Below, piece by piece: positions 1 to 64,000 of a stretch of 64,000 bases of DNA (positions are counted from its first letter, which is position 1; every line of letters starts with the position of its first letter). A model generated the notes under the pieces. It was given only the letters and a program-made list of their open reading frames with translations, searched no databases and was not told where the DNA came from. This DNA comes from Deltaproteobacteria bacterium. GTDB taxonomy: Bacteria > Myxococcota_A > Polyangia > Polyangiales > JADJMO01. Location of the stretch: assembly GCA_016182965.1 (NCBI GenBank), contig JACPFM010000075.1, forward strand, positions 4,687 through 68,686, in the 5' to 3' direction. Both the position numbers and the translations under genes were made by a program.

Positions 1-470
1 ACGCCCACCGCGCGGCAGGCCTTCGCCACGTCGACCGCGTACTCGAGGAAGATGACCGGATCGTTGTAGGTGTACGCCACGCTCCGGCAGCCCATCTCCT
101 TCGCGGCGCGCGCGATGGTCTCGGGCGACGCCTGATCGGCGAGCGTGTCGGTCTCGCGTGACTTGGAGATGTCCCAGTTCTGGCAGAACTTGCAGGTCAG
201 GTTGCAGCCGGCGGTGCCGAAGCTGAGGATCGACGAGCCGGGCAGGAACTGGTTGAGCGGCTTCTTCTCGATGGGATCGACGCAGAAGCCGCTCGAACGA
301 CCGTAGGTCGTGAGCACCATCTGGTCGTCCTGCCGCGCGCGCACGAAGCACAGCCCTCGCTGCCCCTCCTGCAGACGGCAGAGGCGCGGGCAGAGGTCGC
401 ACTGGATTCGTCCGTCGGGCTGGCGCGACCAGTAGCGGCCCGGGACCCCCTCGATTCTTTCTTGCATCAT
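1..470 (-). CDS. AmmeMemoRadiSam system radical SAM enzyme; the first 156 codons lie in the window and the 3' part runs off the left edge
   Basis: Reverse translation from ATG at 470 gives MMQERIEGVPGRYWSRQPDGRIQCDLCPRLCRLQEGQRGLCFVRARQDDQMVLTTYGRSSGFCVDPIEKKPLNQFLPGSSILSFGTAGCNLTCKFCQNWDIS. It has the CX3CX2C radical SAM motif (CNLTCKFC) plus the N-terminal CDLCPRLC motif typical of this family. It is divergent from a MEMO-like gene. Confidence 0.8.
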   Translation of the reverse strand, partial: MMQERIEGVPGRYWSRQPDGRIQCDLCPRLCRLQEGQRGLCFVRARQDDQMVLTTYGRSSGFCVDPIEKKPLNQFLPGSSILSFGTAGCNLTCKFCQNWDISKSRETDTLADQASPETIARAAKEMGCRSVAYTYNDPVIFLEYAVDVAKACRAVG

Positions 471-516
471 CCGACAGGACGTTTGGCACGTTCCTCGAAC
501 ACCGCAAGGTGCCGCC

Positions 517-1311
517 ATGATTCGACAGCCAGCCGTCGCCGGGAGCTTCTATACGGATGAACCGCGTGCGCTGCGGGCGCAGATCGAGCGCCTCCTCGCG
601 GACGTCCCCGAGCGCGGGCCGGTACCCAAGGCGCTGATCGCGCCGCACGCCGGCTACACGTACTCGGGGCCGATCGCAGCGAGCGCGTACGGCCGCGTCC
701 GCGACGGGCGCGGCCGCATCGAGCGCGTCGTGATCCTCGGCCCTGCGCACCGCGTGTTCGTCCGAGGGATCGCCACGACGACGGCCGAGGCGTTCGAGAC
801 GCCGCTCGGCCCGATGCGCGTCGACCGTGCGGCGATCGCGGCGGTGGAGCAGCTCTCGTACGTGAAGCCGCGCGACCTCGCGCACCTCGGGGAGCACTCG
901 CTGGAGGTCCACCTGCCGTTCCTGCAGATGACGCTCGGCGACGTGTCGATCGTCCCGCTCGTCGTCGGCGACGCGTCGCCCGAAGAGGTCGCGGCGGCGC
1001 TCGAGATCGTGTGGGGCGGCCCGGAGACGCTCATCGTGGTGAGCTCCGACCTGAGCCACTACCTCGACGACGCGACCGCCAAGGTCATCGACCGCGAGAC
1101 CTGCGCCGCGATCGAATCGCTCGCGTTCGAGCGCATCGGCGACCAGCAGGCCTGCGGGCGCATGCCGATGCGCGGGCTCCTCTCGGTCGCGCGCAGCAAG
1201 GGCTTGCCGGTGCGCACGCTCGACCTCCGCAACTCGGCCGACACGTCGGGCCTGCGCGACCAGGTCGTCGGGTACGGCGCGTGGGCGATCGGCGATCTCG
1301 CCACGTCGTGA
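517..1311 (+). CDS. AmmeMemoRadiSam system protein B (MEMO1-like)
   Basis: 264 aa. N-terminus MIRQPAVAGSFYTDEP, then APHAGYTYSG, GPAH, EHSLEVHLPFLQ and SSDLSHY, which are characteristic MEMO family motifs. High GC3 frame. Confidence 0.85.
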   Translation: MIRQPAVAGSFYTDEPRALRAQIERLLADVPERGPVPKALIAPHAGYTYSGPIAASAYGRVRDGRGRIERVVILGPAHRVFVRGIATTTAEAFETPLGPMRVDRAAIAAVEQLSYVKPRDLAHLGEHSLEVHLPFLQMTLGDVSIVPLVVGDASPEEVAAALEIVWGGPETLIVVSSDLSHYLDDATAKVIDRETCAAIESLAFERIGDQQACGRMPMRGLLSVARSKGLPVRTLDLRNSADTSGLRDQVVGYGAWAIGDLATS

Positions 1312-1426
1312 GCGAATCACCGCGAGAGGTTTTGCACAGTCGCGCATCGGACCTCGGAACGCGACCAAAGCGAGCAGACGCGCGCCGCGGCGCGCGAAGC
1401 TTCGTCTCTCCAGCAACGAGGTACCG

Positions 1427-2056
1427 ATGGCGAGCCAGAGCAGCAAGACGACGACCGATCACGAGACCATCCGCCGCTGGGCAGAGCAGCGTGGCGCCGT
1501 TCCCTCGACCGTCAAACGCACGCGCGGTCAGAAGAACGTCGGCGTGATCCGGCTCGATTTCCCAGGCTTCTCCGGCGAGGGCGCCCTCGAGCCGATCACC
1601 TGGGATCGGTTCTTCGAGGAGTTCGACAAGCAGAAGCTCGCCCTCGTCTACCAGGACAAGACGGCCTCCGGGCGGACCAGCAGCTTCAACCGATTCGTGA
1701 AGCGCGAGACGGCGGCCACGCGTGGTACGCGTCGCAAGAGCACGCGCGCCTCCTCCTCTACTTCTGGGCGTACGACGGCGCGTACGACGGGGCGCGCGAC
1801 GGGGCGCGCGACGGGGCGCGCGGCGGGGCGCGCGACCGCGCGCAAGACGACCACGACGCGCGGCGGCGCCAAGGCGAAGACGGCGACCGGCGCCAAGCGC
1901 ACCGCGACGCGCAAGGCGACCAGCGCGACGGGCGCGGCCAAGCGCGGCGGCGCGAGCACGCGCAGCACGACCACCACGACCCGTCGTGGGGGCGCGATCA
2001 AGGCGAAGGGCACGAGCAAGCGCGGGGCGACCCGCGGCAGTCGCGCGCGCGCCTGA
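1427..2056 (+). CDS. conserved hypothetical protein: about 95 aa globular N-domain plus a basic Arg/Thr/Ala/Lys-rich histone H1-like tail
   Basis: The N-domain TTDHETIRRWAEQRGAVPSTVK...VIRLDFPGFSGEGALEPITWDRFFEEFDKQKLALVYQD resembles a widespread uncharacterised family. The tail holds GRATGRATGRAAGRATAR, encoded by 12-bp tandem repeats at about 1786-1837. Confidence 0.7.
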   Translation: MASQSSKTTTDHETIRRWAEQRGAVPSTVKRTRGQKNVGVIRLDFPGFSGEGALEPITWDRFFEEFDKQKLALVYQDKTASGRTSSFNRFVKRETAATRGTRRKSTRASSSTSGRTTARTTGRATGRATGRAAGRATARKTTTTRGGAKAKTATGAKRTATRKATSATGAAKRGGASTRSTTTTTRRGGAIKAKGTSKRGATRGSRARA

Positions 2057-2194
2057 TCGTCAGAAGGTGAACGCCACCGCGCCGAAGACCCCGTCGCGGC
2101 CCCAGCCGAACGAGACCTCGCCGTCCTCGACGCGTCCGGCGCCGAGCTCGTCGGGCCGATCACGATCAGCGCGGGCACCGCCTACCCGATCGCG

Positions 2195-2569
2195 ATGGCC
2201 GGCACGAGCCTCGGTTACGCGGTCGCCTACAACGAGGCAGGCGCCACGCGCTACGCCTTCGTCTCGAACGCGGGCGTGAAGGGCGTCGACAAGCTCGCCG
2301 GCGTCACGGCCGGTCGCAGCGGCCACGGCACCTTCGACGCGGCGCGAGGCGAGGGCGCCATGGCGCTCGAATCGAACGACGGCCTGACGCTGCTCTACGC
2401 GCGCAAGAACCTCGTCGACGGTCTCGAGCGGACGGTCGCCTTCACGCCCGGCTCGCCGAGCGCGAGTGACGCCGTGTCGATCGACTTCACCGCCGGACAG
2501 CTCGGGCTCACCCACTACGCGAGCGGAGACGGGCGCGCGCGCTGGGTGCGCGCCGGTTGCCTGCCGTGA
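2195..2569 (+). CDS. hypothetical protein, possibly a 5'-truncated gene remnant
   Basis: Strong GC3 bias in this frame. The same frame stays open and coding-like back to 2057 with no ATG or GTG upstream of 2195. No recognisable motif. Confidence 0.35.
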   Translation: MAGTSLGYAVAYNEAGATRYAFVSNAGVKGVDKLAGVTAGRSGHGTFDAARGEGAMALESNDGLTLLYARKNLVDGLERTVAFTPGSPSASDAVSIDFTAGQLGLTHYASGDGRARWVRAGCLP

Positions 2570-2600
2570 CGCACTTCAGGAGGGCGCTCGAGAAGGAATT

Positions 2601-2621
2601 CCCCCGGTCTGAAGTCCGGGG
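2601..2621 (+). terminator. GC hairpin CCCCGGTCT-GA-AGTCCGGGG, 32 nt after the 2569 stop
   Basis: 9-bp stem with one mismatch and no U-tract. It is a near-identical inverted copy of the hairpin at 2815-2835. Confidence 0.35.
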
Positions 2622-2814
2622 CACCGACAACCGGGCGAAGCCCTCTGGGCTACGAGTGGCTCGCCTCGAGGAAGTGCAGCGGTCGACTGGCCAGGTGAAG
2701 TCGCCGGTACCCTGATTTCTTGAGGCCGGTTCGCCGCTGGGCCGTCGTGCAGCGACCGCCCCGAGCCAGTCCGCCGAGTCGGTGAAGTCCGAAGGACTCG
2801 AGGTGCAGTCGGTG

Positions 2815-2835
2815 CCCCGGACTTCAGTCCGGGGG
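2815..2835 (-). terminator. GC hairpin CCCCGGACT-TC-AGTCCGGGG, 18 nt after the stop of the 2853-4094 gene
   Basis: Perfect 9-bp palindrome and inverted copy of 2601-2621. The two hairpins bracket a convergent intergenic region of about 190 nt. Confidence 0.35.
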
Positions 2836-2852
2836 CATCTTCCGACAGGACT

Positions 2853-4094
2853 TCAGCGCGTGACGATGGTGTCGACGTCGCCGAGCACCGCGACGATCGC
2901 GCCCGTCTCGTCGAGGAGGAGGACCGGCGCGCCCACCACGATCTGCTGATCGCCGATCGCTTCGAGGGCGAAGGTCTTGGGGGTGCGCCCGCGTCGCTCG
3001 AGGCGCAGGACGTCCTTCTCGACGACGAGCCTCTCGTCGCGGTCGGTGGCGAAGGACGCGACGTCCTCCAGCTCGTAGCCGCGCCGGCCGCGCTCGACCT
3101 CGAGCGTTTGCAGGTGCAGGCACAGACCGAGCACCTCGACCTCCACGGTGTCGCGGCGGGCGCTCGCGCCGGCGAGCTTGTCGAGCAGCGCCCCGAGCTC
3201 GACCCGCGCCGCGCGGCGCGCGTCGTCGAGGCGTGTCTTGTCGCGCGCCTGCGGCCCGAGCTGGCTCGGTCCGAGCGCCCGCACGTACCCCGAGGCGACG
3301 CCCCATGACGTGTGCCTGCTGACGGCCTGCAGCAGCGCCGGCGGCGGCGTGAGGATCGTGCTGATGCGGTCGAACGTGCGTCGCTCGCGCTCCCATGGCA
3401 CGCCCTTCTTCGTCGCCACGCGCAGCTTGCGGATGGTCGACGTGTCCATGGCCGTCGATCGCATGCGACCGTCGACCTGCACCGGGTCCTTGAGCTTGAG
3501 CGCGCCCTCGCTGGGGATGGAGTTGACGTAGATGCTCTGGTAGACGAAGCGACGCATGCCGGACTCGTCCTTGGGCGACGACATCTGCACGAGCGAGCCG
3601 TTGTAGGTGAGCGCCAGGGCGCCGCGCGGCTCGCGGACGCCGAGCGTCTTCGCCTCGACGAAGCCGAACTCTCCCGCGATCTCGTCGAACGCGCGCCCCT
3701 GCTCGATCCACTCCTCGGCCTTCCTCTCGAGCACCGGGTGGAACTCCGGGCGCAGCGGCACGCCGAGCAGCTTGGCGAGCTGCTCGCGGACCACCCCGGG
3801 GACTCGCGACAGCGCGCTGCACTCGCTGCCGTCGGGGAGCGGTCGACCGAGGGCGGTGGCGACCAGCGCGTCGAACTGCACGCGCAGCTCCATCATCTCG
3901 AGCACCAGCCGCCTTCGCTCGCGCTCGTCGGCGGTCGTGCTCGCCCGGCGCGCGACCGCCTGCAGCTCGCGGTCGAGCCCGAGCGCGCGCGCCGCGGCCG
4001 CCGGATCCTTGTGGGCGAGGGCGCGGAGTCGCAGCGGGAAGTCGAGCGGGCGCGGGCCTGAGTCGGGCGTCGGCGTCGGATTCGAACCGCTCAT
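2853..4094 (-). CDS. hypothetical protein (413 aa from the ATG at 4094; alternative GTG at 4130)
   Basis: Clear GC3 frame. GGAG lies 8 nt upstream of the ATG at 4094. Balanced composition (FVYQSIYVNSIPSEGALKLKDPVQVDGRMRSTAMD...). I recognise no family. Confidence 0.6.
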   Translation of the reverse strand: MSGSNPTPTPDSGPRPLDFPLRLRALAHKDPAAAARALGLDRELQAVARRASTTADERERRRLVLEMMELRVQFDALVATALGRPLPDGSECSALSRVPGVVREQLAKLLGVPLRPEFHPVLERKAEEWIEQGRAFDEIAGEFGFVEAKTLGVREPRGALALTYNGSLVQMSSPKDESGMRRFVYQSIYVNSIPSEGALKLKDPVQVDGRMRSTAMDTSTIRKLRVATKKGVPWERERRTFDRISTILTPPPALLQAVSRHTSWGVASGYVRALGPSQLGPQARDKTRLDDARRAARVELGALLDKLAGASARRDTVEVEVLGLCLHLQTLEVERGRRGYELEDVASFATDRDERLVVEKDVLRLERRGRTPKTFALEAIGDQQIVVGAPVLLLDETGAIVAVLGDVDTIVTR

Positions 4095-4181
4095 GTTTCT
4101 CCATTCGAGCCCGCCCGTGCGCTTTGTCACCTCGGCGCGGGCACACGCATCCTCGGGAGATTACCATCCACCGCGCGTCCG

Positions 4182-7100
4182 GTGGCGCGCGCCTTGGGAG
4201 GAATCGTCGTGAACGGACCGCTCCGCGCCGCGCGCGCCGCTGCCAGCCAGCTCGTGAACAGCATCGTCGTTCGCGCGTTCGCGCGGGTCACCGGCCGCTC
4301 GGTCACGCCGATCGAGGCGCGCATGTTCGACGACATGTCCAACGACTCGCTGCTCGGGATGGTGCTCATCGATCTCGATGGGACGATCTTGCGGGCGAAC
4401 GCGGCGTTCGAGCGAATGATCGAACGCGACGTGCGCGGCGTTCGCTTCGCGGAGATCACCCACCCCGACGACCTCGAGGAGAACCTCTCGCTGCTGCGCG
4501 ACGTGCTCGCCGGCAGGCGGCGCAGCTACTCGCTCCGCAAGCGCTACCTGCGCGCCGACGGGACGGTGGTGCACGCGCGCACCACCGCGACGTTCGTACA
4601 CGGGCCCGACGATCGACCGCGCTTCGGCGTGGCGATCGTCGAGGACATCACCGACAAGGTCCGCGCCGAGCAGGCGATGCGCGACGAGGCCTCCGACGCG
4701 CGGCGCGCCTTCCGCGACATCGAGCAGCAGATCGCGCAGACCAGGGAGTTCCTCGCGGCGATCATCGATCACCTCCCGATCGCGCTCATCGCCAAGGACG
4801 CGCGCGACCACCGCTTCATCTTGTGGAACCGCGTCAGCGAGGCGCTCTTCGGGCGCTCGGCGGCGGAGGTGCTCGGCAAGACCGACTTCGACTTCTTCCC
4901 GCGCGAGCAGGCAGAGTTCTTCGTCACGAAGGATCGGGAGACGCTCGCCGGCCGCGTCATGGTCGAGATCCCCGAGGAGCCGGCCGACACCGCGGCCGGC
5001 CGGCGGTGGCTGCGCACGCGCAAGGTGCCGATCGCGAACGAGAGCGGCGCGCCCCAGTCGCTCCTCGTCATGTGCGAGGACATCACCGAACGGCGGGCGG
5101 CCGAGCTGGCGCTCCGTGAGAGCCGCGCGCAGATCGAGCTGCTCGCGAAGGTCGCCAGTCAGACCAACAGCGCGGTCATGATCTCCGACCCGGACGGCAC
5201 CATCCGCTGGGTGAACGACGCGTTCATGCGGGTGACCGGCTACGGCGCCGCGGAGCTGCTCGGCCGCCACCCGGCCGAGATCCTCTCCGGGCCCGACGGC
5301 GATCGGCGCGCTGTCGTCGAGATCGAGCGGCAGCTCGCGGAGACCGGCCGCTTCGACGTCGAGTGCCTGCTCTACACGAAGAGCGGACGCTCGTTCTGGG
5401 GCGAGGTCCGCGGCGAGCCCCTGCTCGACGACGCCGGCAACGTCACGAGCGTGGTGTCCGTCCAGACCGACATCACGGCCCGCAAGCGCGGCGAGCAGGA
5501 GCGGCAGCTGCTGCACGAGATCGCCGTCGCCATCGGCGAAGCGGCCGATCTCCCCTCCGCCCTCGGGCTCGTGCTGCGGAAGGTGTGCGACACGACCGGT
5601 TGGGTCATCGGTCAGGCCTGGATGCCCGCCGGGGCCGCCGAGCTCTCCTGCCTCGCCACCTGGTACGCGCGCGACGCCGGGGGCGAGGAGTTCCACGCCG
5701 AGAGCCTGGCCATGCGGTTCACCCGCGGGCGCGGTCTGCCCGGCACCGTCTGGGCGAGCGCCCAGCCGGTCTGGATCCGCGACGCCGCCGCCGAGCCGGG
5801 TTTCCTGCGTCGGAGCCGCGCGATCGACGCGAACCTCCACGCGGCGCTCGCCGTGCCGGTGCTCGCCGGGCCCGAGGTCGTCGCCGTGCTCGAGTTCCTG
5901 ATGCGCGCTGCGCGCGAGGAGGACGAGCGGCTCGTCGAGGTCATCGGCGCCGTCGCGGCGCAGCTCGGCGCCGCGATCCAGCGCAAGCGAGCGGAGGACG
6001 CGCTGCGCGTCAGCCGCGACGAGCTCCGCGCCGCGAACGAGGCGCTGGCCCGCGCCGCGCGCACGAAGGACGACTTCCTCGCCAGCATGAGCCACGAGCT
6101 GCGCACGCCGCTCACCGGGATCCTCAGCCTCTCGGAGGCGCTGCAGGATCGGATCTTCGGCCCGCTCGACGAGCGGCAGCAGCGCGCGCTCCGCACGATC
6201 GAGGAGAGCGGCCGCCACCTCCTCGAGCTGATCAACGACGTGCTCGATCTCTCCAAGACCGAGGCCGGCCGCATGGAGCTGCACCTCGAGCCGTGCGCGC
6301 TCGAGCCGCTGGCGGAGGCGAGCCTCCGCCTCGTGAAGCAGTCGGCCACCGCCAAGCAACAGACGCTCGAGATCGAGGTGCAGCCGAGGGACGTCGTGAC
6401 GCGCGCCGATCCGCGGCGCCTCAAGCAGATCCTGGTGAACCTGCTGTCGAACGCGGTGAAGTTCACGCCGGAGGGCAAGCGCATCGGCGTCGAGGTCGTC
6501 GGCGACCGAGCCGCCGGCGTCGTGCGCTTGACCGTGCGGGACGAGGGCATCGGCATCGCGCCGGAGCACGTCCCGAGGCTGTTCCAGTCCTTCGTGCAGC
6601 TCGACAGCCGCCTGTCGCGCGCGTACTCCGGCACCGGCCTCGGCCTCGCGCTGGTGCGCCGCATGACCGAGCTGCACGGCGGCAGCGTGTCGCTCGAGAG
6701 CGCGCCGGGCGCCGGCAGTCGGTTCACCGTGACGCTGCCCTGGTCGGAGTCGGACGACAGCGACCCGCCTGTGAGCAGCAGAGAGGCCGAGTTGCCCGCG
6801 GCGGACGGCGCGCCGCGAAACGTCGGCCGCCGCGTGCTGCTCGCCGACGACCACGACGTCAATCGCGCCACGATCGGCGCGTACCTCGAGGCGCGCGGAT
6901 ACGTGATCATCTCGGCCCGCGACGGCGCCGAAGCGGTGCGCCTCGCGCGGGACGCGCTGCCGGACATCATCCTCCTCGACGTCCAGATGCCGGTGCTCGA
7001 CGGGCTGCAGGCGATGCGACGCATCCGCGAGGAGCCGCTCACGACGATGCTGCCGATCGTGGTGCTCACCGCGCTGGTGATGCCCGGCGATCGCGAGCGT

Positions 7101-7199
7101 TGCCTGGCGGCCGGCGCCAACGACTACATCGCCAAGCCGGTGCCCCTGCGCACCCTCGTCGCCGCGATCGAGCGGCACCTGCGGAGGGCGACTGCGTGA
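4182..7199 (+). CDS. hybrid sensor histidine kinase/response regulator (multiple PAS, GAF, HisKA, HATPase_c, REC)
   Basis: H-box FLASMSHELRTPLTGI, N-box LVNLLSNAVKFTP, G-boxes DEGIGI and GTGLGLALV, and a receiver domain (LLADDHDVNR...DVQMPVLDG...AKP). Repeated PAS-like segments and a GAF-like segment lie upstream. The start is uncertain (GTG 4182 or the ATG at about 4323). Confidence 0.9.
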   Translation: MARALGGIVVNGPLRAARAAASQLVNSIVVRAFARVTGRSVTPIEARMFDDMSNDSLLGMVLIDLDGTILRANAAFERMIERDVRGVRFAEITHPDDLEENLSLLRDVLAGRRRSYSLRKRYLRADGTVVHARTTATFVHGPDDRPRFGVAIVEDITDKVRAEQAMRDEASDARRAFRDIEQQIAQTREFLAAIIDHLPIALIAKDARDHRFILWNRVSEALFGRSAAEVLGKTDFDFFPREQAEFFVTKDRETLAGRVMVEIPEEPADTAAGRRWLRTRKVPIANESGAPQSLLVMCEDITERRAAELALRESRAQIELLAKVASQTNSAVMISDPDGTIRWVNDAFMRVTGYGAAELLGRHPAEILSGPDGDRRAVVEIERQLAETGRFDVECLLYTKSGRSFWGEVRGEPLLDDAGNVTSVVSVQTDITARKRGEQERQLLHEIAVAIGEAADLPSALGLVLRKVCDTTGWVIGQAWMPAGAAELSCLATWYARDAGGEEFHAESLAMRFTRGRGLPGTVWASAQPVWIRDAAAEPGFLRRSRAIDANLHAALAVPVLAGPEVVAVLEFLMRAAREEDERLVEVIGAVAAQLGAAIQRKRAEDALRVSRDELRAANEALARAARTKDDFLASMSHELRTPLTGILSLSEALQDRIFGPLDERQQRALRTIEESGRHLLELINDVLDLSKTEAGRMELHLEPCALEPLAEASLRLVKQSATAKQQTLEIEVQPRDVVTRADPRRLKQILVNLLSNAVKFTPEGKRIGVEVVGDRAAGVVRLTVRDEGIGIAPEHVPRLFQSFVQLDSRLSRAYSGTGLGLALVRRMTELHGGSVSLESAPGAGSRFTVTLPWSESDDSDPPVSSREAELPAADGAPRNVGRRVLLADDHDVNRATIGAYLEARGYVIISARDGAEAVRLARDALPDIILLDVQMPVLDGLQAMRRIREEPLTTMLPIVVLTALVMPGDRERCLAAGANDYIAKPVPLRTLVAAIERHLRRATA

Positions 7200-8272
7200 A
7201 GAGCGGCGGAACCATCCTGGTCGTCGACGACGACGGACCGACGCGACAGGGCATCGAGGCGCTGCTCCTCGCGGACGATCACCACGTCGAGCACGCCGTC
7301 GACGGCGTCGACGGGCTCGAGAAGGCGCGCGCGCTCCGGCCCGACGTCATCCTGCTCGACATCATGATGCCGCGCCTCGACGGCTTCGAGACCTGCCGCG
7401 CGCTCCGCGCCGACCCCACGCTCGCCCACGTGCCGGTGGTCGTGCTCACCGCGGTCAACGAGCGCGCGTGGATCGCCCGCGCGCTCGACGCCGGCGCCGA
7501 CGAGTTCGCGGCCAAGCCGGTGTCCGGCCCCGAGCTCCGCGCGCGCGTGCGCTCGGCGCTGCGCATCAAGCGCCACCAGGACGCGCTCCAGTCGATGCTG
7601 CGGATGCGCGAGGACCTCGTGCACATGCTGGTGCACGACATGCGAAACCCGCTGGCCATCCTCCACACCTACGTCGACATCCTGCGCGAGGATCTGGCCG
7701 CTCACCCTGCACGGGGAGACCTCGACGAGATCCACCAGGCAGGGCTGCGCCTGCAGCGGCTCGTCGACGAGATGCTCCTCGTCGCCAAGAGCGAGGCCGG
7801 CGGGTTGCCGATCCAGCGCGCCGAGGTCGACGTCGGTGCGCTGCTCGACGGCGCGGTGACCGCGTCGCGCCGGTGGTCGCTCGAGCGCGGAACGCGCTTC
7901 GTGACGCAGGTCGAGGGCCCGCCGTGGACCTTGCAGGTCGACGGCGCGCTGATGACGCGCGTCCTCGAGAACCTGCTCTCCAACGCCGCGAAGTTCTCGC
8001 CGCCTCGCGCGACCATCGTGCTCGGCGCCTCGCGCGGCGAGGCAGGCGCCCGCATCGAGGTCGTCGACGAAGGCCCAGGCGTCGCCGAGGAGCACCGGGC
8101 CCGCATCTTCGATCGCTTCGCGACGGTCGACCTGCAGCGCAAGGGCGTGCGGCAGACCGGCCTCGGGCTCGCGTTCTGCAAGCTGGCCGTGGAGGCGCAC
8201 GGCGGGACGATCCGCGTCGAGCCGGGCGCGCCGAAGGGGTCGGTGTTCGTCGTCGAGCTGCCGGGGGGGTGA
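7196..8272 (+). CDS. response regulator-histidine kinase fusion (REC-HisKA-HATPase_c)
   Basis: GTG at 7196 overlaps the upstream TGA (GTGA). Sequence: ILVVDDDGPTR...LLDIMMPRLDG...AKP, then H-box VHDMRNPLA, LENLLSNAAKFSP, DEGPGV, GLGLAFCK. Only the last 358 codons of track ORF 5363..8272 are credible. Confidence 0.85.
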   Translation: MKSGGTILVVDDDGPTRQGIEALLLADDHHVEHAVDGVDGLEKARALRPDVILLDIMMPRLDGFETCRALRADPTLAHVPVVVLTAVNERAWIARALDAGADEFAAKPVSGPELRARVRSALRIKRHQDALQSMLRMREDLVHMLVHDMRNPLAILHTYVDILREDLAAHPARGDLDEIHQAGLRLQRLVDEMLLVAKSEAGGLPIQRAEVDVGALLDGAVTASRRWSLERGTRFVTQVEGPPWTLQVDGALMTRVLENLLSNAAKFSPPRATIVLGASRGEAGARIEVVDEGPGVAEEHRARIFDRFATVDLQRKGVRQTGLGLAFCKLAVEAHGGTIRVEPGAPKGSVFVVELPGG

Positions 8273-8279
8273 GTCGGCG

Positions 8280-9311
8280 CTACGTCCCCACGTCGACGTC
8301 GGCGAACAGGTTGTCGTCGATCACGATCTCTTCCATCATGCAAGGCGTCGGCTGCATATCGAGCGCGACGCGGTTGCCGGGCGGCGTGGCGGCGCGCGCG
8401 ACGGCGCGGGTGCCGATGAAGGACTCGCGGGGCGGCGCCGGCTCGCCCGTCGTGAGCGTGCGGATGGACGCAGGAGTCAGCGCGGCCGCCGGCGCGATGG
8501 ACGGCGCACGGCGCGCGACCTCGGGGACGGCCTCCTCGAAGCCCAGCGCCTTCTCCGCGGTGACGAAGATGCGCTGCAGCTCGCGCAGCGGGACGTGCGA
8601 GGCGATGACCCAAGGGGTGGCGAGCTCGAGCTCGTGACGCGCGTGGACCGGCTCGCGCGGGGCGGTCTTCTCGTGGAGGAGCCGCATCTCGTCGATCGCG
8701 ATGCGCACGTCGACGGGGATCGTCGAGTGCCAGACGCGACCGTCGATCGCGGTGCGCACGTCCCACGGCGTGAGGATCGGCTTGCGGGTCACGCCGTCCT
8801 CGCTCTTCTCCGCGATGAGGATCTGGATGAGCCAGCCCATCAGCTCCTGGTGCGCCTTGGTCTGCACGTCCCACGGGAAGCTCTCGCGGAACCGCTTCCA
8901 CAGCGCGGCGACCGGGCCGTAGACGACCTCGCTGCGCGGATCGAAGGCGGCCTCGAACGCGGCGCAGTCGATGTCGCCGGCGTCGAGCACCGCGTCGATC
9001 AACTGCGCCTGCGCGTCCGGCGTCAGCGCGCGCGCCGCCTTCGGCGCGAGCCCGGTCAGCTGGTGGGTGATCGTCTGGCGGAGATCCACGCGGTCGGCGA
9101 ACCACCTCATCCGCATCGCGCACGGGAAGCTCCCGCGCAGATGGGAGGCGCTCCACCAGGGCAGTTCGAGCGCGCGCAGCCTGCCGAGGACCTCGGCGAC
9201 GATCTGCAGCTTCGGTGACCGCGCGAGGTGCGCGCGCGCCTCGTCCCGGAGCGCGTCGTCGGTCTTCTTCGCGGCGTCTTGGTGCTTCAGCGCGTGCAGC
9301 GCGTCGTTCAT
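8280..9311 (-). CDS. hypothetical protein (343 aa)
   Basis: Good GC3 frame from the ATG at 9311 (MNDALHALKHQDAAKK...). No recognised motif. The N-terminal extension in the track ORF is Arg-rich junk. Confidence 0.6.
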   Translation of the reverse strand: MNDALHALKHQDAAKKTDDALRDEARAHLARSPKLQIVAEVLGRLRALELPWWSASHLRGSFPCAMRMRWFADRVDLRQTITHQLTGLAPKAARALTPDAQAQLIDAVLDAGDIDCAAFEAAFDPRSEVVYGPVAALWKRFRESFPWDVQTKAHQELMGWLIQILIAEKSEDGVTRKPILTPWDVRTAIDGRVWHSTIPVDVRIAIDEMRLLHEKTAPREPVHARHELELATPWVIASHVPLRELQRIFVTAEKALGFEEAVPEVARRAPSIAPAAALTPASIRTLTTGEPAPPRESFIGTRAVARAATPPGNRVALDMQPTPCMMEEIVIDDNLFADVDVGT

Positions 9312-9554
9312 GGAATTGGCCCCCCGGGACGGTCGGGGAGCAGCAATTGTGCAGATGAGTCGTGCCTGGTCCGTGGGACGCTTCACGGTCTCGTCCCGTA
9401 CGGCGGCTGCACGCGGCGAACGCACGGTCTCGCGCGTTCGCGGACGCGGTGTGTTCAACCGACCCTCCCGGTGCCAGCCCAACGCGAGACGGTGTGCGGC
9501 GCGCGCGCGGTGCGTGATCACCAACGCGGTGCGCGCGCGCGCTGCGCAGCGCCC

Positions 9555-9615
9555 GCGCGCGGTGCGCGATCACTCGCCCGCGCGCGGCGCAGTCACTCGC
9601 CCGCGCGCGGCGCGA

Positions 9616-9621
<6 letters not shown>
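9555..9621. repeat. three tandem copies of about 23 bp, CGCGCGCGG(Y)GC(R)(N)(A)TCACTC, plus a fourth diverged copy at 9503-9522
   Basis: Direct reading: copies at 9555, 9579 and 9602 with 23-24 bp spacing. Each contains the 10-bp palindrome CCGCGCGCGG. The last copy overlaps the 9616 stop codon. Confidence 0.6.
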
Positions 9622-11520
<1,899 letters not shown>

Positions 11521-11558
11521 CGTGGTGTCCTCGTCGAGGGGTGCTGTCGGATGTGCGG

Positions 11559-11650
11559 GGGTCGAAGGTCGAAGGTCGAAGTCGAAGTCGAAGGCGAAGG
11601 CGAAGGCGCTCGAGAGGTGCGGCTTCGACTGACGACTGACGACTGACGAC

Positions 11651-11652
<2 letters not shown>
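11559..11652. repeat. tandem heptamer/hexamer block (GGTCGAA)3(GTCGAA)2(GGCGAA)3, a 20-nt spacer, then (GACTGAC)3-4
   Basis: Direct reading. It is a chimera of one arm type from each of the two stem-loop families seen at 56041, 60024 and 62381. It sits inside the activase-dehydratase intergenic gap and abuts the 11651 stop. Confidence 0.8.
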
Positions 11653-15463
<3,811 letters not shown>

Positions 15464-15902
15464 CGATCCTCCTCGCCTCCACGCCCGAATCATGGGCACT
15501 GACACGTGAGTCCATTCCGCTTCCCCTGAGCTCGACCCCAGAGCGAGAAAACCCGCTCGATGGGCGGGGAGGGGCAGGAGATCGCGGACTAGACTGGCGT
15601 GTCAGTCCATTGTGGTAACGGGCGATCCGGTCTCTGGCAAGTCAGCTGATCGACGTCCGCTCGCGCGGCGGTGCGCGCGCGTGCGGGGCGCGTGCGGAGG
15701 CAAGTACGCGAAAAGCGCGCGGATCCGCTCAGCGCACGAGCGCGTCGAAGGCGCTCCGCGCATCGAGGTGCCTCGGCGACCTACCTCCGCTCATCGGGCG
15801 GCGGGTGCTCGAATAGGACGTCGGCGCGCGTCCGGCGCACGTGCTCGGACCGAAGCAGGGATACGCGGCAACCCGCCCGGGTGGTGGCCGCGCGCGGCGT
15901 GC

Positions 15903-16205
15903 TCAGTCGCCCCCGGCGTCGAGCGGCCCTTCTGGCGACGCACCGGCGTCGAGCTCCTTGAGCGACTGGCAGGCCGCCCAACCGCCGCCGAGGCAGCGCT
16001 GCTTGCCTTCGATGCAGTCGACGTAGCCCTCCCGCACGGCGACGGTGATCTTGCACTCGCGCATCTGACCGTCGACGCACTTGGAGGCAGTGGGCACCGG
16101 CGGCGCTCCGCCGCCCGTGCCTTGCGGTCTCGCGTCCTCGCCACCGCACGCGATGGTCGCGAAGAGCGCCGAGAGGAGGAGGGCCGTACGGACGAGACTG
16201 CGCAT
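15903..16205 (-). CDS. small Cys-rich lipoprotein (100 aa)
   Basis: MRSLVRTALLLSALFATIACGG signal peptide plus lipobox, with 6 Cys in the mature part. Confidence 0.6.
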   Translation of the reverse strand: MRSLVRTALLLSALFATIACGGEDARPQGTGGGAPPVPTASKCVDGQMRECKITVAVREGYVDCIEGKQRCLGGGWAACQSLKELDAGASPEGPLDAGGD

Positions 16206-16561
16206 GTCGAACCTGATCTCTACGGCGGCCGCCGGCGCGGCGCCACCCGACTCGATCAGATGCCGGATCGTCGCGCGCGCCGCTGCTCGATCGTCTCGGA
16301 GAGAGAGTCGATGTCGCTCTCTTCCGGTATCGCGCGTCTCGTCTCTACGTGAGAGACGGCTGATCACGATGACCGGCACGCGATCGTCGATGGGTGTAGA
16401 GGGCGACGGCCTCGCTGCCGCCCTCCGCCGCGTCGATACGGGAGCCGATGGCCTCGAGGGCGGGCACCGCGGCTCGGCGGACCCGGCTGTCGTCGACGAC
16501 CATCGGCGTCCCACGGGCCCACCACGGGGCCAGCCGGAGAAGGCGCTATCCTGAGCGCGCC

Positions 16562-17467
16562 ATGCGCTTCCGCCCATTCCTCATGGTCGTCGCCGCGCTC
16601 ACCTTCCTCTCGTCATGCTCCGACAAGGACGATGCGCCCGCTGCGCCCGCGGAGCGCCGCTGCGCGGCCGGCGAGAATCTGCAGGCGTGCGGCAAGAACC
16701 TGGTCATCGCTCACCGCGGCGGCGCGAAGCTGTGGCCGGAGGAGTCCCTGCTCGCCTTCCAGAACGCGGTCGCTTCCGGCTCCGACGTGCTCGAGCTCGA
16801 CGTGCACGGGACCAAGGACGGCAAGATCGTCTGCATCCACGACGAGGAGGTCGATCGGACGACCGACGGCACCGGCAAGGTGAAGGAGAAGACGCTCGCC
16901 GAGCTCCAGGCGCTCGATGCGGCGGCGAAGTTCTCGACCGACGGCGGTAAGACGTTCCCCTACAAGGGCACGGGGGTGAAGATCGCCACGCTGGAGGAGG
17001 TGCTGCGCGCGTTCCCGCAGATGCCCGTCAGCATCGAGATCAAGCAGTACACCCCGCCGATCGTCGACGAGGTGATCGCGATCGTCGAGGCCACGGGCAT
17101 GAGCGACAAGGTGCTCATCGCGTCGTTCGACGACGACACGATCCGCGCCGTGCGCGCGAAGCGCCCGAAGCTGCTGACCAGCTTCGCGATGGGCGAGATC
17201 CTCAAGTTCCTCAACCTCGACGAGGACGAGCTCGGCGACTACAAGCCGCCGGCCCCGGTGCTGCAGCCGCCGTACGAGTCGGTGAACCCCGCGCGCATGC
17301 GCATCGCCAACAAGCTCGGCATCCGCATCCACGCGTGGACGGTCGACGACAGCTACGACCAGGAGCGACTGTGGAAGCTCGGCGTGCACGGGATCATGAG
17401 CGACGATCCAGTGCTGCTGAAGAAGGTGACCAAGGACCTCGGCCTCGACGGCGACAAAGGGAGATGA
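16562..17467 (+). CDS. glycerophosphodiester phosphodiesterase family lipoprotein
   Basis: MRFRPFLMVVAALTFLSSCS lipobox. GDPD motifs: IAHRGG, LELDVHGTKDG, IHDEEVDRTTDG, HAWTVDD. Confidence 0.85.
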   Translation: MRFRPFLMVVAALTFLSSCSDKDDAPAAPAERRCAAGENLQACGKNLVIAHRGGAKLWPEESLLAFQNAVASGSDVLELDVHGTKDGKIVCIHDEEVDRTTDGTGKVKEKTLAELQALDAAAKFSTDGGKTFPYKGTGVKIATLEEVLRAFPQMPVSIEIKQYTPPIVDEVIAIVEATGMSDKVLIASFDDDTIRAVRAKRPKLLTSFAMGEILKFLNLDEDELGDYKPPAPVLQPPYESVNPARMRIANKLGIRIHAWTVDDSYDQERLWKLGVHGIMSDDPVLLKKVTKDLGLDGDKGR

Positions 17468-17525
17468 GGACGCGAAGGTGTCACGCGCGCCTGGCGCGAG
17501 GCGGGTCGAACGACCGCTCCCGCCG

Positions 17526-18317
17526 TCACCCGCCGCGACGTCGCAGCTCCTCCTGCAATCGGCGCAGCTCGGCCTCCGCGCGCTCGGCGCGCTCGGTCTC
17601 GCGCTGGGCGCGCTCGGTCTCGCGTTCGGCGCGCTCGGTCTCGCGCTCGGCGCGCTCGGTCTCGCGTTGGGCGAGCTCACGCTCTTGCGCGGCGCGCTCC
17701 CAGTCCTCGGGCAATGGGCGTCCGTCGGCGTCGACCCAGCGGAGCCAGGGCGCGTCGACGCCGCGGCGGACGCCGCGCACCACGCCGAGCCAGAGGCCGA
17801 GCGGCTCGCAGAAGACCCGCCCGTGCTCGTCGGGCGCGAGCGGCTCGTAGGAGCGCCGCCCGGCCGCGAGCCGGAACGCATCGAGCCTCGCGGAGAAGGG
17901 GTCGTAGATCGCGTAGAACGGCACGCGCAGCACCCGCGCGTACACGTCCTTCTTCGTGCCGCGGTCGACGGCTTCGGTCGACTCGGAGGTGATCTCGATG
18001 ATCACATCGGGTGTACGCCCGTCCTCCTCCCACACGACCCAGCGTTTGCGCTCCTTGCGGTCGGTCTCGAGCACGACGAACACGTCGGGGGCGCGGAAGT
18101 CGTTCCGGCGGGCCTGCGTCTCGCTGAAGTACAGGCCCATGTTCCCGGCGGCGTAGAAGTCGGTGCGATCGCGCCACGCGTCGATCAACGAGTCGACCAG
18201 CAGGTTCATCTGGTCGCGATGGCGCTGCGTCTCCATGGGCTCACCGTCGTCGCAAGGGAGGTCCTCGCCACGCGGGGGCTTCGGGTGGAACGACGCCGAC
18301 ATGCTTCGAGGATTCAT
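17526..18317 (-). CDS. Uma2 family (DUF820) putative endonuclease with a repeat-encoded coiled-coil tail
   Basis: Core: YFSETQARRNDFRAPDVFVV...WVVWEEDGRTPDVIIEITSEST...D..KKDVYARVLRVPFYAIYDP, typical of Uma2. C-terminal tail: (RETERAE)x5. Confidence 0.75.
   Translation of the reverse strand: MNPRSMSASFHPKPPRGEDLPCDDGEPMETQRHRDQMNLLVDSLIDAWRDRTDFYAAGNMGLYFSETQARRNDFRAPDVFVVLETDRKERKRWVVWEEDGRTPDVIIEITSESTEAVDRGTKKDVYARVLRVPFYAIYDPFSARLDAFRLAAGRRSYEPLAPDEHGRVFCEPLGLWLGVVRGVRRGVDAPWLRWVDADGRPLPEDWERAAQERELAQRETERAERETERAERETERAQRETERAERAEAELRRLQEELRRRGG
17589..17672. repeat. 4 x 21-bp in-frame tandem repeat GCGCTCGGTCTCGCG(Y)T(S)GGC
   Basis: Direct reading. It encodes the RETERAE/Q heptads of the Uma2 tail. 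Confidence 0.85.
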
Positions 18318-18357
18318 GACGGTCCGACACGCCGCAAGGTGGCGAGGCGGACGCTGG

Positions 18358-20907
18358 TCATGCGTGCGTCGTGCCGTCCGTCCGCGGGGCCATTCGCCCG
18401 ATGTTCTCAGCTCCCGACGAGCGGCGGACCTTCGGCTCCGCCGGCGGCCGCCGGCGTGACACCCACGCGAGCGCCGCCGGCAGCAGCGTGATCGCGGCGA
18501 CGAGGCAGGTGATCTCGCCGAGCACCGCGAGCACGCCGAAGAGGAACAGCGCCTGGTTCTGCGCGAGCAGGAGCGACGAGTAGCCGATGACGGTCGTCGC
18601 CGAGCACAGGGCGACGGCGCCGCCGGTCGAGGCCACCGCGGCCGCCGTGTCGCCGTCCTCGCGGAACCGCGACGCCACGTTGACCGCGTAGTCGACGCCG
18701 ATTCCGAAGGTGATCGGGTAGGCGATGAAGTTCGCGAAGTTGACCTTCACGCCGAAGGCGATGCCGAGGGCGGCGAGCCACGCGACGCCGGTGAGCAGCG
18801 AGGCGACGACCAGGCCGCTCGCCCGTCGCGCGCCGAACAGCGCCAACACCACGACCAGGACGCCGCCGAGAGCGGTCGCCGTCGCCCGCACGCCATCGCG
18901 GCGCATCGAGTCGACGATGTCGGCGGAGAGCGGGAGGGACCCGGCGACGCGCGGCGATCCGCTCGAGACCGTCGCCGACGAGACGCCGCGGATGGTGGAG
19001 ACCAACGCGCCGAGCTGCTCGCCTTGCCAGAGCGCGCGCGAGGGCACCGGGTAGACGACCACCGACTGGCCGAGCGTGCCGTCGCGCTCGCGGAGGCCGA
19101 TGGTGAACGTCGCCGGCAGGTTCGCGGCGCTGATCGCCTCGAGCGGGCCGCTGCCGAGGAAGCGCTCGATCGAGGCGCGGTGCTCCTCCGAGAGGTTCGC
19201 GCGGATGTTCGGCGTGAGCATCTTCCGGATGCCTTCGGCGAGCGCGATCTTCTTCTCCTGATCGGCCGGCAGCACGTCGTCGATCGTGCGGATCGAGGCG
19301 ATCATGCCCTGGAGCGGCGGACGCGTCGCGGCGTCTCGCAGCGCCTGGGCCACGCGACGCGCGTCGTCCGGCGCGTCGGTGAGCACCACCATCGGCGTGA
19401 GGTAGGTGCCGAGCAGCGCGTCCATGCGTCGACCCCACAGGCCTTCGCCCGAGGTCCACGTGTCGCGGCGGCGCAGCTTCGAGAAGTCGGTCTCCAGCTG
19501 ATGGGGGCCGATGTGCCGGAGCTCCACCGCCGCGGCGGCGAGCAGGAGCGCGCCCACGGTGACGAACACCCCCGGGCGTGCGGCGACGAGGCGCCCGAGC
19601 CGCTCCATCGCCCCGGTGCGACGCGACGGGCGGACGTGCTCGCCGCGATCGAGCCACAGCGTCAGCGGCGGGATGAGCACGAAGGCGGTGACCCAGGAGA
19701 TCACCATCCCGAGGCCGCCGATGTAGCCGAACTGCTCGAACCCGCGGAAGTCGGTGACGATCAGCGAGGCGTAGGAGACGGACGACGCGAGCGCGGCGGC
19801 CAGCGTCCCCGGTCGCGCGAAGGCGACCGCGGTGGTCAGCGCGTCGGCCGTCGCCACCCCGCGGCGGCGCTCCTCGACGTGCCGCGCCAGCAACATGATG
19901 CCGAAATTGATCCCGTTGCCGACGACGATCGATCCGAGGAACGCGGTGTTCGAGTTCAGCTCGGTCACGCGGAAGGGGGGCAGCGACGCGAGCGCGAACG
20001 CATACACCGTCGCGAGCAGCAGCGGCGCGAGCAGGACGAGGACGCTCCGCCACCAGCGGAAGTAGAGAACGAGCGACGCGATGACCAGGAGGGCGACCAC
20101 CACCGACGACAACGAGAGGTCGGCCATCAGCGCGCTGGTCTCCTCGACGGAGATGGCGACGTCGCCGGTGAACCCGAGGCGCATCCCGGGCGCGTAGCGG
20201 TCGGGCCCGCCGAGCGCCGCGAGATCGGCCTTCACGCGATCGAGCAGCTCCTGGCCCTTTCCGCGGCCGCCCGACGCCTCGGCGACCTCGATCAAGAGGA
20301 GGGTCGTCTTCTGCTCCGCGCTCGAGAACCGCCCGCGCTCGCTGCGTCGTCCGCCGGCGCGCGCCGCGTACTTCTTCTCGAGGTCGGCGAAGTCGAGCGG
20401 CGGCGGTCCCTCGTCCGACAGGAGCGAGCCGGTCTTCTTGGCGACCTCCCAGTCGCGCCGGTCTTCGAGCCGGTCGTGGATGGTCTGCAGGTCCTCGAGA
20501 TCGAGGTAGAGCGGCGCGTGCGACTCGAGGAAGGCGCGCTCCTCGGCGTCGCCGACGCGCACCGCGCGCACCAGCGCCTTCGGGTAGGTGCGCACCCGCG
20601 CGGCGAGATCGTCGAGGAGGCGCTCGCCGGCGGGGAGGTTCTGGGCGCCGCCCACGTCGACGATCACGCCGAGGTGCTGCAGGCCAGGCATGCGCGCCCG
20701 GAGCTCCTCGATGGCGTGCACGCTCGGCGCGTCGCGCGGCAGGAGCTGCTCGAGATCGCTGCGAAGGCTCGCGTACATCCGCGCCGTGCGCACCGTCGCC
20801 GGGATCGCGAGCAGCAGCGCGAGCATCCACAGGAGCCGACCGTGCCGCAGCGTCCAGGCGACGAACGCTCGCACCCGCGCCGAGGACCCTCTCACGGGAC
20901 TCCTCAC
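18358..20907 (-). CDS. MMPL/RND superfamily lipid transporter (HpnN-like)
   Basis: About 849 aa. Two hydrophobic bundles of 5-6 TM helices each follow large soluble loops. GTG at 20907 overlaps the pgpA stop (GTGA). It is the last gene of the lipid operon. Confidence 0.7.
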   Translation of the reverse strand: MRSPVRGSSARVRAFVAWTLRHGRLLWMLALLLAIPATVRTARMYASLRSDLEQLLPRDAPSVHAIEELRARMPGLQHLGVIVDVGGAQNLPAGERLLDDLAARVRTYPKALVRAVRVGDAEERAFLESHAPLYLDLEDLQTIHDRLEDRRDWEVAKKTGSLLSDEGPPPLDFADLEKKYAARAGGRRSERGRFSSAEQKTTLLLIEVAEASGGRGKGQELLDRVKADLAALGGPDRYAPGMRLGFTGDVAISVEETSALMADLSLSSVVVALLVIASLVLYFRWWRSVLVLLAPLLLATVYAFALASLPPFRVTELNSNTAFLGSIVVGNGINFGIMLLARHVEERRRGVATADALTTAVAFARPGTLAAALASSVSYASLIVTDFRGFEQFGYIGGLGMVISWVTAFVLIPPLTLWLDRGEHVRPSRRTGAMERLGRLVAARPGVFVTVGALLLAAAAVELRHIGPHQLETDFSKLRRRDTWTSGEGLWGRRMDALLGTYLTPMVVLTDAPDDARRVAQALRDAATRPPLQGMIASIRTIDDVLPADQEKKIALAEGIRKMLTPNIRANLSEEHRASIERFLGSGPLEAISAANLPATFTIGLRERDGTLGQSVVVYPVPSRALWQGEQLGALVSTIRGVSSATVSSGSPRVAGSLPLSADIVDSMRRDGVRATATALGGVLVVVLALFGARRASGLVVASLLTGVAWLAALGIAFGVKVNFANFIAYPITFGIGVDYAVNVASRFREDGDTAAAVASTGGAVALCSATTVIGYSSLLLAQNQALFLFGVLAVLGEITCLVAAITLLPAALAWVSRRRPPAEPKVRRSSGAENIGRMAPRTDGTTHA

Positions 20908-21368
20908 AGGACGCCCCCCATCCGCAGCGCGAGGACGAGCACGGCGACCCACGCGCCGGCCACGATGTCGTCGAGCACGACGCCGAACCCGCCCGGCAGC
21001 CGCTCGGCCGCCCGCGCCGGCCAGGGCTTCGCCCAGTCGAAGAGACGGAACGCGAGGAACGCGACCAGCACCGCGGGCCAGGTGGGCGGCGTGGCCGCGA
21101 GGGCGACGAGCATTCCCGCGACCTCGTCGATGACGACGTTCTGCGGATCGGTCTTGCCCGATGCGTCCTCGACGATGGTCGCCGCCCAGATCCCGACGAT
21201 CGAGATCAAGAGCGCGGCGCCGAGGAGCGAAAGCGGCCCCTGCGCGCGGAGGAGCAGGTAGACGGGGAAGGCGCCGACGGTCCCGACCGTGCCGGGGGCG
21301 CGCGGCGCGCGACCGCAGCCGAACCACTCGGCGAGCGTGAAAGCGACCTGCGTGCGCGTGGTGCTCAT
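20904..21368 (-). CDS. pgpA: phosphatidylglycerophosphatase A family protein
   Basis: 154 aa: FGCGRAPRAPGTVGTVGAFP...VIDEVAGM...FRLFDWAKPWP...LPGGFGVVLDDIVAG, the canonical PgpA motifs. ATGA overlap with the upstream gene. Confidence 0.8.
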   Translation of the reverse strand: MSTTRTQVAFTLAEWFGCGRAPRAPGTVGTVGAFPVYLLLRAQGPLSLLGAALLISIVGIWAATIVEDASGKTDPQNVVIDEVAGMLVALAATPPTWPAVLVAFLAFRLFDWAKPWPARAAERLPGGFGVVLDDIVAGAWVAVLVLALRMGGVL

Positions 21369-22273
21369 GTCGCCGCCTGCTCCCACCGCGCGGCGACGGA
21401 GCGCACCAGCGCGCGCGCGGCGACGGCGTAGGCGACGCCGAGCACCACGTCGATCACCCAGTGGTGATCGAGGTACACCGCCGCCACGCACATCGACGCG
21501 AAGTAGACGATCGTCGCCGCCCGCATCGCGCGCCCCAGTACCGTGCGTCCCTCGAGCACCACGAGCAGCGGATAGGTCACGTGCAGCGACGGAACGGCGC
21601 CGAACACGTTGGTCGACCGCGCGTACATCGACGCGAAGTACGGGAAGCCGAGGAGCCCGTCGACGCGCGTGAGGTTGGGGCCGGCGCTCGCGGGCTGCAG
21701 CGGATCGACCGCGCAGCCACGCAGGTGGAAGTACCAGGGCGGCGCGGCCGGGATCAGGCGGTAGGTGACGAACCCCGCCACGTTGAGGACGAGGAACATC
21801 CAACCGAACCGCCGGAACGCCGGCTGGTCCTTCTTGAACAGCCACGCCGCGAAGGCGATCGTCGCGAAGATGAACGTGCCGTAGGGAATCGCGAAGTAGA
21901 CGTCGAGCGCCAGGTGCGCGCGTGGCTGCAGCCAATCGTGCACGGTGCGCACCGCGCCGCCCTCCGACCAGCCGAACAGACGTGCCTCGAGCGCGTGCAG
22001 ATCGCAGAGGTGGACGCGATCTGCCGTCAGGGGTGAGGTGATCACGCGCATCGAGTCGTAGACGAGGGCGACGAGCGCGATCGGGTACAGCCCCGAGAGC
22101 AAGCGACGGGTCCACGGCGCCGCGAAGGCGAGCAGCGAAACGACCATGAGGAGCGCCACGTGATCGATGCGCAGCTCGCGGCGCACGAGCATGAAGACCG
22201 CCCACGCGGCGAACGGGAGCGGCGCCCACGCGTGCACGCCGAGTCGCCGCTCGTCTCGCGCCGTCGTCGTCAC
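21365..22273 (-). CDS. PAP2-superfamily membrane protein of the AUR1/inositol-phosphorylceramide-synthase-like type
   Basis: 302 aa, multi-TM. Motifs AVPSLHVTY and VYLDHHWVIDV match the PSLH and HHxxxD signatures of the AUR1-type PAP2 branch. GTGA overlap with the GtrA stop. Confidence 0.6.
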   Translation of the reverse strand: MTTTARDERRLGVHAWAPLPFAAWAVFMLVRRELRIDHVALLMVVSLLAFAAPWTRRLLSGLYPIALVALVYDSMRVITSPLTADRVHLCDLHALEARLFGWSEGGAVRTVHDWLQPRAHLALDVYFAIPYGTFIFATIAFAAWLFKKDQPAFRRFGWMFLVLNVAGFVTYRLIPAAPPWYFHLRGCAVDPLQPASAGPNLTRVDGLLGFPYFASMYARSTNVFGAVPSLHVTYPLLVVLEGRTVLGRAMRAATIVYFASMCVAAVYLDHHWVIDVVLGVAYAVAARALVRSVAARWEQAAT

Positions 22274-22689
22274 GTGGCCTCCGCCCGGAACACCCAGCGG
22301 CGACCCATCTCGAAGTTCCACAGGACACCGACCAGGGTCGCGACGACGAAGCGCGCGGCGAGGTAGCTGCCGAAGACCGGGAGCAGCGCCCGCTCGCCCG
22401 CCGCGTTGAGCGCGACGCTCACCGCCCACACGCTCGCATATCGCGCGGCCTGACCGGAGAGACGACCCTCGACGCCGAAGACCCAGCGCCGGCCGACTCC
22501 GAATGCGATGACGCCTCCGACGGCCGCGCCGAGCGCGGTCGCGAGCACCGGGCCGGCGGCGAGCAGCTCGACGAGCGCGATCATCACAGCCCAGTCGGCG
22601 CCCGTCGCCAGCAGCGATCCGAGCTGGTGCCGACCGAGGCGCGCGAGCCAGTCGGACGCGCCCCGTGGCGCGCTGCCGCCAACGATCAC
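22270..22689 (-). CDS. GtrA family membrane protein
   Basis: 139 aa, 4 TM. The C-terminal LWNFEMGRRWVF is typical of GtrA-like proteins. Confidence 0.7.
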   Translation of the reverse strand: MIVGGSAPRGASDWLARLGRHQLGSLLATGADWAVMIALVELLAAGPVLATALGAAVGGVIAFGVGRRWVFGVEGRLSGQAARYASVWAVSVALNAAGERALLPVFGSYLAARFVVATLVGVLWNFEMGRRWVFRAEAT

Positions 22690-23522
22690 GGAAGTCCCCG
22701 CGCGACGCCTTCGCGGCTCGGGGACGGCGCGGTCTCGGGCTGCACGCGCGCCGGCTGGGACTTCGCGACGGCACGCCCGAGCGCGATCAGCCGAGCGCCC
22801 GCCGAGGTGTGCGCCGCGAGCCCGATGATCACGCAGGCCGCGATCAGCGGCGCGTCGTAGGCGAACGGCACCGTCGGGAAGAGCCGCGCGGCGAACGGCG
22901 CGAGGCCGGCACCCGCTACGAGGTAGACCGCGCGCTCGGCGCGGCGCATCGATCCGCGCGGGACCATGACGCGCGCGCCCTCGGCCTTCGCCGACACGTA
23001 GCTGACCATCACCGCGCCGGAGCCCGCGCCGAGGACGGCGACGAGCGCGGGCAGCGAGCTGCGGAAGTGCACGACGAGCCCGCCGAGGAGCAGCAGCTCC
23101 ATGTACCGATCCGCGGCCGAATCGTAGATCGCGCCGTCGGCGGTCGGGCCGGTGGTGGCGCGGGCGACGACTCCATCGAGCGCGTCTGCCGCCGCCGCGA
23201 TCGCCGCGAACGCGGCGGCGAGGCCGAGCGCGCCGGCGGTCGCCGCGACGCCCGCGAACGCGGCGAGCCCGACGCCGGTCGCGGTGATCGCGTTGGCGGT
23301 GACGCCGATGCGCGCGAGGAAGCGGCCGACCGGTTCGAACGTGGCGTAGGCGGCCTCCATCGGCGTGCGGCCGAGGAACGGCGAGGTCCCGGCGCGCGCG
23401 ACGCGCTCGGAGCGCACCTCGCCGGCGCGCAGCACGCGAAACGCGTACCAGGTCGCGCCGGCGAGCGCGAAGAGGAACAGCGCGAGGCCAGCGGCGATAT
23501 CGATCTGTGCAAGGCTCGGCAC
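22686..23522 (-). CDS. CDP-alcohol phosphatidyltransferase family protein
   Basis: DALDGVVARATTGPTADGAIYDSAADRYME matches the DG(x)2AR(x)8G(x)3D(x)3D signature. Multi-TM. First gene of five overlapping genes. Confidence 0.85.
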   Translation of the reverse strand: MPSLAQIDIAAGLALFLFALAGATWYAFRVLRAGEVRSERVARAGTSPFLGRTPMEAAYATFEPVGRFLARIGVTANAITATGVGLAAFAGVAATAGALGLAAAFAAIAAAADALDGVVARATTGPTADGAIYDSAADRYMELLLLGGLVVHFRSSLPALVAVLGAGSGAVMVSYVSAKAEGARVMVPRGSMRRAERAVYLVAGAGLAPFAARLFPTVPFAYDAPLIAACVIIGLAAHTSAGARLIALGRAVAKSQPARVQPETAPSPSREGVARGLP

Positions 23523-23610
23523 CTCGCGTCGATGTCGTTTCCTTCGGTGGGGCTCACGCGCGAAGCGACTTTTTTCAATGCATGAGCTCGCAGCGCGCGA
23601 CCGCCGTGAT

Positions 23611-23811
23611 CTACAGCTTCGACATCAACGCCGCCCCGAGCTCCGGCTGATCCGTCTTACCGAACCAGTGGCTCCACGTCGCACGCATGAAATCGTGCCC
23701 GGCGACCGTCGCCGTCGCGCGGCCCTGCGTGGCTTTGTCACCATATCCGTTCAGCTCATATGCGTCGCGGAGCATGGTCTTGATCTTGCCGGCGCCCACG
23801 TCGCGCAGCAT
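23611..23811 (-). pseudogene. short ORF, or the 3' part of a frameshifted gene
   Basis: The coding-like tail MLRDVGAGKIKTMLRDAYELNGYGDKATQGRATATVAGHDFMRATWSHWFGKTDQPELGAALMSKL continues upstream only in another frame (SLTEAAAEGSKQAVIDLDADK, around 23825-23900). Locally lower GC. Confidence 0.25.
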
Positions 23812-23960
23812 GACGAAGACGATCTCTTGTCGGCGTCGAGATCGATGACCGCCTGCTTCGACCCTTCGGCGGCAGCTTCGGTGAGCGATGGGCGCTTGTG
23901 GGGCCTCCGTGGTGGGGAGCGCCGGCCGGCCGACGTCGGGTCGGGGGGACGACACCGTCG

Positions 23961-23988
23961 AGTATAGTAAGGAAGCACTTACTTGCAA
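23961..23988 (-). promoter_or_regulatory. near-consensus sigma70-type promoter on the minus strand: TTGCAA, 16-nt spacer, TATACT
   Basis: Direct reading of the AT-richer patch gagtatagtaaggaagcacttacttgcaagc. It points toward the 23611 ORF and the lipid operon. Confidence 0.3.
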
Positions 23989-24056
23989 GCTCGTCTGGCG
24001 CGGCGCACGGCGCGACCGCCGTGCGCTCGGGCGGGTCTGCTCGTACCTTGGGCGGC

Positions 24057-24695
24057 ATGGACATCGGCGCCACCACCCTGCTCGCACTCGCCGTCGCGCT
24101 CCTCGCGTGCGGCGGCAAGACCGCGTCCGACGCCTCCGACGCCTCCGTCGATGCCAGCGTCGACGGCGCCGCCGACGTGGCCGTCGACGGCCCCCATCTG
24201 GACGCTCCGCCGGGCGATCTCGCCGCGTGCACCGGCCCAGGGCAGTGCGTGCTCTCGATGAACGGCTGCTGCGGGCCTTGCGGCTTCCCGAGCCTCGCCG
24301 ACTTCACCGCGGTCAACGAGAAGAACGTCGCCGCGTTCCGGAAGATGACCTGCCCCAACCCCGAGCTGGTCGACTGCCCGGGGTGCCCCACGTCGATCGA
24401 CAAGTCGCTGATGTCCTTCTGCCAGGCGGGCAAGTGCGCGCCGATCGATCTGCGCACCCACCCGCTGTCCGCGTGCACGACCGACGCCGACTGCGTGCTG
24501 CGCACCTCCGAGTGCTGCGAGTGCGGCGGCGACGCGGCGAACCCGATCACGATCAACCAGGCGTCGCGCGCCGGCTACGAGAAGGAGGTCTGCAAGCCTG
24601 GCACCGGGTGCCCGGAGTGCATGCCGTCCTACCCGGCGATCAAGCCGATCTGCGACGCGACGACGAAGCACTGCGTGATCCCGATCCGCGGGTGA
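24057..24695 (+). CDS. Cys-rich lipoprotein with an internally duplicated module of about 75 aa
   Basis: MDIGATTLLALAVALLACGG lipobox. Two related modules: C..GQCVLSMNGCCGPCG...C...C.GC...C..GKC and C..DADCVLRTSECCECGG...C...GCPEC...C...KHC. Confidence 0.7.
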   Translation: MDIGATTLLALAVALLACGGKTASDASDASVDASVDGAADVAVDGPHLDAPPGDLAACTGPGQCVLSMNGCCGPCGFPSLADFTAVNEKNVAAFRKMTCPNPELVDCPGCPTSIDKSLMSFCQAGKCAPIDLRTHPLSACTTDADCVLRTSECCECGGDAANPITINQASRAGYEKEVCKPGTGCPECMPSYPAIKPICDATTKHCVIPIRG

Positions 24696-24702
24696 GGCGA
24701 GC

Positions 24703-25488
24703 ATGGAACACGAGTACGTCGATCAAGGCTCCGGCAAGCCGGTCGTGCTCATCCCGGGGATGGAGGGCACCAAGGAGTTCTGGCGGTTCCAGCAGGCGGT
24801 GCTCCGCGCGCGCTACCGCACGATCGTCGTGGAGTACCCGCGCCGCAGGCCGAGCCTCGGGACGACGGTCGCCGACTACGCCGTGCACGTCACCGAGCTG
24901 CTCGATGCGCTGGGCGTCGCGCGGGCGGCCTTCGTCGGCGAGTCGTTCGGCGGCGTCATCGCGCAGGAGATCGCGACCTCCCACGCGCATCGCGTCGAGG
25001 CGCTGGTGCTCTGCAACACGATGGACCGCGCGCGCTACGACCACTTCGGGCTGAACATGTTCACCCTGGCGACGGTGGTGCACATGTCCGCGTTCGCGCT
25101 GCCGATGCGGTATCGGCGGCCGATCCTCCGCTGGGTCGGCAGCCACCGCGGGTTCGTCCTCGATCCGTCGCCCGGCAACGAGGCGCTCATCGACTACATC
25201 CTCGAGTACGGCACCCTGCACGGCCTCGGCGCCAACATCGACCGCATGATCGCCGGCAGCAAGGCGCGCTACGCCGAGAAGCTCGCGTCGATCACCGCGC
25301 CGACCCTGCTGTTGCGCGGCACCGAGGACCGCGTGGTCAGCCACGCCACGATGGAGGCGATGAAGGCGCGCATCCCCGGCGCGGAGCTCGCCCTCATCGA
25401 GGGCGGCGGTCACTGCTGTCAGGTCACGCTGCCCGACGAGACCAACCGAGTGCTCGTCGGGTGGCTCGAGCGGATAGGGTATCGCTGA
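24703..25488 (+). CDS. alpha/beta hydrolase fold protein
   Basis: VVLIPGMEG, the nucleophile elbow GESFGG, and a C-terminal GGHCC histidine region. Confidence 0.8.
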   Translation: MEHEYVDQGSGKPVVLIPGMEGTKEFWRFQQAVLRARYRTIVVEYPRRRPSLGTTVADYAVHVTELLDALGVARAAFVGESFGGVIAQEIATSHAHRVEALVLCNTMDRARYDHFGLNMFTLATVVHMSAFALPMRYRRPILRWVGSHRGFVLDPSPGNEALIDYILEYGTLHGLGANIDRMIAGSKARYAEKLASITAPTLLLRGTEDRVVSHATMEAMKARIPGAELALIEGGGHCCQVTLPDETNRVLVGWLERIGYR

Positions 25489-25600
25489 GCCTCGCGCGCT
25501 TGACCAATCGCGATCGACGCATCACTCTAGCGGCCGTCCCGCGACCCGGGAGGTGCGCCATGTTCCAGACCAACACCGCTGGCTCTCCGCGTCGCTCCGC

Positions 25601-25628
25601 GCGGACCTGATCTTCGAGACAGGTCCGC
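25601..25628 (+). other. stem-loop GCGGACCTG-N10-CAGGTCCGC in the rbfA-like leader
   Basis: Perfect 9-bp stem, followed by a GATTTCGATCGATTCGATTTC direct repeat. Confidence 0.35.
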
Positions 25629-25683
25629 GGCGGAGCCCGAGCGATTTCGATCGATTCGATTTCCTGCTCCACCGGAGAGACCC

Positions 25684-26001
25684 TTGAAGAAACATCCAGA
25701 ACGCGGCGCGCTCCATGCGGAACGCGTCCAGCTCGCGCTCGCGCGGGAGCTCGCCGAGCTCTTCCGCGACGAGATCGCCGACCCCTTGCTCGAGGACCTC
25801 CAGGTCCTCGACGTCGTGCTGTCCAGAGACGGCCGCCACGCGCGCGTGCACGTGGCGGTCCCCACCGATCGAGACGCCGACGCGGTCATGTCCGCGCTCG
25901 GCCGGGCCGCGCCGTTTCTTCGCGCGAGCGTCGCGAGCGCATTGTCGCTCGAACGCACGCCGGAGCTGCGGTTCGCCATCCACCCGAGGGGCGCGACCTG
26001 A
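25684..26001 (+). CDS. rbfA: ribosome-binding factor A family protein (stand-alone copy)
   Basis: 105 aa. RVQLALARELAELFRDEIADPLL..LQVLDVVLSRDGRHARVHV...FLRASVASALSLERTPELRF aligns by eye with E. coli RbfA. TTG start. Confidence 0.65.
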   Translation: MKKHPERGALHAERVQLALARELAELFRDEIADPLLEDLQVLDVVLSRDGRHARVHVAVPTDRDADAVMSALGRAAPFLRASVASALSLERTPELRFAIHPRGAT

Positions 26002-27101
26002 TGCGCGTCTTCTCGGGTGGGCGTGTGCCCATCCGAGTATGGGCACGACACCTCGACGACGCCGCGCTGCAGCAGCTCCGCGCCCTGGCCGACCAGCCTT
26101 GGGTGCACGAGGCCGTGTGCGCGATGCCCGACGTCCACGTCTCCCACGGCGTGTCCGTCGGCACCGTGTTCGCGACGCGCGACGTCGTCGTCCCCTCCGC
26201 GCTCGGCGGCGATCTCGGCTGCGGGATCGCCGCCGCGTGCGTCCCCGGCGCCGCCGCCGGCGTCGATCTCCGCGCCGTCCTCGATCGCCTCGCCGAGGTG
26301 GTCCCCGTCGGCGACGCCGTGCACCGCTCCCGCGAGCTCGCGCCGCGGGCGCGGCGACTCGACCCGCTGCCGGAGCACCTCGCCGAGGCGCCGCTCTCGA
26401 CGCGCGCGCTCGCGCGCACCCGCGACGCGATCGGCGCCCGTCACCTCGGCACCCTCGGCGGCGGGAACCACTTCCTCGAGCTCGATCGTGACGTGGACGG
26501 CGATCTGTGGATCCTCGTCCACAGCGGCTCGCGCGGCATCGGCGCGGCGATCGCCGAGCACCATCGCCGCGTCGGCGAGGTGCTCGCGATCGATCGCGAC
26601 GAGGGGCGGCTCTACCTCCGCGATCTCGAGCTCGCGCTCGCGTTCGCGGCGGAGAACCGGCGTCGGCTCCTCCGCGCGGCGCTCGACGTGCTCGGGGCGG
26701 CCGGCGAGGCCATCGTCGACGTGCACCACAACCACGTGGCGCGCGACGGCGAGCGACTCGTCCACCGCAAAGGGGCGATCGCCGCGCCCGCCGGCGCGCG
26801 CGCGATCATCCCCGGCTCGATGGCGACGGCGAGCTACGTCGTCGAGGGCAGGGGGGAGCCGCTGTCGTTCGCGTCCGCGTCGCACGGCGCGGGTCGCGTG
26901 ATGACGCGCACGCAGGCGCGGCGCACGCTGCGCCGCGACGCCGTCGACCGCGCGCTCCGGCGCGTGGTGTGGCGCGCCGAGAGCGACGTCCGCGAGGAGG
27001 CGCCGCAGGTGTATCGAGACATCGGAGAGGTGCTCGAGGATCAGGCCGACCTCGTCACGCCGCTGCTCCGTCTCGAGCCGCTCGCGGTGCTGAAGGGCTG
27101 A
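26001..27101 (+). CDS. rtcB: RtcB family RNA 3'-phosphate ligase
   Basis: AMPDVHVSHGVSVG, GGDLGCG, LGGGNHFLEL, HSGSRGIG, HNHV, PGSM, SASHGAGR: the full set of RtcB metal and GMP-histidine motifs. The start overlaps the rbfA-like stop by 1 nt. Confidence 0.9.
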   Translation: MRVFSGGRVPIRVWARHLDDAALQQLRALADQPWVHEAVCAMPDVHVSHGVSVGTVFATRDVVVPSALGGDLGCGIAAACVPGAAAGVDLRAVLDRLAEVVPVGDAVHRSRELAPRARRLDPLPEHLAEAPLSTRALARTRDAIGARHLGTLGGGNHFLELDRDVDGDLWILVHSGSRGIGAAIAEHHRRVGEVLAIDRDEGRLYLRDLELALAFAAENRRRLLRAALDVLGAAGEAIVDVHHNHVARDGERLVHRKGAIAAPAGARAIIPGSMATASYVVEGRGEPLSFASASHGAGRVMTRTQARRTLRRDAVDRALRRVVWRAESDVREEAPQVYRDIGEVLEDQADLVTPLLRLEPLAVLKG

Positions 27102-27102
27102 G

Positions 27103-27131
27103 CACGACGAGGGCGCCGCGCGCTCGTCGTG
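27103..27131. terminator. bidirectional hairpin CACGACGAG-N11-CTCGTCGTG between convergent genes
   Basis: Perfect 9-bp stem, starting 2 nt after the rtcB stop and ending 17 nt from the 27148 stop. No U-tract. Confidence 0.4.
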
Positions 27132-27147
27132 AGCGCGCGGCGCACTC

Positions 27148-28014
27148 TCATTTCTTGGGGCCGAACGAGTGATCGAGGATGCCGACGACCTGCAGCTGCG
27201 TGTCGAGCGGCTCGCGCGCGCCGATCGGCTCGCGATGGTAGCGCGCGTTGAAGTTCATCCCGAGCGCGAACCCCTTGCCGACGCGGTTGAAGAGGTTGGC
27301 GATGGCGAACACGCGGAAGTCCTGCTCGCGGTTGACCGCCTGCTGCGCCTCGAGGGCGACGTCGAGGTCGAGCGTCGTGTTCAGCTCCAACGACGTCCCG
27401 AGCGTGAGCAGCGGGCCGTGCACCCAGCGGCGCTCGCCGAACCCGTCCTCGCGCGCCTTGCGATCGAGGAAGAGGATCTCGTGCGCGGCGCGATACCCGA
27501 TGTCGGTCCACAGCTCGAACGCCCCGGTCGCGATCCACGTGTGCTGGAAGCCGCCGTAGGGCGAGTAGCGCGCGCGGAAGCCCGAAGAGGTGTCGCGAAA
27601 CACGAGCCCGCCGACGAAGAGGGCGTTGTGCTCGGACAGGAATCGGTCGTAGCGCAGGCGCGTGTAGTACAGCGAGTCCGTCTTGAACCTGTGCTCCGGC
27701 GCGTCCGGATCGCGCTCGTCTTCGGCGCGCGGCGCCGCCGCGCGCCCGTAGTTGACGATGCCGCTCCACGTGACCTCGTCCATTCCGCGTCGGTGCGAGA
27801 CGCGCACCTGCGTGTTGCTCGAGTACGACTTGCTGTTGCCGGACGACCAACTCCCGCCGAGCTGACCGGACAGCTTGGTGCGATCGGTGGAGCCGCCCTC
27901 GATCGGCGGCGCGGCGTCCTGCGCCGACGCGCGGGCGGACACCCCCAGCGCCGCGATCGCGAACGCCCCGACGACCGCGCGTCCGGAGCCGCTCTCGCGC
28001 AGAAGCCGGCGCAT
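27148..28014 (-). CDS. DUF481 family outer-membrane beta-barrel protein
   Basis: Signal peptide ending ASAQD. Alternating beta-strand pattern (YYTRLRYDRFLSEHNALFVGGLVFRDTSSGFRARYSPYGGFQHTW). C-terminal aromatic residue. Confidence 0.65.
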   Translation of the reverse strand: MRRLLRESGSGRAVVGAFAIAALGVSARASAQDAAPPIEGGSTDRTKLSGQLGGSWSSGNSKSYSSNTQVRVSHRRGMDEVTWSGIVNYGRAAAPRAEDERDPDAPEHRFKTDSLYYTRLRYDRFLSEHNALFVGGLVFRDTSSGFRARYSPYGGFQHTWIATGAFELWTDIGYRAAHEILFLDRKAREDGFGERRWVHGPLLTLGTSLELNTTLDLDVALEAQQAVNREQDFRVFAIANLFNRVGKGFALGMNFNARYHREPIGAREPLDTQLQVVGILDHSFGPKK

Positions 28015-28096
28015 CTGCCGGTTACGGATGCGCTGGCCGTGATCGAGTTGCTGAACGCCACGACGCGAGCCTTTGCGTTAGGATGCTCCCGATCCC

Positions 28097-28726
28097 GTGG
28101 CCCAACGCGAAGTCCGAAGGCAGCAGATCCTCGATCGCGCCCGCGACGTGTTCGCGAAGAAGGGCTATCACGCCGCCAAGATCGACGACGTGGTCGCCGC
28201 CGCCGGCGTCGCGCGCGGCACGTTCTACCTCTACTTCCACGACAAGCGCTCGATCTTCGAGGAGCTGGTCAGCCGCTTCTTCCACCGCATCGCCATCGCG
28301 GTGTCGCGCATCGACGTCGACCAGCCGATCGCGCCGCAGATCACCGCGAACGTCAGCGCCGTGCTCGACGTGTTCGGGTCCGATCCGGGCATGGCCAAGA
28401 TCATCCTCACCGACGCGATCGGCCTCGACGTCGAGTTCGATCGGCGGCTGCTCGCGTTCTACGCCGACATCGAGGCGCTCTTGACGAGCTCGCTCGAAGA
28501 GGGGCAGCAGCTCGGGATCGTGCACCCCGGCGACAAGCGCGTGCTCGCGCACTTCCTCCTCGGCGGTCTGAAGGAGGTGCTGCTGCAGCTCACGCACGCG
28601 CCGGTGCCGGTCGACAAGGCGGCGGTGGTGCGCGACATGTACGCCATCCTCTCGCGCGGCGTCCTGACCGAGACGCCGCGCACGCGCTCCAAGACCGCGG
28701 TCAAGCGCAAGAGCGCCCGCTCGTAG
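28097..28726 (+). CDS. TetR/AcrR family transcriptional regulator
   Basis: N-terminal HTH: ILDRARDVFAKKGYHAAKIDDVVAAAGVARGTFYLYFHDKRSIF. Confidence 0.9.
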   Translation: MAQREVRRQQILDRARDVFAKKGYHAAKIDDVVAAAGVARGTFYLYFHDKRSIFEELVSRFFHRIAIAVSRIDVDQPIAPQITANVSAVLDVFGSDPGMAKIILTDAIGLDVEFDRRLLAFYADIEALLTSSLEEGQQLGIVHPGDKRVLAHFLLGGLKEVLLQLTHAPVPVDKAAVVRDMYAILSRGVLTETPRTRSKTAVKRKSARS

Positions 28727-29393
28727 CGCCGGCGACGGTGACCGTGGCGCCGAGCGCCGCGTGTCCGCGGAACGTCGCGCCGCGCAGCACCAGCTCGAAA
28801 GCCGGGCCGCCGTCGGCGCGGTGCCAGGGACCGGACGTGGTCTCGGCGTCGTCGAAGCGCGCGAGCGCGCGGACGAGCGGCCCGCGCTCGTCGGCGTGCA
28901 CGGCGTGGACGAGACCGTGCTCGGCGCGGTCGCCCAGCGACGCGCGCGCGCCGCACCCGAGTGACAAAGGCGTGAGCGCGCTCCGATCGAGCAGGACCTC
29001 CTCGGCTGCGACGCCGTAGGTCTTGGCGCCGTCGGCGTCGGCGTTGCGCTCGTGCGCGACCAGCAACGCGGCGTCGGCGAGCACCGCCGTGCAGCGGAAC
29101 TCGAGCTCCAGCGCGCGGTGCACGCGCGCGACGCACGAGACCGTCTCGCCCGCGCGACGGAACGCCTCGCGGATGGCGTCGCGGACGCGATGCGCGTCGG
29201 CGGCGCTCGCGAGCACGCGATCCCAGAACGTCCACGCGACGTCGACGCGGCCGGCGAGCCGTCGGGCGGCTTCGTTCGTGCCGGTGATGCGGCCCCCGGG
29301 TTCGAGGACGAGCACGACCGGCCATCGCGCGGTGGGTGTCACCGCGCCCGTGGCAATCCAACGACGCACCGAGTCCGGCATGTGGTTCGACAT
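28701..29393 (-). CDS. hypothetical protein with an N-terminal PAS-like segment
   Basis: 230 aa from the ATG at 29393. VLVLEPGGRITGTNEAARRLAG resembles a PAS core. Good GC3 frame. Confidence 0.5.
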   Translation of the reverse strand: MSNHMPDSVRRWIATGAVTPTARWPVVLVLEPGGRITGTNEAARRLAGRVDVAWTFWDRVLASAADAHRVRDAIREAFRRAGETVSCVARVHRALELEFRCTAVLADAALLVAHERNADADGAKTYGVAAEEVLLDRSALTPLSLGCGARASLGDRAEHGLVHAVHADERGPLVRALARFDDAETTSGPWHRADGGPAFELVLRGATFRGHAALGATVTVAGATSGRSCA

Positions 29394-29521
29394 TCGGCCC
29401 CCCTCTGGTCGAAACCAACAGTGATCGTACCGGGATGGTAAGCGCCACGGATGGGCAAGCGCCAGTGGCAGAGCTTCACAATCCCGACGCGGGATGCGAC
29501 GCGGACGGACGCTGCTCGTCG

Positions 29522-29962
29522 TCAGCGCACGCGCTCGAGACGCATCGCCTCTTCGTCCTCGCCGTCGTCGTCCCGCACGTAAATCGTGAGCGCGTCGCTG
29601 CCTTCGACGAGCACGTCGAGATCGTGATGCTTGCCCTTGGCATCCGTGATCTGCACCTCGAGCAGATCGCCGTCCTGCCGCACGATCTTCCACGACGCGC
29701 GGGAGCTGAAGCCTGCGCGCTCCACGCGCAGCTCGGTGCGCGTGAACACGATCTCGATGCCCGGATCGTGGACTTGCGAGGAGCTGTGGCTCTTCTTCTG
29801 GGTGATCACCGACCACCTGCCGAGCAGCGTGGCCCGGCGGCTCTCGCGCATCGCGTCCCAGCGGGGCGTGACGAATGCTCGTGCCGGCGTCGCGCCGGTG
29901 GCGGCGGCGCCGACGCACGCGAGCGCGAAGGCGAAGAACGAGCGCCGCGTCTGCTTCACCAC
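29522..29962 (-). CDS. secreted hypothetical protein (Tat-like signal)
   Basis: VKQTRRSFFAFALACVGAAATGATPARA signal. The mature part has balanced composition. Confidence 0.6.
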   Translation of the reverse strand: MVKQTRRSFFAFALACVGAAATGATPARAFVTPRWDAMRESRRATLLGRWSVITQKKSHSSSQVHDPGIEIVFTRTELRVERAGFSSRASWKIVRQDGDLLEVQITDAKGKHHDLDVLVEGSDALTIYVRDDDGEDEEAMRLERVR

Positions 29963-29993
29963 GGGAGGCTAGCAGCCGTGGTATCCCGGGGCG

Positions 29994-30401
29994 ATGGGAC
30001 TCGGGGTGCTCGCCGTCATCGTCGCAGCCGCGGCCGTGGCCGTGGTCCTGTGGGCCCTGTCGACCGAGCGGCGCCGCGACGAGGCGGCGCGCGACTTCGC
30101 GCGCCAGATCTTCCTCGTCGACGGCATCGCCGAGGCGAGCGCGCCGCCCGATCGCATCCGTTCCTTGCACGCATACCTCGTGCGTGCCGAATCGGGCACC
30201 GGCTCCATGGTCGTGCTCGCGTCCGCGCAGATGGCCGCGGCCGAGCTCGTCGCGACGAAGTCGGAGGAGGAGATCGCCGTCTCGTGCCTCGGCCGACACC
30301 GCGTGGTGCCGCTGCCGCAGGGCCGGTGGGCGGTCGCCGTGCTCCCCCCGTGGCTCGGCTTCCTCGGCGGGTCTTGCGAGCACGGGGGCGTGCACGAATG
30401 A
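29994..30401 (+). CDS. membrane-anchored hypothetical protein
   Basis: N-terminal TM helix GLGVLAVIVAAAAVAVVLWAL. ATGA overlap with mutH. Confidence 0.5.
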   Translation: MGLGVLAVIVAAAAVAVVLWALSTERRRDEAARDFARQIFLVDGIAEASAPPDRIRSLHAYLVRAESGTGSMVVLASAQMAAAELVATKSEEEIAVSCLGRHRVVPLPQGRWAVAVLPPWLGFLGGSCEHGGVHE

Positions 30402-31066
30402 TCCCGCCGACCATCCGTCCGCGAGGGCTCGACGAGCTCCACGCGCGCGCCGAGGCGATCGCCGGCCGCACCCTCGAAGACGTCGCGCGGGCGCTCGGCG
30501 TCGACCCGCCGCGCGTGGGCCTCCGCACCAAGGGCAAGCTCGGCGAGCTGGTCGAGCGCGCGCTCGGCGCAACGGGCGGATCGCAGGCGACGCACGACTT
30601 CCCCGACCTCGGCGTCGAGCTCAAGACCATCCCGGTCGACGCGTCGCTGCGGCCGCGCGAGTCGACGTACGTGTGCCGCATCTCCCTCGCCGAGGCGGAG
30701 CGCGCCGAGTGGGAGAGCTCGTGGGTGCGGCGCAAGCTCGCGCACGTCTTGTGGGTCCCGCTGGTCGAGTGGCACACGATCGGTCGGCCCGTGTTCTGGC
30801 GACCGACGCCCGCGCAGGACCGGCTGCTGCGCGCCGACTTCGAGGAGCTGATGGGCGCGATCGGCGCCGGGCACATCGAGGATCTCACGGCGCGCGACGG
30901 CGTGGTCCTGCAGGTGCGGCCCAAGGCGAAGGACGGCAGCGTGCGGACCACCGCGTGGGACCGCGACGGCGATCCGGTCCAGACGGTGCCCCGCGGGTTC
31001 TATCTGCGCGCCAGGTTCACCGGCGCGATCTTGCGCGACCCGACGGCGATGCCGGACGTCTCGTGA
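30398..31066 (+). CDS. mutH: DNA mismatch repair endonuclease MutH homolog
   Basis: 222 aa. KGKLGELVERALGATGGSQATHDFPDLGVELKTIPVD...VLWVPL...LQVRPKAKDG...VPRGFYLRARF aligns along its full length with E. coli MutH, including the D/E-x-K catalytic residues (DF...VELK). Confidence 0.85.
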   Translation: MIPPTIRPRGLDELHARAEAIAGRTLEDVARALGVDPPRVGLRTKGKLGELVERALGATGGSQATHDFPDLGVELKTIPVDASLRPRESTYVCRISLAEAERAEWESSWVRRKLAHVLWVPLVEWHTIGRPVFWRPTPAQDRLLRADFEELMGAIGAGHIEDLTARDGVVLQVRPKAKDGSVRTTAWDRDGDPVQTVPRGFYLRARFTGAILRDPTAMPDVS

Positions 31067-31069
31067 CGC

Positions 31070-31927
31070 TCACACGACGAAATCGAGCATCTGCACGCGC
31101 GTCAGGTAGTCGGAGAGCACGCGCTTGTAGTCGTCGACCAGGAGGTCGAGCGCGACGACCGTGCCGCTGCCGTTCTTCTCGATGGTGCCGCTGACCGGGA
31201 TCTCGCCCGTGGGCATCATCAGCACGCCGCTCCACGACTGCCCCGGCGCGCCGACCTCGCCGGCGAGACAGAGGTGGTCCTCGCTGATCTCGGCGACGTC
31301 GATCGATTTGCCGTCGTCGAGGCGGACCTTGCTCGAGAGCGCGCGCGGCGGCGCCACCATGTAGTGGCCGCGGCGGTTGTGCTCGATGAGATCGTCGAGC
31401 GCCTTGGCCACCGGCTCGGACAGCTCCGTCTCGGCGCTCTCGAGGATCAGCTCGCGCAGCTCCTTCATCTTCTTCTGCGTGCGGATGATGTTCGCGCGCA
31501 TCTCCTCGAGGCGGTGCTCGTCGCGCCGGACCTTGTCGGAGACGATCTCGAGGAGCGAGTGGTAGAAGGGGTAGGCGACGTCGCCGTGCTTCTCGAAGAA
31601 CGCGAGCAGCTTCGGCACCGCGACCCGCCACACCTCCGAGGGCTGCGCGGCGACGGCCTTGACGTTGTGCGCGACGCCGGTGAGCGCGCCGAGCTCGCCG
31701 ATGGGCGCGAGCGGCGCCAGGCGGAAGCGCTCGATGCGGTCCTCGATCAGCGAGACCGAGCCGGAGACGAGGATCTGGAACTGATCGGCCGGCGCGCCCG
31801 CCTCGAACAACACCTCGCCGCTCGTCAGCGAGCGACGCTCGAAGATCGCGCCGAGCTCGTCGAGGTGGGCGTCGGTCATCCGCGAGAAGAGGGGGATGGT
31901 GCGCAGGTCGCTCGGGCGGATCGTCAT
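31070..31927 (-). CDS. cyclic nucleotide-binding domain protein with a PilZ-like C-terminal region
   Basis: IPLFSRMTDAHLDELGAIFERRSLTSGEVLFEAGAPADQFQILVSGSV is a cNMP-binding fold. The C-terminal beta-rich part with NRRGHY and EISEDHL only weakly resembles PilZ. Confidence 0.65.
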   Translation of the reverse strand: MTIRPSDLRTIPLFSRMTDAHLDELGAIFERRSLTSGEVLFEAGAPADQFQILVSGSVSLIEDRIERFRLAPLAPIGELGALTGVAHNVKAVAAQPSEVWRVAVPKLLAFFEKHGDVAYPFYHSLLEIVSDKVRRDEHRLEEMRANIIRTQKKMKELRELILESAETELSEPVAKALDDLIEHNRRGHYMVAPPRALSSKVRLDDGKSIDVAEISEDHLCLAGEVGAPGQSWSGVLMMPTGEIPVSGTIEKNGSGTVVALDLLVDDYKRVLSDYLTRVQMLDFVV

Positions 31928-32031
31928 GGCGGCGCCATCGAACGGCGGCCGGTGCGCGCGGTCAACCCCCGTCTCGCCGCATCGACGGCGACGCGAGCGA
32001 TCTGCGCCGGAACGTGGCAAGCTCGGGGGGC

Positions 32032-32412
32032 ATGGACCCGAAGGCCGCCCGCACCCTCCTGCTCGTGACCGGCGCTGCGCTCCTCGTCGGTTTCTTCCTG
32101 CCCTGGGTCGACCTCGGCTTCGGCCCGACCATCTCGGGCTTCGCCGTGGCGCGTCATGCGCCGAGCGGCGCGCTGCTCCAGATGATGCTCTGGCTCGTGC
32201 CGATCGGCGGCCTCGCCATGATCGTCACCGCGGCGACCGGCTCGCGCCACGCGCGCCTCACCTCGGTGCTCGTCGGCCTCGGGCTCGTCGGCTACGCCGT
32301 CGTCAAGACGGTGCACGCGTTCTTCGCGACGACCGGCCTCGGCCTGTGGCTGGTGATCGCCGCCTCGGTCGGCGCCCTCGCCGTGCCGCTCCTCACCCGC
32401 CCCGAGCGCTGA
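32032..32412 (+). CDS. small integral membrane protein (4 TM)
   Basis: Hydrophobic helices throughout and a good GC3 frame. Confidence 0.55.
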   Translation: MDPKAARTLLLVTGAALLVGFFLPWVDLGFGPTISGFAVARHAPSGALLQMMLWLVPIGGLAMIVTAATGSRHARLTSVLVGLGLVGYAVVKTVHAFFATTGLGLWLVIAASVGALAVPLLTRPER

Positions 32413-32498
32413 CGGGCGCGAGCGCTCATTCGCCTCCGCGCGGGAGACGAACGTCGTCCCGAGGGCGAAGAGGTCGTCCGTGACGAGCTCGGCGTCAG

Positions 32499-32798
32499 TT
32501 ACCCGCCGCGCGATGTCATCAGCGACTTCGCGAAGTTCCCCCAGAAGCGGCTATACGAGAGCTCCGCGATCAGCAGCTCATCCGCCGCGACGGTCACCGA
32601 ATACGATCGCGTGCGCTCGAGCGGCGCGATCGCGATGCGCGCTTCGAGCGCGTGGGTGCCCGGTTGCACCTCGACCTGCACGTCGACGCCGGCCTTGAAG
32701 CCGCCGTCGTAGATCGGCGTGCCGTCGAGCAGCACGCGCAGCCGCGTGTCCATCAAGAAGAACCCCGGCTTCGGGAACACCACGCGCAGGCGCGACAT
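32499..32798 (-). CDS. hypothetical protein (99 aa)
   Basis: MSRLRVVFPKPGFFLMDTRLRVLLDGTPIYDGGFKAGVDVQVEVQPGTHALEARI..., beta-rich with balanced composition. Confidence 0.5.
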   Translation of the reverse strand: MSRLRVVFPKPGFFLMDTRLRVLLDGTPIYDGGFKAGVDVQVEVQPGTHALEARIAIAPLERTRSYSVTVAADELLIAELSYSRFWGNFAKSLMTSRGG

Positions 32799-32947
32799 AG
32801 GTGCATCTTCCCATGGCGGGCCCGCCGTACGCGACTGCTCTCCGCGATGACCTCGTTCCTGCGAGCCCTGCCCCCCGTCGCGATGCTCCGCACCACGATC
32901 GATAGGCCACCGCGGTACTGGGGCGGATTCCGGTGAGCCCGTGATGC

Positions 32948-33751
32948 TCAACGTGGCAAGCCGGGCACCTGCAGCAGCGTCAGCGCCGAGAGCACCGCGA
33001 TCAACGCCGTGTACTCGACGGCGGCGCGTCGATCGCCCTGCGCGGGCGCGGCCCCGGCGAGGCGGAGCAGCGCGACGATCGCCAGGATCGCGACCAGCGA
33101 CTCCTTGGTGAGCGCCCACGCGACGACCAGCACCGCGAGCGCGAGGACACGGCTCCGCCGATCGAGCGCGCGGAAGCCGCGGCCGCCGTCGAGCGAGCCG
33201 AGCGGCAGGAGGTTGAACAAGTTGAGCCAGGCGCTCGCGCGCGCGATGGCGAGCAGGAACGGTGACGCGAGCACCAGACCGAGACCCGCGGCCGCGAGCG
33301 AGGCCACGCAGCCGTAGCGCGGTCCGGCGAGCCCGACGCGCGCGTCCTCGCGGGCGTCGGCGGGGTACTGACGCAGGCGCACGAACGCACCGAAGCCAGG
33401 GACGAACATCGGCGAGGTCGCCGCGATCCCGAGCCGCCGAAGCGCGACGACGTGGCCGATCTCGTGGACGTAGATCGCCGCGATCAGGCCGACCGCGAAG
33501 CTCCAGCCGTAGGCCGTCCAGCAGACGCCCATCGCGACGAGCATCGACAGGAGCGTCGGGAGCTTCGTGAGCCCGAGGACGAGCGGCTTGGCCGCGGAGA
33601 GCGCGAGCAACGCGAGGCCCTTGAGCCCGCACCGAGGGCATCGCGCCGGCCTCGTATTCGAGGAAGAAGGGTGTCGCCGTTGAACTTCCCCTCCATGCCG
33701 AAGCGGCGCCTCCTTCTGCGCTTGCTTCCCGGCGTCCTCGCTGTAGCCCAT
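32948..33751 (-). CDS. M50 family (site-2 protease-like) membrane metalloprotease
   Basis: The HEIGH zinc motif and the NLFNLLPLGSLDGG motif lie within TM segments. Confidence 0.8.
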   Translation of the reverse strand: MGYSEDAGKQAQKEAPLRHGGEVQRRHPSSSNTRPARCPRCGLKGLALLALSAAKPLVLGLTKLPTLLSMLVAMGVCWTAYGWSFAVGLIAAIYVHEIGHVVALRRLGIAATSPMFVPGFGAFVRLRQYPADAREDARVGLAGPRYGCVASLAAAGLGLVLASPFLLAIARASAWLNLFNLLPLGSLDGGRGFRALDRRSRVLALAVLVVAWALTKESLVAILAIVALLRLAGAAPAQGDRRAAVEYTALIAVLSALTLLQVPGLPR

Positions 33752-33824
33752 CGTCAGCGCTCGTTTCTCCACGCGAGACGCCGTGAACGTGACGCGGCGT
33801 CCGCGCGCTGCTACGTCGCCCCGG

Positions 33825-34799
33825 ATGCGCCTTCGCCACGCCGTCCTCCTCGGAGCCCTCGCGCCGCTCGCCGCGATCGTCGCGGCCGCCGAAGGCAGCT
33901 CCGTCGCGCACGCCGCGATCGTGGAGCGCATCGTCGCCGTCGTCGGCGAGCAGCCGATCCTCCTCACCGAGCTCCGCCAGCGCGCGCGCCCGTATCTCAT
34001 CAAGATCTACACGCAGGTCCCGCCGCAGCAGCAGAAGGTCGCGGAGGCCGAGATGTACAAGGAGCTGCTCAACAAGCTCGTCGACGAGCGCGTCGTCGCG
34101 CTCGCGGCCGACAAGCTGAACGTCACCGTCACCACCAAGGAGGTCGACGACGCGGTCAAGCTCAAGGCGGCCGACCTCAAGGTGCCGGTGAGCGATCTGC
34201 TCGCCGAGGCCGCCAAGCAGGGCCTCTCGGAGGCCGACTATCGCGAGGAGGTCCGGCGCGAGCTGCTCTTCGGCAAGATGCTCGAGACGCGCGTGCGCAG
34301 CCGCGTGCGCGTCACCGAAGACGACGCGCGCGAGTACTACAAGAAGCTGCAGGTGCAGGAGCGCAAGCAGCAGACCTACCGCGCCTCGATGATCGCCCTG
34401 CCGCTCGACGAGGGCGACAAGGCGGTGCGCGGCCTCGCCGACAAGATCGTGAAGTCCGCGCGCGTCGGCGCCGACTTCGGCGCGCTCGCGCGTCAGTACA
34501 GCACCGACGCCACGCGCGAGAAGGGGGGCGATCTCGGCCTCCGCTCGCCCACGGCGTTCGGCAAGGGCGTCGACGACGTGCTCCTTCGGCTCGACGAGGG
34601 CGACGTCAGCGAGCCGCTCGTCTCCGGCGGCCGCCTCCTCATCTTCAAGATCACCGATCGCCCGCCGTCGCAGCTGCCCGCCTACCTCGAGGTCCGCGAG
34701 GCCGTCTACAATCGCGTGCGCGAAGAGATGATGCAGAAGCAGATCAAGGTCTGGCTCGGCGAGCTGAAGAGCGGCGTGTACATCGACGTCCGGCTGTAG
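33825..34799 (+). CDS. SurA-like periplasmic chaperone / PpiC-type peptidyl-prolyl isomerase
   Basis: Signal peptide, SurA N-domain-like helices, and a parvulin segment (FGALARQYSTDATREKGGDLG...G.VSEPL). Alternative GTG start at 33783. Confidence 0.75.
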   Translation: MRLRHAVLLGALAPLAAIVAAAEGSSVAHAAIVERIVAVVGEQPILLTELRQRARPYLIKIYTQVPPQQQKVAEAEMYKELLNKLVDERVVALAADKLNVTVTTKEVDDAVKLKAADLKVPVSDLLAEAAKQGLSEADYREEVRRELLFGKMLETRVRSRVRVTEDDAREYYKKLQVQERKQQTYRASMIALPLDEGDKAVRGLADKIVKSARVGADFGALARQYSTDATREKGGDLGLRSPTAFGKGVDDVLLRLDEGDVSEPLVSGGRLLIFKITDRPPSQLPAYLEVREAVYNRVREEMMQKQIKVWLGELKSGVYIDVRL

Positions 34800-34809
34800 A
34801 GGAGGCGCG

Positions 34810-35727
34810 ATGGGCGAGCTCGAAGTCCGCGAGGAGCTCGATTACCTGATCGGAGGTGTCCGCTCGCTGCTCGAGCAGCTGGCCGACTCCGGCGCGCTCG
34901 AGCTTCCCCACGGCGACTGGCACCCCGACACGAACGCGAACGCGAACGCGAACGCGAACGCGAACGCGAACGCGAACGCGAACGCGAACGCGAACGCGAA
35001 CGCGAACGCGAACGCTGACGCGCCTGCGCCTGCGCCTGCGCCTGCGCCTGCGCGTGCGCCTGCGCCTGCGCCTGCGCCTGCGCCTGTGCCCGTGCCCGTG
35101 CCCGCGCGCGCGCCTGCGTCCGAGCGCCGCGTCGTCGACGTCCCCGCCGACGCCGACGCCCGCCGCGTCCGGCTCGCCCAGATCGAACAGATCGCCGCGA
35201 CCTGCGGCCGCTGCGCGCTCCACGAGGGGCGCACCAACCCCGTGTTCGCGCGCGGCAACCCCGGCGCCGAGCTGATGTTCGTCGGCGAGGGACCGGGCGG
35301 CGACGAGGACGCGCAGGGGTTGCCGTTCGTCGGCAAGGCGGGGCAGCTGCTCGACAAGATGATCGTCGCGATGGGCTACCAGCCCGACGACGTCTACATC
35401 GCCAACATCGTGAAGTGCCGTCCTCCGAACAACCGCAAGCCGGAGCCCTCGGAGATGGCCGCCTGCGTCGGTTACCTGCACGAGCAGATCGCGCTCGTCC
35501 GCCCGAAGGCGATCGTCGCGCTCGGTGCCACTGCCTGCGAGGGGCTGCTCGGCATCGGCGGGATCACGCGCCTGCGCGGCACCTGGCGCCTGTACCGGGG
35601 CGAGATCCCGGTGATGCCGACCTTCCATCCCGCGTACCTGCTGCGGAAGCCCGAGGACAAGCGTCTCGTGTGGGCGGATCTGCAGCAGGTGATGGCGCGC
35701 CTCGGCAAGGCGCCGGCGAAGCGCTGA
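34810..35727 (+). CDS. uracil-DNA glycosylase family 4 with a repeat-encoded low-complexity N-terminal linker
   Basis: GGAGG precedes the ATG. Motifs: CALHEGRTNPVF, GEGPGGDEDAQGLPFVG, NIVKCRPP, HPAYLLR. The linker reads (NA)14 DAPAPAPAPAPARAPAPAPAPAPVPVPVPA. Confidence 0.9.
   Translation: MGELEVREELDYLIGGVRSLLEQLADSGALELPHGDWHPDTNANANANANANANANANANANANANANADAPAPAPAPAPARAPAPAPAPAPVPVPVPARAPASERRVVDVPADADARRVRLAQIEQIAATCGRCALHEGRTNPVFARGNPGAELMFVGEGPGGDEDAQGLPFVGKAGQLLDKMIVAMGYQPDDVYIANIVKCRPPNNRKPEPSEMAACVGYLHEQIALVRPKAIVALGATACEGLLGIGGITRLRGTWRLYRGEIPVMPTFHPAYLLRKPEDKRLVWADLQQVMARLGKAPAKR
34933..35016 (+). repeat. hexanucleotide microsatellite (AACGCG)13 plus one imperfect unit, in-frame in the UDG gene
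   Basis: Direct count from the sequence. Confidence 0.95.
35018..35100 (+). repeat. hexanucleotide microsatellite (GCGCCT)n degenerating to (GTGCCC)3, in-frame
   Basis: Direct reading. It encodes the PA/PV repeats. Confidence 0.9.
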
Positions 35728-36060
35728 TCCTGCGTCGTCGCGCCGGGATCGCGGGTCGCGCACGTTCGCGCCGAGACGAATCGGGACGCACGCCCAGCCG
35801 CCCGGTGACGCGCGTCGGAGCCACGGGCGGCCGGGGCCGTATCCACGGGGGGCAGGCGCAGGGACGGATCCCGGCGCGGCCCTCCTGGACAGCTGGCACG
35901 CCGGCCGCAACTATTTCTGGGAATGCAGGCAGACCACTCGGGCGGTCATCCCTCCGTCCCGGGTACCCCGGGCGACGGACGCAGGAGCCTGCGTGATTCG
36001 CTCTATGGCGAGACGATTCGCCGGACGTGGCAGCCGCGTGTCGTTCCACCTCCGATCGGG

Positions 36061-37095
36061 ATGAAGGTTGCGTCGGCCATGCTGGCCGCGCTCTCGGCCG
36101 TCACGACCTGCTTCGCCATCGCCGTCGCCAAGGTCCTGATGATCCCCATCGGGTCCATCCTCTTCGTCGCTGGTTGGCTCGCGTGCTTGTCCATCGCCAC
36201 CTACTTCGGGCCGGGCTGGTGGCGTCGAGATATCCGCGTCGCGCTCACGTCGCGCTTGGTGATCTGGCGGCGCGGGCGGCTGCGGCGCTCGATCGAGCGG
36301 CGCGCGATCTCGTATGCGCGCATCCACTGGCACCCGAAGGTCTCCGGCGTCGGCGATCTCGAGCTGGTTCGCGCGGTGCCCACCGGCGCGCTGCGCCGCA
36401 CGCTCTCGATCACGCTGCCTGACATCGAGGCGCCCGACGCGGTGTGGGCGGCGATCCGCGGCGTCGAAGAGACGCCCGTGCTCGGCGATCGCGCGCGCCC
36501 GCTCGGCCAGCGTCTCGATCCCGACGAGCGCGTGCTGTGGACGGCGCAACCGGCGGCCAACCGCCCCTGGGACGTGCAGCGGCTCGGCACCCTGGGCATC
36601 GCGCTGGTCGCGGTGGTGAGCGGCCTCCGCGCGCTGCTCGGCGGCGTGCACGCGCTCCAGGTCCTGCACCAGGCCGGGCTCCGCACGCTGTCGGCGCCGT
36701 TCGGCGCGATGGCGCTCGCCGTCGGCATCTCGGTGGCCGCGGTCCTCGTAACCGGCGTCGTCGCCGGTTACCACGCGATCTGGCGCCCGCGCCGGCTCGA
36801 CGATGCGACACGCTACGTCGTCACCGATCGTCGGGTCCTCATCCAGCGCGGCACCCAGGAGCTGCACCTCGATCGCGATCGCATCGTCGACGTCATCGAC
36901 GCGCCGCAAGATCACGGGCTGCACGATCTCTTCCTCGTCCTCGGCGGCAAGAACGCGCACGCCCACGCGCTCGCCGGTGCCTTCGGCGAGAAGGTGGTCG
37001 GCGGCGTCAGCGGCCAGCTCTTGCCGGTCCTCCGCGGCGTGCAAGACAGCGAGACCGTTCGCGCGATTCTGACGGACGAGCGACAGGCCGCCTGA
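36061..37095 (+). CDS. membrane protein with two bacterial PH (YdbS/YdbT-like) modules
   Basis: Two TM hairpins, each followed by a soluble segment (VIWRRGRLRRSIERRAISYARI... and RYVVTDRRVLIQRGTQELHLDRDRIVDV). This is the typical bPH_2 pattern. Confidence 0.6.
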   Translation: MKVASAMLAALSAVTTCFAIAVAKVLMIPIGSILFVAGWLACLSIATYFGPGWWRRDIRVALTSRLVIWRRGRLRRSIERRAISYARIHWHPKVSGVGDLELVRAVPTGALRRTLSITLPDIEAPDAVWAAIRGVEETPVLGDRARPLGQRLDPDERVLWTAQPAANRPWDVQRLGTLGIALVAVVSGLRALLGGVHALQVLHQAGLRTLSAPFGAMALAVGISVAAVLVTGVVAGYHAIWRPRRLDDATRYVVTDRRVLIQRGTQELHLDRDRIVDVIDAPQDHGLHDLFLVLGGKNAHAHALAGAFGEKVVGGVSGQLLPVLRGVQDSETVRAILTDERQAA

Positions 37096-37140
37096 TCTCA
37101 CGCAACGTCCTGGCGCGGGAACGGGTATCCTGCGCGGACG

Positions 37141-37614
37141 ATGCGCCCCCTGTTGCTCGCGTTCCTGCCGCTCCTCGTGAGCTGCACGTACGACTTCGAC
37201 GCGTACCTCCCGCGCGGCGGCGCCGACGGCGGTCCGTCCGGCGGCTGCGCGGAGCCCGGCGCGAAGATCGCCGGCGATCGCTGCTACTTCCCGACGGCCA
37301 CGCTCGACTGGGCGGCCGCGAAGAAGGCCTGCGAAGGCGCGGGCGCGCACCTCGCGACGGTCTCGACGAGCGCGGAGGAGGCGATCGTCGAGTCGATCGG
37401 CACCGGCAACCGTTGGATCGGCCTCTCGCGCCCCTCGGGCTCGGCGACGGGCGCCGCGTCGTTCCGATGGGTCACCGGCGAGGCCGTCACCTACCTCAAG
37501 TGGGCGGTGGGCCAGCCGAGCGGCGCCGGCGAGTGCGGGCAGGTCCTCGGCACCGGCGGGTGGGGCGACGACATCTGCAACAAGCCGCTCATCGGGATCT
37601 GCGAGCGTCAGTGA
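37141..37614 (+). CDS. C-type lectin domain lipoprotein
   Basis: LPLLVSCT lipobox. CTLD signature: C.GAGAHLATVSTSAEE...RWIGLSR...FRWVTGE...YLKW..GQPSG.GECG....GGWGDDICN...GICE. Confidence 0.8.
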   Translation: MRPLLLAFLPLLVSCTYDFDAYLPRGGADGGPSGGCAEPGAKIAGDRCYFPTATLDWAAAKKACEGAGAHLATVSTSAEEAIVESIGTGNRWIGLSRPSGSATGAASFRWVTGEAVTYLKWAVGQPSGAGECGQVLGTGGWGDDICNKPLIGICERQ

Positions 37615-37617
37615 TCG

Positions 37618-38259
37618 TCACTCCGGCGGCTGGATGAGCACCGGCGGGTGCTTGCCGTCGCTCGGGATGACCGCATCGACCACCACCTTCGGCGGCGCCT
37701 GCGCCGGCGCGTCGGCCGGGTACTGGAGCGCGGGTCCGACGTGCGCGTCGGCGGCGTCGGCGAGCGGCGGCGGCGCGCCGGTGATCTCGTTGCGCGGCGG
37801 ATCGGGGCAGACGAGCGGCTTGCCGCTCGGGGCGATCGGCCCCGCCGCCGCGTCGCGACCGCCGCCACCCGAAGCGTAGTGCTCGGGCAGGTGCCAGTGC
37901 GGCGGGTACCAGGCGAGCGCGCCGTTGGTCAGGCGCACCAGCGCCGCGCGCGAGAACGTCGCGCCGTACGGAGCCTCGACCCAAGCTCCCGGCTGCCAGA
38001 CCCACTTGCCGGCTTCGGAGGTCGGCGGACCGAGTGACTTCCAGACCCAGTCGCCGTCGACCCACACCGCGCGCTCCGACGGCGGAGAGCCGAGCTGCTC
38101 GGGCTTCGCGGCCGGCGGCGGATACGGGACGCAGAGCGCTTCCGTCGCGTGCGCCGGATGCGGCTGGTACTCGGGCTCCGGTATGCGACTGCGCCCGCAC
38201 GCGGCGAACCCGACGACGGCCGCGCACGGCAGAAGCACGACGATCACGCGAAGGAGCAT
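37618..38259 (-). CDS. Pro-rich lipoprotein, function unknown
   Basis: MLLRVIVVLLPCAAVVGFAACG lipobox. Trp-rich core: VWVDGDWVWK...KWVWQPGAWV. Confidence 0.6.
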   Translation of the reverse strand: MLLRVIVVLLPCAAVVGFAACGRSRIPEPEYQPHPAHATEALCVPYPPPAAKPEQLGSPPSERAVWVDGDWVWKSLGPPTSEAGKWVWQPGAWVEAPYGATFSRAALVRLTNGALAWYPPHWHLPEHYASGGGGRDAAAGPIAPSGKPLVCPDPPRNEITGAPPPLADAADAHVGPALQYPADAPAQAPPKVVVDAVIPSDGKHPPVLIQPPE

Positions 38260-38325
38260 GCGCGACGCGTTGGATGCTGCGAGCGTCCGGCAGCTTCGGT
38301 TTTGAAGCCCCTTCTGAGAGACGCC

Positions 38326-38596
38326 CGGCCTTCAGGCCTGACCATTGGTCACAATTGGAGATTCAGCGAGAAATCCGGCGGTCAGCGGCCGCGAGAGCAG
38401 GTGCATGGAACCCGCACGAGTGATCTTCTTCCCTCACCCCATCCCTCTCCCGGCGGGAGAGGGAGCCTGAGAATTCGCCCAGATTCTCTGCCCTCTCCCT
38501 CCGGGAGAGGGTTGGGTGAGGGCAAATTCCCGTGACCGCCGCAAGCGGTCACGGGCGTCTGGCGTGAGATGAGCCCAATGGTCAGCCTTCAGGCCG
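38326..38596. mobile_element. MITE-like palindromic intergenic element (about 270 bp) with imperfect terminal inverted repeats of about 22 bp
   Basis: Left end CGGCCTTCAGGCCTGACCATTGG. The reverse complement of the right end is CGGCCTGAAGGCTGACCATTGG. Internal nested hairpins: CTCTCCCGGCGGGAGAG, CCCTCTCCCTCCGGGAGAGGG, CCCTCACCC/GGGTGAGGG and CGTGACCGC-cgcaa-GCGGTCACG. No ORF. Confidence 0.5.
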
Positions 38597-38621
38597 GGGG
38601 GAAAATCACTCTCAGCGCGCG

Positions 38622-38852
38622 TCAGCTCCCGTGTCGCGTCAGCGCCGTGCGCAGCGCGTTCAGCGCGCGAAAAAGCGTCGCGTTCTCCTGCATGACCTCG
38701 CGCGAGAGCTCCTTGGCCTGCTCGGCGTCCTCGATGCGCTTGGTGGTCGCCACCATCACGCTGCGGATGAGCGTGGTCAGCTCGCGGTGGAAGCGCTCCG
38801 CCTCCTCCTCGGACGCGAAGCGCAGCGCGCGCTCCTCGCCGTCGTACCTCAT
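38622..38852 (-). CDS. small helical protein (76 aa), last gene of the NrfCD-type operon
   Basis: ATGA overlap with the NrfD-like stop. MRYDGEERALRFASEEEAERFHRELTTLIRSVMVATTKRIEDAEQAKELSREVMQENATLF... Confidence 0.55.
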   Translation of the reverse strand: MRYDGEERALRFASEEEAERFHRELTTLIRSVMVATTKRIEDAEQAKELSREVMQENATLFRALNALRTALTRHGS

Positions 38853-40111
38853 TCCGCGGCCTGCGGCGCGGCGGGCTCGTGCGCCGGCTCCGGCGCCGGC
38901 CTCGGACCATCGGCGCGCAGCTGGCCCGACTGGATCGCGATCGTGACCTTGGCGAACGCGGTGTAGAGGAACGCGCCGAAGGCGACGATGCCGAGGTTGA
39001 GGATGATCTCGCCGGCGTTCGGCGCGTACTCCTCGATCTCGCCGAGCGGGTTGGGCACGAAGCCGGGGAAGACCAGGCCCATGCCCTTCTCGGTCCAGAT
39101 GCCGACGATGGTGAGCACGCACGCCAGGTACATCAGCCTCGGGATCTGCCGCAGCTTGGGCACCAGCAAGATGACGCACGCGGTGACGTTGAACGTGAGC
39201 GCCGTCCAGATGAACTTCGGGAGCATCGAGTGCCCGTGCAGGCCGAAGTAGAGGTACTGCGCCGACGCCGAGTGCAGCGTCCCGGTATAGAACTCCCCGA
39301 AGACCTCGCAGCCGACCAGGAAGAGGTTGATCGGCATCGCGATGCGCAGCACGTAGAGGAAGTAATCGAACACGCTCTGCTTCACGTCGAGCTTCGCGAA
39401 CCGCTTGATCGCGGTGAACAGCAGGATCAGCAGCGCGGGCGCCGAGGCACCGGCGCTGATCAGGAAGCGCGGGGCGAGGATCGGCGTGTTCCAGAACGGC
39501 CGCGCGCCGAGGCCCGAGAGGAGGAAGGCGGTGACCGTGTGGATCGTGACGGCCCAGATCATCGAGAGGAAGACGAACGGCAGGTACATCATCGCCGTCG
39601 GCTTCTTGCCGCGATAGCGGCTGAAGAGCAGGTACCCGGGGATCCACAGGTTCATGAGCAGGTAGCCCGTGAACACCACCACGTCCCACGAGAGCAGCGA
39701 CGTCGGGAGGTTGAGGAAGCCGATGCCGGGCGTCAGGTGCCACAGCCGGTCGGGCCGACCGACGTCGGTCATGATGAACAAGAGGCACATCGAGACGGCG
39801 ACCACGGCCAGCAGCTCGCCGAGGAGCACCAGCTCCTTGATGTCCTCGCGGTGGTAGAGGTACGCCGGCACGACGAGCACCGCGGCGCCGGCGGCCACGC
39901 CGACGAAGTACACGAAGTTGGCGATGCCGATGCCCCAGCTCACGTGGTCCGACATGTTCGTGACCACCAGGCCGGCGTGGAGGTCGTGCGACCACTCCAG
40001 ACCGGCGGCCACGATGAACAGGAGCAGCGTGCCCATCCACACGTAGTACGTGCGGCTGCCCTTGAGCGCGCATAGCGCCATCCGCGGGAAGTACGTGATC
40101 AGGTCTTTCAT
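38849..40111 (-). CDS. NrfD/PsrC family quinol-interacting integral membrane subunit
   Basis: About 420 aa with 8-10 TM helices and an NrfD-like N-terminal region (HVSWGIGIANFVYFVGVAAG). It follows the 4Fe-4S subunit. ATG at 40111 with GGGGAG upstream; alternative GTG at 40129. Confidence 0.75.
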   Translation of the reverse strand: MKDLITYFPRMALCALKGSRTYYVWMGTLLLFIVAAGLEWSHDLHAGLVVTNMSDHVSWGIGIANFVYFVGVAAGAAVLVVPAYLYHREDIKELVLLGELLAVVAVSMCLLFIMTDVGRPDRLWHLTPGIGFLNLPTSLLSWDVVVFTGYLLMNLWIPGYLLFSRYRGKKPTAMMYLPFVFLSMIWAVTIHTVTAFLLSGLGARPFWNTPILAPRFLISAGASAPALLILLFTAIKRFAKLDVKQSVFDYFLYVLRIAMPINLFLVGCEVFGEFYTGTLHSASAQYLYFGLHGHSMLPKFIWTALTFNVTACVILLVPKLRQIPRLMYLACVLTIVGIWTEKGMGLVFPGFVPNPLGEIEEYAPNAGEIILNLGIVAFGAFLYTAFAKVTIAIQSGQLRADGPRPAPEPAHEPAAPQAAE

Positions 40112-40156
40112 GCGAACGCTCCCCGGCACGCCACGCGATCGGCCATGTCGGCCCCA

Positions 40157-41116
40157 TCAACCATAGAAGTAGAAGAACCGCGGCTCGGTCCCCAGCTCCT
40201 CCTTGAGGATCCAGACGCGCTTGTTCTCGACGATCTTGCGCACCTCGCTCTCGGGATCGGCGAGGTTGCCGAACTTGCGCGCGCCGGTGGGGCACGCCTC
40301 GTAGCAGGCCGGATAACGGCCGTTACGGGTGCGGTGCAGGCAGAAGGTGCACTTCTCGACGACCCCGACGGGCCGGATCTGGTTCGAGAGATAACCCTGG
40401 TTCGGGTTGATGCGCTCGGGCTCGATCGAAGGCGCGACCCAGTTGAAGCGCCGCGCGTGGTACGGGCACGCCGCCTGGCAGTAGCGGCATCCGATGCACC
40501 AGTTGTAGTCGACGACGACGATGCCGTCGGGCTCCTTCCACGTGGCCTTGGTCGGACACGCGCGGACGCACGGGGCGTTGTCGCACTGGTGGCACTGCAC
40601 CGGGAGGTAGAACTTGCCCTTCTGCGGGACCTTCTCCGGGTTGTAGTGGACGGTGCCCTTCTCGAGGTGCTGCGAGCCGTTGTCGACCTCGATGACGCGG
40701 ATGTAGCGGATCTCCGGATCGTTCGGGAGGTTGTTCTCCCGCGCGCACGCCTCGACGCAGCGACGGTTGCCGTTGCACTGGCTCAGGTTGAGCGCATAGG
40801 CGAAGTGCACGCCGTCCATCGGCTGCGGGTCGGTGATGTGCACCTTCACGCCGGTGATCGCGCGGGTGCGCTCCTCGAGACGGGCGAAGACCTTCTTCTT
40901 CTCCTCGTCCGTCATCACCTTGTAGTGCTTCTGCAGCAGCGCGTCGAAATCGGGCTTGGTGCCGCACGACGTCGCGGCGAGTGCGGTGGCCGCGCCGGCG
41001 GCGAGCTTCAAGAAGCCGCGCCGGGACTCGTCGTGATCCCCGTGATCGTGATCGTGACCGTGCTCGTCGCACGAGCACGCGTCGGGTTCGCGGAACATCG
41101 GGAGCGACTTTTTCAT
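40157..41116 (-). CDS. Tat-exported four-cluster [4Fe-4S] ferredoxin subunit (NrfC/PsrB/HmcB-like)
   Basis: Twin-arginine SRRGFLKLAAG. Cys groups CNGNRRCVEAC, CHQCDNAPCVRACP, CIGCRYCQAACP and CTFC...CYEACP. An unusual HGHDHDHGDHDE stretch precedes the Tat motif. Confidence 0.85.
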   Translation of the reverse strand: MKKSLPMFREPDACSCDEHGHDHDHGDHDESRRGFLKLAAGAATALAATSCGTKPDFDALLQKHYKVMTDEEKKKVFARLEERTRAITGVKVHITDPQPMDGVHFAYALNLSQCNGNRRCVEACARENNLPNDPEIRYIRVIEVDNGSQHLEKGTVHYNPEKVPQKGKFYLPVQCHQCDNAPCVRACPTKATWKEPDGIVVVDYNWCIGCRYCQAACPYHARRFNWVAPSIEPERINPNQGYLSNQIRPVGVVEKCTFCLHRTRNGRYPACYEACPTGARKFGNLADPESEVRKIVENKRVWILKEELGTEPRFFYFYG

Positions 41117-41118
41117 GA

Positions 41119-41673
41119 CTAGAAAGCCTTCAGCCCCTTGGAAGGCGCCGGCGGTTTCTCCGGCTTGAGCGACGGATACCGCGGGTCGTGCGGGTCGTGA
41201 CACGCCGGGCACGACTTCTTCCGCTTCTCGCCGTTCCAGTTGCCGACGACGAGGCCGTGCATGCCGGCGCGCCAGTCCTTCAACTTGTCGCCGTGGCACG
41301 CGGTGCAGAGGCGATACGCCTCGTCGAACGAGACGAGCTCACCGGTCGACGTGACCAGCTTGTCGATGTTCTTGATGGAGTGGCACTGGTAGCACCAGAA
41401 GGCGTCCTCGCCGTGCGAGAACTCGTGGTTGCGGACCTCGTGGAACTCCTTGAGGACGTACTTCTCGGGGCGCGGCTTGCGATCGGCGTGGCAGCCGGAG
41501 CACGGATACGCCGGCAGCATGTCGCTGCGCGGCTCTATCTGCACTTGCTCGGCGTGCTTCGGAGGAGGGGTCGGGGGGGTGTCGTGACCGTGTTTGCCGC
41601 GGCAGGCGACCAGCGCAAATGCCGACAGCGCCCACGCGCAAAGTCTGCCCGCCGTCACGTGCAGCGCCCTCAC
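41119..41673 (-). CDS. tetraheme c-type cytochrome lipoprotein
   Basis: Lipobox ALVAC. Four CXXCH motifs (CSGCH, CYQCH, CTACH, CPACH). GTG start overlapping the upstream stop (GTGA). Confidence 0.85.
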   Translation of the reverse strand: MRALHVTAGRLCAWALSAFALVACRGKHGHDTPPTPPPKHAEQVQIEPRSDMLPAYPCSGCHADRKPRPEKYVLKEFHEVRNHEFSHGEDAFWCYQCHSIKNIDKLVTSTGELVSFDEAYRLCTACHGDKLKDWRAGMHGLVVGNWNGEKRKKSCPACHDPHDPRYPSLKPEKPPAPSKGLKAF

Positions 41674-42371
41674 GGCTTGCTCTCCTTGTTCGAGACGGTC
41701 GACGCGGAGGCGGAGGGCGCAGGAAACGCGCTGCTACCGGGGAGGGGCGCGCTCGCTACGGCAGCGAGCGGTCGCTTCGGCGGGCGCTCCATCGCCTCGG
41801 TGCCGCGGACGGGCTCGTCAATCGCGATGCGACAGAACGACGCGCTGAACTCGCCCGCGACGCAGCTCCCCGTATGATCACGGAAGCACGCCGACATCAC
41901 GCCCTTCAGGCGCAGATCGGGGCCGGGCTCGTCGAGCACCAGCAGCGCATTGGCCTCGCCGACGCCGATCCAGAAGCCGTCGTCCTGGACCTGGTAGTGG
42001 ACCTCCCACTTGCCGCCGTCCTTGACGGTGGTGGTCGACTTCTCGCGCTCGAGCTTGTCGCGCCCGACGCGTCGTAGCCAGACGCTCGGCGACTTCGGCG
42101 ACTCGAGCGCGCCGCACGGCGTCGGCGAGGCCGAGGCGTATAGCTTGATCTCGACCCGCTCGAAGCCGGGGCGCGCGTCGACGTAGTAGCGCGCGCTCTT
42201 CACCTGGAAGGGCTGGCCGTCGATCTTGCCGCTCAGCGGCCCGACGTGGATCGAGTCCTCGGAGGTGGGCGGAGGCGGGGGTTCCTTCGGAGGACCGAGC
42301 CGCGGTTGGCGATCGCACGCGACGAACAACGTGCACGCGAGAAGTGCGATTTGCGCCGTCCCCCAGTTCAC
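41670..42371 (-). CDS. lipoprotein of unknown function, first gene of the NrfCD-type operon
   Basis: ALLACTLFVAC lipobox, a Pro-rich linker, then a beta-rich domain. The start (GTG 42371) is uncertain. Confidence 0.55.
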   Translation of the reverse strand: MNWGTAQIALLACTLFVACDRQPRLGPPKEPPPPPTSEDSIHVGPLSGKIDGQPFQVKSARYYVDARPGFERVEIKLYASASPTPCGALESPKSPSVWLRRVGRDKLEREKSTTTVKDGGKWEVHYQVQDDGFWIGVGEANALLVLDEPGPDLRLKGVMSACFRDHTGSCVAGEFSASFCRIAIDEPVRGTEAMERPPKRPLAAVASAPLPGSSAFPAPSASASTVSNKESKP

Positions 42372-42605
42372 GGCCGGGCCAATCTGCAAGCCATGCGCCA
42401 CGCCTGAGCGTCCCTCGCAAACATCGCGATCGGTTCGCGCGACGACGCAGGGCCTGCGGGCTTTGCGCAAGCAGTGCGTCCGAGCGGGTTCGACCGACGC
42501 GAAAAGGTCGCGTGCCTCCACGCAATTTTCTCCGGTCGAATTCTCGGGCGCGGTCTCGACGGCACGGCAGTTGCGTCTGGGGGCCCCACCAGCGTGGGGG
42601 TCTGA

Positions 42606-43049
42606 ATGAGTGACGAAGGGCCGAAGGACGTTCCCGGTCGACGTGATTTCCTGGGAACGACCATTACCGGAACGGCCGCGACGCTCGGCGTCGTGTCGGC
42701 GTATCCGGTCGTCAGGTTCCTCTCTCCGCGACCCGATCCGGGCCAGCGCATCGCCACCGCCGGCGAGGCGGAAAAGTTCCTTCCTGGAACGTCCAAAACG
42801 GTGCTGCTCGGCGACAAGCCGGTATTGGTGATTCGCCTCGACGACGGTCAATTCCGCGCGTTCAGCGCGATATGCACGCACCTGCAGTGCGTGGTCGCCT
42901 ACTCGGCGCAGCACCGACAGATCGAGTGCCCCTGCCACAAGGGCGTGTACTCCCTCGAGGGCGCGAACGTCAGCGGCCCGCCGCCGCGTCCGCTCCAGTC
43001 CGTCGGCGTCGAGGTCGTCAACGGCATCGTCACCCTCACCGAGGCCTGA
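42606..43049 (+). CDS. Rieske [2Fe-2S] subunit of a cytochrome bc-type complex (Tat signal)
   Basis: GRRDFLGTTITGTAA twin-arginine anchor. Cluster boxes CTHLQC and CPCHKG. Confidence 0.9.
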   Translation: MSDEGPKDVPGRRDFLGTTITGTAATLGVVSAYPVVRFLSPRPDPGQRIATAGEAEKFLPGTSKTVLLGDKPVLVIRLDDGQFRAFSAICTHLQCVVAYSAQHRQIECPCHKGVYSLEGANVSGPPPRPLQSVGVEVVNGIVTLTEA

Positions 43050-43055
43050 TCCCGC

Positions 43056-44099
43056 ATGTTGGACGACACGCGCAAATGGTTCTCGGACCGGGTCGGCGCG
43101 CCGGTGCTCCTCGAGAAGCTGCGCGAGCGGCGCGTGAGCGGCCTCAGCCCGACGCACTTCGTCGGCGGTGTGCTGCTGATGCTCTTCCTCCTCGAGGTGG
43201 CGAGCGGCATCCTGCTGATGCTCCCCTATCGCCCCGATCCGCAGCACGCGCACGCGTCGGTCGTGGCGATCGCCGGGCGCCTCCCCTACGGCAGCCTGGT
43301 GCGCGGCGTCCACGCGTGGACCAGCCACATGTTCGTCGCGATGCTGTTCGTGCAGATCGCGACCGTCCTCCTCAACCGCGTCTACCGTGAGCCGAAGGAG
43401 CTCGTCTGGTGGACGGGCCTCCTCTTGTTGGTGACCGGCGTCTCGATGGCCTTCACCGGCGCGTTGCTCCCCTGGAGCCAGAACGCCTACCTGCAGGCGC
43501 GCGTCAGCAGCGAGATGATCGGCCAGGGCCCGATCTTCGGCCCGTGGCTGAAGCGCATGCTGCGCGGCGGCGACGACATCACGCCGTGGAGCCTCGGCCA
43601 CGCGTACGGGTTCCACACCGGCGTGCTGCCCGCGCTGGCGACCCTGTTGTTCGGCTTCCACATGGCGGTGGTCCGCCGGTCTTCGGGCGGCCCCGTCGAG
43701 GGTGCGACGGTGCCGGTCTACCCGGAGTTCATCGTGCGGCTCGCGGCGGTGTGCACCGCGGTGCTGCTCCTGATCGTGTCGCTCGCGACCTTCGTCCCCG
43801 TCGCGGTGGGCACGCCGGTGAACATGGCCCAGTCGATGGCGCCCGCCGGCGGCGGGACAGCCCCCTCCGATGTGCTGCCTCCCTGGTACTTCCTGTTCCT
43901 CCACGACCTGCTGCGCGCCGCCCCGCCCCGCCTGCTCGGCGTCGAGAGCGCGAAGTTCGTGCTCGGCGCGCTGTCGGTGCTGGCGCTGTTCGCCGTCGCG
44001 CTGCCGTTCATCGACCGCAAGGGCTCGAAGATCACCGCGTACATCGGCGCGGTGTTGATCGTCGTCTTCCTGGTGCTCACCGGCCATGCGATCCTCTGA
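43056..44099 (+). CDS. cytochrome b (fused b6-like N-domain and subunit IV-like C-domain)
   Basis: 347 aa. His ligands occur in helices (RGVHAWTSHMFV..., GFHTGVLPALATLLFGFHM). It contains the PWSQ motif region and 7-8 TM helices. Confidence 0.85.
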   Translation: MLDDTRKWFSDRVGAPVLLEKLRERRVSGLSPTHFVGGVLLMLFLLEVASGILLMLPYRPDPQHAHASVVAIAGRLPYGSLVRGVHAWTSHMFVAMLFVQIATVLLNRVYREPKELVWWTGLLLLVTGVSMAFTGALLPWSQNAYLQARVSSEMIGQGPIFGPWLKRMLRGGDDITPWSLGHAYGFHTGVLPALATLLFGFHMAVVRRSSGGPVEGATVPVYPEFIVRLAAVCTAVLLLIVSLATFVPVAVGTPVNMAQSMAPAGGGTAPSDVLPPWYFLFLHDLLRAAPPRLLGVESAKFVLGALSVLALFAVALPFIDRKGSKITAYIGAVLIVVFLVLTGHAIL

Positions 44100-45462
44100 A
44101 CACACGCTCCTGTTCGCGGCGTCGATCGCGCTCGCGGTCGGCGTCGCGTCCTCGGCGTCGCGCGCCGACGCACCTCCGCTTCCCTCTGCGTCGGCGGCCG
44201 CGCCGCCCGCCGCGTCGGGCAGCGCGGCGAAGCCGGCCGGCTCCGAGGAGGCGCCGCGCCCCAAGCGCCCCGAGCGCGACGCCAACACCTGCTTCACCTG
44301 CCACCTCTCGCTGCCCGACGCGAAGCTGCGAAAGGCCGCCGAGGAGTTCTCGCACAGCGTGCACAAGGACGAGCGCATCGGCTGCGTCGCCTGTCACAAG
44401 GGCAACGCCTCCGATCCGACCGTGCAGGCGCACGACAAGACCACCGGCTTCATCGTGCGGCCGACGCACGCGCAGGTCGCGGCGCTGTGCGGCGGCTGCC
44501 ACGAAGACCCGACGTTCGTCCGTCGCTTCAACGCCCGGCTCGGCGTCGATCAGCGCAAGCTCTTCGAGCTGAGCCGCCACGGGAAGATGGCGGCCGCGGG
44601 CGACGCCGCCTCGCCGACGTGCACCAACTGCCATGGCGTGCACGGCATCCTGGCGGTCAGCTCGCCCAACGCCGAGGTCAACCGCCGGCGCGTGCGCGAT
44701 CTCTGCGCGAAGTGTCACGGCAACGTCGAGACGATGAAGCCCTACGGCCTCGCTGCGACGCAGCCCGTCGCATGGTCGAAGAGCGTCCACGGCAAGGCCT
44801 TCCACGAGGGCAGCGAGCAGGCGCCGACCTGCACCGGCTGCCACAGCCCGCACGCCGGTACGCTCCCCGGCACGGCGAGCGTCGCCGCGCTGTGCGACCG
44901 CTGCCACCAGGACGAGCGGGAGCTGTTCCTCAAGAGCCCCCACTCGCGCGCGTTCCGCAAGCTCGGGCTCGCCGACTGCGTGCCCTGCCACGGCGACCAC
45001 GACGTCACCCGCACCAGCTGGCTCGCGGGCATGACCCCGGACTCCGCGTGCGCGAAGTGCCACAGCAAGGACGACAAGCCGAAGAAGGTCGCGGAGGACA
45101 TCGCCGTCCTCCTCGAGGACGTGCAGAAGGCGGAGCACGCCGCGGCCGTCGATCTCGCCGAGGCGAAGACGGCCGGCCTGCTCGTGCCTGACGCGAGCTT
45201 CGCGGTCGACCGCCTGCGCACCGCGAAGATCCGCCTGATCACCACCGTCCACACGCTCGACATGCAGCAGCTCGGCGACGACGCGAACGCCGCGAAGATG
45301 ATCGCCCAGGAGGCGCGCGATCTCCTCACCAAGGCGCGCCGCGATCGGCAGGTCGAGCGGCGCGGCTACTTCGTCGCGATCGGCCTCGCCTCGCTCTTGC
45401 TCACCCTGCTCGTCGCCAAATCGATCCAGCTCGCGCGTCGGAGGCGGCGGGGTGAGTCATGA
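44086..45462 (+). CDS. nine-heme c-type cytochrome with a C-terminal membrane anchor
   Basis: Signal peptide. Nine CXXCH motifs (CFTCH, CVACH, CGGCH, CTNCH, CAKCH, CTGCH, CDRCH, CVPCH, CAKCH). C-terminal TM helix YFVAIGLASLLLTLLVA. Confidence 0.85.
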   Translation: MRSSEHTLLFAASIALAVGVASSASRADAPPLPSASAAAPPAASGSAAKPAGSEEAPRPKRPERDANTCFTCHLSLPDAKLRKAAEEFSHSVHKDERIGCVACHKGNASDPTVQAHDKTTGFIVRPTHAQVAALCGGCHEDPTFVRRFNARLGVDQRKLFELSRHGKMAAAGDAASPTCTNCHGVHGILAVSSPNAEVNRRRVRDLCAKCHGNVETMKPYGLAATQPVAWSKSVHGKAFHEGSEQAPTCTGCHSPHAGTLPGTASVAALCDRCHQDERELFLKSPHSRAFRKLGLADCVPCHGDHDVTRTSWLAGMTPDSACAKCHSKDDKPKKVAEDIAVLLEDVQKAEHAAAVDLAEAKTAGLLVPDASFAVDRLRTAKIRLITTVHTLDMQQLGDDANAAKMIAQEARDLLTKARRDRQVERRGYFVAIGLASLLLTLLVAKSIQLARRRRRGES

Positions 45463-47696
45463 CGGAGCCGAGCCGCTCGAGGTGGCGCGCCGCAGCCGTC
45501 GTGTCCGCGGTCGCTGCCGCGGTCGTTGCGGCGTTGCTCGTGTTCACCGGGGCACGCGCGCAGCGCTCGGCTGAGTTCTGCACGCCGACCTGCCACGTCG
45601 CCGCCGGCGGGGCGCACCTGCCGACGCCGGGGCACGCCTCGGTGTCGTGCCAGTCGTGCCACGCGATCAGCCCCGGCGTCGGCATCCGCCTCGCGGTGAC
45701 CCGCGCGCTCGGCGGAAAGAGCGCGAAGCCGCACGGCAAGGCGACGGCGGCGACCTGCGCGAGCTGCCACAACTCGTCCGATGCCGCGTGGGATCGCATC
45801 GCGGCGACCGCCGGGCACCGCAAGCACCCCGCCGCCGAGAAGCTCGATTGCCTCTCCTGTCACGCGAAGACCCTCCACGCCAAGAAGGCGAGCGCGGCCG
45901 AGACGTGCAGCGAGTGCCACGACGACGCGCGGCTGCACGCGAAGGACAAGCTCGACGAGGGCCCGAAGCCTCAGTGCCTCGGCTGCCACAACTTCTCGGT
46001 GCCGCGGAAGGGCGGCGTCGATCACGTCGCGCTGACCACCGACGCGTGCGCGCGCTGCCACTCCGAGGCGGCGAAGAAGGGCGCCGGCGTCGTGTCCGCG
46101 AGCCTCCCCCCGAGCCTGGCCGACGTGGTGCCCGCGAGCGTGATCGACCGCGCCGGGCTCCACGGCGGCGTCGACTGCAAGCTCTGCCACCAGCCGCACG
46201 ACCACGCGACCGGCAAGGGCCCGAAGCGCGCGTGCAAGTCGTGTCACCAGATCCAGATCGTCTCGAGCAACCCGAACCTCCCGAAGGAGCACCTGCTCTG
46301 CGAGAGCTGCCACGAGCAGCACAAGCCGGTTTCGGCGGCGGGCTCTCGCTGCGTGAAGTGCCACGAGCAGGCGAGGCCGAAGGGCGACGTCACGTCGACG
46401 GCGCTGCGCCATGAACAGTGCGCGAGCTGCCACATGCCGCACACCTGGGCGGCGGCGCCCAACGAGTGCGTCACCTGCCACGGCAAGCAGGCGACGCTCG
46501 TCCAGACCCAGAGCCCCGACAAGCACCAGCGCTGCACCAACTGCCACGAGGTGCACGGCAAGCCTCCGACCGGCGCGACCTGCGGCACCTGCCACAAGGA
46601 GAACGCCAAGAAGATGCTGGCCGCCCCGGCCAAGCACCAGAACTGCATCAGCTGCCACAACCCGCACGCGCCGCAGGTGAAGGTGCCGGCGACCTGCTCG
46701 GAGTGTCACAAGGCGCCGCTGCACCAGCTGGTCACGCTCGGCCCGGCGGCGCACGCGAAGGCGAGCTGCCAGTCGTGCCACACCATCCACGGCAACCCGA
46801 AGGCCGACACGAAGAAGTGCGCGGAGTGCCACAAGGACAAGGGCACCGCGGTCGCGGCCGCGAGCAAGCTCGAGCACCGGACCTGCACCTCCTGCCACCT
46901 GCCGCACCGGTTCGCGATCGACCAGGCGTCGCCGCCCTGCGCGAAGTGCCACGTCGAGATCGGCAACATCGTCGCGACGGGCAAGGGGAGCCACGGCGGC
47001 AAATGCGTCAATTGCCACGCGCCGCACGGGCAGCCGACGGTCGCGCGCGAGAAGTGCCTCGGCTGCCACGTGAAGGTGCAGCTGAAGGCGCCGAACCCCG
47101 ATCACAACAAGTGCGCCTCCTGCCACAAGCCGCACATCCAGGCCGCCTCTGCGATCGCCCGCTGCGGCGCGTGCCATGCCGACAAGGCGAAGCTCGCCGC
47201 GCTGTGGCCGGCGGGGTCGGCGCACCGCGAGAAGTGCAACGAGTGCCACAAACCGCACGACGTCCGTGACAAGGCGGCGTGCGGGAACTGCCACCAGAAG
47301 CAGCAGATGGCCGCGATGGGCGGCAAGCACGAGTGCAAGAGCTGCCACGCGGTGCACCAGGCGCCGCCGCCCGACAAGAAGGGTTGGTGGGGCCGCTGCG
47401 TGAATTGTCACGCGGACAAGGTGAAGGCCACCTCCGCCTCCAAGCACTCCAAGTGCGACTCGTGTCACCAGCCGCACAAGTTCGGAAAGCCCGACTGCAA
47501 GAGCTGCCACGAGAAGCAGGCGACCGCCGGCCTGCACACCTCGAAGAGCCACCAGGCCTGCACGAAGTGCCACGACACGCACAGTGCCTCGAAGCCGTCG
47601 CGCGCCGACTGCCTGAGCACCTGCCACTCGAACCTGGCCAACCACCAGCCCGACGCGAAGATCTGCACCGGGTGTCACGTGTTCAAGCTGCAGTGA
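45459..47696 (+). CDS. giant multiheme c-type cytochrome: 32 CXXCH plus 2 CX3CH motifs in 745 aa
   Basis: Motifs counted directly in the translation. N-terminal signal anchor AAAVVSAVAAAVVAALLVF. ATGA overlap with the 9-heme gene. Confidence 0.85.
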   Translation: MTEPSRSRWRAAAVVSAVAAAVVAALLVFTGARAQRSAEFCTPTCHVAAGGAHLPTPGHASVSCQSCHAISPGVGIRLAVTRALGGKSAKPHGKATAATCASCHNSSDAAWDRIAATAGHRKHPAAEKLDCLSCHAKTLHAKKASAAETCSECHDDARLHAKDKLDEGPKPQCLGCHNFSVPRKGGVDHVALTTDACARCHSEAAKKGAGVVSASLPPSLADVVPASVIDRAGLHGGVDCKLCHQPHDHATGKGPKRACKSCHQIQIVSSNPNLPKEHLLCESCHEQHKPVSAAGSRCVKCHEQARPKGDVTSTALRHEQCASCHMPHTWAAAPNECVTCHGKQATLVQTQSPDKHQRCTNCHEVHGKPPTGATCGTCHKENAKKMLAAPAKHQNCISCHNPHAPQVKVPATCSECHKAPLHQLVTLGPAAHAKASCQSCHTIHGNPKADTKKCAECHKDKGTAVAAASKLEHRTCTSCHLPHRFAIDQASPPCAKCHVEIGNIVATGKGSHGGKCVNCHAPHGQPTVAREKCLGCHVKVQLKAPNPDHNKCASCHKPHIQAASAIARCGACHADKAKLAALWPAGSAHREKCNECHKPHDVRDKAACGNCHQKQQMAAMGGKHECKSCHAVHQAPPPDKKGWWGRCVNCHADKVKATSASKHSKCDSCHQPHKFGKPDCKSCHEKQATAGLHTSKSHQACTKCHDTHSASKPSRADCLSTCHSNLANHQPDAKICTGCHVFKLQ

Positions 47697-47818
47697 CCCT
47701 GATGGGGCAACCTTCAGGCCCCCAGCGAGTTGCGGCGTGAGGCCGTAATCGAGCGTGTCGCGCGACCTCGCACGAGCGTTCCGGCGCGGGCGCCGGCGAT
47801 GACGGTCCGAACCGCAGG

Positions 47819-47839
47819 ATGGCAACAATGAGTTGCCAT
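47819..47839. promoter_or_regulatory. AT-richer perfect palindrome ATGGCAAC-aatga-GTTGCCAT, 15 nt upstream of the 47854 start
   Basis: Direct reading. It lies immediately 5' of the GGCAGGAG Shine-Dalgarno-like sequence. Confidence 0.3.
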
Positions 47840-47853
47840 TGGCAGGAGTCTCG

Positions 47854-48171
47854 ATGCCCTGGTACGACGTTGCCGCGTACTTCTTCGGAGGGGCGTTCCT
47901 CGCCAACTTCGTCCCGCACTTCGTCGCCGGCGTGTCGGGGCGCCCGTTCCAAACCCCGTTCGCGACGCCGCCGTTCCGAGGGCTCTCGTCACCCGCCGTG
48001 AACGTCCTCTGGGGCCTGTTCAATCTCGCGGCGGCCTACGCGCTGCTCGTGGTCGTCGGGAGCTTCGAGCTGCGCCGCGTGGCCCACGTCGCGATCTTCG
48101 CGGCGGGCTTGGGGCTCGCATCGGTCGGTCTGGCGCGGAGTCTGGGCAGACTGCAGCGCGGTGCGGCGTAG
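47854..48171 (+). CDS. small membrane protein (105 aa, 3 TM)
   Basis: ATG preceded by GGCAGGAG. MPWYDVAAYFFGGAFLANFVPHFVAG... Confidence 0.55.
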   Translation: MPWYDVAAYFFGGAFLANFVPHFVAGVSGRPFQTPFATPPFRGLSSPAVNVLWGLFNLAAAYALLVVVGSFELRRVAHVAIFAAGLGLASVGLARSLGRLQRGAA

Positions 48172-48180
48172 CGCGCGCGA

Positions 48181-48573
48181 TCAGCGCCCCGCGTCTTCCT
48201 CTGGATCGGCCGGCTCGTCGGGCGCAGCGCCGCTGTCGAAGGGGAAGTCGGCGATGCCGTCCGGCGACGGGTCGGGCAGCGTCTCGCTCGCCGTCTCGCT
48301 CGCATCCTGCCCGCCGTCCGTCGGTGCCGGCTGGGTGTCCTCGACTCCCGTGTCCGGAGGGGCCGGCGTCGGGTCGTCGAACGGGGCGTCGGCGACGCCG
48401 GCTGGACCTGGCGAGGGCAGCTGCTGCGAGGGCTTGTCGGTCTCGCGGCCCTCGTTCTGCACGACACCGCCGCACCCGGCGAGCGCGATGGCGACGGCCG
48501 CGATCACGCGCGGATAGGCGGGACCGACACGGGAGCTCGCCGGGCGAGGAGGGGCGGTGCGGAGGCTGGACAT
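48181..48573 (-). CDS. acidic Pro/Asp-rich lipoprotein
   Basis: VIAAVAIALAGCGG lipobox followed by a low-complexity acidic region. Start uncertain (48573 or 48591). Confidence 0.5.
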   Translation of the reverse strand: MSSLRTAPPRPASSRVGPAYPRVIAAVAIALAGCGGVVQNEGRETDKPSQQLPSPGPAGVADAPFDDPTPAPPDTGVEDTQPAPTDGGQDASETASETLPDPSPDGIADFPFDSGAAPDEPADPEEDAGR

Positions 48574-48901
48574 GTCGTCCGGCTCAAGCATCGGCGATGC
48601 CACGCACGATCGCGCGAAACGCGCCATGATCTGAAGATGCCGCTGTGCCGCCGTGTGCCGATGGGACGCGATCGCCAAGGCAGGCGACGGCGCCGAGATC
48701 GTGCTCGAGGACGGTGCCTACGACGTCACGACGTCGATCGTGGTGTCGGGCAACGTCGTCCCTCGCAGTCGTCGTTCGGCTGACGTCGGCTCCGGCCGGC
48801 CCGGCGCGATCGGCGGCGCGTGTTGGCGTGGGCCTCGAGCTGTCGGGGGGCGAGGAGGAGCACGGCGTGATCTCGGTGTGACCCTCCCATATGCTCGCGG
48901 A

Positions 48902-49291
48902 GTGCCGATTCACTGGCTGCTGCCGCTCCCGGGTGCGTTCCTCGCGGCAATGGGGCTGTGCGCCATCAGTGGTTCCCGCGATTTCAGCAACATCCCGCGC
49001 GACCTCGGTCCGGAAGGCCTGATCGGGATCACCGCGGCGTTGTTCGCGTTGTCGCTCGCGGTCACGCTGCACCTCGGCCGCATCCGCGCGTGCCCACAGT
49101 GCCGCACGTGGTGGAGCCGCGTCATTGGTATCGGCGAGACGACCACTCGCACCCAACGCCGCGAGGTCTTCACAGGCACGCGGTGGGTCAAGGAGCGCAT
49201 CTACCACGACAGCACTCCGCACGACCTCGTTTGCCGCAAGTGCAATCACGAGTTCCGCCGGACTTTCGGGAGCACGCATCGGCAGCGGTGA
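48902..49291 (+). CDS. membrane protein with a C-terminal zinc-ribbon-like CPQC...CRKC
   Basis: Two TM helices, then RIRACPQCRTWW...HDLVCRKCNHEF. GTG start is a guess. The upstream part of the track ORF is not credible. Confidence 0.35.
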   Translation: MPIHWLLPLPGAFLAAMGLCAISGSRDFSNIPRDLGPEGLIGITAALFALSLAVTLHLGRIRACPQCRTWWSRVIGIGETTTRTQRREVFTGTRWVKERIYHDSTPHDLVCRKCNHEFRRTFGSTHRQR

Positions 49292-49372
49292 CGCTGCCGG
49301 ACGTCCGGCAATCCACTGCTCTGATGACGCGAAGTTCGACGCGTGGAGCGACACGTCGAGCCTCACCGACCT

Positions 49373-49831
49373 TCAAGCGGGCGGCCGCGCGCCGTGGGCG
49401 TTCAAGGTCCGTAGCCACAGCGTCGGATCGTCCGCCTCGAAGGCGATCTCGATCGTGCCGGTGCCGCGCGGCAGCTTCGAGGTGCGGAGGTGCACCTCGC
49501 GGCCGTCGAGCCACACCTGGGCGTGGGGCAGGTCATCGAGCGGCAGGCGGATGCCGAACAGGCCCGCGATCACGGCCACCGCATTCGTGACGATGAGGAC
49601 CTCGCCGCGATTGAGCGACCGCCGGTAGCTCTGGTACCGGCCGACGTCGCGGAAATCGCGCAGGGTGACCGCGATGGTGCGGCGGCCGGTGCGGAGGAGG
49701 ACGCCCTCGCGCTCGACCTTCTCGATCATCATGGTCGTCGCGCGGCCGCCGAGGAGGAAGATGCCGGCGAGGAGCATGGCGACGAAGAGGAGGATGCCGA
49801 TGACGAGGACGACGACCTCGAGGGGGCCCAT
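49373..49831 (-). CDS. membrane-anchored hypothetical protein
   Basis: MGPLEVVVLVIGILLFVAMLLAGIFLLGG TM helix, then a soluble domain. Confidence 0.5.
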   Translation of the reverse strand: MGPLEVVVLVIGILLFVAMLLAGIFLLGGRATTMMIEKVEREGVLLRTGRRTIAVTLRDFRDVGRYQSYRRSLNRGEVLIVTNAVAVIAGLFGIRLPLDDLPHAQVWLDGREVHLRTSKLPRGTGTIEIAFEADDPTLWLRTLNAHGARPPA

Positions 49832-50162
49832 GGCGAGAGGATAGGCGGGCGCGAGGCTCGAAGCGCTGCGCGCCGGGTCCCTGAGCACCGGCCGCTCGAA
49901 CCTGGCCGACCACCCGGATCGCTCCGCGGTGTTTCGGCTCGCGGAGCGGGATGAAGCGGGAGAGCGGCGAATCCGGATCGTCCACGACGTCCCGTTCCGA
50001 GCCGGCGACCTGCGCGCGTCAGTGCAACGCGTCGCGCGTGATCACCCACGTGTGTGCACGTCGTGTCTCGCGTTCGACACGCGCGAATGTGCGGTGCGAT
50101 GTGATAGTCAGATCGACAGGCGTGCTCTCGCGTTGATCGCAATCCCCGTCGACGAGGTGCTC

Positions 50163-52466
50163 ATGCGCAGCTTCTCTTGCCTTGGCATTGGCCTTCTGCT
50201 GACCGCGTTGACCGGGTGTGGCGGCGATTCGTCGGGCACCGGTGAGGCCGACACCGGCGAGGGCATCGCCGATACCGGCGGCGACGACACCGGCGCAGTG
50301 GTCGAGACCGGAACACCCGAGGACACGGGGGCGATCGACGACACGGGCGCGGTCGAGGACACCGGGGTGGCAGAGACGGAGGCCGACGCCGCCGACGCCG
50401 ACGAGGCGGGCGAGGCCTCGGCCGAGGCCGGCGAGGCCGGCGAGGACGCCGATGGCGGCGAGACCTGCGCGAAGACCGTGTGCACCACGACGGCCGGTGC
50501 GGTCTGCGTCGACACCACGTCCGACCCCGCGCACTGCGGCGCGTGCGGCAACGCATGCACCACGCCGGCCAACGCGTCTGCCACGTGCGCGTCGTCCTCC
50601 TGCGGGTTCGCCTGCAACACCGGCTACGGCGACTGCAACGGCAACGTGACCGACGGCTGCGAGAAGAGCCTGACCGACGATCCGGCCCACTGCGGGGCGT
50701 GCGGCACGGTGTGCGCGCTCGCGAACGTGGCGACCCACGGCTGCACGAGCGCCGGCTGCACGATCGCGACCTGCACCACGGACCATGCCGACTGCGACAC
50801 GACGGCGGCGAACGGCTGCGAGTCGAACCTCCCGACCGATCCGAACAACTGCGGCGCGTGCGGCAACAAGTGCACCCTCGCGCACGCCACCCCGAAGTGC
50901 GTGTCGAGCAAGTGCGAGATCGCTTCGTGCGACGCCGGGTACGTCGACCTCGACAAGAACCCGGCGAACGGCTGCGAGTACTCGTGCACGTCGAGCACCG
51001 GCGACGACAAGCCCGACGACGGCTTCGGCGACACGAACTGCGACGGCATCGACGGCGACCTCACCAAGGCGGTCTTCGTCTCCCCGACCGGCGACGACAC
51101 GACCGGCGACGGCACGATGACCAAGCCGTACCGCACGCTGACCAAGGCGATCACGGTGGCCGCGACCGCGAGCAAGGACGTGTACGCGGACAAGGGCGTG
51201 TACGTCGACACGTCCGTCAACCTCGCCGACGGCGTGGGCGTCTACGGCGGATACGACAGCACGACGCCGTTCAGCGGCGCACCTGCCGGGTACTGGGGCC
51301 GCGGCGCGGCCAACGTCTCGAAGATCACGGGCGGCACCCTCGCGGTCGCGGCCGTGGGCCTGACGAAGCCCACGATGCTCGATCTCTTCACCATCACGTC
51401 CGCGAACGGCTCCACACTGCCGAGCGGCGAGGGCGAACCGAGCGTCGGCGTGCTCGTGAGCAGCAGCGGCACTTACTTCACGCTGCGCGGATCGACGGTG
51501 ATCGCGGGGAATGGCGGGAACGGGACGGACGGCGCGTCGGCGACGAGCGGGGCGACAGGCTCGTCGGGGACGGCCGGGCAGGACGGACGGAGCAACGGGT
51601 CGGGTGGAGGATGCGGGAATAACGCCGCACCCGTGGCAGGCACCGCCGGCGTCGGTGGATGCGGCAACGCGGGCGCCGCCGGCGGCGCGGCCGGCCAGGG
51701 GACGGGTGGGGGCACGGCCGGCGCCACCGCGACCGGCGGCGCCACCGGTGGGCCGGGCGGTGCCGGAGCCGGGGCGTGTCCGGGCACCAGCGCGAGGGCC
51801 GGCGACGGAACCGTGGGCACCGCCGGTGCGAGCGGTGCCGCGGGTGCGCATGGCTTCGGGGGCAACGCTACCGGCAAGATCGTCGGCGGGCTTTGGGTCG
51901 CTTCGAGTGGCACCGATGGCGCCGTCGGCGTGATCGGCGGCGGCGGCGGCGGGGGCGGTGGTGGAGGCGGCGGCACTTCGGCGGGGACGGGCGGCGGCTG
52001 CTGCAACGCCTATGGCGGCGCCGGCGGTGGCGGTGGCGGCGGCGGCTGTGGTGGCGGCGCAGGTAAGGCCGGCAAGGGCGGCGGCGCTTCGTTCGCGCTC
52101 CTCGTCATCGGCTCCGACGTGACCATCGACAAGGTGAAGCTCACGAGCGGCAACGGCGGCGCGGGCGGCGCTGGCACCAACGGCGGTGCGGGGGGCGGCG
52201 GCGGCGCGGGCGGCGCGGGCGGCTCCGCGATCAACAACAGCGGCAAGGGCGGCGGCGGTGGCGTGGGCGGCAAAGGTGGCGACGGCGGCAACGGCGGCGG
52301 CGGCGGCGGCGGCCCGTCGATCGTCATCGCACGCAGCGGCACTTCGGTCATCACCCGGGTCGGCACGAGCACTTTCACCATCGGCGCGCGCGGCGCCGCT
52401 GGCAGCGGCTTCGTTCCCTCGCCGTCCAAGGACGGCGAGCGGGCCGAGGAGATGTCACTGCCCTGA
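50163..52466 (+). CDS. large surface lipoprotein: acidic DTG repeats, 3-4 Cys-rich DPAHCGACG repeats, a beta-helix-like region, and Gly-rich GGAGG repeats
   Basis: LLLTALTGCGG lipobox. Repeats DPAHCGACGNAC..C..SSCGF.C..GY.DC...GCE. TKAVFVSPTGDDTTGDGTMTKPYRTLTKAI is a typical parallel beta-helix N-cap. The C-terminal 300 aa are dominated by G(G/A)xGG tracts. Confidence 0.75.
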   Translation: MRSFSCLGIGLLLTALTGCGGDSSGTGEADTGEGIADTGGDDTGAVVETGTPEDTGAIDDTGAVEDTGVAETEADAADADEAGEASAEAGEAGEDADGGETCAKTVCTTTAGAVCVDTTSDPAHCGACGNACTTPANASATCASSSCGFACNTGYGDCNGNVTDGCEKSLTDDPAHCGACGTVCALANVATHGCTSAGCTIATCTTDHADCDTTAANGCESNLPTDPNNCGACGNKCTLAHATPKCVSSKCEIASCDAGYVDLDKNPANGCEYSCTSSTGDDKPDDGFGDTNCDGIDGDLTKAVFVSPTGDDTTGDGTMTKPYRTLTKAITVAATASKDVYADKGVYVDTSVNLADGVGVYGGYDSTTPFSGAPAGYWGRGAANVSKITGGTLAVAAVGLTKPTMLDLFTITSANGSTLPSGEGEPSVGVLVSSSGTYFTLRGSTVIAGNGGNGTDGASATSGATGSSGTAGQDGRSNGSGGGCGNNAAPVAGTAGVGGCGNAGAAGGAAGQGTGGGTAGATATGGATGGPGGAGAGACPGTSARAGDGTVGTAGASGAAGAHGFGGNATGKIVGGLWVASSGTDGAVGVIGGGGGGGGGGGGGTSAGTGGGCCNAYGGAGGGGGGGGCGGGAGKAGKGGGASFALLVIGSDVTIDKVKLTSGNGGAGGAGTNGGAGGGGGAGGAGGSAINNSGKGGGGGVGGKGGDGGNGGGGGGGPSIVIARSGTSVITRVGTSTFTIGARGAAGSGFVPSPSKDGERAEEMSLP

Positions 52467-52506
52467 GACCAGACCTCGAGGAGATGTCCAAACGGTGCGC
52501 CGCCGG

Positions 52507-52782
52507 TCACCAGGCGACGGTGACCGGCGTGTTCGCAAATGTCTTGGTGAAGCCGTCGCCGAGTTCACCGTCCCAATTGATGCCGGCGGCCTTCATGCCG
52601 TCTGCGTACCAGACGAGCGTATGCGTATCGGCCCCTTTGAAGCCGACGATCGCCGGTGGAAACTTCGAGGGTACGGGCGCGAAGCGATCGACGAACGCAC
52701 CGTCGGCGAGCTGCCCCTCGGTGCCTTGTCCCCAACACCAAAGGGTGTCTCGTCGGCCGAACGCGCGCTCTGAGACGACTCG
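52507..52782 (-). pseudogene. RCC1-repeat gene fragment with no usable start codon
   Basis: DTLWCWGQGTEGQLADG...THTLVWYADGMKAAGINWDGELGDG are RCC1/beta-propeller blade signatures. The frame is bounded upstream by the 5'-nucleotidase gene end and contains no ATG or GTG. Confidence 0.4.
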
Positions 52783-52784
52783 CT

Positions 52785-54512
52785 TCAGTCGATCTTCACG
52801 TTCTTCGGCGCGCCGTCGCAGCCCTGCGCTTCCAGCTGCGGCAGCGCCGCCGCGTACAGATCGCGGATGCGCACCGGCGAGGTGCGCGTCGCGCTGCACG
52901 TCACGCCCTCGAGGAAGGCGTCGCCGCCGTAGAGGAGGAAGTCGGGCATGACGATGACCACCTCGTCCTTCGCCGGACCCTCGAAGAGGTTGATCGCGTC
53001 GAGCACCAGCGGCACGTCCTTGGTGCGGTGCGCGCGGAGTTCGGCGCCGGCGATGCCGAAGGGGAATCGATCGCGTGTGGAGACCTTCTTCGCCATGTTG
53101 CCGAGCGCGCGCTCGAGACCGGCGCGCGTGGTGGTGCAGGTCGACAGCGCGTTCTCGAACGGCAGCACGGCGAACAGATCGCGGTTGCGCACCGGGCCGG
53201 CGAGGATCGGCGCGCGGATGCCGCCGGAGTTCACCACCGCCACGGCCGCGGCGTCCTTCGAGACGAGCCCCTCCTTGCGGGAGCGTTCGAGCATGGCGCG
53301 CGCGATCGACTCGGCGAGCGCGGTGCCGTTCGCCGACTGCGGCAGGCAGATGCGCGGGACCTTGGCGATGACGCGGTCGGCCTCGACGCGCACCGAGTCG
53401 ATCCACGGGCGCACGGCGGCGGCCACGCGCTTGCCGAGATCGCTCCGGGGCGGATCGCTGGCGAACGCGACGTGGCGCTCGAGGGTGTGCATCGACATCC
53501 TGCCATCACTGCCACGACAGAAGCGCGTCTCGGCGTAGCCGACGCCGTGCTGATCGCTCGACACCACCGGCACGCCGCGCACCCGCCCGAGCATCCACGC
53601 GTGCCGGTGACCGGCCACGACCAGGTCGGGCAGATCGGCGCCGAGCCCGTCGAGGAGCGAGGCGATCTCGCCCTGGTGCTTGTCGCCGCGCGGATCCTTC
53701 GGATTGTCGAGATCCTGCGGCAGCTCCCCCTCGATCGACGCGTGCGCGACGAGGATGATCGGCGAGGCGCCGGCCGCGCGCGCCGCGCGGATGCTCTCGC
53801 CCACGTACGGTGCGCCCTCGTCGAACGAGAGGCCGTCGACGTTCGGCTTGAGCGTCGTGGTCGGCGTCTCGCGCGTCGAGTAGCCGACCACGCCGACCCG
53901 GAACCCGCCGCGCTCGACGAGCGTCCACGCGCGCGCGTGCGGCCACGCGGGCGAGCCGCTCGCGGAGGTGCGCAGGTTCGCCGAGAGGAAGGAGAACTTC
54001 GCGTCGGCGATGCGCGCGAGCAGCGCGCCGCGCGGGCCCTCGGGGCCGTCGGCGTCGGTCTTGTTCGGCTGCGCGACGACGCGCTCGTAGCCGACCGGGC
54101 CGAAGTCGAACTCGTGGTTGCCGATGGCCGCCGCGTCGACGCCGAGGACCGCGTAGGCGGCGATGACCGGCGCACCCTCGGACATCGTGCTCTCCATCGG
54201 CCCGGTGAACAGATCACCCGCGTCGACCACGAAGACCGGCTCACCATGCTTGCGGACAGCATCGACGTGATCGGCGAGCGCGATGACGCCGCCCGCCGGC
54301 ACGCGCCCGGTGTCGATGAAGGCCTCGTCTGCCCCGAGCTGCCCGTGCAGGTCGTTCCACGAAATCACGCGCAGACACTGCTCGGTCGCGGCGACCTGCG
54401 GAGGCGAAGCGGCGGGCGGGCAGCCGGAGGCGAGGGCGAGCGTCGCGGAGAGAGCGAGGAGTCGACGCGCCACGGCCCAGGAGGCTAGCGCACCGCGGCG
54501 TCGCTTTCCCAC
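52785..54512 (-). CDS. bifunctional metallophosphatase/5'-nucleotidase lipoprotein (UshA-like)
   Basis: LALASGC lipobox. Motifs NDLHG, DAGD, GNHEFDFG, and a C-terminal 5'-nucleotidase domain. Confidence 0.85.
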   Translation of the reverse strand: MGKRRRGALASWAVARRLLALSATLALASGCPPAASPPQVAATEQCLRVISWNDLHGQLGADEAFIDTGRVPAGGVIALADHVDAVRKHGEPVFVVDAGDLFTGPMESTMSEGAPVIAAYAVLGVDAAAIGNHEFDFGPVGYERVVAQPNKTDADGPEGPRGALLARIADAKFSFLSANLRTSASGSPAWPHARAWTLVERGGFRVGVVGYSTRETPTTTLKPNVDGLSFDEGAPYVGESIRAARAAGASPIILVAHASIEGELPQDLDNPKDPRGDKHQGEIASLLDGLGADLPDLVVAGHRHAWMLGRVRGVPVVSSDQHGVGYAETRFCRGSDGRMSMHTLERHVAFASDPPRSDLGKRVAAAVRPWIDSVRVEADRVIAKVPRICLPQSANGTALAESIARAMLERSRKEGLVSKDAAAVAVVNSGGIRAPILAGPVRNRDLFAVLPFENALSTCTTTRAGLERALGNMAKKVSTRDRFPFGIAGAELRAHRTKDVPLVLDAINLFEGPAKDEVVIVMPDFLLYGGDAFLEGVTCSATRTSPVRIRDLYAAALPQLEAQGCDGAPKNVKID

Positions 54513-54570
54513 TGGAGTGGACCACGCTCAGGGGTGACCCCAAACATCCATCGTGGTAACCGGCCCGACC

Positions 54571-55989
54571 ATGAGCGAGAAGGCGACGAGGAGCTACGAC
54601 GCGGTGGTGATCGGCGGCGGCCCGGGCGGCTACACGTGCGCCATCCGGCTCGGTCAGCTCAAGGTGAAGACCTTGTGCATCGAGAAGGAGGAGGTCGGCG
54701 GCGTGTGCCTGAACTGGGGCTGCATCCCGAGCAAGGCGCTCATCGCGAACGCCCACACGTTCGAGAAGATCAAGCACGGCGCCTCCACCGGCATCATGGT
54801 GGCCGAGCCCAAGCTCGACGTTGCCAAGATGCAGGAGTGGAAGAACGGCATCGTCAAGAAGCTCACCGGCGGCGTCCGCCAGCTCATCAAGGGCAACGGC
54901 TCCGAGCACCTCTACGGCACCGCGAAGATCGTCGGGAAGAACCGCATCGAGGTCCAGACCCGCGAGGGCGGCAAGGAGATCATCGAGGCGAAGAACATCG
55001 TCGTCGCCACGGGCGCCACGACGATCGAGATCCCCACCTTCAAGTTCGACGGCAAGTCGATCATCGGCGCGCGCGAGGCGGTCTCGCTGCAGGAGATCCC
55101 CAAGCGCCTGCTGGTCATCGGCGGCGGCGTCATCGGCCTCGAGCTCGGGTGCGTCTACCAGTCGTTCGGCGCGCAGCTCACGGTCGTCGAGGCGACGCCG
55201 GGCCTGCTCCCCGGCACCGATCCCGACTGCACCGCGGTCCTCGAGCGCCGCATGACCAAGAAGGGCGCGAAGATCTACAAGAACGCCAAGGCCATGGGCT
55301 ACGAGAAGACCGCCAACGGTCTCGCGGTGAAGCTCGACCTCGGCGGCGGCAAGGCCGAGACGGTCGAGACCGACGTGGTCCTCGTCGCGGTCGGCATGCG
55401 CCCGAACGGCAAGGGCCTCGGCCTCGAGGAGATCGGCGTCAAGGTCGACGAGCGCGGCTTCGTCCCAAGCGACAAGCTGTGTCGCACGAACGTGCCGAAC
55501 GTCTACTCGATCGGCGACGTCTCGCAGCCGCCGCTCCTCGCGCACAAGGCGGTGAAGGAGGGCGAGATCGCCGCCGAGGTGATCGCCGGCCACAAGGCCG
55601 AGCGCGACTGGGTCTCCATCGCCGGCGCGATCTTCACCGATCCCGAGATCGCCTCCGTCGGCATGACCGAGGCGCAGGCGAAGGAGAAGGGCATCGAGGT
55701 CCGCGTCGGCAAGATGCCGTTCGCCGCCAGCGGCCGTGCGATGGCCGTGCAGGAGACCGACGGCTTCATCAAGACCGTGATCGACGCGAAGAGCCACCAG
55801 GTGCTCGGCGTGCACATCGTCGGGCCGTCGGCGTCGGACCTGATCAGCGAGGCCGCGCTCGCGGTCGAGATGGCGGCGTTCGCCGAGGACATGGCGCTGA
55901 CCATCCACCCGCACCCGACGCTGGGCGAGGCGATGATGATCTCGGCGCAGCACTCGATCGGCATCGCGGTCGACATCATGAATCGCTGA
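54571..55989 (+). CDS. lpdA: dihydrolipoyl dehydrogenase
   Basis: GGGPGGY FAD motif, redox-active GGVCLNWGCIPSK, GGGVIGLE NAD motif, and C-terminal HPHPTLGE. Confidence 0.9.
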   Translation: MSEKATRSYDAVVIGGGPGGYTCAIRLGQLKVKTLCIEKEEVGGVCLNWGCIPSKALIANAHTFEKIKHGASTGIMVAEPKLDVAKMQEWKNGIVKKLTGGVRQLIKGNGSEHLYGTAKIVGKNRIEVQTREGGKEIIEAKNIVVATGATTIEIPTFKFDGKSIIGAREAVSLQEIPKRLLVIGGGVIGLELGCVYQSFGAQLTVVEATPGLLPGTDPDCTAVLERRMTKKGAKIYKNAKAMGYEKTANGLAVKLDLGGGKAETVETDVVLVAVGMRPNGKGLGLEEIGVKVDERGFVPSDKLCRTNVPNVYSIGDVSQPPLLAHKAVKEGEIAAEVIAGHKAERDWVSIAGAIFTDPEIASVGMTEAQAKEKGIEVRVGKMPFAASGRAMAVQETDGFIKTVIDAKSHQVLGVHIVGPSASDLISEAALAVEMAAFAEDMALTIHPHPTLGEAMMISAQHSIGIAVDIMNR

Positions 55990-56040
55990 GGGCGTGTCGA
56001 TTCCGGGGCGCCCTCGCCGCTCGACTTGGCGTCTGGGCTT

Positions 56041-56140
56041 GGTCGTCAGTCGTCAGTCGTCAGTCGTCAGTCAGAGAGAGACCGAGAACGGCTGCTCTCT
56101 CGTCTCGGGCTGACGACTGACGACTGATGACTGATGACCC
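56041..56140 (+). repeat. long imperfect stem-loop: (GTCGTCA)4 arm, central GAGAGAG/CTCTCTC segment, (TGACGAC)2(TGATGAC)2 arm
   Basis: Direct reading. It starts 52 nt after the lpdA stop. The two TGATGAC units retain pairing as G-U only in the plus-strand RNA. Confidence 0.85.
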
Positions 56141-56322
56141 ATCCTGCGCGAGCAGCGACACGGCGGATCTCCGCGAGCGGCGACCGACCCGTCACGCACG
56201 TGTGACACTGGCACGCGGACGCGAACGCTCCGCGACGACCGGCAGCGGCGAAACCGCGAGAAATCTCGCACGGGAGCTCGCGGCTCGCCGCTTGCTTCGT
56301 CCAGTGGCGGAGGAAAACTTCG

Positions 56323-56553
56323 ATGACGCTGTTCCGCTGGACCGTGGTGCTGACCCTGACGATCGCCGGTTCCACCACGCCGTCGACCGCTGCGGCGCCA
56401 GCCTCGGCTCCGGCTCCGGCGAGGCATGCGTCCAAGGAGGCCTCCGCGTCCCCGCGCGTCGAGCGTCCGGCGGACCTCGAGGCGCGCGTCGAGCTCGGCC
56501 CCGCGGTCGTCTACATCTTCGACGAGGCGGGGCACGTCGTCTCGGTCGAGTGA
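56323..56553 (+). CDS. small secreted protein (76 aa)
   Basis: GGAGGAAAA precedes the ATG. Signal-like MTLFRWTVVLTLTIAGS. Confidence 0.45.
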   Translation: MTLFRWTVVLTLTIAGSTTPSTAAAPASAPAPARHASKEASASPRVERPADLEARVELGPAVVYIFDEAGHVVSVE

Positions 56554-56890
56554 CGGCGCGTGGGTCGAAGGCAAGGGGTCGAAGACGGGTTCGCGGGCTT
56601 CGTCATGGACTCGGCGTGCTCGCTCTGCATGGTGTCCCCTCGGTCGGACGCTTGGTCGGACCTTCGGTCACCAGCAGCGACCGTGCCGCGCGACGGGCTG
56701 GCCGCCGGCGTGCGGCACGCTGTGTCGCCGGCGAAACGGACGAGGCGCCGCGGCGGGCGCGAGCGATGGAGCGCCTGCGCCAGATCCGCAGACGGTGCGC
56801 CCGAGTTGCACGGCTGCGTGCGACGCCTTGGCCGCGCGGGGAGCCGCAACCCGGCGGCGGTGGAGCAGCACGATCGAGCTGGGCCTGAGG

Positions 56891-57934
56891 CTACTCCTCC
56901 GCGCCTCCAAGCCCGTGTTGCTCCCGTCCCGGCTTGCCGTCGTAGCCCGTCGTGGACTTGTACAGCTCGTACCGGCCGTCGCGCGCGTGCTTCCGCATGC
57001 GCTCGCGGAGCGACGTCATCTCTTCCTTCGTCATCGGCTTCAGCTCGCGCGCGATGCGGAGGTTCTGCTCGAGGACGTGCACCGAGTCGATGCCGCTCAC
57101 CACGCTCGCGACGGGCAGCGAGAGCGTGTAGCGGAGCGCCTCCTCCGGGCTGATCACGCCGGCCTTCACCGCCTCGCCGCCGCCCGACAGCGCCTTCATC
57201 CCGAGGACGCCGAGGCCCCGCTCCCGGGCGCGCGGCAGGACCTTCTGCTCGAACGACCGGAAGCTCGCGTCGAAGACGTTGAGGGGCATCTGCAACGTGT
57301 CGAAGGGAAAGCCCTTGTCGATCATCGCGAGGAGCAGCGACGGGTCCTTGTGGCCGGTGAAGCCGACGAAGCGCGCCTTGCCCTGCTTCTTGGCGAGCGC
57401 CACGCCCTCGAGCACGCCCTCGGTCGCGTAGTGGCGGTCGGGATCGTCGTCGTAGATGACCTCGTGCACCTGCCAGAGATCGAGGTGGTCGGTCCTCAGG
57501 CGCTTCAACGATTGCTCGAGCTGCTTCATCGCCTCGGCCCTGCCGCGCCCGTGCGTGCAGACCTTGGTCATGACGAACGCCTGCTGGCGCTTGCCGACGA
57601 GCGCCTTGCCGAGCCACTCCTCCGACTTGCCGTCGTGGTACTCCCACGCGTTGTCGAAGAAGGTCATCCCCGCGTCGATCGAGGCGTGCACCACCCGCTT
57701 CGCCTCGTCCTCGTCCTTCAGCACCCCGAGGTGGTAGCCGCCGAGCGCGAGGATGGAGACCTCGACGCCGGTCTTGCCGAGCGCGCGTCGCGGCAGCTTG
57801 CCGGGCACCGCGATCGTCGGGGCGGCTGCCGCGCTCTCGGACGGGAGGACGAGGCTGGCGGCCGCGCCGGCGAAGACGCCGAGGCTGCGAAGAACGTCTC
57901 GTCGAGACTCGTCGGGACCACGTGCGCGCGCCAT
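56891..57934 (-). CDS. aldo/keto reductase with a Tat signal peptide
   Basis: SRRDVLRSLGVFAGAAA. AKR motifs: LGKTGVEVSILALGG, FFDNAWEY, DLWQVHE. Confidence 0.85.
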   Translation of the reverse strand: MARARGPDESRRDVLRSLGVFAGAAASLVLPSESAAAAPTIAVPGKLPRRALGKTGVEVSILALGGYHLGVLKDEDEAKRVVHASIDAGMTFFDNAWEYHDGKSEEWLGKALVGKRQQAFVMTKVCTHGRGRAEAMKQLEQSLKRLRTDHLDLWQVHEVIYDDDPDRHYATEGVLEGVALAKKQGKARFVGFTGHKDPSLLLAMIDKGFPFDTLQMPLNVFDASFRSFEQKVLPRARERGLGVLGMKALSGGGEAVKAGVISPEEALRYTLSLPVASVVSGIDSVHVLEQNLRIARELKPMTKEEMTSLRERMRKHARDGRYELYKSTTGYDGKPGREQHGLGGAEE

Positions 57935-57962
57935 GCTCGACGAGAGAGCAAGGCGGCGGCCA

Positions 57963-58700
57963 TCAAACGGCCGCGATGGCGGAGGGATCTTCGCCGATCA
58001 TGCGCAGGTACGCGTGCGCGCTGGCCAGCATGATCACCGGCAGCGCGACGAGCACGCCGACGCCGAGTGCGAGCAGACCGAGCAAGAGCACGAGCCCGCT
58101 CGCGAAGCCGAGGCCGAGGAGCCTGAGGCGCAGGCCGCGCGTGGTCCGAAAGCTCAGCCCCAGCGACTCGACGGCGGAGGCGCGCCGATCGGCGACGAGC
58201 CAGAGCGCGTTCGACAGGGCGAGCGACACGACGATCCCGGGGACGATCAGGGCGATCATCGATACGAGTGTGGCGAAGAGGACGAGCAGGCTCGCGCCGG
58301 TCATCGACAGCAACGCGTCGCCGCCCGAGCAGAGCATCGACGCACGCACCTCCTCGCCGCGCGCGGCGGCGAGGTAGACCCGGTAGAGGCCGACGCTGAC
58401 GAACGAGCCGACCAGCAGGTTCGCGACATGCGGGAGCACGGCGACCGCAGCCACGAGCGGCAGAGGTTCGCCCGATACCGCCATCGCGAGCACGCCTCCC
58501 GCGGCGCCGCTCATCCAATCGAAGCCGAAGATCAGCGCGTACCCGAGCACGGTCGAGGCGCTGAGCGCGAAGCCCTGGCGCTTGTACGAGCGCCACGCCG
58601 CGCCGAGGACCTCACCGGCGGTGAAGGCGCGCGCAGGACGAATCGGGACTGCGGTTGCGGTGGGAGCGGAGGGAGGAGCGTAGAGATGGGCGACGTTCAT
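57963..58700 (-). CDS. integral membrane protein (5-6 TM), unknown function
   Basis: Hydrophobic helices from the ATG at 58700. Good GC3. Confidence 0.55.
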   Translation of the reverse strand: MNVAHLYAPPSAPTATAVPIRPARAFTAGEVLGAAWRSYKRQGFALSASTVLGYALIFGFDWMSGAAGGVLAMAVSGEPLPLVAAVAVLPHVANLLVGSFVSVGLYRVYLAAARGEEVRASMLCSGGDALLSMTGASLLVLFATLVSMIALIVPGIVVSLALSNALWLVADRRASAVESLGLSFRTTRGLRLRLLGLGFASGLVLLLGLLALGVGVLVALPVIMLASAHAYLRMIGEDPSAIAAV

Positions 58701-58811
58701 GCAGACTGGTCGACCGCCGCTCGCCGCCGGTTGCGCGCGAGCCTCATCGAAGTTCTGGCTGCGCCGCCCCTCGGGGCGGTGCGGGCCGCCGGCGTGCCAA
58801 CCTGTGCGCGC

Positions 58812-59081
58812 ATGTCGCTCGGGGCGCGAGACACCCGTCCGGTCATCGAGGAGCGCCTGCTGCAGCTCTACCGGGCGATGACGCCCGAGCAAAGAGCGGC
58901 CCGCGTGTTCGTCCTCACGCGCACGACGCGCACGGCCCGTCAGCTGTCCGCTGCGCGCATCCGGCGCGACCACCCGGAGCTGTCCGACCGCGAGGTCGAG
59001 GCGCGCGTCGCTGCCCTGGCGTACGGCCGCGATCTCGTCCGGCGGGCGACGGGGATCGACCCCGGTCCGGAATACGAATGA
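58812..59081 (+). CDS. small helical protein (89 aa), possible antitoxin-like partner of the downstream nucleotidyltransferase remnant
   Basis: IEERLLQLYRAMTPEQRAARVFVLTRTTRTARQLSAARIRRDHPELSDREVEARVAALAYG. ATGA overlap with the next ORF. Confidence 0.4.
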   Translation: MSLGARDTRPVIEERLLQLYRAMTPEQRAARVFVLTRTTRTARQLSAARIRRDHPELSDREVEARVAALAYGRDLVRRATGIDPGPEYE

Positions 59082-59227
59082 GCTCGTTCGAGCAGGGCGA
59101 CGCGCTCGCCGCGGTGCTCCGGGTCGGCGCGGCGCTCGATGAGCTCGGCGTCACCTACGCGGTGGGCGGCTCGTTCGCGAGCTCGGTCCAAGGCGTGTTC
59201 CGAACGACGAACGACGTCGACGTGCGC
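59078..59227 (+). pseudogene. truncated nucleotidyltransferase-fold gene (N-terminal 50 codons only)
   Basis: LGVTYAVGGSFASSVQGVFRTTNDVDV is the GS...D.D NTase motif. The frame then degenerates into Arg-rich sequence overlapped by a well-supported minus-strand gene. Confidence 0.4.
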
Positions 59228-59239
59228 GGGCCATCGGGT

Positions 59240-59860
59240 TCAGCGCCTCGGCGCGACGCGCTTGGGGACCGTCCATTTCGCGCCGACGATCCACTTCTTG
59301 CCGTCGAAGACCAGCTCCTGGTGCGGCACATCGTCGCAGCCCTCGTCGCACTGTCCCACGACCTCGAGCTTGCGGACGCCGTTGACCACGCCGAGCGTGC
59401 CGACGATGCGCCCTTCGACACGGACGCCGCCGAGGTGCTGCGCGCAGCCGCCGCGGCGCACGTAGATCTCCCAGCGCGTGGTGGTCTCGTCGCGATCGGC
59501 GGCGAGGATCGGATCGGGGGTGCCGTCGTCGTCGATGTCGAAGGCGTGAACGGCCGGCAGGTAGTATGGGCGGCCGCCTTCGTCGACGAGATCGTTCACG
59601 ATGGCGGCGTGGCGGATCGGGTCCCAGCAGGGCGCCGCGTCCTTGCCGGTGCCGGTGGTGCCGAGGACTGCGCTGTCGAGGAGCGCCTGTTTGGCCGTCC
59701 TTCGCTCCGCCGGCGCCGACAGCGCATGCCCCGCGCTCGCGACGGGCGTGCGCGCTTGGGGCGACGTCGCGACGGAGCGCGACGACGGCTGCGTGCCCGA
59801 AGCGCAGGCGAGCGGCGCGACGAGCAGGAACAGGCCCACGGAGAGGGAGCGGACGATCAT
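59240..59860 (-). CDS. lipoprotein of unknown function
   Basis: MIVRSLSVGLFLLVAPLACAS lipobox. FDIDDDGTPDP is a FG-GAP/VCBS-like motif. Confidence 0.6.
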   Translation of the reverse strand: MIVRSLSVGLFLLVAPLACASGTQPSSRSVATSPQARTPVASAGHALSAPAERRTAKQALLDSAVLGTTGTGKDAAPCWDPIRHAAIVNDLVDEGGRPYYLPAVHAFDIDDDGTPDPILAADRDETTTRWEIYVRRGGCAQHLGGVRVEGRIVGTLGVVNGVRKLEVVGQCDEGCDDVPHQELVFDGKKWIVGAKWTVPKRVAPRR

Positions 59861-60023
59861 GACGCTCCCAGGCACCTGCACGCGACGCGCCGAGCACGAG
59901 CGGGGCCGTGCCCAGCCCTTTCCGTGCGACGATGCGGCCAGTCATGCCCGCGATGGTCGCGCGCTTCAGACTCGCCTTTCGCCCCTTCGCGGCCACCGCG
60001 TCGCGCCGTGCCGTGTCGGGCCA

Positions 60024-60107
60024 GGTCGAAGGTCGAACGTCGAAGGTCCAAGAGGCCGGCCCAAAAAGGCCCGCTCCCTTCGACCTTCGACCTTTGACCT
60101 TCGACCT
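60024..60107 (+). repeat. stem-loop with heptamer arms: GGTCGAAGGTCGAACGTCGAAGGTCCAAGAGG ... CCCTTCGACCTTCGACCTTTGACCTTCGACC
   Basis: Direct reading. It lies in the divergent region just upstream of the ABC transporter start (60130). Confidence 0.85.
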
Positions 60108-60129
60108 ACGAAGCCGAAGCAGCGAGCGG

Positions 60130-61623
60130 GTGTCGGCCGAGAAGGGCGAAAGTCGAGTCGGAGCGAACGCCCGCCTGGTCGCGTGCGTGATCTTCGCGCT
60201 CGGGTTGCTCGTCTCGTCGACGGCCTCGGCGCGACTGCGTTGGGGCGCCGACGCCGAGGGCGGGGCGCCGTACGTGCTCCGCGATCCGAAGGCGCCGGAC
60301 AAGGTGATCGGCTTCGAGGTCGATCTCGCGGAGGCGTTGAGCCGGGAGGTCGGCGAGCCCATCGACTTCGTCCAGTACGAGTTCGGCTCGCTGCTCCCGG
60401 GCCTCGAGCGCGGCGACCTCGACCTCGCGATGAACGGCCTCGAGATCACGCCCGATCGCGTGCAGCGCGTGCGCTTCTCGCGGCCGTACTACGTGTACCG
60501 GTTGCAGCTGGTGGTGCGCGCCGACGACGCGCGCTTCGCCGGCTTCGACGCGTGCGCGGCCGCGAAGTGCGTCGTCGGCACGTTGGGCGACACCGCGGCC
60601 GAGCGCCTCCTCGACGCGCGCGGCGTCGCCAAGCGCGTGTACGACGGGCAGGCCGAGCCCTATCGCGATCTCGGGCTCTCGCGGCTCGACGCGGTGCTCC
60701 TCGACGTCCCGGTGGCCACGTACTGGGCGCGCCCCGATCCGAAGCTGCGGTTCGTCGGCGAGCCGTTCGCGCGGGGGCTCTACGCCATCGCGTTTCGCAA
60801 GGACCGCGAGGCCCTCGCGGTGCGGTTCGACGGCGCGATCGAGCGCCTCGCCGCGCGCGGCGAGCTCGAACGCATCTACAAGAAGTGGAGCCTCTGGTAC
60901 GACGAGCAGAGGTCGCTCGGCGCGCTCGGAGCCGCCGACGAGTCGGCGCGGACGTGGGGCGAGGAGTCTGCGCGCGCCTGGACCCCCGCGCGCTACCTGC
61001 CGCTGCTCTTGCAGGGGGCGCTCACCACCATCCTCATCGCCGTCGTGAGCATGGTGCTGGCGGTGCTCCTCGGGTTGCCGATCGCGGTCGCGCGGATGTG
61101 GGGACCGTGGCCCGTGCGGTGGCTCGCGACCGCCTACGTCGAGCTGTTCCGGGGCGTGCCGGTGCTGCTGCTGATCTTCTTCCTCTACTACGGGCTGCCG
61201 ACGCTCGGCGTGAAGCTGAGCGCGATCAGCGCGGCCATCCTCGGCTTCGGGCTCAACTACGCGGCCTACGAGGCGGAGATCTACCGCGCTGGGATCGCCT
61301 CCATCCCGGTCGGGCAGTGGGAGGCGGCCGCGTCGCTCGGGATGGGGCGGCGCCTCACCTTCCGCCGGGTCATCCTCCCGCAGGCGTTCCGCGTGGTGTT
61401 GCCGCCGATGACCAACGACTTCGTCGCGCTGTTCAAGGACACGAGCCTGGTGAGCGTGATCGCGGTCGTCGAGCTGACCAAGCAGTATCAAATCCTCGCC
61501 AAGTCGAGCATGAAGTACCTGGAGATGGGGGCGGTCACCGCGGCGCTGTACCTGCTCATCGCGGTGCCGCTCGGCGCGTGGTCGCGGCGCCTCGAGGCGC
61601 GCGCGTCGAAGGGGGCGGGGTGA
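60130..61623 (+). CDS. polar amino-acid ABC transporter, fused substrate-binding and permease protein
   Basis: Signal peptide. SBP family 3 motifs: GFEVDLAEAL, DLAMNGLEIT, RFSRPYY. Permease EAA-type loop: EAAASLGMGRRLTFRRVILPQA. Confidence 0.85.
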   Translation: MSAEKGESRVGANARLVACVIFALGLLVSSTASARLRWGADAEGGAPYVLRDPKAPDKVIGFEVDLAEALSREVGEPIDFVQYEFGSLLPGLERGDLDLAMNGLEITPDRVQRVRFSRPYYVYRLQLVVRADDARFAGFDACAAAKCVVGTLGDTAAERLLDARGVAKRVYDGQAEPYRDLGLSRLDAVLLDVPVATYWARPDPKLRFVGEPFARGLYAIAFRKDREALAVRFDGAIERLAARGELERIYKKWSLWYDEQRSLGALGAADESARTWGEESARAWTPARYLPLLLQGALTTILIAVVSMVLAVLLGLPIAVARMWGPWPVRWLATAYVELFRGVPVLLLIFFLYYGLPTLGVKLSAISAAILGFGLNYAAYEAEIYRAGIASIPVGQWEAAASLGMGRRLTFRRVILPQAFRVVLPPMTNDFVALFKDTSLVSVIAVVELTKQYQILAKSSMKYLEMGAVTAALYLLIAVPLGAWSRRLEARASKGAG

Positions 61624-62372
61624 GCGCGCTCATCGACGTCGGCGGCGTGCGCAAGCGCTTCGGCGAGCACGAGGTGCTCGCCGGGATCGATCTGGTCGTC
61701 CCCGAAGGGGAGACGATCGCGCTCATCGGCCCGAGCGGGGGCGGGAAGTCGACGCTGCTCCGCTGCATCAACGGGCTCGCGAACTTCGATCAAGGGCGCA
61801 TCCAGGTCGGCGCCTGTACGCTGCACCCCACGCGCGATCCGCGCGAGAGCCGCGCCGCCGCGCGCGACGCGCGCAAGCTCGTGGGGATGGTCTTCCAGGA
61901 CTTCCAGCTGTTTCCGCACATGACCGCGCTCGAGAACGTCGCCGAGGCGCCGATCCACGTGCGCGGCCTGCCTCGACGTGAGGCGCACGAGCGCGCGCGC
62001 GCCCTGCTCGCGCGCGTCGGACTCGAGGCGCGCGCCGACGCCCTGCCGCGCGAGCTCTCCGGCGGTCAGAAGCAGCGCGTGGCGATCGCGCGTGCGCTGG
62101 CGATGGAGCCCAAGGCGCTCCTCTGCGACGAGATCACCAGCGCGCTCGACCCCGAGCTCAAGGGCGAGGTGCTCTCGGTGATCGAGAAGCTGCGCGCCGA
62201 GGGGATGACCCTGGTCCTGGTCACCCACGAGATCGGCTTCGCGCGCCGCGCCGCCGATCGCGCGGCGGTGCTCGCCGACGGCGCGATCGTCGAGAGCGGG
62301 CCGGCGCGCGAGCTGATCGACCGCCCGCAGACCGAGCGCACCCGGCGCTTCCTCGAGCGCGTGATGGCGTGA
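61620..62372 (+). CDS. amino-acid ABC transporter ATP-binding protein
   Basis: Walker A GPSGGGKST, Q-loop, signature LSGGQKQRVAIARAL, Walker B LLCDEITSALD. GTGA overlap with the permease stop. Confidence 0.9.
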   Translation: MSALIDVGGVRKRFGEHEVLAGIDLVVPEGETIALIGPSGGGKSTLLRCINGLANFDQGRIQVGACTLHPTRDPRESRAAARDARKLVGMVFQDFQLFPHMTALENVAEAPIHVRGLPRREAHERARALLARVGLEARADALPRELSGGQKQRVAIARALAMEPKALLCDEITSALDPELKGEVLSVIEKLRAEGMTLVLVTHEIGFARRAADRAAVLADGAIVESGPARELIDRPQTERTRRFLERVMA

Positions 62373-62380
62373 CCGGGCCC

Positions 62381-62667
62381 AGTCGTCAGTCGTCAGTCGT
62401 CAGTCGTCAGTCGTCAGTCGTCAGTCGGAGCCGATCGCGCCCTTCTCCGCTGGATGCTCGTCGCCGCGCCGGCTCCCGAGGTCGAGGGTCCAAGGTCGAA
62501 GGTCGAACGTGAGACGGGGTTCGGCTGCTTTCTGCCTTCGACCTTCGACCTGGCGCATGCGACAGGTGCGCGCGCCGAGACCTGGTAGGAGGCGCAAGTC
62601 GCGTGGAGCGAGAGGCGCCGGTCTCCCGTCTCGAGCTGACGACTGACGACTGACGACTGATGACCCG
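62381..62667 (+). repeat. nested composite stem-loop: outer (AGTCGTC)6 / (GACGACT)3-4 arms enclosing an inner GGTCGAA/TTCGACC hairpin (62480-62552)
   Basis: Direct reading. The right flank GAGAGGCGCCGGTCTCCCGTCTCGAGCTGACGACTGACGAC... is homologous to 56084-56140. It lies between convergent genes. Confidence 0.85.
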
Positions 62668-62718
62668 GTCCCCGCGAGCGGCGACACGGCGAACGCTCGA
62701 GCGTCGCGGGCGCCCGCG

Positions 62719-63162
62719 CTAAATCCTGAGCATCGTGCCGCGGCACTCCGGCGAGCCGCAGCTGCACACCGTCTCGACCATCGCGGTGATCGCGTCGACG
62801 TCACCGGTGATCTCGAGCGCGTAGTCGTAGGTGATCTCCTCGCCCTTCGCGATCGGCTCGATCGCCACGAGGAACACGCGCTTCTTGTAGACGAGCAGCT
62901 GCGCGTTCGGGGAGCACGCGTGGTTGGCGAAGCGGGCGTCGCTGCCGCCGACCGCGCCGTCGATCGAGGTCCGCGCGTCGATCGCGAGCAGCTGCACGGC
63001 CGCGTCGGGCCTCGACGCGTAGCGCCGGCGCGCCTCGGCGCGGGTGACCCGCTCGCCCGTGTACTCGATGATCGGCGTGCCCTCGGCGATGTCCTCGGCG
63101 GCGAACAGCCCCTGGCCGTGCACGCGCGATCTCTTCACCTTGACCTTCGGAAAGCCCTTCAC
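62719..63162 (-). CDS. SET domain protein (putative lysine methyltransferase)
   Basis: SRVHGQGLFAAEDIAEGTPIIEYTGE, RFANHACSPN, GEEITYDY, and a post-SET CSCGSPEC. Confidence 0.85.
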   Translation of the reverse strand: MKGFPKVKVKRSRVHGQGLFAAEDIAEGTPIIEYTGERVTRAEARRRYASRPDAAVQLLAIDARTSIDGAVGGSDARFANHACSPNAQLLVYKKRVFLVAIEPIAKGEEITYDYALEITGDVDAITAMVETVCSCGSPECRGTMLRI

Positions 63163-63163
63163 G

Positions 63164-64000
63164 TCAGTTCCCCTTGCCGAGGGTGATCTCGAGCGTGCCG
63201 CCCTTGCTCAGCGCCGCGTGCTCGACGCGCGGGCGCGCGAGCTCCTTGCCGTTCCAGCGCATCGACGTGGGCACCCAGAAGGCCGCGCTCGGGACCTTCG
63301 TCTCGCCGCCTGCTGCGGCGGTGGAGACGATGGTCAGCTCGCCGCCTTGGACCTTCAGCGTCGCCTTCGGGAAGATCGGCGACGCGACGAGGTAGTCGGT
63401 CGCGGCCACGCGTGGGAAGAGGCCCATCGCCGAGAACAGGTACCACGCGCTCATCGTGCCGCCGTCGTCGTTGCCAGGCAGGCCGTCGGGGCCGTCGCCG
63501 TACTCGTTGGCGAGCGCCCAGCGGATCCAGCGCGCGCCGCGCGCCGCGTCGTCGAGCTCGACGTACGCCCACGGCACATAGAGCACCGGCTCGTTGGAGT
63601 GCCAGTAGTACGCCTTCGGCGCGAGGCGGGTGCGCGGCTGACACGTCGACATCGCGAAGTAGTCGTCGAGCCGGCCGAAGAAGCGATCGCGCCCGCCCAT
63701 CACCTCGGCGAGGCCCGGCATGTCGTGCGGCACGAACCACGTGTAGTGCCAGGTCGTGCCCTCGGCCCAGTAGTCCTGCCACGCGGTGTGATCGTCGCCG
63801 GTCGCGAAGGTGCCGTCGCGGTGGCGACCGAGGAGCAGCTCTCCGCTCCAGAGGTTCTTCCAGTTGCCCGAGCGTTTGCGGAACAGCTCGGCGTCGGCCT
63901 TCTCGCCGAGCGCGTCGGCGAGCGCAGCCAGCGCGAAGTCGTCGAACGCGTACTCGAGGGTGATCGAGCCGGAGCTGCCGCCGTCCTCGATGGCGACCCA
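63164..64000 (-). CDS. glycoside hydrolase family 92 (alpha-mannosidase-like), C-terminal part; the 5' end lies beyond the window
   Basis: GLPGNDDGGTMSAWYLFSAMGLFP is the GH92 signature. The frame stays open to position 64000 (...TLEYAFDDFALAALADALG...). Confidence 0.8.
   Translation of the reverse strand, partial: WVAIEDGGSSGSITLEYAFDDFALAALADALGEKADAELFRKRSGNWKNLWSGELLLGRHRDGTFATGDDHTAWQDYWAEGTTWHYTWFVPHDMPGLAEVMGGRDRFFGRLDDYFAMSTCQPRTRLAPKAYYWHSNEPVLYVPWAYVELDDAARGARWIRWALANEYGDGPDGLPGNDDGGTMSAWYLFSAMGLFPRVAATDYLVASPIFPKATLKVQGGELTIVSTAAAGGETKVPSAAFWVPTSMRWNGKELARPRVEHAALSKGGTLEITLGKGN

Follow-up and report, generated by a model that had tools for sequence, protein, structure and literature searches.

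This locus bears on a question that is still open, how lipids other than LPS, sphingolipids among them, get from the inner membrane of Gram-negative bacteria to the outer one. The transfer of these lipids has been called "a mystery" in a preprint of 2026, and Lpt paralogues have been proposed for the role in Caulobacter (bioRxiv 10.64898/2026.04.12.717747). The locus discussed here offers a different candidate exporter, an RND/MMPL pump that is translationally coupled to lipid-making enzymes. It lies in a window of 64,000 nucleotides, the whole stretch of DNA that was analysed, and the host is a groundwater myxobacterium, with DNA of the locus detected in groundwater metagenome runs only.

The original prediction was of an operon for synthesis and export of a phosphoinositol lipid, and that interpretation is largely supported, with all of the sequence-based refuting checks proposed for it coming out in its favour. 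We think it probable that the five genes form a single transcription unit, homologous to BT_1522-1525 of Bacteroides thetaiotaomicron, which serves an inositol-lipid pathway. The element that is new by comparison with the known clusters is the fifth gene, for an HpnN-like RND/MMPL transporter. The operon extends the inositol-lipid pathway of Bacteroides to the myxobacteria and, if the proposal for the fifth gene is true, would provide a proton-driven RND solution to the export of bacterial sphingolipids and phospholipids.

Organisation of the operon

Five ORFs run on the minus strand from 23522 to 18358 in the order PIP synthase (PIPS), GtrA, AUR1-like PAP2 protein, PgpA and MMPL protein, as had been predicted, and all five Pfam families score above their gathering thresholds. 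The ATGA or GTGA overlaps said to be at every junction are present at all four as called, each being a 4-nt start/stop overlap (in gene order, reading the minus strand, ccGTGAtc, acGTGAcg, acATGAgc and ctGTGAgg). For the PAP2 gene there is a second in-frame GTG 11 codons downstream of the called start and alignment with homologues begins only at about residue 14-20, so that the overlap at this start is likely but uncertain. Third-codon-position GC tracks the called frame of every one of the five genes. The non-coding segment upstream (23523..23990) is a candidate promoter region for the minus strand. It carries the sole sigma-70-like match near the operon, TTGCAA-N16-TATACT (minus strand, 23988-23961), which precedes the start codon of the first gene by about 440 nt; it is a match to consensus only, with one such match found against 0.2 expected.

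The best studied relative is the inositol-lipid cluster BT_1522-BT_1526 of B. thetaiotaomicron (Heaver et al. 2022, PMC9246714; Sartorio et al. 2022, PMC8791184), the functions of which have been dissected by knockouts (PMC9246714). An AUR1-like PI-dihydroceramide synthase, a PIP synthase, GtrA and a PgpA-family PIP phosphatase are clustered in both, and the four-enzyme set in our locus is the direct counterpart of the Bacteroides cluster, a point that the original prediction did not make. The fifth member in Bacteroides is the inositol-phosphate synthase MIPS, which is often adjacent in Polyangiales relatives but here is on another contig. The two clusters differ in that the order here is PIPS-GtrA-IPCS-PgpA, with subfamily scores below the equivalog cut-offs, and in the HpnN-like MMPL gene, which is translationally coupled at the end of our operon and has no equivalent in BT_1522-1526 as described.

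The biosynthetic genes

The first gene (22686..23522, minus strand) encodes a PIP synthase-like CDP-alcohol phosphatidyltransferase of 278 aa (PF01066, 41 bits). Its best NCBIfam models are all for inositol-phosphate transferases, and every one is below cut-off: NF040950 for archaetidylinositol-P synthase (92 bits, cut-off 180), NF052561 for BT1523-type PIPS (74.5 bits, cut-off 350) and NF045883 for actinobacterial PIPS (70 bits, cut-off 170). In the same search the PgsA model gave no match and ClsA a weak one of 21 bits, and the top PDB matches are the PIPS proteins of M. kansasii and M. tuberculosis. The CDP-alcohol signature D113xxD116G117xxA120R121...G130xxxD134xxxD138 is complete (D113ALDGVVAR...G130AIYDSAAD138). 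In the actinobacterial enzymes R155 and R195 bind the phosphate of inositol phosphate (PMC4634129, PMC6506517), and to look for their equivalents we aligned 41 sequences with MAFFT, the M. kansasii PIPS fragment among them. R155 of the M. tuberculosis enzyme (MtPIPS) is matched by R197, and this position is Arg in 40/40 of the others. R244 aligns with MtPIPS R195, a column with Arg in 32 of 40 sequences, the window protein included, and with Arg seemingly shifted by one column in the remainder; this second match is alignment-dependent, as a pairwise HMMER alignment put Ala there instead.

The protein thus shares with the PIPS of M. tuberculosis (PgsA1) and Renibacterium (PMC4634129, PMC6506517) the CDP-alcohol signature and equivalents of both arginines, but has Ser at the position of K135 and, at the N-terminus, an additional hydrophobic stretch some 45 residues long. 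The context also differs. The actinobacterial PIPS gene sits among genes for PIM synthesis and is not known to have GtrA, AUR1-like or MMPL neighbours. In the choice between PIP synthase and PgsA or cardiolipin synthase our protein groups with PIPS by NCBIfam scores, PDB matches, signature and arginines, as had been proposed, and from its sequence it appears to be nearest to the PIPS families, though in a separate clade below their equivalog cut-offs. Inositol-1-phosphate is the putative acceptor, given the context of a MIPS gene in the genome that is adjacent to the cluster in relatives.

The second gene (22270..22689, minus strand) encodes a small GtrA-family membrane protein of 139 aa (PF04138, 52 bits), which is possibly a flippase or an accessory subunit. 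Its counterpart BT_1524 has the same place in the B. thetaiotaomicron cluster, and deletion of the Bacteroides gene left the inositol lipids without visible change (PMC9246714). Among 80 related loci, 38 have a GtrA gene that could be detected next to the AUR1-like one.

The third gene (21365..22273, minus strand) encodes a PAP2 protein of 302 aa (PF14378, PAP2_3, 76 bits), which is an AUR1-like phosphoinositol transferase and a candidate inositol-phosphoceramide (IPC) synthase. The sole NCBIfam match is to NF052609 PhinosDhcerSyn (phosphoinositol dihydroceramide synthase), at 152 bits for a cut-off of 480 and spanning 273 of the 305 profile positions, and the PDB sequence matches are to AUR1 only. 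The PSLH and HHxxxD motifs cited earlier are there, at residues 228-231 and as HHWVID at 270-275, and H231, H271 and D275 align with H255, H294 and D298 of AUR1, the catalytic C2/C3 triad, which is invariant in 12 homologues. For the AF2 model (pLDDT 85.6) the top two Foldseek matches are the IPC synthase structures 9vj4 and 9ivc (E 2e-7, TM 0.68-0.72), and the next is PgpB (E 0.1, TM 0.33). The protein is therefore AUR1-like by NCBIfam, by PDB sequence matches and by predicted fold, which speaks against a generic lipid phosphatase. It has the PAAPPWY, PSLH and HHxxxD blocks of yeast AUR1 (PDB 9vj3, 9vj4, 9ivc), with the H/H/D residues aligned and a predicted fold at TM of about 0.7, but the identity is 22-24%, the length 302 aa against 401, and a Kei1-like partner is not evident. 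By likeness to other PAP2 enzymes the active site would face the periplasm.

The fourth gene (20904..21368, minus strand) encodes a PgpA-family phosphatase of 154 aa (PF04608, 137 bits), a candidate PIP phosphatase and the only PgpA in the genome. BT_1525, of the same family, is an experimentally tested PIP phosphatase (PMC9246714), and fusions of AUR1-like protein to PgpA are present in metagenomes. To see which genes occur together we compared 151 genomes of the order, 30 with an AUR1-like gene and 121 without. PgpA is found in 20 of the 30 and 10 of the 121, and a PIPS-like gene in 29 of the 30 and 8 of the 121. PgpA is thus present in 30 genomes and absent from 121 of the 151, so that it is not a housekeeping enzyme in this order.

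This bears on the view that the operon is for the ordinary phosphatidylglycerol pathway, with PgsA, PgpA and a generic PAP2 lipid phosphatase. PgpA is indeed named for phosphatidylglycerophosphatase A, and it is present here in a single copy, but its distribution in the order does not fit such a role, the PgsA and cardiolipin synthase results and the two PIPS-specific arginines point away from it, the PAP2 protein is AUR1-like and not PgpB-like, and MIPS adjoins the cluster in relatives. We regard this view as highly improbable.

The pathway that we infer would start with inositol-1-phosphate made by MIPS, encoded elsewhere in the genome. The CDP-alcohol transferase would combine this with CDP-diacylglycerol to give phosphatidylinositol phosphate, from which the PgpA-like phosphatase would remove a phosphate to give phosphatidylinositol (PI). 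The AUR1-like enzyme would then take the phosphoinositol head group of PI and pass it to ceramide, the products being inositol-phosphoceramide and diacylglycerol, with the ceramide presumably built from the product of the Spt-like enzyme of the genome. GtrA would be an accessory membrane protein, and the HpnN-like RND/MMPL protein would draw on the proton gradient to carry inositol lipid out of the inner membrane in the direction of the outer one.

Supply of substrates and the case for ceramide

Neither MIPS nor Spt is encoded in the window, as was said originally, and the search of the genome then proposed found one of each. The MIPS gene is at C217:5854-7167, and MIPS directly adjoins the cluster in 35 of the 80 related loci. 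The Spt-like gene is at C115:60821-62086, and its product is the best in the genome on the SPT model, with 458 bits (cut-off 640) against 337 for the Kbl protein. The scores for PIPS, IPC synthase, SPT and HpnN (for the last see below) are all well short of the cut-offs, and we read these proteins as members of distant clades of their families and not as equivalogs.

For ceramide as acceptor there is an alternative, that the operon makes and exports only a PI-type glycerolipid, the AUR1-like enzyme using a non-ceramide acceptor or remodelling PI. A sister genus has PIPS, GtrA, PgpA and an orthologous MMPL protein (57% identity) together without an AUR1-like gene, which shows a working module that lacks this step; 21 of the 30 genomes with an AUR1-like gene lack the type of Spt found here, and the AUR1-like protein is far under its equivalog cut-off. 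However the AUR1-like protein resembles IPC synthases alone, both in sequence and in fold, with a complete triad, and the genome does have its best-hit Spt. All eight of the genomes lacking this Spt type that were examined have a different alpha-oxoamine synthase of ambiguous function, and across the 151 genomes the two types are mutually exclusive (121 with this second type and 19 with the Spt type, with zero overlap), a pattern that replacement of one by the other would produce. Ceramide phosphoinositol is also reported for a myxobacterium, Myxococcus xanthus, in work cited in PMC9246714; in our search of the literature we found no paper that assigns myxobacterial genes to a ceramide phosphoinositol pathway. 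We think it unlikely that the product is only a PI-type lipid, and keep ceramide as the putative acceptor.

The MMPL transporter

The last gene (18358..20907, minus strand) encodes an HpnN-like RND/MMPL (HAE3) protein of 849 aa, a putative lipid transporter with two stretches matching PF03176 (130 bits). The top family is TIGR03480 HpnN (183 bits, cut-off 752), the sterol transporter BstA is also among the best models, and the closest solved structure is Burkholderia HpnN (5khn). HpnN and BstA are lipid shuttles from the inner to the outer membrane, and our protein has in common with them the HAE3-type RND/MMPL family, a similar size and the threonine pair, T818/T819 of HpnN being kept as T771/T772. 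It differs in that the D344 position of HpnN, in TM4, is Asn334, and the membrane carboxylate is in TM10 as D739, which is D or E in relatives. Work by Kumar et al. in 2017 is said to have identified D344, T818 and T819 as proton-relay residues of HpnN. The context is also different, as the neighbours here are inositol-lipid genes and not those for hopanoid or sterol synthesis.

That HpnN and BstA are the best models would fit the MMPL protein being a functionally unrelated neighbour, say an exporter of hopanoids, sterols or hydrophobic compounds in general whose gene is at the end of the operon by accident. The presence of HpnN-like MMPL proteins in 108 of the 151 genomes would fit this too, and many of these genomes lack inositol genes. 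So would the 28 of 69 assessable related loci that have no MMPL gene nearby. The synteny argues otherwise. There are 69 related loci that could be assessed for an MMPL gene no more than 8 kb away from the one for the AUR1-like protein, and 41 have one, Labilithrix luteola among them; 34 of these genes share the strand of the AUR1-like gene and start at most 1.5 kb downstream of it, 7 are elsewhere in the locus, and the remaining 28 loci have none nearby. By chance, with a few copies per 8-Mb genome, the estimate is well below 1%. The adjacency extends across families, down to MMPL identities of 32-37%, and in our operon the MMPL gene begins inside the end of the PgpA gene, with 4 nt in common. 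The orthologous MMPL group (at least 46% identity) is found in 20 genomes, 15 with an AUR1-like gene and three more shown to have PI genes. An unrelated role is therefore quite improbable, and the MMPL protein as operon partner, as first suggested, is borne out by the conservation of the link.

The cargo and the direction of transport, including export to the outer membrane, are proposals. As the sister genus has kept the MMPL protein without an AUR1-like gene, the transporter is not tied to sphingolipid, and its cargo may be inositol lipids in general. We suggest tentatively, putting it at somewhat less than an even chance, that in Polyangiales it is a dedicated proton-driven exporter that takes PI and inositol-phosphoceramide out of the inner membrane and to the outer one, by a route separate from the Lpt-like ABC system proposed for Caulobacter, and that the members of this clade, including a paralogue situated some 5 kb away from a different CDP-alcohol transferase gene, each handle envelope lipids of a single head-group class. 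The Caulobacter LptF2/LptG2/LptC2 system (bioRxiv 10.64898/2026.04.12.717747) is similar in having transport genes inside a sphingolipid locus and in being a proposed route of sphingolipid to the outer membrane, but is an Lpt-type ABC transporter, whereas ours would be a proton-driven RND protein. The pump has been conserved in many members of the Polyangiales, and one of these, Labilithrix luteola DSM 27648, is in culture, so that the export hypothesis is open to test.

Operon structure and limits

The five open reading frames run head to tail on the minus strand from 23522 to 18358, in a window of about 70% G+C. They encode a PIPS-like CDP-alcohol transferase (22686-23522; CDP-OH_P_transf, 41 bits), a GtrA protein (22270-22689; GtrA_DPMS_TM, 52 bits), an AUR1-like PAP2 protein (21365-22273; PAP2_3, 76 bits), a PgpA phosphatase (20904-21368; PgpA, 137 bits) and an MMPL transporter (18358-20907; MMPL, 130 bits), all above the Pfam gathering score. 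The reverse complement of the junctions reads ccGTGAtc (22689/22686), acGTGAcg (22273/22270), acATGAgc (21368/21365) and ctGTGAgg (20907/20904), so that each stop overlaps the following start by 4 nt, and in a position-specific GC plot the frame changes at the sites expected from the gene calls. The original prediction of a five-gene overlapping operon is thus confirmed by the overlaps, the GC plot and the Pfam families. The single weak point of the gene calls is the PAP2 start, as there is a second in-frame GTG 11 codons downstream and homologues align from residue 14-20 onward only.

When one genome per species was scanned, at least 597 loci with a relative of the AUR1-like protein were found; the best 80 of these were fetched, and nearly all come from Polyangiaceae, Labilithrix or other Myxococcota. 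The MMPL gene is followed by a Uma2-family gene of nuclease fold (17526-18317, minus strand) and a convergent gene for a GDPD-family phosphodiesterase (16448-17467, plus strand), with lysophosphatidylglycerol phospholipase D as best match. Both are absent from all 80 related loci and were ruled out as operon members. A gene for a Cys-rich protein lies upstream and is divergent. No flanking gene that was tested turned up again in the related loci, and the sole sigma-70-like consensus match lies about 440 nt ahead of the first gene, which argues that the operon comprises these five genes. RNA runs were sought for expression, and the sequence is present only in groundwater metagenome DNA runs.

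Predicted enzymes of inositol lipid synthesis

With regard to the transferase, the top NCBIfam models all act on inositol phosphate, and are archaetidylinositol-phosphate synthase (92 bits), the BT1523-type phosphatidylinositol phosphate (PIP) synthase (74.5 bits) and the actinobacterial PIP synthase (70 bits); the cardiolipin synthase model scored 21 bits and there was no match to PgsA in NCBIfam. All of these scores are below the curated cut-offs, so that the protein belongs to a separate clade of PIPS-like enzymes. Searched against all solved structures, it matched PIP synthases from mycobacteria and Renibacterium and inositol-phosphate transferases from archaea. It has every residue of the catalytic signature (D113xxDGxxAR...G130xxxD134xxxD138). 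R155 and R195 of MtPIPS bind the phosphate of inositol phosphate (PMC4634129), and in a MAFFT alignment of 41 sequences R197 and R244 of the transferase occupy these columns; a pairwise alignment to the PIPS structure set the second arginine differently, and we have taken the MAFFT alignment as right.

The only NCBIfam match of the PAP2 protein is phosphoinositol dihydroceramide synthase (152 bits, cut-off 480), with almost the whole profile covered, and the only match among PDB sequences is yeast AUR1 (E 2e-13). The PAAPPWY, PSLH and HHxxxD blocks align with AUR1, with H231/H271/D275 on AUR1 H255/H294/D298. An AlphaFold2 model built from 12 homologues (pLDDT 85.6) gave two inositol-phosphoceramide (IPC) synthase structures as the top Foldseek matches (E 2e-7, TM 0.68-0.72), generic lipid phosphatases following at six orders of magnitude weaker. 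The PAP2 protein had been predicted to be of AUR1 type, and this is borne out by NCBIfam, PDB and Foldseek: it does not cluster with generic phosphatases.

In Bacteroides thetaiotaomicron, knockouts have identified BT_1526 as the inositol-phosphate synthase (MIPS), BT_1523 as the PIP synthase, the PgpA-family BT_1525 as the PIP phosphatase and the AUR1-like BT_1522 as the phosphatidylinositol (PI)-dihydroceramide synthase, and deletion of the GtrA protein BT_1524 left inositol lipids unaltered (PMC9246714). The window operon has all four non-MIPS families of that cluster, and as an enzyme set it belongs, distantly, to a system already defined by experiment. Ceramide phosphoinositol has been reported in Myxococcus xanthus (cited in PMC9246714).

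The window is on contig C143 of a 9.6 Mb assembly of 226 contigs that is 91% complete, with Polyangiaceae and Labilithrix as closest named relatives. This genome has one MIPS gene (C217:5854-7167) and a serine palmitoyltransferase (Spt)-like gene (C115:60821-62086). Of the 13 genes of class I/II aminotransferase fold, the latter has the top score on the serine palmitoyltransferase model (458 bits; Kbl and BioF of the same genome reach 337 and 211). PIPS, GtrA, the AUR1-like gene, PgpA and MIPS are each present in single copy. The original prediction had named as contrary findings a transferase of PgsA or cardiolipin synthase type, a generic lipid phosphatase and a genome lacking MIPS; subtyping and the genome search found none of these three.

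A further CDP-alcohol transferase, with inositol-phosphate transferases as a weak best match, is found in the same genome near a protein that resembles an aminotransferase with a nucleotidyltransferase fused to it, the latter half being recognised by eye. The pair (C43:4881-5807 and C43:7695-8648) recalls the “alternative” inositol-lipid cluster of Bacteroides vulgatus, itself putative.

Conservation and distribution in the order

In tblastn searches of the best 80 loci with the window proteins, the recurrent arrangement was MIPS, PIPS, GtrA, AUR1-like, PgpA and MMPL, and all six genes are present in 16 loci. In the cultured Labilithrix luteola DSM 27648 (L068) they are contiguous, in the order MIPS-PIPS-GtrA-IPCS-PgpA-MMPL. 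MMPL could be assessed in the 69 loci whose sequence extends at least 3 kb past the AUR1-like gene on its downstream side: in 34 of these a same-strand MMPL gene starts within 1.5 kb downstream of the AUR1-like gene, and a further 7 have MMPL elsewhere in the locus. A genome of roughly 8 Mb holds 1-4 HpnN-like genes, from which we estimate the probability of chance adjacency to be well under 1%.

Counts were made over 151 genomes of the order and are not independent of phylogeny. The AUR1-like gene is in 30 of these genomes and a PIPS-like gene in 37, comprising 29 of the 30 with the AUR1-like gene and 8 of the 121 without. PgpA is also in 30 genomes (20/30 with and 10/121 without the AUR1-like gene), a distribution which indicates that it is not a housekeeping gene in this order and accompanies the inositol genes. 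A further link between the two genes comes from metagenomic proteins (P0014, P0023, P0029, P0031, P0037, P0041 and P0069; 423-457 aa) in which an AUR1-like PAP2_3 domain is fused to PgpA.

Between MIPS/PIPS and GtrA/AUR1-like, many of the related clusters have two further genes that the window lacks. The two (L016:4213-5337 and L016:~6508-7878) encode a Gfo/Idh/MocA oxidoreductase with distant resemblance to inositol 2-dehydrogenase and a class-III aminotransferase, and both are also in loci L110 and L112. Together they might make an amino-inositol head group; neither has an orthologue in the window's genome.

The acceptor was considered from the distribution of Spt. The Spt type of the window's genome is present in 9 of the 30 genomes with the AUR1-like gene, and eight other carriers that we examined have a second alpha-oxoamine synthase that shares about 38% identity with this Spt and 30-34% with Kbl. 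In the 151 genomes the second type occurs in 121 and the Spt type in 19 with zero overlap, and such perfect mutual exclusion fits functional replacement. NCBIfam is ambiguous on the second type (bioF 335 bits, SPT 331), and in one genome (L109:9022-10251) its neighbours, identified by eye from translations, look like two ketosynthase genes with genes for an acyl carrier protein and a methyltransferase. It could serve as an alternative long-chain-base synthase. Given the 9 of 30 carriers and a near-universal, mutually exclusive second type, Spt co-occurrence was set aside for judging whether ceramide is the acceptor. A look beside Spt for ceramide synthase or reductase genes gave only a TPR-like membrane protein in the window's genome and a short-chain dehydrogenase in a relative (G102). 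Ceramide is the probable acceptor in the window's genome.

LpxC was found in 27 of the 151 genomes, 124 being without it. Sorangium-type envelopes are not known to contain LPS, which fits this low count. Replacement of LPS by inositol lipids was set aside as an explanation, as LpxC presence tracks family lines and not the inositol cluster. LpxC was not found in the window's 91%-complete assembly; all 8 of 8 sampled members of the family have it, and its absence is probably a gap.

The transporter and its possible cargo

The best families for the MMPL protein are HpnN (183 bits) and then the sterol transporter BstA (152 bits), both below cut-off, and among solved structures Burkholderia HpnN matches best. 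In HpnN, Asp344 in TM4 and T818/T819 are reported to be the proton-relay residues. The threonine pair is retained as T771/T772. However the window protein has Asn334 (GNGINFG) in place of Asp344, and its membrane carboxylate sits in TM10 (D739, GIGVDYAVN) rather than TM4. The pattern at 334, 739 and 771-772 is kept in relatives, and from its sequence the protein looks like a functional proton-driven pump with the relay positioned otherwise than in HpnN.

The orthologous group, defined by at least 46% identity, is in 20 of the 151 genomes, 15 of them with the AUR1-like gene. Three genomes of a sister genus (G030, G049 and G057) have the orthologous MMPL and no AUR1-like gene anywhere. The loci fetched from two of the three, G049 (L110, G049:C6) and G030 (L112, G030:C408), have PIPS, GtrA, PgpA and MMPL clustered with the oxidoreductase and aminotransferase, the layout being oxidoreductase-PIPS-GtrA-aminotransferase, a divergent orthologous MMPL, and PgpA. 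These are a PI-only version of the module, and MMPL thus follows the PI-making module and not the sphingolipid step alone. The predicted link of MMPL to the inositol-lipid operon is upheld by synteny, but sphingolipid as its cargo has to be corrected, and the protein may carry PI-type lipids, inositol-phosphoceramide or the two together.

Enzymes of the CDP-alcohol transferase and PgpA families have cytoplasmic active sites, and PAP2 enzymes have theirs on the outside. We propose that PIP, and then PI, would be made on the inner leaflet and PI flipped, with GtrA as a speculative candidate flippase, and that phosphoinositol would be moved to ceramide at the periplasmic face. Caulobacter completes ceramide in the periplasm (PMC11087976). 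The MMPL protein would then extract the lipid and hand it toward the outer membrane, by analogy with HpnN and hopanoids.

In the literature searched no paper describes an HpnN-like RND transporter coupled, as a conserved feature, to such an operon in Polyangiales, and the sole system so far proposed to transport sphingolipids in bacteria is of another kind.

The genome has a second HpnN-like MMPL gene (C70:21224-23785), its product 34% identical and sharing the GNGINFG and GIGVDY motifs. About 5 kb from it, recognised by eye, are genes for a protein with CDP-alcohol transferase motif and a glycosyltransferase-like protein (C70:15598-16500 and C70:14145-15272), and this neighbourhood hints that the MMPL clade is tied to head-group synthesis more generally.

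Follow-up and report, generated by a model that had tools for sequence, protein, structure and literature searches.

The locus described here raises the question of whether two divergent gene arms, each encoding a quinone-interacting membrane module next to multihaem cytochrome genes, belong to one electron-transfer system, and between which partners such a system would move electrons. The window, a 64,000-nt stretch of contig JACPFM010000075.1 from a Polyangiales genome, had been reported in a preliminary description to carry a ten-gene cluster. All ten open reading frames (ORFs) were found in place, and nine were kept as cluster genes. These are listed below by window position, with the intergenic region and one codon discussed later.

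38622..38852, minus strand: p76, a 76-aa protein, last minus-arm gene in the window (GC3 0.95)
38849..40111, minus strand: NrfD/PsrC-type integral membrane quinone-interacting subunit, DsrP-like, about 10 transmembrane (TM) segments (Pfam, NCBIfam, hydropathy)
40157..41116, minus strand: periplasmic iron-sulfur (FeS) subunit, NrfC/DsrO-like (Fer4_11 E 1.3e-21, Cys pattern)
41119..41673, minus strand: c4, tetrahaem c-type cytochrome lipoprotein, lipobox LVAC (4 CXXCH)
41670..42371, minus strand: conserved all-beta lipoprotein, lipobox FVAC, first minus-arm gene in the window (family conservation, AF2 model)
42372..42605, no strand: divergent intergenic region of 234 bp between both arms (coordinates)
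42606..43049, plus strand: Rieske [2Fe-2S] protein, Tat-type N-terminus GRRDFL (Pfam Rieske E 1.6e-15)
43056..44099, plus strand: cytochrome b, fused b6 + subunit IV type, 347 aa (Cytochrome_B E 1.2e-31; Cytochrom_B_C E 2.6e-7)
43353..43355, plus strand: Gln100 codon CAG, at the helix-B His ligand of the n-side haem, b6 His100 (alignment)
44086..45462, plus strand: c9, nonahaem cytochrome c with N-terminal signal peptide (9 CXXCH)
45459..47696, plus strand: c34, 745-aa cytochrome c with 32 CXXCH + 2 CX3CH (motif count)

Gene content of the two arms

GC3 was 0.82-0.97 across the ten ORFs, a coding-type GC pattern not shared by the overlapping alternative ORFs, and the nine kept genes showed codon bias of coding type. 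The tenth, a 112-aa ORF (47833-48171, plus strand), was left out because it has no homologue at any related locus and starts 136 nt downstream; it probably lies outside the cluster. On the minus arm, the lipoprotein and c4 genes overlap by 4 nt, c4 and FeS are 2 nt apart, FeS and NrfD are separated by 45 nt from the ATG start or 27 nt from an alternative GTG start at 40129, and NrfD and p76 overlap by 4 nt. On the plus arm, a 6-nt gap between the Rieske and cytochrome b genes is followed by overlaps of 14 nt (cytochrome b/c9) and 4 nt (c9/c34). These junctions and the 234-bp region agree with those first reported; the start codon of the lipoprotein gene is uncertain by a few codons. A search for a sigma-70-like promoter in the intergenic region gave no match, and the sole motif common to the intergenic regions was the weak word GCGCAAAG/TTGCGCAA, present in four of six loci.

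The profile matches to Rieske, Cytochrome_B/Cytochrom_B_C, NrfD (E 1.3e-39) and Fer4_11 bore out the earlier assignment of two quinone-interacting modules to the divergent arms. The NrfD subunit scored 352.3 bits against the NCBIfam DsrP model (cutoff 350), and the FeS subunit 191.5 bits against DsrO (cutoff 200) and less against QrcC, ArrB, TtrB and NrfC, DsrP and DsrO being the best-scoring curated models for the two. In PDB sequences the NrfD subunit gave weak matches only, to 6lod_C (E 2e-6) and 6f0k_C (E 4e-5), deposited as 'Polysulphide reductase NrfD', which we take to be alternative complex III (ACIII) structures. The FeS subunit had been called a Tat-exported four-cluster protein; the Tat motif (SRRGFLK) is present, but it is followed by a lipobox Cys, which makes the protein a Tat-signal lipoprotein, and the cluster cysteines number 15 (groups 3+4+4+4) rather than 16. 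This Cys pattern, the Tat motif and the lipobox are all kept in eight orthologues. The c4 product gave weak Pfam matches to Cytochrome_C7 and c3, and a PDB sequence search returned no relative of it. The beta-rich lipoprotein, without a Pfam or NCBIfam match, belongs to a family of 95 representatives in which C19, C86 and C180 are invariant and C162 and C170 at least 90% conserved, with four conserved Cys beyond the lipobox; its AF2 model has 11 strands (pLDDT 87) and matched no PDB fold (best TM 0.2). p76 likewise matched nothing in Pfam or NCBIfam and has neither a signal peptide nor a TM segment, its hydropathy profile showing no hydrophobic segment.

The Rieske protein carries the cluster boxes CTHLQC and CPCHKGVY and matched the b6f/bc1 Rieske models of NCBIfam, all under cutoff, as was the TAT signal model (16.3 bits vs 16.7). 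c9 matched Paired_CXXCH_1 (E 7e-18) and, partially, the DmsE family, and its C-terminal part is a helical region with a hydrophobic anchor (429-447) and then RRRRR. c34 opens with a hydrophobic helix followed by FCxxxCH and contains 38 His beyond the motifs, at about 22 residues per haem. As judged from these hydrophobic segments, at the C-terminus of c9 and the N-terminus of c34, both cytochromes probably have an inner-membrane tether; the c34 segment may be an anchor or else a cleaved signal peptide (ARA-Q). Residues 10-70 of c34 weakly matched NrfH (2j7a_C, E 4e-4), and its predicted model had a pLDDT of about 83-85 in helix 6-36 and was poor over the rest, too poor to judge elongation. More than 100 full-length relatives of c34 were found (31-64% identity); among 118, exactly 34 haem motifs were counted in 94 and an N-terminal hydrophobic segment in 113, and in an 18-sequence alignment all 34 motifs, both CX3CH included, were invariant. 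With c4 and c9 (4 + 9 + 34), the cluster carries 47 c-haem motifs, the number given before.

The window holds no further coding ORF with CXXCH and, as already noted, no c1-like monohaem cytochrome, molybdopterin subunit or terminal oxidase; molybdopterin subunits, oxidases and porins were also missing from the 30 flanking ORFs scanned. An outer-membrane conduit or terminal reductase was found neither in the ~38 kb upstream nor in the 16 kb downstream.

Pairing of the arms in related genomes

Surveying the neighbourhoods, as the preliminary description had proposed, showed the two arms back to back in 10 of the 11 loci with a c34 orthologue (L001-L006, L083, L085, L086, L087). Across these ten, c34 is 35-52% identical, the surrounding genes vary and minor genes have changed places. 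All related loci are high-GC, and their names, where given, are Polyangiaceae, Byssovorax and "delta proteobacterium" MAGs. The paired cluster is a real, conserved and uncharacterised feature of Polyangiaceae-type myxobacteria. It had been thought unexpected in a myxobacterium; since it recurs across Polyangiaceae/Byssovorax-type MAGs, it is instead typical of the lineage.

The conserved core comprises eight genes, joined in a sub-lineage by the 76-aa gene, and the ten-gene count is revised accordingly. Copies of p76 (49-57% identical) occur in L001, L003, L006, L086 and L087, placed between the FeS and NrfD genes in L003, L006 and L086, and are missing from L002, L004, L005, L083 and L085. 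The beta-rich lipoprotein gene is found in 10/10 paired loci, either 5′ of c4 or 3′ of NrfD, and c4 orthologues are 41-75% identical in every paired locus and 31% in L088. c9 orthologues follow cytochrome b at every related locus, including L026 and L075, where the Rieske arm is the one present; in L088 it is the NrfCD arm that stands alone. As each arm is found alone elsewhere, their coupling is not obligatory.

The two arms might be independent quinol:cytochrome c oxidoreductases that share a locus with neither physical nor obligatory functional coupling, serving as parallel exits from the quinone pool for acceptors that differ in potential, as ImcH, CbcL and CbcBA do in Geobacter, where several parallel inner-membrane oxidoreductases have been described (PMC13591261). 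The separate occurrence of either module fits this, as does the far higher conservation of the minus-arm proteins (relatives of NrfD reach 89% identity, those of c34 64%), which suggests partly separate evolutionary constraints. However, a back-to-back order kept in 10/11 loci through small-gene rearrangement and changes of flank exceeds the expectation for unrelated neighbours, and we consider independence unlikely. In Polyangiaceae-type myxobacteria the two arms are passed on together as a unit and are probably also expressed as such.

In two relatives, putative outer-membrane operons of porin-cytochrome type lie next to the modules. At L085 the genes after the cluster encode a protein with a signal peptide but no Pfam match, two 12-haem proteins whose N-termini resemble lipoboxes, and a 9-haem Big_2 protein; at L088 the genes running divergently from the c4-FeS-NrfD trio encode a porin-like protein with Phe at its C-terminus, a 9-haem protein and a lipoprotein with 7 haems. 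Other Polyangiaceae loci have quinol-dehydrogenase-like cytochromes nearby, of NapC/NirT type and of a multihaem + Ni_hydr_CYTB type. The proposal of a periplasm-spanning or extracellular conduit gains indirect support for its electron-conduit role from the neighbours of the same modules in L085 and L088, but its extracellular part is not established from the window, which lacks an outer-membrane component.

Cytochrome b and the direction of electron flow

The top PDB sequence match of the cytochrome b was cytochrome b6 (2zt9_A, E 4e-31). It falls in a clade of its own (62 clusters, identity ≥42%), the next relatives being ~30% identical. The PPWY Qo motif is invariant throughout this clade, the closest outgroup sequences having mostly APWY, and the haem ci cysteine is absent from the sequence. 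At the helix-B ligand position the clade has H 44, Q 12, L 3 and G 2, against H in 58/58 outgroup sequences; the His ligand of the n-side (inner) haem is thus lost in 17/61 clade members and 0/58 of the outgroup. The window's protein has Gln here, and the L085 protein has lost both n-side ligands. With His replaced by Gln and a PPWY motif, a canonical Q cycle is doubtful, and the complex may not work as a normal bc complex does.

Comparable losses of a haem bH/bn His ligand are known. The second n-side ligand is systematically missing in Pyrobaculum cytochrome b (PMC4122944), and the Chlamydomonas petB-H202Q 'QiKO' mutant, an engineered b6f without haems bh and ci, still oxidises quinol as a working oxidoreductase (PMC3112540). 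In contrast to both, the loss here is patchy within one bacterial clade and concerns the ligand on helix B, which is replaced by Gln, Leu, Gly or Trp. The Gln-variant protein would probably act simply as a quinol:cytochrome c oxidoreductase and not run the full Q cycle.

A Pro in second place of the Qo motif (the APWY clade; PPWY in A. ferrooxidans) has been linked to complexes that may run in reverse (PMC4122944). By analogy with what was proposed for Acidithiobacillus bc1 and APWY-clade bc complexes, the haem network could take electrons from a donor in the periplasm or outside the cell, for instance Fe(II), an electrode, a partner cell or reduced humics, and deliver them to the quinone pool at the Qo site or the NrfD module. 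The invariant PPWY motif and the mostly APWY outgroup point this way. NrfD-type modules such as Qrc also reduce quinones with electrons from periplasmic cytochromes. Against this, a Q cycle run backwards would also be crippled once the n-side haem is lost, and the window contains no donor-oxidising enzyme (Cyc2 or an MtoA/PioA-type protein), so that reverse operation appears improbable. Net flow from quinol outward is favoured.

Known systems and proposed role

The likeness to Geobacter and anammox Rieske/cytochrome b units drawn in the preliminary description is apt, and its statement that the gene order matches no characterised complex holds for the literature searched. The Geobacter ext cluster (GSU2930-2937; ExtM 12-haem, ExtN 10-haem, ExtO Rieske, ExtP cytochrome b, ExtQ, ExtS) likewise encodes a Rieske protein and a b6-like cytochrome b with large multihaem cytochromes and no monohaem c1, and is a lineage-conserved, biochemically uncharacterised, proposed quinol-oxidising link to the periplasm (PMC2825233, PMC5877670). 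Among NCBIfam models, ExtP matched the window's cytochrome b best, though at 152.6 bits (cutoff 290) the protein is no ExtP orthologue. Here, moreover, cytochrome b is fused to subunit IV, where Geobacter has a 23-kDa ExtP and encodes the membrane protein ExtQ separately; the genes run in the opposite order; the haems number 9 and 34, not 10 and 12; the porin ExtI, rhodanese ExtH and selenoprotein ExtKL are absent; and the divergent NrfCD-type arm is extra. Non-canonical Rieske/cytochrome b cores with multihaem cytochromes also operate in the anaerobic, menaquinone-based chains of anammox bacteria, and 'Ca. Methanoperedens' is similar by description (PMC5244752). Also by description, the partners differ in anammox (octahaem HAO-like or NAD(P) oxidoreductase subunits), as does the context in Methanoperedens (nitrate reductase), and neither is known to combine its core with a 34-haem subunit or with an NrfCD arm in divergent orientation.

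The minus-arm core shares its three-part composition with Geobacter Cbc4 (GSU0068-0070), made up of tetrahaem CbcS, four-cluster FeS protein CbcT and membrane subunit CbcU (bioRxiv 10.1101/2025.04.14.648717) and proposed to be a menaquinol:cytochrome c oxidoreductase feeding periplasmic cytochromes (same preprint; PMC13591261). CbcS, however, is of NapC/NirT type with a TM anchor, whereas c4 is a lipoprotein with weak c7/c3-type matches only; the FeS subunit here is a lipoprotein with one cluster cysteine fewer (15, not 16); and the beta-rich lipoprotein and, in the sub-lineage, the 76-aa protein are extra. A periplasmic FeS protein, a 10-TM NrfD-type protein and a multihaem cytochrome also recur in DsrMKJOP (DsrO/DsrP), Qrc and ACIII, but DsrM, DsrK and DsrJ are absent here, as is the molybdopterin-like domain of Qrc and ACIII (QrcB, ActB), and ACIII has two NrfD subunits rather than one and very low identity in the PDB matches. 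A role of the DsrOP-like arm in sulfite or sulfur transformations, as in DsrMKJOP, is very improbable despite the DsrP equivalog score over cutoff and the near-cutoff DsrO score, since the window lacks DsrM, DsrK, DsrJ, DsrAB and DsrC, the cytochrome is tetrahaem and unmatched by the DsrJ model, and the trio's neighbours in relatives are multihaem and porin-like genes rather than dsr genes.

Most likely, the cluster carries electrons between quinones in the membrane and acceptors located outside the cytoplasm. The specific reading we favour, and give about an even chance, is that of two inner-membrane quinone-linked modules passing electrons from quinol outward via about 47 c-haems. The plus arm would provide a quinol-oxidising Rieske/cytochrome b core in which c9, anchored C-terminally, and c34, anchored N-terminally, replace cytochrome c1 or f. 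The minus arm would form a Cbc4/DsrOP-like module of the 10-TM NrfD protein, the Tat-exported FeS lipoprotein, the tetrahaem lipoprotein and the beta-rich lipoprotein. Both would tie the quinone pool, presumably menaquinone in a myxobacterial host, to a common periplasmic haem pool, with c34 serving as a long wire in the periplasm or as a store of electrons. One difficulty is that multihaem cytochromes with bis-His ligation tend to have low potentials, a poor fit to a menaquinol-fed, Rieske-driven high-potential chain. The final acceptors would be periplasmic, or extracellular through conduits encoded elsewhere, in a setting of anaerobic or microoxic extracellular-electron-transfer respiration.

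The individual parts are of known kinds, namely Rieske/cytochrome b with multihaem cytochromes (Geobacter ext, anammox) and the tetrahaem-FeS-NrfD trio (Cbc4, DsrOP). No description of the pairing of the arms, the beta-rich lipoprotein or the 34-haem family was found in the literature searched, and the patchy loss of the n-side haem ligand is a new finding for this cytochrome b clade.

Organization of the divergent cluster

All ten open reading frames (ORFs) that the preliminary description had placed between positions 38622 and 48171 of the window were found there, with the overlaps and gaps that it had reported and a 234-bp intergenic region between the two arms. In the minus arm, c4, FeS and NrfD are contiguous, with gaps of 2-45 nt.

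Genes of the cluster
41670-42371, minus strand: lipoprotein, 233 aa, lipobox FVAC
41119-41673, minus strand: c4, tetrahaem lipoprotein, 184 aa, lipobox LVAC
40157-41116, minus strand: FeS protein, 319 aa, Fer4_11
38849-40111, minus strand: NrfD protein, 420 aa, NrfD
38622-38852, minus strand: p76, 76 aa
42606-43049, plus strand: Rieske protein, Pfam Rieske (E = 1.6e-15), CTHLQC and CPCHKGVY
43056-44099, plus strand: cytochrome b, Pfam Cytochrome_B and Cytochrom_B_C
44086-45462, plus strand: c9, 9-haem cytochrome
45459-47696, plus strand: c34, 745 aa, 32 CXXCH and 2 CX3CH
47833-48171, plus strand: 112-aa ORF, TTG start, two hydrophobic segments, good codon bias

The G+C content is about 70% across the whole window, and third-position G+C was 0.82-0.97 in the real genes, a signal that overlapping spurious ORFs did not carry. 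Pfam and NCBIfam agreed with the earlier assignments of the Rieske protein (Rieske), cytochrome b (Cytochrome_B and Cytochrom_B_C), NrfD (NrfD) and FeS (Fer4_11). A CXXCH scan of the 64 kb found no further coding ORF with this motif, leaving the 4-, 9- and 34-haem proteins as the only c-type cytochromes; this bears out the claim that no monohaem c1-like cytochrome is present, and the window holds no third redox subunit of the bc1/b6f type (monohaem c1, cytochrome f or dihaem c). The 112-aa ORF generated no family match and had no homologue in related loci; it was rejected as a cluster gene and is probably an unrelated small membrane protein.

A sigma-70 promoter scan of the divergent region found no site. 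Comparison of six intergenic regions for shared words yielded a weak GCGCAAAG/TTGCGCAA word alone, and one FNR-like palindrome was seen in the intergenic region of the related locus L001, both too weak for a regulator site to be called.

Thirty flanking ORFs were scanned and were unrelated to the cluster, among them genes for SurA-like, UDG, C-type lectin, 5'-nucleotidase, pyridine-nucleotide disulfide oxidoreductase, histidine kinase, MMPL and RtcB proteins. The product of the lectin gene (37141-37614, plus strand) has 157 aa and a C-type lectin domain (Pfam Lectin_C, E = 7e-14), which is uncommon in bacteria; the gene lies about 1 kb away from where the minus arm ends and was not found beside the cluster in related loci. 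A long ORF at 49929-52466 (plus strand), with no Pfam match and an unusual codon-position G+C of 0.64, 0.66 and 0.88, has an internal lipoprotein-like start, MRSFSCLGIGLLLTALTGCGG, followed by an acidic Gly/Thr/Asp-rich linker and then many Cys-rich repeats (DPxHCGACGxxC) reminiscent of myxobacterial cysteine-rich repeat proteins. The 1284-aa protein encoded at 11651-15505 (minus strand) carries BcrAD/BadFG-type ATPase domains and DUF2229 (CoA-enzyme activase type), a hint that this genome has a radical or anaerobic dehydratase-activating system. At 4182-7199 (plus strand), about 35 kb from the cluster, lies the gene for a hybrid sensor kinase of 1005 aa, which has several PAS domains, one GAF domain, HisKA/HATPase and one receiver domain; at the related locus L002, a PAS histidine kinase adjoins the cluster.

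Conservation of the cluster and separation of its arms

Relatives of c34, cytochrome b or NrfD served to retrieve gene neighbourhoods. c34 has more than 100 relatives of full length (700-790 aa, 31-64% identity), whose names, where given, were Polyangiaceae, Byssovorax or cytochrome c3 family. In a contig profile search with an 8-sequence c34 alignment, most of the 80 loci listed were unrelated multihaem cytochromes (23-28% identity), and at least four full clusters (L003-L006) were among the matches listed. The two arms stand back to back in 10 of the 11 loci with a c34 orthologue (L001-L006, L083, L085, L086 and L087), with flanks that vary from locus to locus.

The conserved core consists of eight genes, for the lipoprotein, c4, FeS, NrfD, Rieske protein, cytochrome b, c9 and c34. 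In the window's closer relatives, the lipoprotein is encoded 5' of c4, and in the rest 3' of NrfD; the p76 gene occurs in those closer relatives only, where it follows NrfD or separates it from FeS. High-GC MAGs of a Polyangiaceae-type lineage typically carry the cluster. The gene content and haem motifs of the preliminary description were retained; its ten-gene unit gave way to the eight-gene core, as p76 is confined to closer relatives and the 112-aa ORF has no counterpart, and its view that the cluster is unexpected in a myxobacterium-like genome was abandoned, since the same cluster recurs across these MAGs.

Minus-arm proteins are far better conserved than plus-arm proteins: identity to the window reaches 89% for NrfD relatives and 65-82% for FeS, and is at most 64% for c34. 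The more remote locus L088, in a 41%-GC 'Deltaproteobacteria' MAG, carries the c4-FeS-NrfD trio (31%, 63% and 55% identity) without a Rieske gene. As its NrfD is closer to that of the window than are the NrfDs of several Polyangiaceae loci (45%), and as the arms are unequally conserved, the sequences suggest two NrfD subtypes or exchange of the minus arm.

An operon divergent from the L088 trio codes for a monohaem cytochrome c, a porin-like protein, a 9-haem protein and a 7-haem lipoprotein; the porin-like protein (469 aa) has a signal peptide, no Pfam match and Phe as its last residue. The full cluster of L085 is followed by genes for a signal-peptide protein of 437 aa, which has no Pfam match and is weakly similar to the 469-aa protein, for two 12-haem proteins whose N-termini are lipobox-like, and for a 9-haem protein with a Big_2 domain. 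Candidates for an outer-membrane beta-barrel were found in these two relatives only, as putative ones, and none was found in the window. A second cytochrome set recurs near the cluster in Polyangiaceae MAGs and is absent from the window; it comprises a NapC/NirT-type cytochrome of about 550 aa and multihaem proteins of about 700 aa with a Ni_hydr_CYTB b-type domain. L083 also encodes two collagen/PKD/CarboxypepD_reg multihaem proteins of about 900 aa.

Cytochrome gene sets in related loci
L085, 12220-18782: putative porin-cytochrome operon, next to the full cluster
L088, 3878-8392: putative porin-cytochrome operon, next to the trio
L001, 15535-21542: second cytochrome set
L087, 12307-18187: second cytochrome set
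L083, 12564-16199: second cytochrome set

Components of the plus arm also occur apart from the minus arm. Rieske, cytochrome b and c9 genes without the NrfD arm were found in L075 (Acidobacteriota MAG) and L026 (unclassified), and L084 (7674-12193), the remaining one of the 11 loci, carries a c34 orthologue (35% identity) without either arm. The L084 c34 gene is divergent from one for a 520-aa multihaem protein with a Ni_hydr_CYTB domain (CbcL-like) and has cytochrome c maturation genes next to it; to judge from this arrangement, c34 can pair with another quinol dehydrogenase. This distribution of the arms fits quinone modules of the inner membrane that are interchangeable and wired to multihaem networks, and it is the main, though indirect, evidence that they act in electron transfer within the periplasm or to the outside.

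Redox subunits and their relation to known complexes

In the FeS protein, a Tat motif and, after it, a lipobox Cys are both conserved. Its 15 cluster cysteines are grouped 3+4+4+4, with Asn replacing the second Cys of group I in all orthologues; by comparison with NrfC-type proteins elsewhere, this suggests three [4Fe-4S] clusters and one [3Fe-4S] cluster, or an empty site. Its residues 19-30 (41027-41062, minus strand), in the Tat n-region just before SRRGFLK, form a His/Asp-rich stretch, HGHDHDHGDHDE, specific to the window's genome; orthologues carry an unrelated ERVEKxVE-type sequence there. NrfD has about ten hydrophobic segments. c4 generated weak c7/c3-type matches with no solved relative, and neither c4 nor c9 gave a significant hit in a PDB sequence search. 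The conserved lipoprotein belongs to a family of 95 representatives with invariant or near-invariant cysteines and was modelled as an 11-strand all-beta domain (pLDDT 87), for which Foldseek against PDB found no meaningful match (best TM 0.2); our guess is a structural or docking subunit. p76 looks cytoplasmic and is possibly an assembly factor.

In the plus arm, the Rieske protein has a Tat-type N-terminus and both cluster-binding boxes could be read. As no Ser follows CPCH-x, the usual rules for Rieske potentials point to a low- or mid-potential cluster of the menaquinol type. Cytochrome b is a fusion of b6 and subunit IV in which the haem ci cysteine is absent (HFVGG where b6 has FYCLGG), and its clade is sharply set apart (62 clusters at 42% identity or more; next relatives at about 30%). 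The Qo motif is PPWY in place of the canonical PEWY/PDWY, whose second residue is acidic; P-W-Y is invariant in the clade, and 60 of its 62 members have Pro at position 2. Qo variants with Pro are known (PMC4122944).

The four-His ligand set of cytochrome b is incomplete in the window: His86, His187 and His202 are kept, and the position of b6 His100, the helix-B ligand of the inner (n-side) b haem, is occupied by Gln (CAG, 43353-43355). Clade members carry His (44), Gln (12), Leu (3) or Gly (2) at this position, His being lost in 17 of 61, versus His in 58 of 58 outgroup cytochromes b. L001 has Leu there, and L085 has lost both n-side haem ligands (Trp and Tyr). Ligand loss tracking the presence of p76 was ruled out, as L087 has p76 together with His100. 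Pyrobaculum cytochromes b without a bH ligand have been described (PMC4122944), and the engineered b6f variant H202Q lost haems bh and ci and kept quinol oxidation (PMC3112540). From these residues, we infer that the n-side haem and the Qi site are under relaxed constraint in the clade; the window's cytochrome b probably runs no canonical Q cycle.

c9 has a signal peptide and nine haem motifs; its C-terminal region is helical, and a C-terminal hydrophobic segment precedes RRRRR, a topology like that of cytochromes c1 and f. All 34 motifs of c34, including both CX3CH, were invariant among 18 diverse members, and exactly 34 motifs were counted in 94 of 118 relatives. An N-terminal hydrophobic helix is present in 113 of 118, with FCxxxCH within about 12 residues after it, and a weak NrfH match to residues 10-70 (E = 4e-4) provides a lead towards a NapC/NirT-like membrane-proximal end; an ARA-Q signal-peptidase site at the N-terminus is possible. 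Motif spacing alternates between about 17 and about 22 residues from residue 281 on, at about 22 residues per haem overall, and because c34 contains 38 further His, all 34 haems could be bis-His ligated. The AlphaFold2 model had a mean pLDDT of 52.6.

Every component of the cluster belongs to a known family. The plus arm resembles the Geobacter ext cluster (GSU2930-2937), in which Rieske and cytochrome b genes accompany 10- and 12-haem cytochromes (PMC2825233, PMC5877670). Among curated models, ExtP matched the window's cytochrome b best, yet it scored 152.6 bits against a cutoff of 290, and the two clusters differ in gene order, in cytochrome b fusion, in haem numbers and in accessory genes: Ext has porin ExtI, rhodanese ExtH, ExtKL and the 12-/10-haem ExtM/ExtN upstream of the Rieske gene (PMC5877670), and no gene of these types was found in the window. 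The minus arm is like Geobacter Cbc4 (CbcSTU), a proposed menaquinol:cytochrome c oxidoreductase (bioRxiv 10.1101/2025.04.14.648717; PMC13591261), a likeness by composition (tetrahaem cytochrome, multi-cluster FeS and membrane subunit). The Cbc4 cytochrome, however, is a NapC/NirT-family protein anchored by an N-terminal TM segment, whereas c4 has lipobox LVAC and matched neither Cytochrom_NNT nor the NrfH model.

The minus arm has the FeS and NrfD core in common with DsrOP, Qrc and alternative complex III, whose defining extra subunits are absent; membership in Qrc and Hmc/Nhc-type complexes was rejected on the same ground. Alternative complex III comprises ActB with a molybdopterin-like domain, two NrfD-type subunits (ActC and ActF), pentahaem ActA and monohaem ActE. 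It was rejected on the single NrfD gene, the 319-aa FeS protein without a molybdopterin domain and the tetrahaem cytochrome; NrfD matched an ActC-like PDB chain at E = 2e-6 only. That the preliminary description could not match the gene order to a characterised complex agrees with full-text literature searches, which found no paper on this pairing or on such a cluster in Myxococcota or Polyangia.

Paired quinone modules and their possible function

The best explanation, to which we give about even odds, is that two co-inherited quinone-linked inner-membrane modules would share a periplasmic network of about 47 haems, through which electrons would be exchanged, under anaerobic or microoxic conditions, with partners in the periplasm or outside the cell, c34 acting as a wire or store. 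Reverse (inward) electron flow is an unlikely alternative; in its favour, Pro at position 2 of the Qo motif has been linked to bc complexes proposed to run backwards (PMC4122944). We assign a similarly small chance to the two modules working independently in parallel.

A split Q cycle is improbable; its appeal is that it would explain the conserved pairing, the recurrent n-side ligand loss and menaquinol reduction of low-potential multihaem wires together. The Qo site would bifurcate quinol electrons, one passing via Rieske and c9 to an acceptor-facing chain, while the low-potential electron would leave haem bL on the periplasmic side for low-potential c-haems, e.g. those of the membrane-proximal, NapC-like end of c34, from which it would reach the quinone pool again via c4, FeS and NrfD. 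The transmembrane b-haem path and Qi site would then be dispensable and partly lost, c4-FeS-NrfD having taken over quinone re-reduction, and the two arms would be halves of one energy-converting machine. A sulfur role is scarcely credible: NrfD passes the DsrP equivalog cutoff narrowly (352.3 versus 350 bits), but FeS falls below that of DsrO (191.5 versus 200 bits), the tetrahaem c4 has no match to DsrJ, a trihaem cytochrome, and no DsrM- or DsrK-like ORF occurs in the arm or its flanks, on which grounds DsrMKJOP membership was rejected.

For more than 15 years, Geobacter, anammox bacteria and methanotrophic archaea have been known to carry Rieske/cytochrome b cores with multihaem partners, and to our knowledge no such core has been purified or functionally assigned. 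The paired modules described here are a compact, strongly conserved version, with every subunit predicted to be membrane-tethered and a fixed NrfD-type quinone-module partner, and offer a tractable, unstudied example of this long-standing bioenergetic puzzle. Natural losses of one or both inner b-haem ligands provide ready-made tests of the need for a Q cycle, and c34, at its haem density, is attractive for the biophysics of long-range electron transfer. Polyangiaceae are usually regarded as predators and aerobic degraders. The presence across a lineage of a cluster with 47 c-haems points to an anaerobic capacity, or one for redox buffering, in soils, sediments and sludge, which current models of their metabolism leave out.

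Follow-up and report, generated by a model that had tools for sequence, protein, structure and literature searches.

A hairpin within a hairpin, with arms of tandem heptamers, between two converging genes of an uncultured Polyangiales genome

What is the structure of the roughly 300 bases that separate two converging genes on this metagenome contig of an uncultured soil myxobacterium (Polyangiales, Myxococcota), where one hairpin with arms of 7-base tandem repeats encloses another, and how might it have come to be there? We call it composite C (62375–62691), and three related places in the window (the whole stretch of 64,000 nucleotides that was analysed) are called hairpin A (56035–56165), hairpin B (60023–60148) and locus D (11560–11651). 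Homologues of the Lpd protein encoded in the window are at most 84% identical to it and are labelled Polyangiales, Polyangiaceae or Myxococcales. A sequence-only reading of the window had described the element as filling the entire convergent gap, and it does: the ABC transporter ATPase stop codon (62372) is 7 nt ahead of the outer left arm (from 62380), the SET-domain gene's stop is at 62719, and composite C is outside coding sequence in the 346 nt gap between them. The features of this region are as follows:

61620–62372, plus strand: ABC transporter ATPase, last gene of an SBP/permease-ATPase operon (Pfam ABC_tran, 8e-33; GC3 gene call)
62375–62691, no strand: composite C, the whole foldback; outer palindrome 62375–62671 plus conserved right flank to 62691 (inverted repeat, direct repeat, folds)
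62380–62427, no strand: outer left arm, (CAGTCGT)6.9, perfect (TRF score 96, 100% matches; 48-nt exact period-7 run)
62428–62478, no strand: left spacer, imperfectly paired with 62579–62635 (fold)
62479–62507, no strand: inner left arm, (AGGTCGA)4.1, including the variants GGTCGAG and GGTCCAA
62508–62534, no strand: inner loop (from sequence and fold)
62535–62551, no strand: inner right arm, (CCTTCGA)2.4 (TRF, period-7 scan and direct-repeat search)
62552–62605, no strand: right spacer; belongs to the multi-branch fold and forms a small side hairpin
62606–62635, no strand: non-array segment adjoining the outer right arm, common to hairpin A (56080–56109); motif TCTC.CGTCTCG.GC
62636–62664, no strand: outer right arm, (CTGACGA)4.1 [phase (ACGACTG)4.1], 95% matches; its last unit is the variant TGATGAC
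62665–62691, no strand: conserved right flank, CC(N7)CGCGAGCRGCGACACGGCG, also present in hairpin A (56139–56165)
62719–63162, minus strand: SET-domain protein, converging on composite C (Pfam SET, 4e-22; translation)

The arrays were located with Tandem Repeats Finder and an exact period-7 scan, and both agree with the anatomy first proposed, a nested composite with two families of arms, and place all four arms where the sequence-only reading had them. The heptamer arrays of the window are far beyond chance, as there are 10 exact period-7 runs of at least 17 nt versus 0.54 (maximum 2) in 100 dinucleotide shuffles, and nine of the ten belong to the GTCGTCA or GGTCGAA unit families. An inverted-repeat finder pairs the outer arms (62375–62410 with 62636–62671) at 89% complementarity. 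The fold of 62370–62680 has a computed energy of -181.2 kcal/mol on the plus strand, compared with -143 ± 4.9 for shuffles (z -7.8; none of 100 shuffles folds as well), and of -173.1 kcal/mol (z -6.6) on the minus strand. The outer arms are unequal, with 6.9 and 4.1 units, and can pair in two registers one heptamer apart with computed probabilities of 0.58 and 0.42, so that computation supports the slippage in register which had been suggested for these stems.

The window holds three kin of this element:

56035–56165, no strand: hairpin A, the outer element as a solo copy, with arms 56042–56072 and 56110–56138
60023–60148, no strand: hairpin B, solo copy of the inner element, arms 60023–60052 and 60077–60111 plus homologous flank
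11560–11651, no strand: locus D, a hybrid of (GGTCGAA)3, which decays to hexamers (GTCGAA, GGCGAA), with (CGACTGA)3.7 after it

The left arm of hairpin A begins 52 nt past the lpd stop codon (55989), and its fold (-81.6 kcal/mol, z -9.1) is better on the lpd sense strand than on the other (-68.4 kcal/mol). Outer unit and homologous flank had both been said to be common to composite C and hairpin A; the unit is indeed of the same type, and the flank homology is real and longer than claimed, with 56080–56165 and 62606–62691 forming an 86-nt direct repeat of 83% identity that takes in array sequence and 57 nt of non-array sequence, of which about 30 nt are loop and 27 nt right flank. Both flank motifs are confined to the A and C sites in the window (0.05 chance matches would be expected for TCTC.CGTCTCG.GC), and the right arms of both carry the variant unit TGATGAC. 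The loops have about 30 nt in common and differ in their left halves. A metagenome scan for the A/C-specific loop-plus-arm motif CGTCTCGNGCTGACGACTGACGAC gave no matches, and so no more copies of this element. The inner unit of composite C is likewise of the type found in hairpin B, which is situated upstream of the transporter operon, in a divergent gap, and folds at -67 to -78 kcal/mol (z -7.4 to -8.8). The inner part of C is an inverted copy of B with flank homology: the left spacer of C (62438–62478) resembles the reverse complement of the right flank of B (60108–60148), with 26 of 41 ungapped identities including CGCCCTTCTC, and the two hairpins have flank sequence and variant units in common. 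It is thus well supported that composite C is made of two dispersed intergenic foldback elements of this genome, with a GGTCGAA/TTCGACC element (an inverted copy of B) lying inside the loop of a GTCGTCA/TGACGAC element (a copy of A), and, given the non-array sequence that A and C have in common, at least here the hairpins spread as elements.

Locus D, which the sequence-only reading did not mention, has GGTCGAA-type and CGACTGA arrays side by side between two co-oriented minus-strand genes, and the first base of the array falls within the TGA stop of the gene upstream. Its fold is weak (z -0.8 to -1.4).

The two closest relatives (L205 and L112) lack all three hairpins, and blastn homology to them ends exactly at A, B and C. 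Homology of the ABC ATPase gene runs to its stop codon and ends there; L205 then has a gap of 28 nt and L112 an unrelated long hairpin. Where the window has hairpin A, the relatives have a canonical U-tailed terminator after lpd. Recombination between loci, which had also been proposed, is suggested by the position of A, B and C at these homology breaks but is not demonstrated by it. The proposed change of arm length has only indirect support, from other hairpin loci: at one locus a whole-unit swap (CGT to AAT) distinguishes one arm between near-identical strains, and in a relative a variant unit has spread through one arm independently of the other arm. In L109 every unit of one arm has the same mismatch with no compensation in the other, which argues against strong selection for pairing.

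The elements extend beyond the window; confinement to it, which the sequence-only reading had named as a refuting outcome, does not hold. Arrays of (GTCGTCA)3 occur at more than 107 genome loci in many phyla, and the outer unit is found as a hairpin in 91 metagenome stretches with the pattern. The loops of 92 metagenome hairpins are unrelated to one another, and at other loci the palindrome carries on into the flanks. The order of the arms does not vary among the pairs found: GTCGTCA precedes TGACGAC in all 24 pairs (and in three of three on viral contigs), and GGTCGAA precedes TTCGACC in five of five hairpins. The isolate genomes with arrays include a complete Streptomyces chromosome, Marichromatium gracile DSM 203 and Lyngbya; since the arrays lie within contigs between genes and are present in such isolates, an assembly or adapter artefact is rejected. 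The 54 hairpins with called neighbours lie in 36 tandem, 15 convergent and three divergent gaps, versus 131, 39 and 47 among 217 background gaps, a deficit of divergent sites (Fisher p=0.005) that rests on a crude GC3-based gene caller with at least one error (the hairpin L142 was called divergent and is really tandem). Spacers are mostly shorter than 50 nt, a tight fit between genes; examples come from inside an ATP-synthase operon and from the junction of L35-like and L20-like genes. Over 37 hairpins in tandem context, folding is no better on the sense than on the antisense strand (20 versus 17, p=0.39), so there is no G-U signature of selection on RNA. The G-U asymmetry of hairpin A had been considered as such a sign and was dropped for this reason.

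Single arrays show no strong rule of orientation relative to genes (counts of 79, 56, 49 and 53). Arrays frequently adjoin a stop or start codon. Of 38 boundary cases, 22 have a T immediately before the first AGTCGTC, which makes TAG, and about 10 of 28 such fused stops end long ORFs, versus 11 of 56 in control frames; that arrays start at stop codons is suggestive only, and we make no use of it. Arrays of (TGACGAC)n have TGA in all three frames, which might have accounted for the arm polarity as a three-frame stop insulator. This is rejected as a general explanation, as GGTCGAA/TTCGACC has stops in no frame and shows the same kind of polarity.

To what known class do these elements belong? 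It is well supported that C, A and B are members of a class of intergenic heptanucleotide simple-sequence repeats found as inverted pairs. Heptamer repeats between bacterial genes have been reported since 1990 (the cyanobacterial STRR sequences), and the STRR heptamers are said to have been described by Mazel in that year. In Xanthomonas, (GGGAATC)n, and in Nostoc, GGGGA(C/T)T, are intergenic and typically have about four copies; they lie mostly between co-oriented or convergent genes (7–8% divergent), their array length varies between related species, and 70 and 75 pairs of opposite-strand convergent arrays per Xanthomonas genome are capable of forming stem-loops (Rehm 2015, PMC4692102). Mrazek (2007), as cited in PMC4692102, found heptamer repeats over-represented in many bacteria, possibly by polymerase slippage. 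The 70 and 75 inverted pairs of those two Xanthomonas genomes (PMC4692102), together with the 91 metagenome stretches, show that to call stems of this type unusual was an overstatement. As to a match with a catalogued REP or MITE family, which the sequence-only reading had named as a refuting outcome, the elements belong to a repeat class, intergenic heptamer repeats, that had already been described. Like the repeats of Rehm (2015), composite C is intergenic and has head-to-tail units of 7 nt (2.4 to 6.9 of them), and, like the inverted pairs, it has the same unit on opposite strands, close together and stem-loop capable. On the other hand, the units in the window are of other sequence, do not form G-quadruplexes and are in another phylum, and they differ further in that copies have a common non-array flank and that two unit families are nested in one element. 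This locus therefore adds to the class a myxobacterial example whose copies have common non-array sequence, two unit families nested in one element, and a site where gene order departs from that of the nearest relatives.

Two other published groups of heptamers are similar in part. Direct repeats of TAACTGA occur in Beggiatoaceae, cyanobacteria and Bacteroidetes (MacGregor 2015, PMC4679880); nearly all sets are direct (only one of 170 is inverted), they lie mainly just upstream of start codons, and S1, Csp or CsrA-like binders have been proposed for them. Read as CGACTGA, the outer unit has the ACTGA core of these and of the STRR sequences, and is a GC-rich relative of the NNACTGA heptamers. 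In other phyla CGACTGA arrays adjoin TAACTGA, TGACTGA, CCACTGA and CAACTGA arrays, and AACTGAT, ACTGATG, ACCACTG and AACTGAC arrays co-occur with them in other genomes. Like TAACTGA, the CGACTGA arrays are intergenic, often abut the ends of coding regions and are patchily distributed across phyla. Unlike TAACTGA and STRR repeats, the inner GGTCGAA family has no ACTGA core, and, unlike the TAACTGA repeats upstream of starts, the arrays in the window follow stop codons or form hairpins. In Geobacter metallireducens, Aklujkar (2009, PMC2700814) described sites of consensus MTYCTGA, with five repeats in 15 of 16, and GGACCGG sites of four repeats in 49 copies. These too are multicopy heptamer arrays, of a then-classed deltaproteobacterium, with a unit ending in CTGA and a proposed regulatory role, but their copy number is fixed (4 or 5), some lie within genes, and they have been read as regulator-binding sites or RNA elements.

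That the element matches no catalogued RNA family holds for the whole window, in which Rfam gave no match at gathering score; a permissive Rfam search of 55950–62800 gave only matches far below it. A blastn search of a plasmid collection gave no match, and a literature search for CGACTGA, TGACGAC, GTCGTCA, GGTCGAA and TTCGACC as repeats returned nothing relevant. REP sequences are dispersed, singly or as composites, and in mRNA they form stem-loops with no U-tail, which can stabilise the upstream message; their units are fixed imperfect palindromes of about 20–40 nt with a conserved GTAG, mobilised by RAYT transposases. Like REP, BIME and REPIN elements (for the last see Bertels and Rainey 2011, PMC3116915), the hairpins are extragenic, at 3' ends or between cistrons, with divergent sites rare by the same crude gene calls. 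Unlike REP and REPIN elements, the arms in the window are microsatellites of variable length with no GTAG at their borders. The Foldback (FB) and Galileo elements of Drosophila have long inverted terminal repeats of variable length built of short tandem repeats; they are eukaryotic and of kilobase scale, make target-site duplications, encode a transposase in some copies, and tend to recombine ectopically and to occur at breakpoints of rearrangements. The foldbacks of the window resemble them in having inverted arms made of short tandem repeats, and differ in that no transposase, target-site duplication or kilobase scale is seen. The literature on Foldback and Galileo transposons includes PMC3573991 and PMC4079207.

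We prefer to explain composite C as a REP/BIME-like foldback of slippage-prone heptamer arrays that would act, or be tolerated, as a 3'-end RNA stem-loop, and we give this about an even chance of being right. Its arms would gain, lose and homogenise units by replication slippage and would drift independently of each other, both of which are partly seen at the other loci described above. The copies would have reached their present sites in the lineage of the window only, where gene content differs from that of the nearest relatives, as the comparison with those relatives partly indicates. A transcript from either of the converging genes should fold C into a very stable multi-branch stem-loop without a U-tail, which might block 3'-5' exonucleases and might also block read-through between the ABC-transporter operon and the SET gene. 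We infer that C is most likely a REP/BIME-like 3'-end structure, whether active or just tolerated, and not a canonical intrinsic terminator.

Several observations count against a 3'-end role. No U-tract follows the stems, and a U-tract is present in few of the metagenome hairpin flanks inspected; hairpin B is in a divergent gap, and locus D is a poor hairpin. The lack of sense-strand bias and the uncompensated mismatches of L109 point the same way, as does the strict arm polarity, which a stem-loop role does not explain because both polarities give the same helix.

A rival reading, which we consider unlikely, is that these are selfish mobile foldbacks (MITE-like or Foldback-like), whose arrays would be terminal inverted repeats read one way by a transposase or other polar DNA machinery, with the RNA structure a by-product and the nested composite one element inserted in another. 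Strict polarity (24 of 24 pairs, three versus none on viral contigs, and five of five with GGTCGAA first) is expected of oriented terminal repeats, nesting is typical of mobile repeats, and the non-array sequence common to A/C and B/C, the orthologous sites of relatives without elements, the lack of sense-strand bias and the same units in many phyla all fit. Against this, no convincing target-site duplications flank the hairpins: flanks are inverted (GGGC...CCC) or unrelated, and A and C have inverted borders (GGG...CCC) and not direct ones; GTGTCGG is on both sides of hairpin B, which is compatible with chance. At other loci the palindrome simply runs on into the flanks, and the unrelated loops of the 92 metagenome hairpins are unlike those of a MITE family, while A and C do have about 30 nt of loop in common. 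Among the 19 ORF translations scanned in the window (64 kb of genome) there is no IS element and no RAYT/Y1 or other transposase domain, and no autonomous partner is known.

A broader form of the same idea is that heptamer-array foldbacks might be products or substrates of a dedicated polar machinery widespread in bacteria, and so a pan-bacterial class of mobile foldbacks, which we regard as a rather long shot. It would account for the invariant arm order and the same units in distant phyla, which neither a simple stem-loop nor orientation-blind slippage or duplication explains. The machinery may be a transposase or recombinase, or a protein that binds nucleic acid and recognises heptads in a single orientation; if it exists, these foldbacks would be a bacterial analogue of the tandem-repeat terminal inverted repeats of Foldback/Galileo transposons. 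The strict polarity, the hairpins in many phyla, the avoidance of divergent gaps and the absence of sense bias argue for a directional process, if they hold genome-wide; in that case these features, including the spread of CGACTGA hairpins, are useful handles.

It is also improbable, in our judgement, that the arrays are platforms for a regulator that binds single-stranded nucleic acid or DNA, one protein per 7 nt, with the hairpin masking or exposing them and C a regulatory site for the flanking operons. Such sites have been proposed for TAACTGA (PMC4679880) and for Geobacter, whose 'global regulator sites' are built from five MTYCTGA heptads (PMC2700814). Neighbouring arrays at the loci in many phyla repeatedly show a core of NNACTGA type, and a stop or start codon frequently adjoins an array. 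Yet no protein stands out as a candidate, the ACTGA core is absent from the inner GGTCGAA family, units turn over fast in number and sequence, and the same genes in the closest relatives have no such sites.

Independent microsatellite expansions followed by local inverted duplication (template switching), with no dispersal and with likeness by convergence, are very unlikely. The loops and flanks of hairpins in different organisms are indeed unrelated, and heptamers are over-represented, possibly by polymerase slippage according to Mrazek (2007) as cited in PMC4692102, but convergence does not explain the 57 nt of non-array sequence and the variant TGATGAC common to A and C, nor the flank sequence and variant units that B and the inner hairpin of C have in common, and orientation-blind duplication would not yield a polarity of 24:0. 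That C is a canonical bidirectional intrinsic (Rho-independent) terminator is hardly credible in spite of the convergent gap, the GC-rich stem and the relatives' canonical terminator after lpd at the position of hairpin A, as there is a U-tract on neither side (the right arms are followed by CCCGGTCC or CCCATCCT, with no direct U-tract), the stems greatly exceed those of terminators in length, essential operons contain related hairpins, and a consensus terminator scan of 55900–62800 found no terminator-like sites. For annotation, hairpins of this kind can stand where relatives have canonical terminators, and they break metagenome assemblies.

The gap between the convergent ABC ATPase and SET genes is occupied by composite C: two dispersed foldback elements, both built from heptamer arrays and one nested in the other, in a Polyangiales genome. 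Its parts and its neighbours, including the solo hairpins A and B, are as follows.

Features around hairpins A, B and C. Arms of C are from Tandem Repeats Finder and an exact period-7 scan; spacers and the loop are from reading of the sequence.
52785-54512, minus strand: 5'-nucleotidase gene
54553-55989, plus strand: dihydrolipoyl dehydrogenase gene (lpd)
56035-56165: hairpin A
56891-57934, minus strand: aldo-keto reductase gene
57963-58700 and 59240-59881, minus strand: two genes of unknown kind
60023-60148: hairpin B
about 60190-61623, plus strand: SBP_bac_3/permease fusion gene
61620-62372, plus strand: ABC ATPase gene
62370-62372, plus strand: ABC ATPase stop codon, followed by GGGCC (sequence reading of 62100-63000)
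62375-62691: composite C
62380-62427: outer left arm, (CAGTCGT)6.9, a perfect 48-nt run
between outer left and inner left arms: 51-nt spacer
62479-62507: inner left arm, (AGGTCGA)4.1
between 62507 and 62535: inner loop, 27 nt
62535-62551: inner right arm, (CCTTCGA)2.4
between inner right and outer right arms: 84-nt spacer
62636-62664: outer right arm, (CTGACGA)4.1, TGATGAC variant at its end
62719, minus strand: SET stop codon, 54 nt beyond the outer right arm
62719-63162, minus strand: SET gene
from 63164, minus strand: GH92 gene

The sequence-only reading, which had described a nested stem-loop of two heptamer families here, was accurate: both array searches recover the arms, and C folds as a multi-branch structure of -181 kcal/mol (z -7.8) on the plus strand and -173 kcal/mol (z -6.6) on the minus strand. 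Because the outer arms are unequal (6.9 versus 4.1 units), the ensemble consists of two registers one heptamer apart (probabilities 0.58 and 0.42). Exact period-7 runs of at least 17 nt number 10 in the window, against 0.54 expected from dinucleotide shuffles. Hairpins A (arms 56042-56072 and 56110-56138) and B (60023-60052 and 60077-60111) are also strong stem-loops, with z from -6.4 to -9.1.

The kinship claimed for C with these two solo hairpins holds outside the arrays as well. An 86-nt direct repeat of 83% identity (56080-56165 in A, 62606-62691 in C) takes in 30 loop nucleotides, the right arm (its TGATGAC variant being common to both) and 27 nt of the flank to its right; GGGC precedes the left arm in both, and two of their flank motifs are confined to these sites within the 64 kb. 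The outer element of C and hairpin A are thus kin beyond microsatellite resemblance. Compared in inverted orientation, B and the inner hairpin of C have 26 ungapped identities over 41 nt outside the array, including CGCCCTTCTC (we estimate chance identity at roughly 29% for this base composition), and the variant units GGTCCAA and ACGTCGA are common to both. From this shared sequence, the best description of C is an A-type element whose loop contains a B-type element. A hybrid locus absent from the sequence-only reading, D (11560-11651), runs from (GGTCGAA)3 through (GTCGAA)2 and (GGCGAA)3 hexamers to (CGACTGA)3.7 and folds only weakly. It lies between two co-oriented minus-strand genes, and the TGA stop of the upstream one, encoding a 1284-aa BadF/BcrA-type ATPase, extends over the array's first base.

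The element falls in a class of repeats already described. Xanthomonas genomes carry about 185 (GGGAATC)n arrays each, of which 70 and 75 cases are two opposite-strand arrays in convergent orientation; they lie mostly between co-oriented or convergent genes (7–8% divergent) and differ in length among species (Rehm et al., PMC4692102). TAACTGA repeats are known from Beggiatoaceae, cyanobacteria and Bacteroidetes (MacGregor, PMC4679880), and in Geobacter metallireducens tandem heptanucleotide repeats with the consensus sequences MTYCTGA and GGACCGG occur in multiple copies (Aklujkar et al., PMC2700814). No mention of the window's own heptamer units as repeats was found in the literature searched. 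The sequence-only reading had allowed for a match to a catalogued REP/MITE family; the elements do fall in a described heptamer-repeat class (PMC4692102). No Rfam family matches the window at gathering score, and a permissive search of the hairpin region 55950-62800 yields hits only far below that score.

Nor are the units confined to this window, as the sequence-only reading had allowed they might be; they recur in genomes and in metagenomes. With each species represented by one genome, (GTCGTCA)3 is found in at least 107 loci, where about 0.3 would be expected of a random 21-mer in 596 Gb by our arithmetic, although tandem repeats are not random sequence. The matches listed include Acidobacteriota, Chloroflexota, cyanobacteria, Planctomycetota, Verrucomicrobiota, Bacteroidota, Patescibacteria, Actinomycetota (six Streptomyces, one a complete chromosome), one archaeon and one Polyangia MAG. 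Among these listed loci, TAACTGA, TGACTGA, CCACTGA, CAACTGA and CTACTGA arrays adjoin GTCGTCA arrays, and about one-sixth of the arrays have an inverted partner within 400 nt. In metagenomes, a pattern of two units, 15–45 nt and two complementary units is matched by 91 stretches of 44–73% G+C with unrelated loops, whose flanks often extend the palindrome or break down into variants of the unit that retain the CAGT core. Fifteen contigs of the viral collection contain the inner unit as (GGTCGAA)3, in three instances as a hairpin, and the variant units there are identical to those of the window. One putatively viral contig (IMGVR_UViG_3300037518_000430, 12.4 kb, 60% G+C) has 14 GGTCGAA/TTCGACC-type arrays, two hairpins among them, one of which has AACGTCGAAGGTCCAAG beside its loop in common with hairpin B. 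Of 38 boundaries at which the genome arrays are phased as x-AGTCGTC, 22 have T as the base x, which makes TAG. A long ORF terminates at such a fused stop in about 10 loci (compare locus D), a weak enrichment over control frames.

The window (70.6% G+C) has a dihydrolipoyl dehydrogenase, itself recorded from a 95.5-kb contig, whose homologues at up to 84% identity carry the labels Polyangiales, Polyangiaceae or Myxococcales. The nearest relative is a pair of contigs, L204/L205, with a 91% identical Lpd. L205 aligns with the window at 52781-55982, at 56913-57806 with three shorter patches within 57991-59542, and at 60207-62372. Homology to L205 and to a second relative, L112, is broken exactly at the stretches bearing A, B and C (55983-56912, 59543-60206 and 62373-62730), where the relatives hold one or two additional genes. 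At the A site L205 carries a canonical U-tailed terminator with a Pel9A-like gene of 2.4 kb after it; at the B site it carries a GntR/aminotransferase gene, and 3' of the ABC ATPase 28 nt followed by another gene. In L112 the SET gene and ABC operon also converge; between them lie a gene of 344 aa, a GH31 gene and an unrelated hairpin of 146 nt (-85 kcal/mol). Downstream of lpd, three other relatives (L206, L208, L231) each differ. By these alignments A, B and C are lineage-specific and located at synteny breaks. Two histories are compatible with this: repeat-mediated deletion or rearrangement, or insertion into regions already in flux.

L109, a Polyangiales relative from the same sample, has heptamer-array hairpins in two ATP-synthase operon gaps, between the PF00231 ATP-synt and ATP-synt_ab genes (16601-16714) and between the ATP-synt_ab and OSCP genes (18486-18574). 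One is (GTCTAGA)n/(TCTAGAC)n, at -88.6 kcal/mol; the second, (GTCGTCA)n/(GACTGAA)n, has an identical mismatch in every GACTGAA unit of one arm, so arms homogenise independently. Another family of long GC-rich palindromes (TTCACCACGGAGGCACGGAG... / ...CTCCGTGGTGAA, -85 kcal/mol) occupies convergent gaps of relatives, at 11585-11730 in L112 (after the ABC ATPase) and about 15250-15450 in L108 and L109. These last two contigs are the same up to the repeats and diverge beyond; the divergence may be genuine or may reflect a chimeric assembly.

Gene neighbours were called with a crude GC3-based caller checked on the window. The 54 hairpins with both neighbours called lie in 36 tandem, 15 convergent and 3 divergent gaps, against 131, 39 and 47 background gaps in those loci (Fisher p=0.005), mostly less than 50 nt from a gene. 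One of the three divergent calls is erroneous, the hairpin being in a 90-nt gap between genes whose products we take, by eye, to be L35-like and L20-like. That hairpin (L115 1011-1073) recurs in seven near-identical metagenome contigs (L115, L184, L192, L199, L142, L186, L189), and its alleles have a whole-unit swap in one arm, CAGTCGT to CAGTAAT, at constant total length. A T-run follows the stem in few of the metagenome hairpins displayed, and sense and antisense folds show no systematic difference (20 versus 17, p=0.39). The hairpins therefore occupy the niche of REP-like palindromes outside genes, and nothing points positively to selection on the RNA. Neither a sigma-70-like promoter nor a U-tailed terminator was found in 55900-62800. 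Most likely the element would act much as REP/BIME elements do, as a stem-loop that has no U-tail and stands at 3' ends or between cistrons, and we infer that its arms evolve by slippage.

Strict arm polarity is a new observation of the present analysis. The order (GTCGTCA)n, loop, (TGACGAC)n is found in all 24 inverted pairs (from 19 loci of the unbiased genome set among the matches listed, with A and C) and the reverse in none; in the viral collection the counts are three and zero, and in GGTCGAA hairpins the GGTCGAA arm comes first in 5 of 5. In a small sample of other units, two conform and one (L011) does not. A serious rival to the REP/BIME-like stem-loop, and the more interesting reading, is a selfish foldback element read by polar machinery. 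The idea that polarity puts stops in three frames suits TGACGAC and fails for TTCGACC, and helix stability is no explanation, since the helix is identical in either order.

Other repeats of the window are of different kinds. At 34931-35118 a perfect (CGAACG)14 is followed by (GCGCCT)16 in the N-terminal region of a gene of the uracil-DNA-glycosylase family (34810-35727); translated as (NA)14 followed by a (PA)n-like linker, they are coding hexamer microsatellites. GGC-rich tandem repeats of 3, 9 and 27 nt lie inside ORF 50133-52466 (at 51935-52313), and further tandem repeats, listed at 17579-17699 and 9550-9621, consist of 5.8 copies of a 21-nt unit and three copies of a 23-nt unit.
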